Below are positions 1 through 64,000 of a stretch of DNA of 64,000 nt, one piece after another. This DNA is from Chrysomallon squamiferum (lineage: Eukaryota > Animalia > Mollusca): contig CM022672.1 in NCBI GenBank assembly GCA_012295275.1, positions 24,118,001 through 24,182,000 of the forward strand, written 5' to 3'. Numbering within the stretch: position 1 is the first letter of the stretch; each line of letters opens with the position of its first letter. The notes beneath the pieces were generated by a model. The model did no database searches and had not been told where the DNA came from. It saw only the letters and a list, made by a program, of their open reading frames with translations. The position numbers and the translations under genes are program-made.

Positions 1-121
1 TTTATATATTTTTTTAAAATCAACAAATAAAAAAGAACACAAAAAAAACAGTGAAATGTTTATAAACATTTTAAAATTCCCTTCTATTTACATTACAGGT
101 GTTGTATATAAATAAAACAAA

Positions 122-752
122 ATGGACAAGCAGTATTCAGTGCAGTTTTTTTCTGCATTTGTGGAATCAATACAAAGACTCTGCCGTGAATACTTAGAGT
201 TTGATCAAGTTGTTGAAATAGGTGGATACCTATCAGTGGAGATAGACAACTTCAGAAAAGAAAGATATGTTCTCAGTGAGATGTTACAATGTTCAGGAAA
301 TCTAATTAGTGAAAGTTACTGCACAAAGGCCTTCAAGACACACAGATGCTGTACTACAAAAAATGCTTTGCAAGAAAGACATTCGAATGTGTCTGGTTGT
401 GACTTTCATACAAATAAAGGCAAAGACCAAATTACAAATAAACATAAAAGATCTTATGAACCAAGTCGATTACAGACGTCAGAACTGGAAGAATATGGAA
501 GGATGGATCTAGAAGATACAATATCGAGTGCAGACAGAAAATCTTGTATTGGTCCAAGCGAAGAGGACAATAATTTAAAAGATGAAACCAATTCAAATAA
601 CTGTCGTAATCAAAAAACATTATATACAGAACAGCCATGGACTAGAGGTGCTAATTCCAACAACATTAATAATGGTCAGTTATCCTCAGAAATAAGGAGG
701 ACAAAGCGTCTTTTATCGGTTTCTAATTCTAGCTCAGTGCCAAGTAAGAAAG
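122..752 (+). CDS. Shared coding exon 1 of a multi-isoform HTH transcription-factor-like gene: ordered ~70-aa N-terminal domain plus low-complexity linker
   Basis: Acceptor ttacAG at 97-98 precedes the ATG at 122. The ORF begins MDKQYSVQFFSAFVESIQRLCREYLEFDQVVEIGGYLSVEIDNFRKERYVLSEML. Phase-1 donor G|GTAATT at 753 (alternative phase-1 donor GTAAGA at 744) fits the acceptor at 1382-1383. Confidence 0.8.
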
Positions 753-1383
753 GTAATTCTAAAAATGTTTATAATATTTCATTACTAATATATGTAAAAT
801 GTACTAAATGTCCTCAGAATGTATTTCAAATATAATTTTTGGTGGATAATAAAGGAATTGTTGTTTTGTCAGATAGGTCTTTGTATATTTGTACAGAGTT
901 GTATCTTAAGATGTTTTCACTAAGCACTATAAAGAAAAATTTAAAAAGAAAAAAATATAATGATAAGCAGATATTAATACAGAATTTTTTTATGGTTAGC
1001 ATTGGTTCTGAATTATCAAAGTGAAGAATTAAAATATAAGTATTTTTGTAATCATTATTGTTGGAATTAGATTAAATATTAGTAGTGCACCCTAATTTTC
1101 TGTAAAATGTATGGATTGTTGAATTTGTTCTCTAAAAGTTTTGTATGGGAACAGTGTATTATAGTTTATACTCATAAGTTTATCCAGAGGTAACTGCAAT
1201 ATTGTAAATTACAAAGCCAAAATTAACCCTAGTTGCCAGCTTGATGGAAGCAGATGTCACTTTAAAAGAAAGACTTGAGTTAATGTGTCATTTTCATTTC
1301 AAGTTTAAATATATTTTTCTAAACAGTTAAAAACTAAATATTTTTATTTATGTAATAATATTATTATTATTATTTTTTTATAG

Positions 1384-1751
1384 AGAAACAGCAGCATGAA
1401 GAATCACCAGTTTCCTCATCTCAGCAGAATAATTCTTTTATGAATTCCAATGAGTCCTTAAGAATTAACCAGTCAAATACAGATGTGTCAAGAAATCTGC
1501 TTTCCCAGGCAAGTCATACCACAGAGGAGAATATTCGACTTCCACTAAATACTGTAGTTAAAGATGAACCAGATAATTCTGATTGCATGGTGGTGGGCAG
1601 TAGCGAAGAAGATAGCAGTTTACTGGACTCCAGTGATGCTTCTTTTTCCTTAGACCATTTACAAAGCAATCAAGAAAGAGCTAATACCAGTGACAGTCAG
1701 CCAGTGTTGCATTCAGATGGAGAAACGTATCAAGCAACAGACAGATCAAAG
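1384..1751 (+). CDS. Shared coding exon 2 (Ser/acidic linker with VKDEP SUMO-consensus motif), ending in a phase-0 donor
   Basis: Polypyrimidine tract plus TAG at 1381-1383, phase-1 compatible. Open frame ...TVVKDEPDNSDCMVVG...QATDRSK, then AAG|GTAGGA at 1752. Confidence 0.8.
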
Positions 1752-3994
1752 GTAGGACACTGTTTTTAAAGTAGGGAAACTTTTACCTAACAGGAATGAA
1801 AGTCTTTTTTGTTTTGCTTCTTTTTGTTTGTTTTTTCCTAATTAATAATATTTTTGTAATTATTATTGTTTTGTTTGGATTTTTTTTTTTAAACTAATTT
1901 TCCTTTTTTCTGTTGCTATTTTTTTTCTTTTCGTTTCTTTTTTTCACACTGGACATTCAGTTTTATGTGTATATTTTATATTATCTATATTTACATCTAT
2001 ATTTTCTTAAATACAGTATAATATAAATATTAATGTGGTCATGACTTCATTTAATTTTTAAACTTTTACCCCAGTCAATTTTTCCATTCAGTGAAAAAAC
2101 AAAATAGAAATGAGAAAAATTCATATATTTTTACTGGTTGATATTTCTATATTTTGTTTTTCTCAAGTGCTCTACACATTAATTTTTTCACTTGTTATTC
2201 CTTTCAAAATATTTATATGTATATGTCTATATTTGCACTGCTTTACACATTTAATAACTTAAACATACATTTAAGCCATTACAAACTTAATAATGTAACC
2301 TTGAATAATACAGGCTTCAAATTTACTATCTTCTCTAGGGCATGGGTATACTCAGAAATGTTAAAGCATTAAGGAAGTTTAATTTTTTTTATCAAGTTTT
2401 ATTAGAAGTCATAGACATTGCCACTGTTCTTAACTATAATATGGCCAATAACTTAACGAAACCAGATTTATTTGAATCACTTGCACCTAAAAAAGAAAAA
2501 GGAAAAAGTTCAGCTGAGCACATTTAGCAGCCATTTAGCTAACATTTTGTAATTTTTGTTTCTTATTTAGCAAAGATAATAAAAATACCTAGTTAACATA
2601 ATATTAATCTCATTCCAAGAAGTATTACATGTTGCTGTCTTGAAAAATACAAAGAAATATGTGTTTTCATATTATTATTTGACTTTGGTTATTGAATCAA
2701 TGGCATTTATGGGAAAGGGCATGAAGGCAAACCAGGTAGAGTAGCTACATGGTTTTATTGCCTTGGAGATTGTAATGCCCTTAGGCAAGTAAGGAGGGCA
2801 CTTACTATCAGTGCCATGGTAATATTCAAAACCTGATAATATTTACTAATTGGTAATATAATGTATGGGTTGTTCTCAGAAAAAAAGTTAATGATGGTTT
2901 TTCTCATTTCTGCTCATAATTTTCTGCAAATTATTTTTATTGTATATTTCATTTTTTAAGTTTTGAGATATGATACTGATAAAAACCAGATAAAGAATAA
3001 ACAAAATTATTGATTTATCTGATTTTCTTCCTTTTTATACCAACAAATTATCCTTTAATACTGTGTGAAGAAGATGGCTTGAGATAAATAGCCCACATGT
3101 ATAAATATGTAGATAGATAGATAGATAGATTATGTTTTCCATATGGTTGTTTAATAAAATAATTTCTCATATTGGTCGTTACACTTTGCATCCATTTCAG
3201 TCAAAATAATAAGATTGTCTCTGGCAAACAAGAACTTTTGTTGGGACCTTCTTGTCAGTGTGAAAGTAATAAATAACAGAGTACATGCCCTGTTTTAGTT
3301 TGTAGTATGTCAGTTTAATTTTTTAGATCAAGCATTGAACTGAAGATTCATCAAAAATGTATTTTTAAAATCTGTACAACTGACATTAAATTGTGACTAA
3401 TATCTTAAATGTATTCATTTATGCATACACGTACAAATGAGATAAAGGATTTGCAGGAACTTTCCATTTTTTATGGATACATTTTTTCCATTGGTGTCTT
3501 TGGAAAGTGGATGTGTAATGACCGTATGTGATATTCCATCATTCAGAGGTAAGATTATCATTCTGAATTATTTTCTGTTATATATTCTTGAATAATATTC
3601 TAATTACTTAATATATGATGTAAATTATCTTTAATTTAAAAACATTTGTATCAAAAGGTTAATATTTTTCATAATGGAATTGAATTAATGTTAAGGTTTT
3701 TATTTCATTACTGAAAGTAGTTGTGATAAAATTAAATGCTAATAATCAGTGGTTTCTTGATTCATTATATGTTGTTGTTTTTTTGTTGTTTGTTTTTTTT
3801 GTTTTGTTAATGGTTTTTTTTTTTTTTTTTTATCTGAAAGCAGAAAGATCTATAGTAAATATTAATTATAGCGTAGAGGGGAAAGGAAAACTACTTTTGT
3901 TTTATTGTATTTCATCTGTAACATCTGCATATCTTGTTTGTTTTTTTCAATGAATTACAGGCTATATTTTTCCTTCTTTTTTTTTTGAATTCAG

Positions 3995-4321
3995 TTTATA
4001 GATACACTTTGCAAAATGGTTGAAAGAAGAGCAGCATTCATCAGACTTAGTTCCACCATTATTATCTTTCCCTTCTTCATGTCCATCATCTTTACTGAAA
4101 AAAATAAGAAGACAACTGCAGAAAGAATGCAAATATGGAGACAGAAAATGAAAATATATTATCCTGAATGATATAAAGCATATTTGTATAAAAACAAACA
4201 AAAATGTAAGAAATATCGGGCAGAGATGTCACAAGAGCAGAGAGAAAAACAGAGGATTCAAAGAAATATAAGAAGAAATTCAAAGTTTACAGCCAGGCAA
4301 TATATCGGAAGTCTGCTCTGA
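3995..4321 (+). pseudogene. Candidate degenerate alternative terminal exon A (basic alpha-helical segment interrupted by TGA)
   Basis: Poly-T tract plus ttcAG at 3993-3994, phase 0. Reads ...KNKKTTAERMQIWRQKMKIYYPE*YKAYLYKNKQKCKKYRAEMSQEQREKQRIQRNIRR, with TGA at 4169-4171. The downstream flank resembles the flank after exon C. Confidence 0.45.
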
Positions 4322-4654
4322 CCAAAATAAAAAGAGGACAGCTATAAGAGAAAAATAATGGAAATAAAAAGAAAGGATCAAGAAATGAACACCTCAAAGA
4401 ACTGTTCCATACTGATGAACAAATGCTCAGTAGACATTTAAAGCACTATTTCAAAGAAGCATAATGTCTATCCATGACTCTGGTACAGTGATAGCTTTAG
4501 TGGCTGATATCTTTCTTTAAAAGCTACATTTGACCAAAACTGAGTTGGGGAAAAAAGAGTAGTAGTTCCTGAAACCAAGAAAAAGAAAATGGTTCGTTTC
4601 AAATATAGACAAGACAACTGCTTGGTGTAAATAAATGTTCCAAAGCTGAAGCAC

Positions 4655-4820
4655 TGTTATAAAAAGAAGTAGATAACATGTTCTTGACTTCTGAGTTAGA
4701 AAATACATATAATGAGTAGAGGTCTTCAGTGTGAAGAGATCAAGTAACTACTTAGTGCAAGTTTTGGACTCCATAGTGAAAAATATCTGATTCCTACCTT
4801 AAAAGAAATTAGAATATTGA
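4655..4820 (+). repeat. Direct repeat homologous to ~7490-7770 (sequence downstream of exon C)
   Basis: Shared gttataaaaagaagtagataacatgttcttgac...aaaatacatataatga...gaagagatcaa...ttagtgcaa...tccatagtgaaaaata...ccttaaaagaaattagaatat. Confidence 0.8.
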
Positions 4821-5108
4821 TTCCTTAACTAAAAGATTTTATTTTTTACCATTATCCCACATTTGAAAGTTCAAGCTGAACCATCATATCTCAGAACAAC
4901 TCATCATTTTTATTATTACTATTGTTGTTGTTGTTGTTGTTGTTGTTTAAAATACTTCTTAATAATTTATTTATTTATTTTTTATTTATTTTTGTAACAG
5001 AAACAAAACTTAAGCAATAATGTTTTATCCAAGAAAAAAAGAAAGAAATAACAAACAGGTATCAACCTTGTTTTCTTATACTGTATTAGCTCTGTATTTT
5101 GTTTTCAG

Positions 5109-5543
5109 CTGTCAGCCAATACTGGAGTCCAATCATCATTTTCTTTACCCATGTCAAGAAGGAATTACACAAAGAATAGTTTGGATTTTGCAATAAAAGC
5201 AGTTTGTAAGAATGGCCTAACAATTGAACAAGCTAGTAAAACATTTAACATTCCAAAGACAACTCTGAGAAGAAAAGTACCCATTGTATCTCAACATCGG
5301 GGTACTTCGTTTCTCACAGACAAAGAAGAAAATGATTTAGTGAATTTCATAGTGGAAAATGTGAAGAAAACTGGTACACTGATGAAAAAGTCTGACATTA
5401 TCACATGTGTGAAAGACATATTACAAATCAGACCTTACCAGTCAGAGTTTAAAAACAGTGTACCTGGATATGACTGGTATGTTTATTTTTTGAAAAGGCA
5501 TCCAGAATTAGCAAATAATTATATTAAGATATCCAAATCATAG
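5109..5543 (+). CDS. Alternative terminal exon B: pipsqueak-type HTH plus CENP-B-type HTH
   Basis: Acceptor ttttcAG at 5107-5108, phase 0, in frame with ORF 5151-5543. psq-like RNYTKNSLDFAIKAVCKNGLTIEQASKTFNIPKTTLRRKV, then CENP-B-like LTDKEENDLVNFI...PGYDWYVYFLKRHPEL. Own stop codon. Confidence 0.85.
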   Translation: MSANTGVQSSFSLPMSRRNYTKNSLDFAIKAVCKNGLTIEQASKTFNIPKTTLRRKVPIVSQHRGTSFLTDKEENDLVNFIVENVKKTGTLMKKSDIITCVKDILQIRPYQSEFKNSVPGYDWYVYFLKRHPELANNYIKISKS

Positions 5544-6283
5544 TGCAGATTTATAAACATTTAAATTTGCATATTATATTTGTGGTAACATACAATGAAA
5601 ACAACTTTCAAATAATATGTATTTATACAAATGTAATTAAAAATGTGAAAATATTTATTCATGACAAATCCTTGTAAATTTAGCAGTATATGGAAATGCT
5701 TAAGAAATCATTTTGTAATAAATCATTAAATTTTTTATTATAACTGTTGTTGCTGTTGTTGTTCATTAATTGATGAATATCCATCTATTTGATACTAGTG
5801 CACATGGCCATGTATATTTTTGTTTCAATAATAATTATTTTACTGATATTACTATATGCAGAGAGCATTCTAATTCCTTTCCATGATGCCATTCCATCTG
5901 GAGTTTTTCCTATTATTATTATTATTAATTCTAAAATCATGTTTATTTTATCATTTATTTCTAAAATAGTATATAGGATATAAATAATGCATTAAAAACA
6001 ATTAAGGAAATTGTTAGATAACAACAGTTTAATGGTCACTATAAGAAAGTGATGACTTTTTATAAATATTTGAATTTAATTATATAAGACATATAATCAG
6101 CCTCTTTTTGCATTCAGATTTCTCCGATTCATTTATTTTCCATGATCTGAGGTAAAATTCCAAACAGTGCTGCAGTTCTTAACAAAATCAGTAACAAGTA
6201 GATAATATACATATATATGCATATAAACTATATTTTGTGGTATATACTGATTTTTGAATGGATTTTTGTTCTTGATTTACTTA

Positions 6284-6331
<48 letters not shown>

Positions 6332-7070
6332 GTAACAAAACTTGCATACCATAACGTTCAGCATATACTGCTGTAACAAAAGGAACTAAATCTATAAGAA
6401 GCTCCTTAACTTAGCATAATTTCAGATAACAGAGTACTTTTAGTGATACCTGGATATCAAGACAGTTTTTGAAAAGTTTTTATTTAGGTACTTTAAATGT
6501 TTCGTTCTGTGTTAGTAAAAGTGACATATTTTTTTCTTTTCTGAAGCTGGCAAGATGCAGGACATACAAGAATCATACACATAGCTTGGGAAATCATTAA
6601 TTTAATTTCTTTGTTAATAGTTGATGACTGATTTGCATCTGAAATGTCTGTTTCTTACATAAACACAAGTAATGACATAACCTCATTAAATTAACTTTTA
6701 AGAAATAGTTTTTGATAGAATAAACATTGGATTTCATTGTCTTGCAACAAATTAAAACAAAAATCTACATAATGATTCTCCATACCTTTATTCCTCCAAA
6801 CTTAAGCATCTAGAAATGTGATACAAACATATAATTTTCTTCCTAAATGTATACTCACTTGTGCAGAATTATTTTATTTTTTTTTTTTTTTTTTCCATCC
6901 CAAGTCATTACTATTTCATAATTATAGTTATTTTGTTTTAAGTGAATTCACCTAAGGAAAAGGACTTGTTATTATATATTATTATTATTATTATCGTTAT
7001 TGTTTATTTTCTAATGAAAAGTATAACAATATCAGTTATAAAAAAGAATGTGAAACTTTCTATATTTCAG

Positions 7071-7487
7071 TATGGACCTGTATCAACAATAAGGAAAAGA
7101 AAGTTTTACAAGTCTTACCACATGGATACACTAAAACTGGCTATACAGGCTGTGTGTGAGAGAAAGATGAGTATACCAGAAGCAAGTAAAATATTTAACA
7201 TACCAAAGGGAACATTAAGAGACAAACTACCACTTATAGGAAAGACAAGGGGGAAAACGGCACTTACTGCAGCTGAAGAAAGTCTTCTTGCAGATTATAT
7301 CATTGAAAGAGGAAACAGAGGAGAAGTTGTGTCTAAAGTTGACCTGATAAGACAAGTCAGTTCTATTCTCAGTGGGACAGGCCGGGAAAGTCCCTTGGCA
7401 ATTAATCGTCCAATCTATGGCTGGCTTACAGCGTTTCTGAAGAGAAATCCCAATGTCCCTGACTGTTATGTGAAAAGATCTAGATAG
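7071..7487 (+). CDS. Alternative terminal exon C: pipsqueak-type HTH plus CENP-B-type HTH
   Basis: Acceptor atttcAG at 7069-7070, phase 0. YKSYHMDTLKLAIQAVCERKMSIPEASKIFNIPKGTLRDKL...LTAAEESLLADYI...PIYGWLTAFLKRNPNV. Own stop codon. Confidence 0.85.
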   Translation, partial: YGPVSTIRKRKFYKSYHMDTLKLAIQAVCERKMSIPEASKIFNIPKGTLRDKLPLIGKTRGKTALTAAEESLLADYIIERGNRGEVVSKVDLIRQVSSILSGTGRESPLAINRPIYGWLTAFLKRNPNVPDCYVKRSR

Positions 7488-9606
7488 CATAGTTATAAAA
7501 AGAAGTAGATAACATGTTCTTGACACATCTTTGAAAAGAATTAGATAATAATTATGTTCCTGATTCCTGTAAAAAAAGATCAGGAGAGCAAATTTTTTGT
7601 TTCTTTGTGAAAAGAATTAGATAACGTGTTCTTGACTTCTGAGTCAAAAAATACATATAATGACTAGAGGACTTCAAGCTGAAGAGATCAAAGAACTAGT
7701 TAGTGCAAATTTTGGAGTCCATAGTGAAAAATAACTATGTTACTGATTCATACCTTAAAAGAAATTAGAATATGTATTTTTTATACTTCATTTTTTTTTG
7801 ACAATGTTTTGAAAGAAATAACAAATTTAATTTGCTCTTGAGTTCTCAGTGAAATGAACTAGCTGATATATGATTTTCTTGTGTTCTCTGTGAATAGAAC
7901 TGCATAATTTGTAATGTTTTTCACTATATTATGAAAAAAATAATTATATACTTACCTCCTGCTTTATGAAAAAAAAAATCATATTATTGCCTCCTGCTTC
8001 ATGAAAACTAAATAGCATTTGCCTGTGAACATTTTATATAAAAACAAAAAGCTTATAAAATTGTTGATTATTATGTGAAAAAAAAGAAGTAGCTGAGTAT
8101 TTTATTCTCTCCGATAATTACAGAAATATTTGTTTATGCAGGAAGTGCCACATTGTTGTCAAAATAACAAAAAAGAAAATGTCTGAATCACTGTTACTGG
8201 CATAAATCATTAATATGAAATATTCCATAATTATTTATCATGAATAAAAAAATTACAGGAAATACTGCAAATTAAAAATTGCTATGGATTGTTGTTGTTT
8301 TTTGTTTTTTGGTGGGGTTTTGGAGGGTTTTTTTTTGCTTTTTTTTTTTTTTGTTTGTTACTGACTTCTTTCTTTTTTCTTTTAATTTTTAATTTTTTTT
8401 TGTTTTTTTTTTTCTCTTACAAGTCAGATAATAATATAAAATTAAATTACATAAAAATTAGTGACCTATTAAAATTCTAATCTACTTTGGTATATTTCTA
8501 CTTTGATATGCCACCTGTTTCAATTTTGTTTAATATATTGAAGTAATAAATATATTTTGTAACATTTCACTATCATTCTATTTCTGTGTTTATGTTGTTA
8601 CATTAATATTTTTTCTTTTGTCTGTTAAATTGTTTTCATGTGTTTTTTTTATTTATTTATTTATTTATTTATACAAATTTTTTCTTACTTTTTTTTCATA
8701 ACATTAACAAATATGTTATAGTTTTGTAATTTATCACTCACCTAACGTGTATTTTGTCAAAGGATCCATTCTCTTTATTACAACAATTAGGTTATTTTAC
8801 CATTCATGACACTTCACTAAAAAATCGCAAAACTTACGTTTTTCTGAACAGACAAAGATGTATTTGAAAGATACTTATGAATAAATACAATAAAAAAGTT
8901 ATTTTTTCTTATTATAACTGTTAAAAAAATGTGGTACCTAATAACAGTTAATAAAATTATAGTGTCCTCAGGCATTGATTTACAGACCTCAGTGGTAAGA
9001 TATTCTTCAACAATGTCATCAAAATGTAAAGCCCAATATGTTGCATGTGCAAAACATATCACTAACACATACACAACACAAACACAGAATATAAGCTAAA
9101 CACAAAATTTACCATTTTCAATTTACTGTTGTAGTTCTTTAATGGTCAGGTTTTAGACAAAGACTTGATTACTTTCACACCAAATTTACTGATTTCAGTT
9201 TACTTTTGTAGTTCTTCTGTAGTCATTTTTTTGGACAAAGACTTGTTTATTTTTAAATAACTCAGTTTCAAAATGGATTTTATATTGATCTTGTATGTAA
9301 TCAAAAGTATAAATGTCAAGTACATTTTGTTCCATTCCAGTGATTTTTTCTCTTTTTTAAAAAAAAAAAAAGTTAAAAAAAAAAGTATATATATTAAGAG
9401 AGAAAAAACAAATATTTTATATAGATAAGCCATTCTTAATTCTATAAACTATAAACTGAAACTGGTGCTCACATATAGTTTAAATTGATATTTTCAAAAA
9501 AACACCCCAAAAACAAAAACCCAAAACCCAAAAGTAAAACCAGACAGTGAAGAACAACTACACATTTGTATAAATTTATATCATCTTTCAATATTTCTTC
9601 TTTCAG

Positions 9607-9789
9607 TTTTATAACCTGGTGCATTTAACTTCTGGACGACCAAGTTTTTACAAAGGTTACAGTCAACATGATTTAGAGCAAGCTATCCAGGCTGTGAGAG
9701 ACAAACGGATGACTTTCAAAGAAGCAAGGATAAAATATGGAATTCCACAAAGAACTTTATTGAGAAAGGTGAAAACTGCTGGTATATGA
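9607..9789 (+). CDS. Alternative terminal exon D: single pipsqueak-type HTH (absent from the ORF track)
   Basis: Acceptor tctttcAG at 9605-9606, phase 0. FYNLVHLTSGRPSFYKGYSQHDLEQAIQAVRDKRMTFKEARIKYGIPQRTLLRKVKTAGI*. AATAAA at 9822-9827. Confidence 0.8.
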   Translation, partial: FYNLVHLTSGRPSFYKGYSQHDLEQAIQAVRDKRMTFKEARIKYGIPQRTLLRKVKTAGI

Positions 9790-10789
9790 CAACATAAAAC
9801 ATCTTTTTGTAAACTACACCAAATAAAATGCACAACCCAAGATAATAAAAAAAAACCTCTTAAAAGTGAACACAATTTAAATGACATTAAACTTTAAAGT
9901 ATTAATAGTTTTCAGTGTCGGAAGTATTTGTGCAGAAATTCCTGATAAAAACAAACAACTGTAACGACTTGACTAATAGAACAACAAGATTAGCAAAGAG
10001 CACATTGTTTTGTGTTTTAATTTATAAATGTGGCTTTAATAAAATCATAATGGGTATTTTATTTATATGTATTTATTCCCATGTTTTGTTTCGTGTTTTA
10101 GTTGTTAATATTTGAATCAGAATTTGGCTTGGACTTTATTGGTTACTATTTATATTCCAAATCATTATTATTTATTAAGACTAAAAGTAAAAAACTGAAC
10201 GAAAATATTTTCAGAAATAATTGGTATTTTACTGTAACTTAAGTTATATTATATTTAGATAGAAGATTTAATCTACTCAAGTATCAATAGAATAAAATTA
10301 AACGTAAAATTGCAGTATAAACTAATACCAGGCCATGATGGTTTGTTTCTGATCCATAAGGCCAAATCAAATGATTTTAGTGAAAAGCAAAAAATCATTA
10401 ATGGTCGACAGATTTTGATAATATTTTGCACACTTAAGTTAAATACATGTAATACATGAAATATTTGTTTTGGAAGTTAAATATATCCACACATTAAGAA
10501 AAAAAAGGACTGTGCATTTTTTAACGTATATTTCATCAGAAAATAAAAAATATTTAGAACAGGAAAAGGAAACATTCAATAGAGAAGCAGTAGACAAATA
10601 AATTATGTATACTAAGTCACTAAAAAGATTTTTATTCTGGATATTTAATAAGCAGACAAATCGGTTATGACTAGTACAGATAATAATAATGACAACAATA
10701 AATAACTAAACATTGTCATCATCATCAAATTAAGATTTACATAACATTTGTTATCAAAACGATTTTTGAAATGTTTCTTTTATTCAACC

Positions 10790-11332
10790 TGAGAATTTAT
10801 TGTAGCCATATTGGTTGCATTCAAATCCAAACATGTGATTCCAACACATCTAAAAGAAAATAAATGACTGTCATAAAGTATACACAATTTAAAACAAAAA
10901 ACAAAAAAAAACAATTAAAAAAAAAATTAAATTGCTGCATATTAGGATTATTCATATTTCCTAACTCCAATGACATTGTTTGAAATGTAATATTCATGTT
11001 AAAAGAAGTAAATAAAAAATAATTTTAGCAAACAGAAAATACCAAATAATAGTAGTATTTTTAGTTCTTGTAGTACTAGTAGGTCTAGTGATGCTGCTAT
11101 TAAAATTAGTAGTTGTAATATTGTAGTAGCAGCAGTAAAAGTAGTAAAAATTCATTACCTGCAGAAGTTGGAAAGACCATCTCAGTTTTTGTCATCCATG
11201 AAGAAAGTACCATTGTATCCCGGATCTGTTCCCAATCTGCCGCCTGAGGGCAGATTGTAATTGTATTCACTCTCACCTTGAGTTCCTGCCAGAGCGCACG
11301 ACAACCATTTTACCTTACCACTACCAACAAAT
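10790..11332 (-). pseudogene. Relic of secreted-protein gene A (exon 2 intact at 11159-11332, exon 3 internally deleted, coding exon 1 missing)
   Basis: 11159-11332 is nearly identical to 26231-26404. 10800-10850 matches fragments of 25825-25907 with deletions. Confidence 0.85.
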
Positions 11333-11939
11333 CTGAAAATTACATAGACCTAAAGATAGATAAATACACAGGAAGCGCACCCAACACATAGTTTAATATT
11401 TTTGTTTCTTAAATATTTCAATGCATAGATAAATATACAGGAAATGCACACAGACACATAGCTTAATAATTGTATCTGTTAAGTATAGAGCAAGTACATT
11501 TTTCAGATGATTAAAACCTTTAGTTTATTTCTATCAAATTTGTTTAAGTCTGTATTTCTATCTTTATGTTTGTAAAGCACTGTAAATAATTAAAAAAAAA
11601 AAAAAAAAAAAAAAGGATTTGGAATCTAGGAAAGTAAAAAAATATTTTTTGTATAGTTCTGCTTTGATTTCATCTGATTTAGAAGACTAAAACTATACAA
11701 AAGTAATTCACTGCACTATTTCATAAAATATGTTTTGCAAAGTGAAAATAAATGTAAATTTCTAGTATCAGCAGATTTCACTGAAATGTTTGTTACAACT
11801 GGAATAGTACTGAATACAGCAGTCTGAGAAGAAATATTAATATAGATATGTGTAAACATGGTTTGACATTTATGCGTGAAACATATACACACTCCGACAG
11901 ACAGAGAGAGACAGTTTCAGGAATACAATTAATACAAAT

Positions 11940-12240
11940 GTCAACTACCTAAACATGAAGCTTTGTATTGACTTATTATGTTTCAATAAAACCACTGCTG
12001 TGTAGAGAAGGTAACAGCCATCAGATCCAGCCACAGCCAGCCAGCATACACGTAATCCATGTGTGCTTTTTTTATGTCCATACAAGAAATTGCTATAATT
12101 ATTTAGATCATTAACAACGAGTATTAAAATAAAGGAAATAATAATAAGAACAATAACAATAATAATAATCAACCTATCAGACTGTACAGATGCAGAAATA
12201 AAATCAAAGAAGGTTTATGTAAATCAGTTTGATATATATA
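11940..12240 (-). pseudogene. Relic of secreted-protein gene C (deleted exon 3 joined to the 5'UTR-exon/promoter region)
   Basis: 11940-12085 matches ~45840-46030 with an internal deletion. 12170-12240 matches ~47710-47780. Coding exons 1-2 are absent. Confidence 0.75.
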
Positions 12241-14129
12241 TATATATACCATTGTTATTACTCCTATATATATTCTGCTACTAAAAATGATGACACAGTT
12301 GCATTTAATCACAATATTATATCCTATTATTAGTCTCTTTTATTCATTAAATATTTAATTACCATACCTATAATGACACACAATTAAAAACTACAGAAAC
12401 TTTTTACATACCGGTTTACAGAAATCATTTGTGGATGTAATACTGTGCAATTAAACTATGAGCTTATGGAGAAACATATTTCCATGTTTCAGTCTGATTT
12501 TTTTTTTCTTTTTTTTTTCATTCAGCACATGCAGTGGAATACATTATATAGCTGTATTTTTTCTTCAAATAAACTAGTTATTATTTTTAAATTCATATAT
12601 AAATTATTTTCCCATTCAGTATGGCATAGGATTAACCAACGCATAAACTGACTGGGTAACGTAAGCATTGTTTCAGTAATAATAACATATCTTGCATGCT
12701 GTTAGATGTTAACACAGGTTGACAAATTGTAAATAGAATTTAAAGTAAATGAATAAAAAGTAACTATTTTAAATAAATATTATCTGGTAAGAGATCTCTC
12801 ATTTTCCACACACTCTGTATTAAAGGTGAGCACGTTGGTGCATTGTGTACATTTACTTGCAGATAAATTAAAGCATGTTTTCAATATCTCAAAATACTTT
12901 ATTTTAGAACATCTTTTTTTTTTAAATAAATTTTTCTACTGAATGTATGTTTGTGTAGTTCTATATGCATTATAATCTGTAAGTGTGTGTTAGTGTGTGA
13001 GTGGAAACTACTTTTAATATTTTATTACAAACATTTGATCAATTACTCAGTTTTATGATGGAAGATTTATCAATTTCTTGTTAATAATTTCTGTTGCTTG
13101 TCAGTGTTCATCCAGATAATTATACTGTTATAAAAGCAATAGATAATAAATAAAAATACTTATGAAAACTAGGATGGGTAAAAGTGAACAAACAAAGCAG
13201 TTAATACTAATCTACATTTTTTATTATTCAGAAAGGTAATTTAAAATTAAAACAATGGCATAATTAATAATTAAAAATATATATATCTATTATGATTATT
13301 ATTATTGTGTAAGTTGTGGGAATATATATAATCAGGAATTATGTAAAATAATTAAATTTACAGGTGTTAATAATTATGTGTATTGTCTGATTGTCCAAGT
13401 TAATATGTACAATCCCCGAAAAATTTCAGATATTATAAATAATATATGAAAATTAGTTAATTATTTTTTACATATTTCTGAAATGGATACATCTATTATT
13501 ATATCATTGTTATTACATTTTCCCATCCTATCAATAACAATATAATAAATCTTCATTCCTTTTTAAATAGATCGGTTTTAAATAAAGACTAGGCAATTGA
13601 TTTAAGCTATATGCAAATGTTTCAAAATATTCGGGATTAAACATAATTCCTGAGTTAATCAGACATTACATACATTACCTAAAAGGTCCAAGCTATACTC
13701 TGTAAAATATGTATCAAACAAAATATTTACTAATGATTCCTTATTCCTCACAACAACATAAAACAAATTAAATAATAATTCAATAATACCATTTTTTTTT
13801 TTATATATCAAACTAAACAATTAAAAGTAATGTATGTTGAAAACCAAAATTCAGCATATTTATTTTTGTTGTTTATATTGTACAGTAAATTATTTATGAG
13901 ACATTTGTTACTGTTTATAGGTACACTACAGTATATTTATGTCAGTTGATTGGTGAAAATATGGTGTCTGGAATGTATTATATATGTTATCTACATTAAT
14001 TTCTTCATTTTGCTATTCATTGTCACTAAGGACCCCAATTATATACATGATCAAATGCACCAACCATTAAAAGGCATATGCATAAATTTCAGTCACATTG
14101 TCATGCTTAATATACAAACAAGCTTTTAA

Positions 14130-14305
14130 TCAGATTTTGTCATCGTAGTTTATCCTACACAGATTTTTTCATCTTGGCTTGTCCTATTGGTATTTTTTCA
14201 TCTTAATTTATCTTACACAGATTTTGTCATCTTGATTTATCCAAAATAGATTTTTTCATCTTGATTTATCCTATACGTATTTTCTCATGCTGATTTGTCC
14301 AAGGT
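14130..14305. repeat. Degenerate ~29-bp minisatellite (gattttttcatcttgatttatcctatacag-like), also at ~16660-16760, ~33325-33465 and ~49750-49950
   Basis: Tandem imperfect units are visible at the homologous position of each duplication unit. Confidence 0.75.
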
Positions 14306-15429
14306 AAACCTCTTGTTACATGCAGCAACCTTAAGTCATAGTTTACAACATAACTATACATTTGTATTTTCATCAATATACAGGAAAATATGATTTCATA
14401 TTCCTTCATTTTTGGTAAAATTATAAATATGCTGTGGAAATTTTGCATAAGAATTCTGTCTAAATCTAAATCTGAGAAAATATAATAAAATGAAAAACAA
14501 ACATACTTAAGTTTTTACTGAATGACAACATTATATATAAAATTTACCAATCATAATGTTTCTTGTTTTAATAATAAGCATTTAAAAATAATAATATAGA
14601 TCCAAATTTGAAACCAAATACTTATATATATATATATATATTAAAACCACACAGTATTATTTTAGAACAAAAACCAAAAAGAAACGAAGATAATATGTTT
14701 AAAAAAAAAAAAGACTGAGAAATGTCAACAGTTAGATGATGTTTTATACTGCTTATTCAGTAAAGCTTAATACACATTAGAAAAGAAATTTTTATCTAAA
14801 ACATGCACAAATTGTATCCAAAATATGCATAATTTGAATTTTATGTAGTAGTAATTATGTAAAATCTAATTAACCATATCACTTCTATGTTGATTTATGA
14901 CTACTTTAATTAAATGACACTAAGAAAACAGGCTATAATTGGAGGCAGCTTAAAATAACAGTGAAGGATCGACAGCTATATTAATTATTTACACATATCA
15001 GTCACAATTTAAATCTTACACACCAATGAATTTTGTCAAAATCTAATATTTTATAAAATAAGGGTTTTAAAAATTAAACCATTTTTATTAAAATATAATT
15101 ACAGATTTATTTTGAATGAATCTGATGATTCAACCTATTGACAAACACACCTATATCCTCCAGTGCCTAGTAAACTTGAAATGATTAAGCTTTATTGAAC
15201 AATTAACTCAAAATATAATTATTCATTTTTATATAATTCTTAACAAGAAATAAAATATAAACTTTTTTTGTGAAACCAAATATTTTACATTACTAAAGGA
15301 ATAAAATTTCAACAAAGCTTTGGAAAATTTTTGGTCTCTTTAACTCACTGTATATTTAATTTAGTACTTATTACTATTATTTCTGACTTCATCTAACTGC
15401 AATAATTATAATAAAATATAAAAGTTTAC

Positions 15430-17690
15430 AATACAAAATCTACTAACTAGTATATATAAATATTAATATTAAAATCACACAGTTAAGTATTATTTTATAG
15501 CAAAAATATACTACACTAATTTTCTCATCTTCATTTTCCCAAGTTTACAATGTCAATCTATACATTTGTATTTTCATCAATATAGAGGAAAATATGATTT
15601 CATTTGGCTTTATTTTTTGTCAAATTATAATTATGCTGGGGAAATTTTACCCAGTATATCCTGGAATTCTATCTAAATATAATGAAATGAGAAACAAACA
15701 TACCTAACGTTTTACTGAATGATAACATTATATATAAAATTTACCAATCATAATGTTTCTTGTTTCATAACATTTAAAAACTACAATAAAAAAATAATAA
15801 AAATAACAAAACAACTAAAGGTCTAAATTTTAAATAAATAATATCTAATTTTTTTTTGGTGAAACCAAATAATTTATATTCCTAAAAGAATAAAAAATTC
15901 AAGAAATCTTGTTAATTTCATTATAATGATTTAAAAACAAAAACAAAAACAAAAACATTTTTTCACTTGTCAGTTGTTGGTCACTTTAACTCACTATATA
16001 TCTCATCTAGTACTATCATTTATTATTTGTCACTTCACCTAACTGCTTACATCTGCAATAATTATTATAAAATATAAAACTTCATAATACAAAGTCTATT
16101 AATATATTAATATTAAAATCACACAGCTAAGTATTATTTTATAACAAAAAAAGAAGAAACTAACATAATACGTATTAAAAGAAAAACACCCATAAATGTT
16201 ACGAATTAAATGAAAAGTTATATATTCTATTATCTTTATACACATTAGAAAAGAAACTTATATCCAAAATATGCATAATTTGCATTTTATGTAGTAGGAA
16301 TTATGTAAAATTTAATTAACCATATCACTAAATTAAATTATTTAAGATACATTTACTACTGTCTGTAAGTACACAACAGTATGTTTATGTAAGTTAATTA
16401 ATGAAAATATAGTGTGTCTGGAATGTATTAAGTACATTAGCTACATTAATTTCTTCACTTCATTATTCAGTGTCACTGAAGAACCCCATGTAGATAAATA
16501 TTCAAATGCAACAACCATTATACACAAATACAAAACTGATAGGCATATGCATAGATAAAAGAATTTTAAAAAACCCCAAATTGATCAAAACTATTTCAAG
16601 GCAGGAAGCAAAAGTTTCAGCCATATTGTCAAGCTTAATGTGCAAACAATCTTTCAATCAGATTTTGTCATCTTCAATTATCCTGCACAGATCTGGTCAT
16701 CTTGATTTATCGGAAACAGAATTTGTCAAGTTCAATTACTATATAGATTTTCTCATTTTATAATACAAAGTCTACTAACTAGTATATATAAATATTAATA
16801 TTAAAATCACACAGTTAAGTATTATTTTATGGCAAAAATATACTACACTAATTTTCTGATCTTCATTTTCCCCAAGACAAATCTCTTGAATAATAGTTTA
16901 CAATGTCACTATACATTTGTATTTTCATCAATATACAGGAAAATATTATTTCATTTGGCTTCATTTTTGGTCAAATTATAATTATGCTGGGGAAATGTTA
17001 CCCAGTATATCCTGGAATTCTATCTAAATATAATGAAATGATAAACAAATATACCTAACTTTTTACTGAATGATAATATTATATATAAAATTTACCAATA
17101 ATAATGTTTCTTGTTTCATAACATTTAAAAACTACAATAAAAAAAAAATAACAAAAGTAACAAAACAACTAAAGGTCTAAATTTTAAATAACAAAAATCA
17201 AATTCTTTTTGGTGAAACCAAATAATTTATATTACTAAAAGAATAAAAAATTCAAGAAATCTTGTTAATTTCATTATAATGATTTAAAAAACAAAAACAA
17301 AAACAAAAAACAAAACATTTTTTCACTTGTCAGTTGTTGGTCACTTTAACTCACTATATATCTCATCTAGTACTATCATTTATTATTTGTCACTTCACCT
17401 AACTGCTTACATCTGCAATAATTATTATAAAATATTAAACTTCATAATACAAAGTCTATTAATATATTAATATTAAAATAACACAGTTAAGTATAATTTT
17501 ATAACAAAAAAAGAAGAAACTAACATAATACGTATTAAAAGAAAAACACCCATAAATGTTACGAATTAAATGAAAAGTTATATATTCTATTATCTTTATA
17601 CACATTAGAAAAGAAACTTATATCCATAATATGCATAATATGCATTTTATGTAGTAGGAATTATGTAAAATCTAATTAACCATATCACTT
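15430..17690. repeat. Local ~0.9-kb direct duplication (15430-16330 versus 16760-17690)
   Basis: Both copies begin atacaaa.tctactaactagtatatataaatattaatattaaaatcacacag and end aattaaccatatcact, with near-identical interiors. Confidence 0.85.
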
Positions 17691-17976
17691 CTATGTTGAA
17701 TTATCATTACTTTAATTAAATGACATTAAGAAAACAGGCTATCCCTGCAGGCAGCTAAAAATAACAGCAGAGGATAGACAACTCTGTCGTCAACAACCTA
17801 TGATGTGGTACTATATTAGTTTATATATCATAAATGTTTATAAGTATAAAAGTCGTATTCCAAACAAAATGATGTAGTTACAAAAATACAGAAAAGAAGT
17901 TAGAATATGTAAATATTAGAAAAATAGCATGATGTTCTGCTTAAAAATTCACATTTTTCATTATTCACTGAACTGA

Positions 17977-20900
17977 TTAGCTGGTGATACCCTTAGCTAC
18001 CAGTTCTTCTTTTACATGTTTTAAATAACCTGATAAGGATTACGGTCCAGAGATTCAGAACGACGATGAAAAGATCCAGAACGACGATGGAAAGATCCAG
18101 AACGACGATGGAAAGATACAGGTGATGAACTGCTGGGACCATTTGAACTCTTGTTTGCTGACATAAGATCTGTTTGGATCACTGGCTTGTTTCCACCAAT
18201 CTGCTCACCATTGTTAACTCTACCTGTATCTACTCGAGTCATAGAGGATGAGCGCCTGGCAGAAGGTTTTTTTTCATACTCTCTAGACTTTCTGTCAGAA
18301 TAAAAATTATTTATAAATAAATATATAAATCTAGAAACACAGCATATCAACAAATAAAGCAGAAGAAATTATAACATTGTAAAGTAGATTTCTTAACAAT
18401 AATATGCTTATGAATTAAAACAATCATCTGAATTTAATTACAAACTTATTTTTATTTAAGTCTAAGCTATTTCAAACCTTATTTTATAGGTAAGATTAAT
18501 GTAATTTTATTAAAATATACATTAAAGAGTATAGCTTGTGGGGTTTGTGCCACTGACACCTAATTTGGGTGATAATTTTCTGTAAAGACGAATGAGCCAA
18601 AAATTAAAACAACAATATTAATAACAGATTTTTAGTGGCAGTTATTATTATTATTATTTATTTTTTTAATTTTAATTTAATTTTTTATTATTATTATTTT
18701 TTTTACTCTAGGCAAGATATATTATAAAAATATCTGTGCTGTTTTGATATTTAATGGCTGAAAGAAATCTGAACAGTTGTATGAGAACTAATAGTGGACT
18801 ATTCCCTGTAAAACACAGATACATTTAAATGTTCTTGGTCACTGAAGAGAGCCTTCAGAAAGATGAATAGCAACATTTTCTAACATGTATCAGAATTATC
18901 CAGTGATCTTGAATCATGCATATCAATTCATGATCTGAATCATGATACTAAACCATGGTTCCCTGCTGTGTGAATGAAAAAATTTTTTAAATTGTCAATA
19001 ATAAGTCCTATTTAAACACTTCAATTCTAGTAATTGCAAAAGCAGTTCATACTTTTTTTACTTATATAAATATAATATTTCCTGATCTATGCAAGAAAAA
19101 ATAATTTTTTGTTTTAAATTGTCAACAATAATTTGAGTAAGTCCTATTTATTTACCTCCTTGATACTGAAGTTTGCAATTTCTGTGAATTATATTTCTTC
19201 TTCAATGCTTCTTGAAGAAGTTTTTCAAATGTTTTATCCAAGCATTGCTTAATCATGACAATTGCCAAACAAACAATTTCTGGATCATCGTTCACAAACA
19301 GTATTTTCCTCAAAAAGCTTGAATTTTCGTTTTCTGATATAAACAACACAACAGCATCCAGAAAAGCTTCCACACAATATTCTATAGGAATGTCAGATAT
19401 CCCTAAAAAATATAAATCCCAGCACAGCAGTTAATATTTTAGAATAAAGATTATTTAATGACATTATCAATTTTTAAAAGGATTTTTGTTGCATTTTAAC
19501 ATAAAACTGATTTTTCTTTGGACATTTACCAAACAAATAATTTATCTAAAAATAAAATTTAAATGTGAAGTGAAAAAAAAAAAAAAAAAAAACCCAGCTA
19601 AATAAATAAATTAATAACAGTATTACAATTATATAAAAAAATAATATAACCATTATTTTTTCCATTATTACGTTTCAAATAACCAATATTCTAACTGACA
19701 AAATAAAGTTAATAATTATACACATACCTGTGCTGATAAAAGGAAATGCCATTGATTTGACCATCACTATTTCATTTCCATACTTGAGACAATTATAAAA
19801 TGTTTTAGTCAGGGTCTGAATGCACTGTTCCCAACTTTCCTTTATGTATATGGGTCCAACTGTATGTAGGACACATTTTAAATGCTGTAACTTCCCATAT
19901 GCTTTGGTGTGCATTACTTCAGTCACAGGAAGTTCTCCATATTTCTTTATGTATTCTGCACATTCTTTCTTTATTTCAGGCCCTGCAGCTTTCTCAACAG
20001 ATTTTGCAACTCCAGACCGGTTCAGCAATTCACTGTTAACAGTATTAACAATGCAGTCAACCTTGACTTTGACGATGTCATTACAAGAAACTTCAATTTC
20101 CAAACCATTATCAAATTTGTAATGAAATTTTGTTAAATCTGTTGAATGTTGTGGTAGCTTTGAGTTTTGTAATGATGTCATATTTTCATTAACCTCAGAG
20201 TGTCTTAGAGATTTTCTAGTGTAACTGTCATCAACATATTGGCTCTGTAGTCTTCTATCAATATAATTTTTTTCAACAGTCTGTGCTCTGCCACTGTTAG
20301 TGAGAAAACTGTTTTTCTGGTAGGTCAGTGAATCTGAGTTATCATTACATTTTAAGAATGCAAAGTGTTCAAATGTTTGATCAGCATCTTTAGAACGAGA
20401 TTTCCTTGTAGAAATTTTTCTGTTGCTTGTAGCCTGTGACAGATATGAACTTTCTCTGTATGACAAACTGGACATGGCATCATGGAAGAACCTCTGGTTT
20501 CCAGATTGTGTATCATGCCTGCTATTATATCTTTCACAATCATCTAAAGAATCCTTATCCGAATATCCCGATTTTCCTAAAATTCTTTTAGCATCTAAAC
20601 CTGCTACTTCATCATCATTTACATCTCTTAATCTTTCAGTGCATTCTCAGCACCTAGAGCACTCCTGTAATAGTGTGAATCCTGGGGAGAGTTTCTACTT
20701 ATTTTCTTTGAAGAAGAGTAATTACTGCCACTGCCTCTATCCAAATCTTTCAGTGCATTCTCAGTATCCCTTCTTGAACTCTGTCTGGTCTCTGCAATTT
20801 GAGAAGAAGAGTAATTACTGCCACTGCCTCTATCCAAATCTTTCAGTGCATTCTCAGTATCCCTTCTTGAACTCTGTCTGGTCTCTGCAATTTGAGAAGA

Positions 20901-22290
20901 AGAGTAATTACTGCCACTGCCTCTATCCAAATCTTTCAGTGCACTCTCAGTATCCCTTCTTGAACTCTGTCTGGCCTCTGTAGTTTGATGAACCGAAGGA
21001 TTTGGGGACTTTGATGTCAGACCAGTTGACTCATTTACTAACCTTGATTCTTGATCCTGTCTTCTAGTTAAATAACTGATTTCTCCTGAACCCACACCAT
21101 TAACCAATTCGACTCCAGAAGGAATGTTCATTTGTTTTACAAGATTTTCTTGTATATGATACTGACGATCAAGGATCCCATGCAGATAGTTCCAAGCCCA
21201 TTCCAACTCAAACCAGTTTCCTTTGAATCCCACTCCATTAGATTTTGTTGTAAATATTTTTATACCATTTTTTAGAAGAACATCTTTATATTCATCTGTG
21301 GCCAAAACAAGAGAGGCAACTTCTTCTTCTAATAAAATTGATATTGTGCTATATATCTGAAAGTAAATAAAAGAAAGATATCTTTGATTAAAACTGATTG
21401 TAAACTAATTATTTTAAGATATTTTATCTGAAATAAAAGTTGTTTAATTAATCGTCTATGTTTTTTTTCAAGATAAATCAGTCTGATTGCATGTTTTAAA
21501 AAAAAATAATTACTGATGAAATAATCATTTATAAACAATTAATTTTAATTATAACAGAAATGAGCTAAAAAAATAAATAAAAATAAAATAACAAATAATT
21601 CATAACACTATTAACAGGCTATCTTCAGTCATCTTTAAAATCAAAAGAAATACAGTTTTATAAATTCCCAATCTCTGTAGGAATAGAAAATGAATATAGA
21701 TATTTATGAAAACAATTTATCCATGTTTTACTTACTTTTTTTATACAAACAATTAGCAAAATATCAGTATTCAGAAAGTCTAAATTCATGAAACAAAGAA
21801 ATATGGTTTTAAACATTACCTGATGAGGCAAAGGTTTCACCTGAAACCTGGTAGTCCCACTAGATATCTCTGATTTACTCAAGACCTTTGCTACTTCTGT
21901 AAAATGTAGGAGAAGTTTTTTCAAAATACATTAATTTGTTGTGTAAGGGAAGACAACTGTTGTTGTAATTGGTATTAATTTTATTATTATTTATTTATAT
22001 TTTAAAAAATATTTTTCAATACAATGATTTTGTGAAAAAGATATTAATGTTTATTGTTATATGAAGGATAACATAATGAATGTTATATGAATTTACAAAC
22101 TGTAAAAACAAAACTCCTATTTATTTGCTTTTATACAAACCATATGAATTTTTAAAATTATGACAGCATCATTATTTAACAATGGATAGTAGATCTTGTC
22201 AATTTTGTTGTCAGTGGCAGAATCAAACTGTGATTTCAGTAACTGCACACTCATCCTTGGTGGGATATTGAATACACGAACGCCTAACAT
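17977..22290 (-). pseudogene. Macrodomain-Deltex paralog, left copy (pseudogene; RING and most of DTC deleted). Exons 22290-22141, 21896-21820, 21356-19728, 19402-19156, 18291-~17977
   Basis: Collinear with the right copy. Exon 1 is 150 nt versus 151 in the other copies. Frameshift/stop at ~20630. The linker exon is fused out of frame at ~18035 to the last DTC exon. Macro motifs are altered (NTVN, GISD). Confidence 0.85.
20700..20985 (-). repeat. 93-bp (31-aa) coding tandem repeat, 3 units
   Basis: Three units of the ETRQSSRRDTENALKDLDRGSGSNYSSSQIA type in ORF 20628-21305. Confidence 0.9.
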
Positions 22291-22308
22291 TGTTCTGTAA
22301 TAATAATA

Positions 22309-22353
<45 letters not shown>

Positions 22354-23175
22354 TAAAATATTTAAGGTGTTATTTCAAACATGTTATTCCTGTAGGCCAG
22401 TTGGTAAATTGCTTATACTAATAATAATACGATCAGAAGATTGTTTTGTGGAGTTGTATGCAGATTCCATACAAATCAAGCATCATTATCTATTCAGCTA
22501 TTTTAAGCAGATTTCAGATTGGTATTGAATAAATTATTATAAACCTCATTTGACTCTGCATATAGATATAATGGATGTCTGAACGAGTGTAAATAGACAA
22601 GATTCTATGACTTTGTTTATTCTGATGCGAATACAACGGTACAGGAATTTGTTATAAATTATTGTTTAAAATAATAATCGGTGTTATGCATTATTTTAAA
22701 TAAGGACAATGAAAGTAAAAATGGCTGAAGGGAAATAACTGCATTAAAAAAAAAAAACCGCGTATATCAAAAAAAAAAAAGGATGAAAAGAAAAAAAGGA
22801 GAGAGAAGGAAAGACATTATAATATGTCATAATAAGCATTATACTGTAAGCAATATGCATAATATTTATTTCACTCAATTAAAAAATTGTGTCGTGTGTA
22901 ACATATTTAAATAAAGTGATATCATATTTTCCTGCAATGTCGAATTACTTCAATAACTAGTAATAGTAGCTAAGCTACATAACACTTAACAGTGATTAAA
23001 AAGATATATTAAGCTGCTAATCTACAAATATATCTTAATACTCACCAGTATATTAACACAGTGATAATGTATTTATGTTTTATTTGCGATTTGTGAGTTA
23101 CGTGACTCAGCTTGCTTTGGTTCGTAGAATCGAAACTAAAACAAACCGTAATAACCAAAATTTACTACTTCCTTG

Positions 23176-23253
<78 letters not shown>

Positions 23254-23438
23254 GAGAGTTATCTTATCCTTACGGTTAGGCCTAGAATTCGGAAATATCA
23301 TGTAAAAGTAATGTTCTGGCATAATTTTTGATTTAACATTCCTTATAGAGACTATGCTTCAGAATATATATATTTCTCTATGTATTTAAAAGGTTCAGTT
23401 TTCTAAATACTTCGCATACTGATTTTCAAATAATTATT

Positions 23439-23440
<2 letters not shown>

Positions 23441-23512
<72 letters not shown>
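23441..23512. repeat. (TC)n microsatellite; representative of many (TC/GA, CA, TAA, TA) tracts, e.g. 6287-6329, 25590-25650, 30680-30747, 32379-32460, 57642-57708, 61930-62100, 63058-63152
   Basis: Direct inspection. Confidence 0.95.
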
Positions 23513-23516
<4 letters not shown>

Positions 23517-23759
23517 CACACTCTAACGATAATGCCCCATGTATCAGCATCAGCAGATACCAAAATCGGACCGACAGGAAAAACGACGACAGAAACCTCT
23601 TGATAATAATTCAGAATACTGCAAGTGAGCACAACTGAAACAACATTAAACTATTAATAGCTTTTTAATGTCGAAAATATTTATTTTATGGGATATCTGC
23701 TTCAAATAAACAGACATAGGTAACTATTCTTCATTACTAGAACAATATTATTAACTAAC

Positions 23760-24830
23760 AGCAGGGTAAAAGGTCCCCTGGGGTAAAAGGCCCACTGGCT
23801 TTGTTGCAAAATGAAGGTATATGCAGACAAGACTTTTTTAAAGCATTAAAGCATGCATACAGCACTGCAGAGACACCTGGATCGTTCCAAACTAAGGAAA
23901 AAGAATAACTTCTTATGAAGTAGCCGAAATATTTGTTTTTGCTTACAACAAAACTTCTACAGTTGAGAAATCAGTCAGTGGTTTCAAGGCATGTCGACTT
24001 TGGCCTTTTAATGACGGCATCTTTATGGATAATTGCAGCTGTATCCTCGTTCTACCATCCCATCTGTCACCTCAGTCCTGGCTCAGTTACGCCAGCCCGT
24101 CAAGGCAGTAAAACCTACTAGAAAATGTAAAACAAAAAAGGCGGAAAATCTGACATCCTCACCATATAAAAAAAATTTGGAAGAAAAAGAAAATGCGAAA
24201 GGCAAGGGAAAGAATAAAAGCAAGAATGAACAGATCAAATTTTCTACCGAAGACCAAAGCTCTGATGAGGAAGGGTGGCCGTGTTTAGTATGTGGTGAAC
24301 CTTTTAGTATACAACAAACACAGAAAAGTCGACCCAGTGTCTAACTTGTCAACATTGGGCCCACGAAGCATGTACAACAGCAGAACGCATTTACATTTGT
24401 CAAAACTATGACTGTGATGACGATGAAGACGAGGAAAAAAGAATATTATGGCCTTATCTGGACTTGTTCAACTTCCCTGGTTTATTGTTATTTGAAGGGT
24501 TATTTTGTATCTGTTGCTACATCTATAACTGAATAATTAAGTTTTCATATGAAAAGTAGTTTTAATTTATGACGGAGTATTAATAAGTTCACTCATTAAA
24601 AGTGCACATGGGGTAAAATTCCCCATCGTATGCCTTTTTCCCCAGCTCTGGGGTAAAAGGTTCCATTACAAGACATTATTATTTAATAAACATGCCTGTT
24701 TTATTATATTGTTTTAATATCACGAATATACAAATTCGACTCCTCTGTGCATAAATTATATTTATTGCTCAAAATGTGGTATGAAATATATTATTTTTCA
24801 TTAAGGTTGGCATTACACCCAACTATACTC
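23760..24830 (+). mobile_element. Decayed pogo/Tigger-like (DDE_1) DNA transposon relic with a C-terminal PHD-like finger
   Basis: Frameshifted translation FKALKHAY...KRITSYEVAEIFVFAYNKTSTVEKSVSGFKACRLWPFN resembles the post-DDE region, followed by LTSSPYKKNLEEK and WPCLVCGEPFS...CQHWAHEACT...YICQN. A repeated GGGTAAAAGG-like motif occurs at 23764-23790 and 24610-24660. Confidence 0.75.
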
Positions 24831-25588
24831 CATATATTTCTGTTTTTTAATTTAAAAATGTGGCTTTAATATAATGGTTTATTTGTTATTTATATGTTTT
24901 ATTCCCATATTTCGTTTCGTGTTTAGTTGTTAATATTTCAATCAGAATTTAGCTTGGACTTTATTGGTTATTATTTATATTCCATTTCAAATCATTATTA
25001 TTTTTTAAGACGAAAACTAAAAAACTAAATGAAAATATTTCCAGAAACTACTACTAAAGTTATAGGCGGTTAATTATATTTAGACAGAAGGTTTAATCTA
25101 CTGAAGTATCAATAGAATAAAATTAAACATAAAATTTCAGTATTTGATCATATAAACTTATATAAGGCCTTAATGGTTTGTTTGCGATTCATAAGGCCAA
25201 ATCGGATAAGTCGTTGGTCGACAGATTTTGATAATATTTGGCACATAAATATTTTGAAGTCAAATACATTTACAGTAAGAAGTATTTGTTTTGGAAGTCA
25301 AAGATACACAGCCTTTTATTAATGTGTAGATGTGTTTTTGAAGGTGTGTTTTGTCGGAAAACAAAAAATATTTAGGATAAAAAAAAAAAATATATATTAT
25401 TTAGTGTACTAATTCACTAAAAAGATGTTTACACCGAACATTTAAAAACGGACAAAGTAGTTATGGAGGTTGTTTGCGACAGCTGAATATAAGCACCAGC
25501 ACGGACTTGTACTGTCAAAGTATGACTCGACATTAGCAAAATAGTGATATTTCAGGAGGAGAAAAAAATACAAAACAGAAAGACAGTA

Positions 25589-25653
<65 letters not shown>

Positions 25654-25795
25654 TAACAATAAAGGCAACAACAACACTAACAACAACAATTAAATTATAA
25701 TAATAATAAGCATCATCAACAAATTAAATTTTACAAGAGAGATCTATATCAAAACGATTTTTGAAATGTTTCTTTTATTGAGTCTGAGAATGTAT

Positions 25796-26741
25796 TCATG
25801 AGCAGCCTTCACTTCCTGGAACATTGTAGCCATATTGGTTGCATTCAAATCCAAACTTATTAGCCAACATACAGGAAATTCGTGTTTTCGGTTTGATTCC
25901 AACACATCTAAAATAAAATAAATTGTAGTTAAAGTTATTATCTCTTTTGTACTGTTTATGACAGTGTTATAACGTATACAAAATTTAAATAGTAATAATC
26001 ATAATAATAATAATAATAATAATAATAGACAACATTTCGCTAGACATTAGGATTATTTGTATTTTGTAAATCCTTATGTTAAAACGAGTAAATAATAAAT
26101 AATACTAGCAACCAAGTAATGGTAGTTTTTGTAGTGATTGTAGCACTAGTAGGCAAGTGATGCTGGTAGTAAAATTAGTAATTGTTGTAATATTGTAGTA
26201 GCAGCAGTAAAAGTAGTAAAAATTAATTACCTGCAGAAGTCGGAAAGACCATCTCCGTTTTTGTCATCCATGAAGAAAGTACCATTGTATCCCGGATCTG
26301 TTCCCAATCTGCCGCCTGAGGGCGGATTGTAATTGTATTCACTCTCACCTTGAGTTCCTGCCAGAGCGCACGACAACCATTTTACCTTACCACTACCAAC
26401 AAATCTGAAAATTACATAGACCTAAAGATAGATAAATACACAGGAAGCGCACCCAACACATAGTTTAATATTTTTGTCTGTTAAATATTTCAATGTATAG
26501 ATAGCATACGACGCATAGTTTAATATTTTTATCAGTGTATACAACAAATTATTATGGCCTATAGTTTATTGTCAATAAAATACCTGCAGTAATCGTTGTC
26601 AACTCCCTGGCCTTGAACATCTGTCCATCCTCGATACAGGTATCTATGTCCCAAATCTTTAATGTCAGTTCGTCTTGGGTAGGTTTTAGCACCAGCACCA
26701 ATCAAAACCATCGCAAAGAAGCAGAGCGCTTTGGGCGTCAT
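25796..26741 (-). CDS. Secreted Cys-rich DxxGxGxxDxCR-repeat protein A, 147 aa (exons 26741-26584, 26404-26231, 25907-25796)
   Basis: Signal-peptide-like MTPKALCFFAMVLIGAGA. Two GT-AG phase-2 introns, each inside the Arg of D[YF]CR. Open spliced frame ending CNQYGYNVPGSEGCS*. AATAAA lies just downstream, with a candidate 5'UTR donor at 27099. Confidence 0.88.
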
Positions 26742-28092
26742 CTTCTGTTTTCTGGTAATCAAACATTTGCACTGATTATTGAATACATCATCATAGCCGA
26801 GGTATGATTTATTAGTCTGATTATAATAAACACTAAAAACAGAATGCAAATTATAAAAAGTATGGGATATATGGTCTGTTGTACGTCTTGCTCTTGTATA
26901 TATACTATTATGACCATTATAAAGAATATAATACGTTAGAGTCATTCATTGAGAGTTTATTAGTAATATTAGTAATTTAGCATGCATAAACTCAGTTGCC
27001 TAACCTGTGTTTCACAGTCCCTTCTTTTTAACTATTTTCTTTCATATTTTTCAGCAATATATAACTTTCAAGTATTAGAAAATTAAAATGTGCACTCACC
27101 TCAAGCACTTGCGAAATAATAATGTTGAAATATTGCTGGTGTATTTTCCAGTCGTTATTTCAGCGAATTGGTAACAAATAGAAAATTACACTTATCATCA
27201 GTAACACAATCCTCCAATCAGATAATGCCGTTCAATTTATTGATTGAGAATAACTATGAATATCTTATTGTTGTAACTGCATATTAATGTAAAACTATAT
27301 GTTATGTGATGTAAATGTGTTATGCGATGGAAAGATATAATTAAGAAATGGATAACTTTGTATTCTGTAATAAAATAGAATATATCCGTTATTTTTTTTT
27401 TTAATTTTGATTCACTATTGAAATTATTAGAACTACTGTCATGTATCTTTTAATCACACTTTCTGAATTCTTTGAAAAAAAAAATTAGTTAACGGCTGTT
27501 GCATAAACCTTAAATTATTTTTTTTTAGGAAGAAAGTATATATATAATTTCCCAGCATGATTCAGTTGTATTCAGTATAATGGTGGTTTTTAATTTTCTT
27601 TCCATTGTTGAGTTATAAATTAATAAAATGATATTAACATCTGTTGTCTATAAACATTACGTATAAATGAAGAATAACATATTTTTTCTTTTAATGTTAA
27701 TTTACCACTGTAATACTCATTCAATTCAGTCTGATATTAAATTTTATTTTCTTCAGTATCCAGCAGTTTTTACAGCTATTAATCACACTGTGTAATGTTC
27801 GTCTTCCAATGTTTATTTGATAATGATAATAACTGAACTGATAATATAAGTGTTTGTTGAATAAGTAACAGCTACCTAGGGTTTAAATACATGCAAATTA
27901 AAATGACGATAACAAACTAAGCGGAATTACATTAAAAGTTCGCCTGTGAAAAACAAAATTAAAAACTTAGATTTGAACGTAAAAATTCATATTGTCTTAG
28001 AATATTTATTTATTTATTTATTTATTTATTTATTAAATTATTATTTTTGTTTCTGTGCAGTTAATTAATGTGTCCGATTTTGAAAGCTAAAT

Positions 28093-28136
<44 letters not shown>

Positions 28137-29413
28137 AAATTTGATTTTAAAGAACATTATAAATTATTGGTGAAAAAAAACAAATACTGTTGACTCTTTA
28201 CGGTCTACGGCTTTGTTGTTGTTGTTGTTGTTGTTTTTATGGCCAATGTCTTAAATAAAATTCTACAATGGTGTCATACCCACCATTCCTGGAATCCTGA
28301 ATCCGACCCTGCTAGAATCTTTATTTATTTCAGTGTTTGTCTCCATTAATATTACACTGATTTCTTCAATAATTTATAATTTTATTAATTCGAATTACAA
28401 TTAAGTCTAACAATTATCTTTTACAGAAAAGAAAGAACGTGTTTTATGTAAAGTTTTAAATATGTTTCTTCTGTCATTATTACCTTCATTGAAAACTAAT
28501 AATAGTTGGTGGTGAGCTTCGTAAAGCATTTTTTTAATTATGTCTCAAACCATTATTTGCTATGTAATGGTTAACGCTTTTATAACAAAATAGTTTGTTA
28601 TGTGAATTCTTAAGCATAGAGATCATACTTGGAATATTTCACTTTATAACTGGGAATGCCATGTTTTTATACTTTAGGCAAAGTGAACTGTAAGTATCTG
28701 GGATAAACCTTATATTAAAAGAATTTGACTTAGCCTTATTATAATTTTGTTATAATAATTACAGAGAGTTAGTAGTTTTATGTTAAAGGATCTGAATTTA
28801 ATTAAAGCTGGCTGTGTCAAAAAGATTTTGTTTGATATCCATTATGCTTAGGAGATGAGTCTTCACTTTATTTTCAGGACCTTTATTTTAATTATATATA
28901 CTCCACTGCAGGTGTTCTGTTAAACGAAAACAGTGTATGTATACATACTGAGTGTGCGTATGTATGTGTGTATGTATACTGATAGAAACGTCAGTATATT
29001 TCTTTATTTGAAATACGATCGATGTCTGAATAATGCTTTAATTAACACACCAAAATATAAAATAAGAATCCAAAATAATGTGCTGTGAATCTATTATGCA
29101 TGTATATAAGTATATATGTATCTATAATAAGTGTGTGTGCGTAGGGTGTGCATGCGTGCTTGCTTGTTTATTTTATGTATGCATGTTCCTGTCTACATAC
29201 ATATGTACATTTGTCTGTCTATGCATCTGTGTGTGTATATAAGCATATTTCATAAATGTACGTTTTGAAGTTCTCCAAAAATAAACAAAACTGGAAGACA
29301 AGAAATTCAGTCAAAACGACTTCATTCGTTTATAAAATTAAAAATAAAAAGAAACATATGATTTGAATATCTTTATTTATAATGTTTTTACTTTCAGCAA
29401 CAGATATATTTGT

Positions 29414-30460
29414 TTAAGATCTGTCACAACCAGTAGCTCCAGGAACCGTGTAACCGTACTGATCACAATCAAATCCAAACCTATCTGCCAGCATGCACGA
29501 GATTTTAGTGTCAGGTCGGATTCCAATACATCTGAAAAGAAAAAACACAAACATATGAAAAACTCAAAACTGAAAGGAATTTCTGTGAAGCATCCATTTC
29601 ATTTTTCAATTACATTTAGTTAATTTTGTCTTAAAGTTACATCCGGCCTTGCCTTTACGTTAATTGTATAAGATAATTGCACGCATATGCGTACTTATAT
29701 AAATGCATAAATACACACATATATATACGTACATATTTAGATACATCGTTTAAAATATTAAATCAGGTGTCAAATATTAATGAATGTATTACCTACAAAA
29801 GTCATCCTTTCCATCCTTATTTTCATCTGCCATATATGCAGAACCATTGTACCCGGGGTCCAACCATTCCAGACCTCCATTTGGTGGGTTGTAATTGTAC
29901 TGACTCTTACCCTGGGTTCCAGCCAGTGCGCACGATAACCATTTGTTTCCATTCTTTGTTTCTGGACCAACAAATCTAAATGAAAAACGCTATCGATAAA
30001 CCGTTAGTTTATGTTTTTATTTATTTATTTATTTATTTATTTATATGGTGTGTTTATTAATTATAAATCTATATTAAATGACAATATCAAATATATGTTT
30101 GTATGTTTGTATTTAACAACAAACACCGAGGCTAAGAAAGAGAGACATTTTTGTTTTTAAACTTTTTAAGGCGTGTTATATATATATATGTATTGTATGT
30201 GTGTGTTTATGTATGTCTCTATGTCTGTTTTAACGCTTTCAAAATGTATTTATACATCTGAGATGTCTCACCAAATCTATAAATTTATTTTCAGAAAAAC
30301 AGTAACACTACCTGCAGTAGTCGTTTTTCACGCCCTGTCCTTGAACATCCACCCAGCCCCAAAACATATTTCTGTATCCTAAATCCGTTATGTCTGTCCG
30401 TCTTGGTTTAACAGTAGCATTGGCAATGGCCACCAAACAAAGAATTACTATTTTTTGCAT
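29414..30460 (-). CDS. Secreted Cys-rich repeat protein B, 149 aa (exons 30460-30312, 29975-29793, 29531-29414)
   Basis: MQKIVILCLVAIANATVKPRRTDITDLGYRNMFWGWVDVQGQGVKNDYCR/FVGPETKNGNKWLSCALAGTQGKSQYNYNPPNGGLEWLDPGYNGSAYMADENKDGKDDFCR/CIGIRPDTKISCMLADRFGFDCDQYGYTVPGATGCDRS*. Same intron phases as gene A. Absent from the ORF track. Confidence 0.88.
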
Positions 30461-30578
30461 CCTTTTTGGTTGTATTGTCTACGAAATAAAATAATGTCAT
30501 TCGATTATTGTTTTAAAGTAATTATAATTATTGTGTAGCAAATATTAAAACTTCAAATCTGTGAAGATAATAATGATA

Positions 30579-30609
<31 letters not shown>

Positions 30610-30677
30610 TATTATATATTATTAATTTTGTTAAATAGCCAGTGTATAAAATTAGTTTATTTTGTTTGTAATTGAAA

Positions 30678-30748
<71 letters not shown>

Positions 30749-31710
30749 TATATCTACTAAAAACCAAAGGGAAAGCAATAAATAAAATTGACGTTATTTA
30801 AATATATTATTTACTGTTGAAATAAATAGCTTCTAAAATTTTATTTTGCTTTCTTTATTTGTTTTGTTTCTTTTTAAGACATTTATACATTCTGTTTAAT
30901 GACAGTACTTAGTATCTCAAGAAAAGAAATCTAATAATTAAAGGAGAAAAAAAAATCACGTTACCTCTGTCTTTATCTCCAGACAAATAACAGCCACAGA
31001 TTTGACAAAACTGGAATCTAAATACCGGTGTCACACTATACTTTAATTCAGCAGCCAATAACAACGCAGTACATTTTTTTTCTTCTAAATTTTGCTTGGT
31101 TGGTTGGCTTCTGTCAATGAAAGAAACAGTGAACCATGTTAGAAATATTGAAAACGCAGAACAAATTATTTATGTATGAAATTCATGAAATCTCAGCATT
31201 AATATTATATTTTTTTTTATCTTTTAGTAGATTTCTTTATTTGAAATATGGTCGATAATGCTTTAATTATCCCATGTAAAATAAGAATCCAAAATAATAT
31301 GCTGTGAATCTATTAAAGTGTATTGTATTTTTCTACGTTTCCACAGTGATATGAAATAAAGCAGTAGCAGTATAACAATGAATTACATACGTCTGGTGAT
31401 TATAAATTTGTGGGTGATGAACTTATTATTGTCATTATTACTTTATAAGAAGATAATAACATTGACAGTTGATATTGTTTGTGGTTTCGCAATTTGATAA
31501 TTTTCTGCTGTGAGAACGAATAATAAAATCTGAATAATCTCAAAAAATAAAGTATTTAAGGAAACACTGACATAAAAAAAGTTGGTTATCTCTTTCTGTA
31601 TTTTTCATATTTTCGTGAACTTATCTTGTCAAAAATATTTGAACAGTAGTCTACATGAAGCACTCTAAAAAGTAGGATGTTGAATAAATAAATCTTATTT
31701 CTTAATTATT

Positions 31711-31816
31711 AAAAATATTGCAATTGCTTTTGTCATTTCTATTGCTGACATGTGTGAATTTACGTATATACACACACGTCAGCAATAGAAATGACAAAAG
31801 TATTTGCAATATTTTT
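31711..31816. repeat. Near-perfect inverted repeat (46-bp arms, 14-nt loop)
   Basis: aaaaatattgcaattgcttttgtcatttctattgctgacatgtgtg (31711-31756) pairs with cacacacgtcagcaatagaaatgacaaaagtatttgcaatattttt (31771-31816), with about 3 substitutions. Confidence 0.9.
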
Positions 31817-32376
31817 ATATTCAATCTAAGATCGCGCACTAAAGAGAAATTATTATTAGTTCTAGATCCAACTAATATGATTATTTATGAAAGTACATCA
31901 GATTTACTTTTCAAATCATGGCTTTGTTTGGGGCTTTTAACAATTCATAATCATCAGAAAACGCCCTTGTAATATGTTATTCTTGCTTTATGAGTCTTAC
32001 ACACACACACACACACACTCACATTACAAATATTCTCCAAGATTTTTCAAGATATACAATGTCTGATACGTTTGCAAATTATATTCTGCATGTTTTTCAT
32101 CGTTTATATTTTATTTTTATTTATTTAGTTTTTAGTTTTTAGTTTTATATATATTTTTTTTTTCGCTCAGTAATAACCACCATTGTTATACTCCTATATA
32201 TATTCGATTACATACAATTGAAAACGACAGAAAGACAGTTCTGAATGTAATACTATACGATTAAACTAAGATTATATAGATAAACTATTTCCACGTTTCA
32301 GTCTGATGAAAGAAAACTGATCTCTTTTATACTTCTTTGCAGCGGGCCGTTCATTAAATTATATGATTGTATTTTT

Positions 32377-32464
<88 letters not shown>

Positions 32465-33851
32465 GATTAGTTATTAATTTTAAATTCATTTATAAATAAT
32501 TTAACCCGGAGGCGTAGGAATAACTGACAGAAAAACTCCCGACTGGGTAATATGTAAAGGTATTATGAAGCGTTATTTCAATAATAATAATTTAATAAAT
32601 CTTGCATGCTGTTAGCATTTATCGTAGGTCGACAAAATGTAAATGGAATAAAAAGGGAATAAAAAAAAGTAACTATTTTAAATAGTCCATTTAATTAATA
32701 CTATCTGGTAAGAGATCTCTCATTTTTTACACGCTCTGTATTAAAGGTGAGCATGTTGGTGCACTGAGCACATTTACTTGCAGATAAATTAAAGCACGTT
32801 TTCAATATCTCAAAATACTTTATTTACAACAACGCATTTTTAAAATACATTTTTCTACTAAATGTATGTTTGTATAGGTCTACGTGCATTAATAATCTGT
32901 AATAAACCTATATATAATAAATAAAAATACTTTTGAAAACTAGGATGGGTAAAAGTGAACAAGGTACCTATTAATAATACTAATCTAGATTCATTTTAAT
33001 TTAGAATGGTAATTAAAATTAAAACATGGGCATAATTAATAAAAAAATGTATAATCTGTGTTTAAATATGTATAAAACAGAATATTTACTAATAATTCCT
33101 TTAATTCGCTAATCAGTGTCATAGAGGACACCAAGAATATACATATTCATATGCACCAACCATTATACACAAATAAAGAACTGACAGGCATCTTAGAGAT
33201 AGGAATTTAAAAAATAATGATAATAAAAAAAAAAAAAATAATAAATTGATCAAAATTATTTCAAGATAAGAAGCAAAAATTTCAGCCACATTGTCATGAT
33301 TAATATACACACAAGCTTTTAATCAAATTTATGTCATCTTTATTACTCCTATTCTGATTTTTTCATCTTCATTTATCCTACACAGATTTTTATCTTAATT
33401 TATCCTAAACAGAATTTGTCATATTTATTTATTCTATATCGATTTATGCATTCTGATTTGCCCAAGGCAAACCTCTTGTGGTTTGCAGCTATCTTGAATA
33501 ATAGTTTACAATATCACAACACGTTTGTATTTTCATTAATATACAGGAAAATATGATTTCATGTTGCTTTATTTTTGGTAATTCACCGGAATTCTGCCTA
33601 AATATAAATCTGAAAAATTTAAAATAAATAAAATCTACATTTTTGTGTAAAAAGAAGTACTTTACATCACCAAAGGAACAAAAATCAAAAATCCTTTCGT
33701 AAATTTTTGCCCTCTTTATCTCACTGAACATCTCATCTAGCACTATCATTTATAATTTGTCACGCCATCTAACTGCTCACATGTGCAATAATTATTCTAA
33801 AATATAAAAGTCTATAAGTCTATTAAGTATTATACATACATACCTACATGC

Positions 33852-33888
<37 letters not shown>

Positions 33889-34691
33889 TTAAAACCACAG
33901 TTAAGTATTATTTTATAACAAAAACAAAAAAGAAACTAAGATTAAAACAAAAACACTCAGAAATGTTATCAGTTAGATGAAAACTGACGTATTATGTTTT
34001 ATACTGGTTATTCAGAAAACCTTTATACACATTAGAAAAATTCTTATCTAAAATATGCACAAATTGTATCCAAAATATGCATAGTTTGCAGTTTATTTAG
34101 TAGGAATTGTGTAAAAGCATATTAAAACCACAGTTAAGTATTATTTTATAACAAAAACAAAAAAGAAACTAAGATTAAAACAAAAACACTCAGAAATGTT
34201 ATCCAATTGTATTTTTTTTCAAATGTATAGTGATATTCATCTCCAATTGTGTTAGGATTACAAATATGACATTTTCTATTTTTTCTTCGAATATTAACTA
34301 TATTACTTCTAAGTTGATTTATCACTACTTTAATTAAATGACGTTAAGAATACAGACCATACTTGGAGGCAGCTTAAAATAACAATGAAGGATTACCAAC
34401 AGTATTAATTATTTACATATATCAGTCACAATTCAATTTTAGACACCAATGAATTTTGTCAAAATCTAATATTTTATAAAATAAAGGGTTTAAAAATTAA
34501 ACTATGTTATTAAAGTGTTATTACAGATTTCTTTTGAATGAATCTGATGATTCACACTATTGACAAACACACCTATATCTACGAGTAAAGTTGAAATGGT
34601 CAAGTTTTATTGAATAATTAAGTCAAAATATATTTTTTCATTTTCATCTAATTCATTCTGGAAGGACCAATTAGATTAGTTTTAGTAATTC

Positions 34692-37483
34692 AGTCAATGA
34701 CAATGACAGTGACTTTATTCTCATAAACTGTATGATTACAGAACAGAGAAAAATGGCATATACGATCATTACATTCAAATGTATAGTGATATTCATCTCC
34801 AATTGTGTTAGGATTACAAATATGACATTTTCTATTTTTTCTTCGAATATTAGACCATCGTCTAATTGTTAAATGATCGTCCAGTTTCAATAGGAAGTTT
34901 AGTATTCAAGGTTCTAAATTTACATAAAACAATATCATTCTTTTGAAACAGCAAAGTAAAATAGTTTTCTAATTTCAATTCGTTTTTAAAATTTTTATAA
35001 TTAATACACTTTGGAGACGTTTCAATTTGATTTTTCCATAATTTTTAATTTTCTGACTGACTTTCTTGTAGCTTTACAAGCTCCAATTAAACCAGGCCTT
35101 ATTATAAGTTTTATAGGCCTTGTTATTGTATTATATGTGGGTTTATTCCCAAATGTATTTTTAGCTGCAGTTATAAATATAGCATTTATATCAGAGACTA
35201 TAGTATTTATAAATTCAGAATCAACGTCCGCTGATTTGCAATTTTGTAATATTTTAGATATTTCATTTAACAAATGCTTCTGCTTTTTAAAATTATCGCA
35301 AAATTCTTGCTTTTTATCATTACACCATTTCCTTGGGACTTCCTTAGAGCTTGGTGAAAAAACAATTACAGTATTTTCAGGCTTTATTTGATACATAAAG
35401 GCCTGTAGACATCTGATAACAAAGAAGAAAATGACAATATAGAAAAGTGTTTTGTTAGGGACAAGAATTTAATATTTGCAATGCAGTAATCCACAACACT
35501 AGCGCCTTTACAAGTATATTCCCCACATATCTATCTTCACCTACTCTCCCATCCATAATAAACGTGATATTATATCTACAGAAATCAAGGAGAAAACGAA
35601 CATAGTTATTTTTCTATTTATCTTTTGATACTCGTTTAATATTTTTAATCTCTCAAGTTCAGATACATCATCAGGGATTAAATCACTATTTTCTTTTTCT
35701 TCAGTAATGCTATAATCATTATCATCAACTGTTCTACTGTTGAAGTCATCAATAACACAGATCGTGTTATACTTATTAACAAATGACAAATATTCATTTT
35801 CAAGCTGGTCAAAAGCATCAGATGATGAATAACAATAATTTTCTGCTGGAATATATACAATGCCAATTAAAATATTATCTTCTGTGTGTAAAACCCCGCC
35901 TTCTATGCCTAGCCACAAAACATATTTACACTGATTCGGTAATATTTATATGTTTAGTAGATAATGTTTTATATATACAACTATACTCCAGATGTATGAT
36001 GAGATAAAGAAACTGATTTTAGCATATACTTTATAGTCAAGAATATTAAAGTTATCAGTGTCATGTGTTTTTGATTCAACAAAACATGTTATAATCATAA
36101 TTAGTGACGATTTCAAGAAATATAGTCTCTCTGAGCTTACTTACCAAACCGCACACATTAATCTCTACTATTTTTAAAACATAACGGCTTACTTTTTTAT
36201 GATTTTTGTTTGGGGGTATTTTTACTAATTAGAGCGTTTATTGACATTTGCACAGCACTGTTTTCGCTTGGTAAGGCTTGCCCTCCTCCGTTTTGCTATT
36301 GCACTGACTGAATTGGCTTGTCTCGGTGAAGGTTTCGTTGTGTTGCTGTGATCTCTGTTGTCTTGTTCCTGTTGGCTGAGTTGTTATGTTTGTGTTACGT
36401 AAACAGCCTGCCCTCGATATACAGTTTATCACCATTTAAGATAGCTCTTTTCCCTTGCTTTTTGCTGATTTGTAATGTGGATATAGTCATTTTCTCCTAT
36501 CATTAATTTCTTCGGGAATTGTTCATGGCTTGTTTATTAGTGTTTTGGGCGCAGTTCTTCTCACTATTTCTCTGTTTTTATATAAAACGAATTTAGAAAC
36601 AATAAGCCTTATATATCCGTCGAACTTCCTTCCCTGTCGATGCACTCTGTGAAAGTCGATATTATTTTCTACTTTCATTTCATTTTTTATAAAACTTTTT
36701 CAATTCCTCTTCTGTGTCTTCCTCGTCTTTCTCTGGCATCCCAGCGAAGCGAATTTGTAGGTCATTGTGTTTTTCTCTTAAGCTTCCAAACTCAGATTTT
36801 AATTCACATAATTGTTGTTTCATACTGTTATTATAATTTCTCATTTCACGGGTAGAACTGTTCATATGTGACACAGATTTCAAATCTCCGAGATCTCTTT
36901 TATTCCTTTCAAACTGTTCGTTAATGTAATTCATACTCGTTTCCATATATTGTACTTTTTTCTTAATATCAATCATTTTACCACTGATATCTTGTGTAGC
37001 TATTTCCATACTATTTTTCATTCATCTACAATTTTTCCTGTTTATCACGCATTATATCTAACTTTCTAATCAAAGTATCTAATTTTATACTAACATCTTG
37101 ATTCTGCACAACTGGTGAAATCAAACCAGAATACTGACCATAGGGCTGTCCGTGTTGTCCATACTGTGACCGCTGAGACTGTTGGGTGGTGGAGTATTGT
37201 TGAATTGGTGTTGAGATGAACATCCAAGCTCGTTATTCTGTGTATTTGACATCCCCGTCATGGCGACGTCTTGACTAGCTTAGCTACTGCTTACCCTTAT
37301 TTTCTGTTCACTTTCTCCATTTTTATTTTTACTCTTAATTTTTTTTTTTTTTTACCTTTCTTCATTTTATCTTTAGAAATAATTTACATTGATAAAACAG
37401 ATAAAATACATTTAACAGTAATAAACATATATTTTCACAGAGAGATGAGAACACGACTTTCATTTCCAAGCACGCGCAAGACC
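34692..37483 (-). mobile_element. Decayed, internally deleted non-LTR retrotransposon (APE-type LINE, CR1/L2-group-like): ORF1, endonuclease and 3' end; RT core missing
   Basis: ORF1-like coiled coil plus IRFAGMPEKDEEDTEEELKKF (36680-37021). APE motifs LNVCGL, ILIGIVYIPAEN, VIDDFNSRT, TCKGASVVDYC. 3' RKCHICNPNTIGDEYHYTFEC and a short gtcatt-type tail at ~34693-34712. The homologous site near 50790 is empty. Confidence 0.85.
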
Positions 37484-38663
37484 CTTTCTTTATTTTATTA
37501 AAATAATATAATTACTTAAGTAAACTGAAATAATATTTTAAAATATCATGTGTGGGAATGCGTTTATAAGTATAAAGGTCATATTCCAAATAAAATGTTT
37601 TGTTCATGATCTTCAACATAACCATAAAAAAGTGAGTCAGTCAGATAGATAAGAAATTCCACATTAGAATCCTGTTTGTGAATGAAACAACTATAACACA
37701 GACATCATTATAACTCTTACAATGAATATGAATGTTTTTCTTTAACAGTTACTCAGGACTGAAATGTTAGTCTTGTGATGAATATCATTCCAAGTCAGAA
37801 TAAAAATTATGTTAAATAAATATATAAATCTAGAATTGTAGCACATTAGCAAAGAAAGCAGAAGCACTTACTATAAAGTTGTAAAATAGATTTTTTAACA
37901 ATAATATTCTTGTGAATTAAAACAGTCATCTGAATTTAATTACAAACATATTTTTACTTAAGTCTAAGCTATTTCCAACCTTATTTTGTAAGTAAAACTG
38001 ATGTAATTTTAATGAAATATACATAGAGAGTACAGTTTGTGGAGCTTGTGACATTGACACCCAATTTGGGTAATAATTTTCTTTAAAGAAGAATGAGCCA
38101 GAATATAAAAAAATAATATTTCTACCCGATTTAGAGTGCCAATTATTATTATTATTATTATTATTTTTTTTTTCTTTTTTTTTTTTTTTTTTTTCTAGAC
38201 AAGATAACTCATAACCATAGCTGCGCTGTTTTGATGTTTAATGGCAGAAAGAAATCTGAACAGCTGTATGAGAACTATTAGTGGTTCACCTAGTCACAGC
38301 AGAAGGACCTTAACAGTAAGTCTTTATTATTTATTATTATTTATTATTTTTCTTACTCTAGGCAAGATATATCTTAAAAATAGCTGTGCTGTTATACTAT
38401 TTATTGGCAGACTGAAATCTGAACAGCTGTATCAGAACTAATAGTGGATCACTTAGTCACTGGAGGATGATCTTAATAGTAAGACTATTTCCTGTAAAAC
38501 ATAGATAAATGTATATGTTCTTGGTCATTAAAGAGAACCTTCAAAAAGATGAACACCAAAATTTTCTAACGTACATTTGAACTGTGCAGTGATATTGAAT
38601 CTTAGATAGCAATTCATGATGTGAATTGTGATACTAAAACATGGTTCCCTGAATAAGTTCTAT

Positions 38664-41560
38664 TTATTTACTTCGATGATATTGAAATGTTTTATCCAAC
38701 CGTTGCTTAATCATGACAATTGCCAAACAAACAATTTCTGGATCATTGTTCACAAACAGTATTTTCCTCAAAAAGCTTGAATTTTCGTTTTCTGATATAA
38801 ACAACACAACAGCATCCAGAAAAGCTTCCACACAATATTCTACAGGAACGTCAAATATCCCTGAAAAATATAAATCCTAGCACAACAGTTAATATTTTAG
38901 AATAAAGATTATTTAATGACATTATCAATTTTTAAAGTCGTTTTCGTTGCATTTTAGCGTATAACTGATTTTTCTTTGGACTTTACCAAACAAATACTTT
39001 ATCTAAAAATAAAATGTATAGATGAAGTGAAAAAAAAAGATAAATAAATAAATAAATAAATAACACTATTATAATTATAAAAAAATAATAATATAACCAT
39101 TATTTTTTTTTTCCATTATTACGTTTCAAGTAACCAATATTTTAACTGACAAAATAAAGTTAATGATTATACACATACCTGTGCTGATAAAAGGAAATGC
39201 CATTGATTTGACCATCACATTTTCATTTCCATACTTGAGACAATTATAAAATGTTTTAGTCAGGGTCTGAATGCACTGTTCCCACCTTTCCTTTATGTAT
39301 ATGGGTCCAACTGTATGTAGGACACATTTTAAATGCTGTAACTTCCCATATGCTTTGGTGTGCATTACTTCAGTCACAGGAAGTTCTCCATATTTGTTTA
39401 TATATTCTGCACATTCTTTCTTTATTTCAGGCCCTGCAGCTTTCTCAACAGATATTGCAACTCCAGACCAATTCTGCAGTTCACTGTTAGCAGCATTAAC
39501 AATGCAGTCAACCTTGACTTTGACAATGTCATTACAAGAAACTTCAATTTCCAAACCATTATCGAATTTGTAATGAAATTCTGTTAAACCTGTTGAATTT
39601 TGTAATGATGTCGTATTTTCATTAACCTCAGAGTGTCTTAGAGATTTTCTAGTGTAACTGTCATCAACATATTGGCTATGTAGTCTTCTATCAACATAAT
39701 TTTTTTCACCAGTCTGTGCACTGCCACTGTTAGTGAGAAAACTGTTTTTCTGGTAGGTCAGTGAATCTGAGTTATCATTAAATTTTAAACTTGCAAAGTT
39801 TTCAAATGTCTGATCAGCATCTTCAGAACGAGATTTCCTTGTAGAAATGTTTCTGTTGCGTGTAGCCTGTGACAGATATGAACTTTCTCTGTATGACAAA
39901 CTGGAGTTGGCATCATGGAAGAACCTCTGGTTTCGAGATTGTGTGTCATGCCTGCTATTATAACTTTCACAGTCATCTAAAGAATCCTTATCTGAATATC
40001 CAGATTTGCCTAAAATTCTGTTAGAATATAAACATGCTACTTCATCACCATTTACATCTGATCTTAGGTTTTCACTACCCACGGCACCTAGAGCACTACT
40101 GTAGATGTGAGAATCCTGGGGAGAGTTTCTACTCATTTTCTTTGAAGAAGAGTAATTATTGCCACGACCTCTATCAAAATCTTTCTGTGTACTCTCAGTA
40201 TCGCTTACTGAACTCTGTCTTCCCTCTGCAATTTGATGAAACGAAGGACGTGGGGATTTCAATGATGTCAGGACACTTGAAATTTGATCGTGTCTTCTAG
40301 TTAAATAATTAATTTCTCCTGAACCCACACCATTAACCAATTCGACTCCCGATGCAGTGTTCAATTGTTTTACAAGATTTTCTTGTATATGACATTGATG
40401 ATCCAGGATCCCATTCAGATAGTTCCAAGCCCATTCCAATTCAAACCAGTTTCCTCTGAGTTCTATTCCGTTAGATTTTGTTGTAAATATTTTTATACCA
40501 TTTTGAAGAAGAACATCTCTATATTCATCTGTAGCCGAAACAAGAGAGGCAACTTCTTCTTCTAATAAAACAGATATTGTGCTATATATCTGAAAGTAAA
40601 TAAAAGAAAGATATCTTTGATTAAAACTGATAGTACAGTTAGTTGTAACTATTTATTTTAATAACTTGTATCTGAAATAAAAGCTATTTAATTAATTGTA
40701 AATAAGTTTTTTTCAAGGTAAATGACGCTGTTTACAAATTTTTGGAGCAAAATAAATATTAATGAAATAATCACTGATTAATGATCAATTTTAATTATAA
40801 TGCAACCGACTTTAACACAAAATAACAGCAAAGAAAAAACACTATTCATAATACAGTTAACAGGCTATCTTTAAAATCAAAAGAAACACAGTTTTATAAA
40901 TACCCAGTCTCTATAGTGAATACTTAATGAGCATACATATTTATGAAAACAATTCATCCACATTTTACTTATAAAAAAAATCACGTTAAATCAAATACAA
41001 GGTGTATACAAACAATTAGCAGAATTAAAGTACTGAGAAAGTCTAAAGTCATAAAAAAAAGAAATATAGTTTTTAAACATTACCTGATGAGACAAAGGTT
41101 TCACTTGAAACCTGACAGTCCCACTAGATATCTCTGATCTACTCAAGATCTTTGCTACTTCTGTAAAATGTAGGAGAAGTTTCTTCAAAATATATTAATT
41201 TGTTGTGTAAGGGAAGAAGACTGTTGTCGTAATTGGTATTAATTATTATTATTATTTATTTATTTATATTTTTAAAAATATCTTTAACTACAATGTTTTT
41301 GTGAAAAAGACATTTATGTTCATTGTTGTACAAAGGAGAACGTAATGAATGTTGTATAAATTTACAAACTGTAAAAACAAAACTTCTATTTATTTGTTTT
41401 TATACAAACCATATGAATCGTTTAAAATTATGACAGCATCATTATTTAACAATGGATAGTAGATCTTGTCAATTTTGTTGTCAGTGGCAGAATCAAACTC
41501 TGATTTCAGTAACTGCACACTCATCCTTGGTGGGATATTGAATACACGAACGCCTAACAT
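38664..41560 (-). CDS. Macrodomain-Deltex paralog, middle copy: open frame of ~611 aa through the macrodomain, RING-DTC lost (exons 41560-41410, 41160-41084, 40589-39179, 38860-38664). May be a pseudogene
   Basis: Exon lengths 151+77+1411+197 = 1836 nt, with no stop found until ...DKTFQYHRSK* read through the old donor. Macro motifs VDCIVNAANSEL, VLHTVGPIY, FPFISTGIFDVP. Only a DTC remnant survives at ~37750-37797. Confidence 0.6.
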
Positions 41561-41571
41561 TGTTCTGTAAA

Positions 41572-41633
<62 letters not shown>

Positions 41634-41788
41634 TGAATATTTCAAACATGTTATTCCTGTAGGCCAATTGGTAAATTGCAGAACCAAAATGTGATTTCAG
41701 TAACTGTACGCTCAGTTTTGGTGGGATATTGAATACACAAACACCTAACATTTTTCTGTGAAAAATAAATAAATAAATAAATAAATAA

Positions 41789-43184
41789 TGTAGAATAGAG
41801 AAATAATAACCATTGTTTCCTATTTTATAAAGGTCAGTATATAATGTTTTAAAGTAATTAGTGGGGAGTAAGTGCTAGCAAGAGATATTAAGATGACTGC
41901 CTGCTATCGAGAGCTTTCCTTAGCACTGGGGACTGTATGGTCATGTGACATGACAAATGCTGCCTGGAATTTAAAGGAGGGAACATTCTCAGACAGCAAA
42001 GCGTTGCACTCTGGCCTTGGACATTGCAGGACCTTAAACAATTGCTAGTGAAGGAAAGCATTTTTATATTTGGTTTCTCATATGTGCGACAGATCACCTA
42101 AGATCAGTAGCTTTATTGCTTTCATTTTAATGTCTATTAAAAAGGGATAATTAAGATATTATATATTAAAGATGAGACAATAATTATATTTACTTGTGGA
42201 CTTTCATTTATTTTGAATATGCTAGCGAACAGTTTATTAAAAGTCTTGGCATAACTTTAAGTAACAATGGTTACAATTTATAATAATTCAGTGGGATCTG
42301 TATTAGATTTCACATGGAAATATATTTAAAAATAAACATGATTGATACACTGAGTATTTTCTCAGCAAACACAGCTGATACATATTATTTCTATTAAGGT
42401 GGCGACATTAGTCGTGTGGAGTAAGTGTTACTGATATCACTACCTACAATACAGCATATGTTTTATATTTATCTATAATTGTTAATTTATAATAACAGTT
42501 ATTCTTTTCTTGAATGTCTGAGTGATATGATATTTATGTTATCAATATAACAAATATGAATAACAATTATAGGAAGTTCATGTATATATGCATAAAGGAC
42601 TTTTATAGAGACTGTTAGATAATGTAATTAGTTCTAGTTAACATATGTGGTATAAATGATTATAGACAGATTAGTATGATATTACTATATCAGGTGTTAT
42701 CTAGAGGTTAATGCTTTCCTACAAAAGACAACAGAACCCCAGCTGAAGTTAACTGATTTTGTTAAAGATTACATTTAACACGTGGGGTGGGGTGAAACTG
42801 ATATCAGGAGTGAATGAACTTTTACTGTTGAGATTAATATTAAAATGCATGTAACTGACTTCGCCTCAGATTTGATTGTATTGAACTGTATATTAATATT
42901 ATGTATTTGATTATAAGTTTGTTGAATATATTTGTTTATGATTATTTTCCGTTTATCCAAAACTCAAGGTTTTTGTACTGGTTTGAAGTTTTTAGTTTTG
43001 CATCTGTAGAATTTTTATTACGTTTTATGAACCTGATCATTTGTCCTTCTTGGAGACGCCAGAGTTACCATGTTGTTTATGTTAATATCGCTAAATCAGG
43101 GATTCGCTAGCATTAAAGCCCTTTAATTGGAAACCTTATACCAACGTATGGTTCTCACGAGATCCGCTTGCTTTCCCCTTTACA
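41789..43184. mobile_element. Probable solo LTR (1396 bp) in the first intron of the middle Deltex copy
   Basis: Termini TGTAGA...TTTACA (TG...CA with a short inverted repeat). Flanked by 4-bp ATAA at 41785-41788 and 43185-43188. Absent from the other two copies. No long ORF. Confidence 0.7.
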
Positions 43185-45761
43185 ATAATAATTTATATTT
43201 AAGGTGTCATTTCAAACATATTATTCTTGTAAGCCACTTAATAAAACTAATAGCAAAAGTTCAATACAGACTGGAATAGAAACAAAGTGTCATTCTCTTT
43301 CCATCTATTTTAAGCAGATTTCAGACTGCTATTGAACAATTATTATAAATGTGCATTTGAATATGCATATAGACATAATGGTTGTGTAAACGAGTGTGAA
43401 TAGACAAAGTTCTGTGACTTTGTTTGTTCTGATGCGAATATAAAAGTGTAAGAATTTGTTATAAATTATTGTTTAAAATAATAATCGGTGTTACGCATAC
43501 TTTTAAATAAAGACAATCAAAGTAAAAATGGTTGAAGGTAAATAAGTGCATCAAAAAAAACCGGGCTGGGATAGGATCACAATGAATGAAAAGAAAAGGA
43601 GAGAGAGAGAGGGGGAGAGATATATTATAATATGTCATAAACAAAATAAGCATTATACTGTAAGCAATATGCATAATATTTATTTTACTCAATAAAAAAA
43701 AGTGTGTCATATTTAACTGAGGTGATATCATTATTTTCCTGGAAAGTCTTATTGCTTCAATTAGTCAATTACATAACATAATAAAAACATAGTGATTAAT
43801 CAAATATATTAACTGTTAATCTACAAATAGCTTTTAATACTCACCAATATATTAACACACTGGTGATGTATTTATGTTTTATTTGCGATTTGGCAGTTAC
43901 TTTTGTTCGTAGAATCGTAACCAACTTAACAGCCACAATTTACTACTTCCTAGCAACAACAAAAAGAAACAAAAAAGTATGAAAGAGAGTTATCTTATCC
44001 TTATGGTTAGGCCTAGGATTCGGAAACATAATGTAAAAGTAATGTTCTGGTATAATTTTTTCTTTAACATTCCTTATACACTATACTTCAGAATATACAT
44101 ATTTCTCTACGTATCTAAAATATTTCGAATACTGATTACTGATTTTCAAGTAACTATTGGTATATGGAAAAACAACTACAGAAACTTCTTGATAATAATT
44201 AAGGAATATTGCAAGTGAACGCAACTTAAATAACATACAACTATTAACAACTTTTTAATGTCGAGGAAATTTGTTTTCGGGGATATCTGGTACAAATAAA
44301 CAAACAATGGTAACTGACTGTTCTTCACTAATAACACAACATGATTAACTAAGAACAATGTAAGGTTTTTATACCGGAAATTCAAAAAACGGACAAAGTT
44401 GTTTGCGACAGCTGAATAAAAGGACCAGCACAGACTAGTTCTGTTAAAGTATATCTCGACATTAACAAAATAGAAATATTTCAGGGGGGAAAAAAAGTAC
44501 AAAACAGAAAGACAGTAAATAATAATAATAATGATAATAATAATAACAATAACAAAAACAGCAACAACAACACTAACAACAACAACAATTAATAATAATA
44601 AGCATCATTATTATTATCAAATTACAAGAGCAACAATAATAATAATAGTAACATATTCATGTTGAGTATGTTATTAATTGACTTAAAGTGCTAAAATCTA
44701 TTAGTTTTAATGTTTTGCATTGATTTATATTATATTTTCATATACTTTCTAAGAAATGGAAAAAAATATATATTATTGTGTACTAGTAATAAAACTGTCA
44801 ACGAGAATGCGACTCCGATACACAGCTTATGTTTTATTTATAGTATAATTATGTATTCAACTAACAGTATTAGAGGATTACAAATTAATACTTTTATTTA
44901 TGATGCTATCTTTGAAATTATAAATGGCACAATCCAATATAATACAAACACAATAACTTTAAAAATAACATAATTTTTAATGTGTTAACGATCTGATATT
45001 AAGAGCTGATAACTTTGTATAAAATCTATTCGTTATTATTAAAATATTTTTTCAGTCAGTACTGAAATTATTTGAATTACTCCCATGTATCTTCTAACCA
45101 TGCTTTTTGAATTCTTTGAAAATGTTTTTTGATAATGGCTGTTGCATAATCCAAAAATAAATTTATTGTAGGAAGAAAAGTATGTATGTAATTTGCCAGC
45201 AGATTCAGTTACATTCAGTATCATGGTGATTGTTAATTTTCTTTCCTTTGTCGAGTTTTAAATTAATAAAATGATATTAACATCTGTTGTCTATAAACCT
45301 TCGGTGTAACTGATGGAAAACATCTTCTTTTTTTTATTGGATAATGATATTAACTGAACAGATAATATACTTGTTTGTTGAATATACAACAGCTACCTAG
45401 GTTTTAAATACATGCAAATTAAAATAACGATAACAAAAAAGAGGATTTGAAAGCATTAAAACTTCGCCTGTGGAAAAAAAAAAAAAAAATTAAAATGCTA
45501 GATTTGAACGTAACAATTCATATTGTATTTATTTATTTAAATATTTATTTATTTATTTATTTATTTATTTATATATTAAATTATTGTTTTTGTTTCTATG
45601 CAGTTAATTAATGTGTCCTATTTTGAAAGCTAAACCCATAATTTGGTCCACAGACCTATAGCAGCAGCTGCTACATGTATGCATTCATACTTGAATAGTA
45701 CTGAATACACCAGTCTGAGAGTAAATATTAACCTGAATACCTGGTTTGGCATTTATGCGTT

Positions 45762-45803
<42 letters not shown>

Positions 45804-45911
45804 ATAAGGCCACTTTCGGGAATAGGATTAACAACAAACGTCAACTATCTAGAGATAATTAAACACGAAGCTTTTTATTGACTTTTTATGCTTCAGTGAA
45901 ACAACTGCTAT

Positions 45912-46197
45912 TTAGAGAAGGTAACAGCCATCAGATCCAGCGACGTTAAAACCATGTGAGTTACACTGAAAACCAAACCTGCCAGCCAGCATACACGTAA
46001 TCCGTGTGTGCTTTTTTACATCCGTACACCTGAGAAGAAAACACCATAATTATTATATATCATTTAGATCATTTAACAACCAGTATTAAAATAAGAGAAT
46101 TAACTTTGAAAAAGGCAGTTAGACGAATATGATTATCATTCTTTATATAATTTCTGCTGTAACTAGGAGTCGAAATTAGTGTATCTGCTACGGTGTA

Positions 46198-46248
<51 letters not shown>

Positions 46249-46956
46249 GACATAAAATTATTGTATATGTCATTGTTCTAGCTGTTTTAACATAAACATG
46301 TTTAAATGACAGAAATAAAGATCATGTACCTGCAATAATCTGCACGCCCGTCTCCATTGTGATCCCTCATGTACCAGGTGCTGTTGTATCCTATATCCAT
46401 AGGCTCTTTACCCCCGGCAGGTGGGTTGTAATTGTATTCGCTTTCTCCCTGGGTACCGGCTAGAGCGCAAGAGAGCCAAACGTATTTTGATTTCAGAAGT
46501 GGACCAACAAACCTGAACATTATTTTAATAATAATATTATTTATACACTTGTGAATTTGTACAGAAGTATTTAATACTGAAATTCTAACAGAAAATGTTT
46601 GCCTAACTCATGGGTTCCCAACCTTTTATCTGCCTTCAACTTACAAAGATTTTTATGATCCTGCCGCCCCTCCCCCGACTGCTATAGAACTGGACGAGCT
46701 TATTAGGCTACAGCGCATATAGAACCTGGAGTAGACCAATATGGTCATATTCATTCAAATATTTCATAAGAATAACATTTTGTTTAATAATTTACTTATT
46801 AAGTCTTCTACGGCTGGTTATCTTGGCAATCGACATTAATGAGGTCAGAAAAACTTGCTATTAATACATCATTTTCAAATTGCACCTGCATATAGCTTGT
46901 AGAACAAAAATGTAATTTATTTCCTTATTTTATTTTATTTTATTTATTTATTTATT

Positions 46957-46997
<41 letters not shown>

Positions 46998-47376
46998 GAT
47001 TATGATCATTATTATTATTATTGTTCTTGTTGTTATTGTTATTGTTGTTGTTTTGTTATTATTATTATTTTGTTATTATTGTTTTGTTATTATTATTGTT
47101 ATTATTATTACTATTACTATTATTATTATTATTATTATTATTATTTTTAATTGTTAGATGATTTAAACTAATAAGAGAATGATAATTCAAAATGTAAAAT
47201 CATCTGTGATCTACATACCTACAATAGTCATTGTTAGCTCCTTGTCCTTGTACATCCACCCATCCGTGAAATAAATACTGAATTCCAAAGTCTGTTAAGT
47301 CTGTCCGCCTTGGTTTAATACGGGCGTTAACTCCATTCAGCATTACCAGAAACAGACATAATATTGTGAGAGACAT
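45912..47376 (-). CDS. Secreted Cys-rich repeat protein C, 152 aa (exons 47376-47219, 46512-46330, 46029-45912)
   Basis: MSLTILCLFLVMLNGVNARIKPRRTDLTDFGIQYLFHGWVDVQGQGANNDYCR/FVGPLLKSKYVWLSCALAGTQGESEYNYNPPAGGKEPMDIGYNSTWYMRDHNGDGRADYCR/CTDVKKHTRITCMLAGRFGFQCNSHGFNVAGSDGCYLL*. GT-AG phase-2 introns. Confidence 0.88.
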
Positions 47377-47497
47377 TTTCTGATAAACAAAAATAAAACT
47401 TCTTTGTTTTTGTTTGAATGTAATTTAAATGTAATAATAAGATGAACCACGACAATAATAATATTAGTTTTTATTAGTATATTTATTTTCGTTATTA

Positions 47498-47542
<45 letters not shown>

Positions 47543-47678
47543 GATTATTTAAACTAATAAGAGAATATTAAACAGTAAATTTCAAAACTTTTATGATTCT
47601 TTATTCAGAATATTTTTGTATTTTAACAATATTTAAAGTCGGTTTATCAGAAAATGAGAAAAAAAAAAAAAAAAAAAA

Positions 47679-47711
<33 letters not shown>

Positions 47712-47714
47712 CAA

Positions 47715-47765
47715 CCTACTGCCGATCCTCAAGAAGCAGAAATAACTATCAAAGGTTTATATAAA
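47715..47765 (-). promoter_or_regulatory. Candidate short 5'UTR exon and TATA box of gene C
   Basis: Minus-strand donor AG|GTTGAT at ~47715 and TATATAAA at ~47756-47763. The region is partly conserved in the relic at 12170-12225. Confidence 0.35.
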
Positions 47766-48030
47766 TTAGTTTGTATATATATCATAGAAGTAATTTTCAG
47801 TTGACCAATCAAACTGAAATATTTCAAAGGCACACCTACTTAATTATTTGATTTGTTATTTCAATCGAAAACATGTTATTCCTGCTTTGCGAGTCTTAAA
47901 TACACGCACGCACGCACACATTCCCACACATTTAAAAAATTTCAAGATATGCAATGTCTAATACGTTTATATTCTGTATGTTTTTTATCGTTTTTATTTT
48001 ATTTATTTATTTATTTTTATGTTTTTATTA

Positions 48031-48101
<71 letters not shown>

Positions 48102-51036
48102 CATTTTATTTTTTTTTTTTTTTTTTTTATTTTTTTATTTTTTTTTTTCGCAATAATAACCACAATTGTTATTACTCCTGTATATATTCGGCTATTAAAA
48201 ATGATTACATACGATTGAAACTCTTTTTATATCTTTATACAAATCAGTTCTGAAAGTAAGATTTCCATGTTTCAGACTGATGCAGCGGAACAATCATTAC
48301 ATTAAATGATTTGTTTTTTAATATACTTATTTATTAATTTAATTAATTTGTTTTGTTTTCTCTCTCTCTCTCTCTCTCTCTCTCTGAAGGTGAGCACGTT
48401 GATGCATTGTGTACATTTACTTGCAGATAAATTAAAGCACGTTTTCAGTATCTCAAAATATTATTTTAGGACAACTCATTTTTTTAAATAAATTTTTCTA
48501 CTGAATGTATGTTTGTGTAGTTCTATATGCATTAATAATCTGTAAGTGTGTGTTAGTGTGTGTGTGGAAACTACTTTTAATATTTTATTACAAACATTTG
48601 ACCAATTACTGTTTTCTGATGGAAGATTTAATCAATTTCTTATTAATAATTTCTGTTCTATGTCAGTGTTCATCCAGATAATTATACTGTTATAAAAGCA
48701 ATAGATAATAAATAAAAATACTTTTTAAAACTAGGATGGGTAAAAGTGAACAAACAAAGCAGTTAATAATACTAATCTACATTATTTTTATTCAGAATGG
48801 TAATTAAAATTAAAACAAAGGCATAATTAATAAAAATAATAAAAATAAAAATAAATTATTTATTATTATTAATTATTATTACTGTTTAAGTTGTATACTT
48901 TACAGGGAATATATATAATCAGGAATTATGTAAAAACCCTTACATTATCAGGTGTTAATAATTATGTGTATTGTCCGATTGTCCAAGTCATTATCTACAA
49001 TCCCAGAAACATTATAAATAATATCTGAAAATTAGTCGGTTTTTTATACTTATTCTGTGATATTGATATATCTATTATCATATTATCGTAGTTACATTTT
49101 CCTATCCTATCAATAAAATACAATAAATGTACATTCTTTTGAAGATGGTTCTTAAATAAAGACTAGGCAACAGTTTTAAGCTATATGCAAAATATTCGGG
49201 TTAAACATAATTCCTGAGTTAATCAGACATTATATATGTTACCTAAAACATTCAGGTTATACTCTGTAAAATATGTATCAAACAAAATATTCACTAATAC
49301 TTCCTTATTCCTCACAAAAAACAAAAATTAAATAATAATTAAATAATAAGAATTTATTAAAAGTAATGTATGTTGTAAATCAAAATTCAGCATATTTATT
49401 TTTCTTGTTTATATTGTACAGTAAATTATTTAAGAGGCATTTGTTACTGTTTATAGGTACACTACAGTATATTTATGTCAGTTAAGAAGTGAAAATATGG
49501 TGTGTCTGGAATGTATTATGTGTGTTATCTACATTAATTTCTTCATTTTGCTATTTCACTATCACTGAGGACCCCAAGTATATACATATTCAAATGCAGC
49601 AACCATTATACACAAACAGAGAAGTAATGGGCATCGGCATTTTAGACAGAGGAATTAAAAAAAAAAAAAGTGGTAAAAATTATTTCAAGGTAGGAAGCAA
49701 AACTTTCGGCTATATTGCCATGCTTAATATACAGACAAGCTTTTAATCAAATTTTGTCATCTGAATTTATCCTAGATAGATTTTTTCATCTTAATTTATC
49801 CTAGATAGATTTTTTCATCTCAATTTATCCTAGATAGATTTTTTCATCTTGGCTTATCTTACACAGATTCTGTCATCTTGATTTATCCAAAACAAAATAA
49901 TCATATTTGTTTATCCTATACAGATTTTTGCATTCTGATTTGTCCAAGGCAAACCTCTTGTTATATGCAGCTATCTTAAATCATAGTTTACAACATAACA
50001 ATACATTTGTATTTTCATCAATATGATTTCATATGGCTTCATTTTTGGTAATTATAAATAAGATGGGGAAATTTTACACTAGAATTCTATCTAAATATAT
50101 ATCTGAAAAATATAATAAAATGAAAAACAAACATACCTAAGTTTTCATTTAGCACTATTATTTATTAATTTCAATCCATCTATCTGCTTATATATGCCAT
50201 AATTATTATAAAATATAAGTCTATAACACAAAAAAAAAAAAAAAAAATTAATATGTATTAAATAAAAAAAAAAGAGAAATGTCGTCAAATAGATGAAAAC
50301 TGATGTATTACGTTTTATACTAGTTATTTAGAAAACCTTTATACATATTAGACAGGAAAGCTGCATCCAAAATATGCAGAAATTCTATCCAAAATATGCA
50401 TACTTTGCATTTTATGTAGTAGGAACTATATAAAATCTAATTAACCATATCACTTCTATGTTGATTTATCACTACTTTAATTAAATGACACTAAGAAAAC
50501 AGGCTATAATTGGAGGCAGCTTAAAATAACAGTGAAGGATCGACAGCTATATTAATTATTTACACTTATCAGTCATAATTCAGTCTTACACACCAATGAA
50601 TTTTGTCAAAATCTAATATTTTATAAAATAAGGGTTTTAAAAATTAAACTATTTTATTAAAATATAATTACAGATTTCTTTTGAATGAATCTGATGATTC
50701 ACACTATTGACAAACACACCTGAATCCACCAGTGCTAGGTAAATTTGAAATGGTTAAGTTTTATTTTCATTTAATTCATTCTGAAAAGTCCAATCAGATC
50801 AGAATATAATTAATTAACAAAATTCAAATAATATTTTAAAATATCATGTGTTTGTATGTGTTTGTATGTGTTTATAAGTAAAAAGTCATATTCCAAAATA
50901 GATTATATAGTTACAATAATCAGACACAAACATACCGAAAAGAAGTTTGAATTAATTAAACAAAATATGTAAATATTAGAAAAATAGCATGATGTTCTGC
51001 TTCAAAATTCACATTTTTCTTTATTCACTGAACTGA

Positions 51037-57197
<6,161 letters not shown>

Positions 57198-57638
57198 TGT
57201 TCTGTAAAAAAAATATGTATAAAAATTAATAAATATATAATGTGTCATTTTAAACGTTATTCTTGTAGGCCACTTGGTAAATTGCTTATGTGGAATTGTA
57301 TGCAGATTCCATAAAAAAAAAATATCATTCTGTAGTCAGTTTTTGTGAGCATTTGATTCACATTTTCAGATTGCAATTGAACAAATTATTATAAACATGC
57401 TTTTGTCTATGCATATGGACATAATGGATGTCTGATTATTTTTGAACGATTGTGAATAGACAAAGTTCTATAACAGTTCATTCTGACTGCATATATAACC
57501 ATATAAGAATTTGTTATAAATTATTGTTTAAAAATAATAATTGATGTTATGCATTATTTGAAATAAGGACAGTTGAAGTAAAGATGTTTGAATTGAAACA
57601 ACTGCATCAAAATAACGAGTGAAGAGAGTATCTGAATG

Positions 57639-57713
<75 letters not shown>

Positions 57714-57964
57714 GTCATAAACAAACAAAAAATTTATACTATAACTATAAGCAACGTGCATATTCATTTTATTCAGCAAAAAAGTGTGACGTGTGTGACA
57801 TATTTAAATGAGGTCGTTTCTTAAGAAACATATCAACAAATCTTTGATTAATCCTGGAAAGTCGAACTACTTCAATTACTAATTGAATTAGTCAATTACT
57901 ACATAACATAGTGATTAATCAAATATATTAAACTGTTAATCTACCAATAAAATTTAAGACTCAC

Positions 57965-58060
57965 CAATATGCTAACACACTGATGAAGTATTCATGTTTT
58001 ATTGGCGGTTTGGGAGTTACATGACTCAGCTTGCATTGGTACGTAGAATCGAAACCAACA
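57965..58060 (-). promoter_or_regulatory. Candidate non-coding first exon/promoter of the Deltex gene, with AP-1/ARE-like TGACTCAGC and IRF-like GAATCGAAAC motifs
   Basis: Minus-strand donor G|GTGAGT at ~57964 is conserved in all three copies (~23044, ~43844). TGACTCAGC at 58022-58030 and 23103-23111. GAATCGAAAC at 58046-58055 and 23127-23136. Confidence 0.4.
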
Positions 58061-58595
58061 ACAAAGCTTGACACAGTGCCAAAAGTTTCTACTTCCTTGC
58101 AATTAAATGAAAAAGAGTTATCTATTCTTACGGTTAGGCCTAGAAATCGGACGCATAATGTAGAAGTAATATTCTGGCATAACTTTTTATATAACATTCC
58201 TTACAGGCTATGCTTTAGAACATTCATATTTCTGTCTGTATTTAAAAGCTTCAATTTTCGAAATATTTCGAATACTGATTTTCAATTAACTATTGGTCTA
58301 TGGGCTCTCTCTCTCCCTCTAAATTTATTGGACACAATCCAACGGTAGGGCCGAAGATATCAACATGAGAGAGCATGAAATGATACCGAAATCGAACCGT
58401 CAGCGAATTTCTCAGCACCTAACATTCGCTGAAAATCAGCATTGAAAATGCCGCTTTTTAGCCTTTTGATCAAATAGTAAGTAGAAACTGACTGCTAATC
58501 GATAGAGGTCCGCCGTGGAGAAAGTTTTGCCGACAGTCTGTCGTTATCATATGAAAAGAATCACAAGAAAGATGATGATAATGATGATGATGATG

Positions 58596-58630
<35 letters not shown>

Positions 58631-59068
58631 GTATTAGTAGTGATACTGATGTATGATCGTTGTAGTCTATTTACCTGCAAAACGTAACAAATGGTTGATG
58701 ACAAGCGCTGATACATTCGTTACACGCATTATTTTGGAATTAATGTGAATAGACATAAAATACTCGTTCATTCTGATCGCATATAATTCTATAAGAATTT
58801 GTAATAATTATTCTTTAAAAAAAATATGCCTTTCTTTAAATAAGACAAATTAAAATGAAAATGGCTGAAGGGAAATATAACTGCATTAAAATGCTTTTAT
58901 ATGAAAATGATCATTGTGAATTGGACATAAGAAACATTAATAATAATGTTCACTATACATCTGTTAAATAGATGTACAGCAATAGATAATATCAACGAGT
59001 TAGATTTTGTTTCAGCATATTTTTTAATCATTTATACGGTATTGTTCCATTATTTTTATTTTTTATTT

Positions 59069-59106
<38 letters not shown>

Positions 59107-59112
59107 AACTTA

Positions 59113-59163
<51 letters not shown>

Positions 59164-59229
59164 CTGTGTCCGTGTCTAAATGTATAAAAGACTCGATTTT
59201 CAAGTCGAAATTTGGATCTATTGGCCTCG

Positions 59230-59266
<37 letters not shown>

Positions 59267-61309
59267 GTATGTATATGTGTGTGTATATATATATTATTAT
59301 TATTGTTGTTGTTGTTAGTTGTTGTTAATTTCATGTATGTATATGTTGTTATTATTATGAGGTATTGTGTCAATCATTACTGTTGTTGTTTTGGTTAGAC
59401 TAAATCAGTTAATTCTTCACAAGATTATTCCCATAATAATTGTATTTGAAAATTAATGTTACATATTTTTTCTTCTTTTCACAAAACTGGAAAAATATTA
59501 TTCATTCAACAACACTTCTTTTTCTTCTTTAATGTAATATGTATCATCTGATTATATACCATATCGACCTCTGTAACCTATACAAAGATAAAATCAGTCC
59601 TGATTAACAATGAACAAAGAAAAAAAAAGATGGGCTACGTTTATATTCAACATTTTTTGCTTCTTTTTTGTTGTCAAAATCACGTTACCTTGCTAGCTTT
59701 TTACTTTACATGAAGTGTCGTTGTACACTTTGTGTCATTAAACTAGGTCACAGAATTCTTAAACACAACCGTCTTGTTATAGATAGTCATAAACAAGCTT
59801 GTAAATGCCGCAGACCAGGATTTTAAATGATACAAATAAAAGGTTGTCGCCCAGGGCAAAAAACAATGTTTCGATTATTTGCTACAACTCTACGACACCT
59901 CTTTACATGGTAGAAAGGCCATTTTAGATCTACTGAACACAAAGAAAAATAAGAAACAAGTTTATTAGGTAATTTCAAATTACAGTTATTTAATTTTATT
60001 CTAAATGGAATAACAACCTTGCCTAATAAATTTTATAAATATGCACAGTTTTTTATATAAATTATTTTGGATGTACCACAATTACGACTTCTGTCGTTTA
60101 GTAAATATCATTTTTTCCGTGTTTTATAAGAGGGAAGAGTTATTACACTGCCTTAACAAATATTCCAACAGTATTCTGTGTTATAAAAATTGCAAGTCGA
60201 ACACAGGCACATCATGTATGCGCCACTGTGTACGCGATAATTTTATTTAATTTATAAATTTATGATATCAGTATTTAAAAGGTCCAGACTAATGTGAAGA
60301 TCGGTACATTTGGTCCTGCGAAATACCAAATTACTATAATATACTGTACTCAAGCATAATATTTAATCCTTATGGGCGAATAATCACATGATTAATAGTC
60401 ATTCGTGAAGCTTTTGAGATACTTCACATTCATTCTCATTTTCTCTCTTTTGATCATAGTCATTCAGTCAGCCGGCCATTTATTGTTTTTTCCTTTTAAA
60501 TTCGTAAATTCATTACTGAAAAATAAATACTTTATCTACATGATGGTGAAAATTAAGGTTTGAAATGCGAACAAATTTAATAAAACTATTTCTAGCTTTT
60601 TATTTCTTGACGTTTTTTATTTTTTTATTTGTTTGTTTGTTTTCTTTCCTTCTTTCCTTTTTGCTTTGATACTGCTTTATGTTAAGTAAATTAAGATGAC
60701 TGGACTTTTTATCAAAGGATCAATTCTGTTACAACAATTTTAAACAGGCAAATATATCAGAAATAAATTATCTGTTTTAATGAAGCCTAAAGACAAAATA
60801 ACGATATTTTGCAAGAAACAGCCTTAAAATTATTCGAATTATTTGGATGTCTCACATCATTATTTTTATAATAATATTCTGATTGTTTGGGCTTTTTGGG
60901 TTTAGTTTTTTTTTTCTTTTCTTTTCTTTGTTCTTCTCTGGCGTATTTAGTACTTCTTTGTTCATTCTTATGTTACAGAAGAAGAAGAAAAAAATAATAC
61001 AAGATGTTAGATGTATATTTTTGCACGCATTTTACATAGCCTGTATAATGTTTTTCTGGAAAATCCATTACTGACATAAACTCTGTGATTTCTGGAGCAT
61101 GGTTAACGTAGACATGAGTTAAATAACAAAAAGTAATACATTTGTTTTTACCCAAACAAATTTAACTGTCTGGCTTTTTTGGTTTATTTTCCTGAAGTTT
61201 GCAACATAATAATATTACTTTCGAAAGCTCTTGTCCGAAGAGCGCTGTCGTTGTGTAAAGGTCTAATGCCGTCGTACATAGAAAATTCAGTTAAGTATGC
61301 AGGTATCAA

Positions 61310-61353
<44 letters not shown>

Positions 61354-61930
61354 AAATATAGGTTAGCTTACATAAACCTGTGCTGGTTGTTAACCTCAGA
61401 GCGAATGGAGAAAATTGGTTTTAGGTCAAAGTGACATTCGGTTCAGTTAACCCGAATGCCGGGATAGCTTTCGTAAACTCTACAAATTTCCTTTATCATA
61501 CAGATAATAAATAAGTTAAATCTCTATAAAAAAAAAAACAGTTACAGGTTTAGAATAATTTATATCTTTTTGTTGACATGAATTCAGATAAATACATACA
61601 TTTTCGTGAAATTAATTATCACTGAATTTTTATATATTAACAATAATTAGACTGAACATGGTATACCGATTTTCAAACATAAAAAAAATAAAAAAATACA
61701 ACATCATTTTAATTTGTCCACAAAAATTACTAGAAATAATATGGTATGAATAATAATATATATAGGGATTAACAGGTTTTAAGATATCAGCTTCAGTCGG
61801 TGAAGTCAACGCAATAATTATGAAGAATCGTTCAAATAATATAAATGTCTGAAAGAAATCACTTGAAAATAATGTTTCAAAGATGTTCCACTTTTCTGAA
61901 TTTTCTATCCGTTGTCTGAAATAAAAATAA

Positions 61931-61993
<63 letters not shown>

Positions 61994-62034
61994 TATTATT
62001 ATTATTATTATTATTATTATCATTATCATCATCA

Positions 62035-62083
<49 letters not shown>

Positions 62084-62889
62084 GTTGATGATGATGATGA
62101 TGTTTCAAAATAAAGTATTGATTTAATGTGATTTTCTTTTCTTTTGTTTTTTAATTTTATTATTTCTCTTTAAAAGAACGGGAAAAAGAAGAAAAAGAAG
62201 AAAGAAAAATGAAAATAGTTTCTATGAAACTGTATGTAATCGTGCGCGAAGCCAGGGGTCATTATCAAACCAGCAACATAAATGGTTATACAGACATGGG
62301 ATCTGTCAGACAAACATACTAATGACTTTATTAGCACGTCTGTGACAGACAGGTTAGCGAATGACAAAGTCATAAACTAAAACAAAGTTTGTTTGAAAAC
62401 GTATAAAAGATAATTATTAAACAATTTGGATATCGTTTTCATATAGATATTAATTTTTCTTGGGTTATGCTTTAGATACTTTAAAATTTTCAGTTTAAGT
62501 GGTTCGAATAAACAGTTTCACCAAAGCATAGAAAATGAAGTTAGTTCTTTTTCTAATATTTCAATAATTATTTAATATTTTCAGAATTAACGAATACTAA
62601 TTAATTTAATTTTATTCTAAAACGGATTTAAACATTTTCATGAGATTTTCACGCATTGTCTGAACCATGTGCGTGATCATATAGCATTTGATCACTTACC
62701 GTTACTTCAAAACCTACGGATGTAACCCTAATATTTTTGAACTGGTAATTTATGTTTCTTTTTGTTAGTTCCGAACTTTAACAAACAAACAAACAATAAA
62801 TAAATAAATAAATAAATTATACTGACGAAACATCAATTTTACCAAAGAAAGGTTTGTTAAAGGGTCTTTAAATCTTTACTCACTAGTCC

Positions 62890-64000
<1,111 letters not shown>

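Follow-up and report, generated by a model that had tools for sequence, protein, structure and literature searches.

Two insect genes, lola and mod(mdg4), are the closest described counterparts of the locus analysed here: each combines an invariant N-terminal domain and linker with one out of 20 to 30 alternative 3′ exons that encode different C-terminal domains (PMC11426971, PMC13490949). Both belong to the TTK-type BTB genes, whose BTB domain carries an FxLRWN motif, and no TTK-BTB motif is reported in Mollusca (PMC11426971). The tails of mod(mdg4) are transcribed from independent promoters (PMC13490949). The constant-head, many-tails design itself is already known from these arthropod TTK-BTB genes. 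KIAA1958, a Crypton-derived DUF3504 gene, likewise has alternative exons within one gene that encode different transposon-derived C-terminal domains (PMC3212892, which states that this splicing lacked experimental confirmation). It differs from the mollusc genes described below in having two tails of one fold and in being found in vertebrates (PMC3212892), and resembles them in its DUF3504, to which many of the mollusc family heads are also fused. KRAB-transposase fusions, as presented in one preprint (bioRxiv 10.1101/2020.05.07.082677), splice a transposase DNA-binding domain onto a host regulatory domain; these are tetrapod genes with mostly KRAB heads, whereas the snail locus has several tails behind one front, and neither KRAB nor another known host domain was found in 23 heads of the snail family.

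The window, a 64,000-nucleotide stretch of the Chrysomallon squamiferum genome, contains a locus that resembles lola and mod(mdg4) in that constant 5′ exons precede a series of 3′ DNA-binding exons, which are probably mutually exclusive (Table 1). Array sizes in mollusc gene models (labels up to X20–X25) are comparable with those given for the insect genes. Unlike the insect genes, the snail gene has a head that is not BTB by sequence, the mollusc design occurs at at least 12 loci on one chromosome record of the gastropod Gigantopelta aegis, and tails of the C2H2, psq, BEN and CENP-B types occur side by side within single mollusc loci. It is likely that molluscs evolved the lola/mod(mdg4) way of obtaining many regulators per gene on an unrelated scaffold; an earlier note on this DNA had proposed such a convergent system, and both the gastropod isoform sets and the non-BTB head support it.

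Table 1. Features of the locus (positions within the window)
Feature	Position	Strand	Remark
5′ untranslated part, first coding exon	99..121	+	TTACAG precedes 99
N-terminal head domain, unnamed, ~75 aa	122..346	+	predicted helix, then four strands
Shared coding exon 1	122..752	+	head domain and low-complexity linker
Shared coding exon 2	1384..1751	+	S/D/E-rich linker with the family's RLP..KxE motif
Candidate terminal exon of the earlier note	2339..2527	+	62 codons; unsupported
Stop-interrupted terminal exon	3995..4321	+	basic helical tail; in-frame stop 4169-4171
~170-nt direct repeat, copy 1	4657..4827	+	behind exon 3995
Terminal exon A	5109..5543	+	psq HTH and weak CENP-B-type HTH, 144 aa
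Terminal exon B	7071..7487	+	psq HTH and CENP-B-type HTH, 138 aa; RNA-confirmed isoform
~170-nt direct repeat, copy 2	7605-7783		behind exon B; copies 85-88% identical
Stretch spliced to exon C	8845..8994	+	GTAAGA donor at 8995; one RNA contig
Terminal exon C	9607..9789	+	single psq HTH, 60 aa

The two shared exons together encode 333 codons without a stop and end at a phase-0 donor (GTAGGA, at 1752), an arrangement given in the earlier note and reproduced by translation and site inspection. An alternative acceptor for exon 2 at 1386 was discarded because it disrupts the reading frame. Exon 2 is 60% identical over 62 aa to G. aegis P0001, and its RLP..KxE motif recurs in 64 of the 100 family proteins tested. 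RNA contigs begin at 97–99 in all four runs, one of them with 32 additional letters before 97; together with the acceptor at 99, this makes a further exon before the start of the window likely.

Downstream, a pyrimidine-rich CAG precedes each of the three exons A, B and C, whose phase-0 open frames (144, 138 and 60 codons) bring the predicted isoforms to 477, 471 and 393 aa, respectively, in agreement with the approximate sizes estimated earlier. That each encodes a psq domain behind a phase-0 acceptor and ends in its own stop, as had been claimed, was borne out by the open frames and by Pfam HTH_psq scores of 30.2, 33.6 and 32.7 bits against a curated cut-off of 20.4. Exon A (psq, E = 4e-7) also has a weak HTH_Tnp_Tc5 match (E = 0.07); exon B (psq, E = 3e-8) has a CENP-B-type HTH_Tnp_Tc5 match that stays under the cut-off (E = 8e-4), and its psq part resembles the HTH of human LCoR (PDB 2cob, E = 0.0017); in exon C, psq is the only Pfam match. 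A psq HTH in each tail is what the locus shares with Pipsqueak/LCoR-type proteins (PF05225; PDB 2cob), from which it differs in carrying these motifs in separate terminal exons rather than serially in one protein.

Chance is a poor account of this array. Among 87 stop-free frames of at least 45 aa on both strands of region 1752–13000, psq was found in three, exactly exons A, B and C. Of positions drawn at random on the plus strand, 6.6% have an open acceptor-like site in frame in the 150 nt before them; for three psq exons this corresponds to a chance of ~3e-4. Protein identity among the three is 36–41%; exons A and B share 39% over 126 aa while their DNA can be aligned over only 52 nt, and this, together with intact frames, points to long selection on both. 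The eight letter differences listed within A, B and C (five silent, no stops, no indel listed) are weak evidence. Exon A is also 40% identical to the tail of isoform X5 of G. aegis LOC121383439, which is of the psq plus CENP-B type, as are exons A and B.

The constant front (75-residue head and long low-complexity linker) is joined to the psq last exon at 7071, and we consider it probable that those at 5109 and 9607 are mutually exclusive alternatives to it and that the gene supplies several regulators. The donor at 1752 would choose among acceptors, in a manner coupled to a poly(A) site behind each tail. By analogy with BTB, ZAD and KRAB, the head may mediate self-association or cofactor binding, and the isoforms are predicted to share one protein-interaction head while reading different DNA sites. 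New tails would be gained through tandem duplication and through the capture of transposase-type DNA-binding exons, and would be lost again.

RNA evidence came from contigs (not reads) of four runs of one study; a DNA-like run, X5, served for comparison. The 752>1384 join was present in all four. Five junctions from the donor at 1752 had been put forward in the earlier note, one of which stood: 1751>7071, a GT..AG join, was found in three of the four RNA runs and was absent from DNA-like run X5, while the contig of the remaining run ends at 1751, as expected at a branch point. The other four (1751>5109, 1751>9607, 1751>3995 and 1751>2339) were each found in none of the four, which is weak evidence, since contigs lose rare variants. 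Contigs over exon A start in the upstream intron in two of the four runs and RNA contigs cover introns as well (17 to 29 of 30 bins); the coverage of exon A is therefore not evidence that it is spliced.

With 1751>7071 the only front-to-tail join seen, the locus might make one protein only (front plus exon B), with A, C and 3995 as unused or decaying remains of an ancestral array and the family design realised elsewhere. The stop already present in exon 3995 and the single isoform retrieved for the likely G. aegis orthologue would fit. However, A and C have kept their frames, above-cut-off psq domains and in-frame acceptors despite the 36–41% identity among the three tails, the acceptor at 9607 is used in RNA, and the loss of rare variants from contigs leaves the missing joins with little weight. 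We therefore regard a single product as unlikely, and several isoforms are likely made at the locus.

The join that uses the acceptor at 9607 comes from 8994, the only observed route into exon C (none from 1751). It was found in a single contig, in one of the four runs and not in DNA-like run X5, whose DNA shares four letter differences of this contig; the contig extends to 10568, just beyond an AATAAA at 10542, and exon C can be read in frame from an ATG at 8929. This join, unlinked to exon 2, raises the alternative that A and C are transcribed apart, as stand-alone psq proteins from internal promoters, by read-through of the exon B 3′ UTR or as trans-spliced transcripts, and mod(mdg4) tails with promoters of their own (PMC13490949) provide a precedent. 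But the contig has no defined 5′ end, all three tails follow the donor on its own strand and in its phase, so that cis-splicing suffices, and no opposite-strand tail occurs among the 87 frames. We rate separate transcription as improbable; since mod(mdg4) tails have such promoters (PMC13490949), tails with promoters of their own, listed in the earlier note as a refuting outcome, would in any case be compatible with a mod(mdg4)-like design. A 9-nt microexon at 8986–8994 was considered but is not claimed, its would-be acceptor having a letter difference at 8983 in run X5. Loose contig ends at 569 (three of the four RNA runs) were not taken as a close paralogue, as they may be a short chance match, and joints with sides of 20–31 letters (e.g. 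2113>9497) were set aside as A/T-rich chance matches.

The pairing of psq and CENP-B HTHs, which we take to be the DNA-binding part of Tc5/pogo-type transposases, could instead mean that pogo/Tigger-type DNA transposons left the psq exons behind as intronic debris and that one such remnant was turned into a last exon. Untranscribed debris of this kind, flanked by TIRs, had been named in the earlier note among the outcomes that would refute its reading. A bipartite region as in pogo/Tigger (Tc5) is indeed present in exon B and, weakly, in exon A. Against this origin, the psq exons each stop directly after the HTH, and no DDE or other transposase catalytic family was detected at E ≤ 0.01 in the 87 frames, all of 45 aa or longer. 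None of the 25 longest of 154 inverted repeats, mostly A/T runs, forms a clean pair around one psq exon. Three intact, co-oriented exons in one phase would be rare by chance, and in G. aegis the tail with 40% identity is attached to a head of the family. The debris account is largely refuted and appears very improbable.

The evidence from the wider family is stronger than that at the locus, and the family is far larger than is visible from the window alone. The relatives are gastropods, which places the system in a non-insect animal, as had been suggested. Their RefSeq models (Gigantopelta, Physella, Biomphalaria and Haliotis) form isoform sets that split at one residue into predicted C2H2, psq, CENP-B-type HTH, BEN or basic tails; these sets are RefSeq/UniRef predictions, i.e. 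predicted gene models. A total of 103 of the 218 fetched proteins fall into 17 sets with a common front, and in the 10 sets of at least three members, all 488 of 488 pairs diverge within two residues of one point. The largest G. aegis sets have 19, 13, 8 and 8 retrieved members, with 16 in Biomphalaria glabrata and 9 and 6 in Physella acuta. Tail types are mixed in 7 of the 17 sets, and for 3 of these 7 Pfam supports at least two folds (C2H2 and psq; BEN, psq and C2H2; C2H2 and HTH_Tnp_Tc5). Isoform sets in four mollusc species and the anatomy of the locus thus agree with the proposed array of mutually exclusive DNA-binding last exons.

The likely G. aegis orthologue (tree support 98/94) has a C2H2 tail in place of psq, indicating that tails turn over; a search for further isoforms of it returned only itself, and tblastn found no C2H2 exon resembling its tail in the window. 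RefSeq names isoforms of one locus 'ZBTB17-like', 'myoneurin-like', 'CTCFL-like' and so on, and such scattered labels hide the family and affect gene counting. We found no description of this gene family in the literature, and 274 pattern matches to related loci in metagenome contigs yielded none that was confirmed.

The head has no match in Pfam, and fold searches found no clear counterpart among solved structures. It is 86% identical to G. aegis XP_041368530 over a 93-aa head query, and its AlphaFold2 model (mean pLDDT 86) comprises H4-24, E30-41, E45-56, E61-63 and E66-72. Exon 1 had no Pfam match at E ≤ 1; among 23 family heads, none matched BTB or any relevant Pfam family at this threshold, including KRAB, SCAN, zf-AD and SRF-TF, in keeping with the proposal of a non-BTB N-terminal domain. 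The FxLRWN motif is absent from the front translation, and a head profile run against PDB sequences returned no BTB chain at E ≤ 10. Foldseek with the head model gave no match at E ≤ 0.001, and VIA-align a best Z of 4.9, with no BTB among the 50 matches listed. In the ESM Atlas, the window head had one match at 0.75 of low recognition, which was not usable, and the Biomphalaria head no usable match. Homodimer prediction scored 0.02, with the alignment unused and the fold uncertain, and counts neither for nor against self-association. A likeness of the helix and hairpin to the MADS box, noted by eye, was dropped, given the lack of an SRF-TF match and its absence from the listed fold matches.

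More tentatively, and with somewhat less than even confidence, the head may represent a so far undescribed counterpart of BTB, KRAB and ZAD that extends across molluscs, perhaps across lophotrochozoans, and its genes may be docking platforms that gain, and between orthologues swap, unrelated DNA-binding last exons. These would include C2H2, psq, CENP-B-type HTH, BEN, Crypton-derived DUF3504 and basic helices, many of them derived from transposases. If so, about a dozen clustered genes would supply well over 100 regulators as a fast-turning repertoire, which could be directed at mobile elements or serve to set up chromatin boundaries, and mod(mdg4)-like trans-splicing would be possible. Apart from this conjecture, the occurrence of the design on an unrelated, unnamed domain across gastropods is a likely case of convergent gene architecture, and the head is a candidate for the effector module still missing in many mollusc zinc-finger proteins. 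Among the relatives, those of Biomphalaria, Physella and Lymnaea come from laboratory snails, which opens isoform use, the partners of the head and the DNA targets to direct testing.

Several further exons were considered. The candidate at 2339 has no Pfam match, no likeness to family proteins or tails and no junction; that at 10102 lacks both a domain and family similarity; and an alternative acceptor at 4002 opens 49 codons with no Pfam match. When exon 3995 is translated with X at its stop, its alignment to the G. aegis LOC121382774 X8 tail runs through the stop (score 66, reached by 0 of 500 shuffles), and the differences listed for RNA contigs over it include no change at the stop; we infer that this exon is decaying. 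The ~170-nt direct repeat behind exons 3995 and B is possibly a trace of cassette duplication.

The window is animal DNA, rich in AT, and its head-domain gene consists of a constant front (exons 1 and 2), with 333 open codons up to a phase-0 donor, followed by three in-phase DNA-binding terminal exons, A, B and C, so that the exon anatomy read in the earlier note is correct. Each of the three matched HTH_psq (Pfam) above cut-off, with an additional CENP-B-type HTH in exon B and a weak one in exon A, and a scan of 1752-13000, both strands, gave no psq match in the rest of its 87 stop-free frames (≥45 aa). Of random positions, 6.6% have an acceptor-like site, open and in frame, within 150 nt (~3e-4 for three), and poly(A)-like hexamers lie downstream of every tail's stop.

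Features of the head-domain gene and of the Macro-domain genes in the window (terminal exons by first base)
Feature	Position	Strand	Description
Exon 1	122-752	+	shared coding
Exon 2	1384-1751	+	shared coding, then GTAGGA donor, phase 0
Exon A	5109		pyrimidine-rich CAG acceptor, phase 0, 144 codons, own stop
Exon B	7071		pyrimidine-rich CAG acceptor, phase 0, 138 codons, own stop
Exon C	9607		pyrimidine-rich CAG acceptor, phase 0, 60 codons, own stop
Macro-domain gene, at least 3 tandem copies	18021-21404, 39126-40652, 52320-56368	minus
RING + Deltex C-terminal exon	52320-52802	minus

Five public runs cover the stretch, all as contigs: four RNA runs from a single study, and a fifth, run X5, of unrecorded kind. 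Exon 1 was spliced to exon 2 in all four RNA runs (contig pieces with two unplaced letters between 752 and 1386, matching the requirement of acceptor 1384), and the front was spliced to exon B (1751>7071, GT..AG) in three, the contig of the remaining run stopping at 1751. These joins are splices, because run X5 behaves as DNA, unbroken through the introns and without any of the joins. The proposed junction 1751>7071 was thus recovered, whereas 1751>5109, 1751>9607, 1751>3995 and 1751>2339 (the last two leading to further candidate terminal exons) were absent from all runs among the contig pieces listed, a weak absence since contig assemblies lose rare variants. RNA cover of exon A proves nothing, because introns were covered too (17 to 29 of 30 bins) and the contigs across exon A began inside the upstream intron in two of the four runs. 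One contig (1/4 RNA runs) splices 8994 onto 9607 and reaches 10568, slightly beyond AATAAA at 10542; this shows that acceptor 9607 is functional and gives no link from the front to exon C. Its upstream piece was assigned to the locus because run X5 shares four of its letter differences. The segment 8845-8994, joined to 9607 in RNA only via an intronic donor, could reflect B-isoform read-through, a splicing intermediate, or an internal promoter from which a psq-only protein of 82 aa would be made.

Use of exon B alone would match the single tail junction recovered, and we consider it unlikely: exons A and B share 39% of residues across 126 aa (with a DNA alignment only 52 nt long) and exon C is 36-41% identical to both, and all three remain intact despite this high divergence, which argues for function. 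Among the letter differences listed, eight fell in these exons, five silent and none a stop, which is weak evidence. Separate transcription or trans-splicing of exons A and C, to which the 8994>9607 contig could also be fitted, seems improbable beside three acceptors in phase with the front donor. That the psq exons are transposon debris, as their CENP-B-type HTHs might suggest, is scarcely credible, with a transposase catalytic domain in none of the 87 frames. Several isoforms are probably used at this locus. With its stop read as X, exon 3995 aligns through that codon with the basic helical tail of Gigantopelta aegis (gastropod) LOC121382774 X8, at a score reached by 0/500 shuffles, and is a putative fourth tail, of a different type, in decay. 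Exon 2339 gained no support as a terminal exon (no domain in the frame scan, no likeness to family proteins).

Among 218 fetched proteins, 103 sorted into 17 sets with a common N-terminal 284-432 residues: twelve from G. aegis, which all lie on one record (91,665,651 bases), two each from Physella acuta and Biomphalaria glabrata, and one from Haliotis rubra. Another five sets, of nearly identical proteins derived mostly from contigs, were treated as allelic variants and excluded, and one retained set (three UniRef Biomphalaria models) probably duplicates another locus. Seven sets are two-membered and so provide no test of a common break point; in the ten with at least three members, 488/488 pairs part no more than 2 residues from a single point, the signature of alternative last exons. 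Consecutive accessions and isoform labels (LOC121384041: X1, X2, X6, X14) place each checked set at a single locus. Most tails were C2H2 arrays, and tail types were mixed in 7/17 sets, with at least two Pfam-supported folds within one set in three: C2H2 and psq in G. aegis LOC121384041, BEN, psq and C2H2 in G. aegis LOC121383526, and C2H2 and HTH_Tnp_Tc5 in LOC121382984. LOC121384041 isoforms X6 and X11 (P0038, P0040) have tails of ~120-140 aa without a Pfam match at E≤0.1, an unclassified module, by eye possibly winged-helix-like. In other family members the head is joined to Crypton-derived DUF3504, and on another paralogous front, isoform X5 of G. aegis LOC121383439 has a psq + CENP-B tail with 40% identity to exons A and B. 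The likely orthologue XP_041368530 (one isoform retrieved) has exon 2 sequence in common and the same break point, but a C2H2 array, the like of which was absent from the window; close relatives thus carry different tails. The sets, all predicted gene models, share the constant-front, many-tails layout, and a family-level design of constant head and alternative tails is very likely.

The head, the first ~75 residues of the front, is 86% identical over residues 1-75 to a G. aegis protein (93-aa query), and groups with it and one ENA protein with support 98/94 in a tree of 78 columns where most other forks are unsupported. This points to a source organism that is a gastropod closely related to Gigantopelta. 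No Pfam family fitted any of 23 members, apart from two chance matches at E 0.09, and PDB sequences gave no match; by sequence the head is not a BTB, in keeping with the proposal of a non-BTB N-terminal domain. Its AlphaFold2 model, a helix and four strands, is confident (pLDDT 86, pTM 0.70); fold searches returned no clear structural match. Every named match in word-limited or single-sequence searches was a mollusc. Relatives occur in Haliotis, Pomacea, Batillaria and the bivalve Solemya, and heads 34-42% identical in Physella, Lymnaea, Biomphalaria, Bulinus, Elysia, Plakobranchus, Candidula and Bradybaena (among 120 listed of 191 matches); one search gave 69 matches among 50%-identity representatives. 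Several head genes (ENA proteins P0002, P0003, P0008, P0012, P0013, P0018, P0020, P0021) share same-size contigs (668,156 and 368,241 bases), so they are clustered in those assemblies too.

The window gene is lola/mod(mdg4)-like in its working, yet not a member. A single donor would pick among acceptors, with cleavage downstream of the chosen tail, and the head may act as an interaction module. Tails would arise through duplication (exons 3995 and B are each followed by a copy of a ~170-nt repeat) and may also derive from transposase-type exons. Earlier reports describe two alternative DUF3504 exons in KIAA1958 (PMC3212892) and transposases captured onto KRAB via splicing in tetrapods (10.1101/2020.05.07.082677). 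The words mollusc, isoform and alternative splicing are absent from the main text of a metazoan zinc-finger survey (10.1101/2022.11.29.518450), and searches of the open-access literature yielded no description of the head domain or of such mollusc arrays.

Elsewhere in the window, the minus-strand Macro-domain gene copies and the RING plus Deltex C-terminal exon at 52320-52802 give a Macro-RING-DTC architecture resembling that of PARP9/DTX3L-type immune genes. The copy at 54414-56368 has overlapping frames and may be frameshifted or mis-assembled. Minus-strand frames at 26559-26945 and 46302-46607 end in similar DYCRY motifs, had no Pfam match in the frames scanned, and may belong, as exons, to a repeated gene for a secreted protein situated between the Macro gene copies. 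Long AT-rich duplicated blocks, visible in the sequence at 15400-17700, lie between the head-domain gene locus and the Macro genes.
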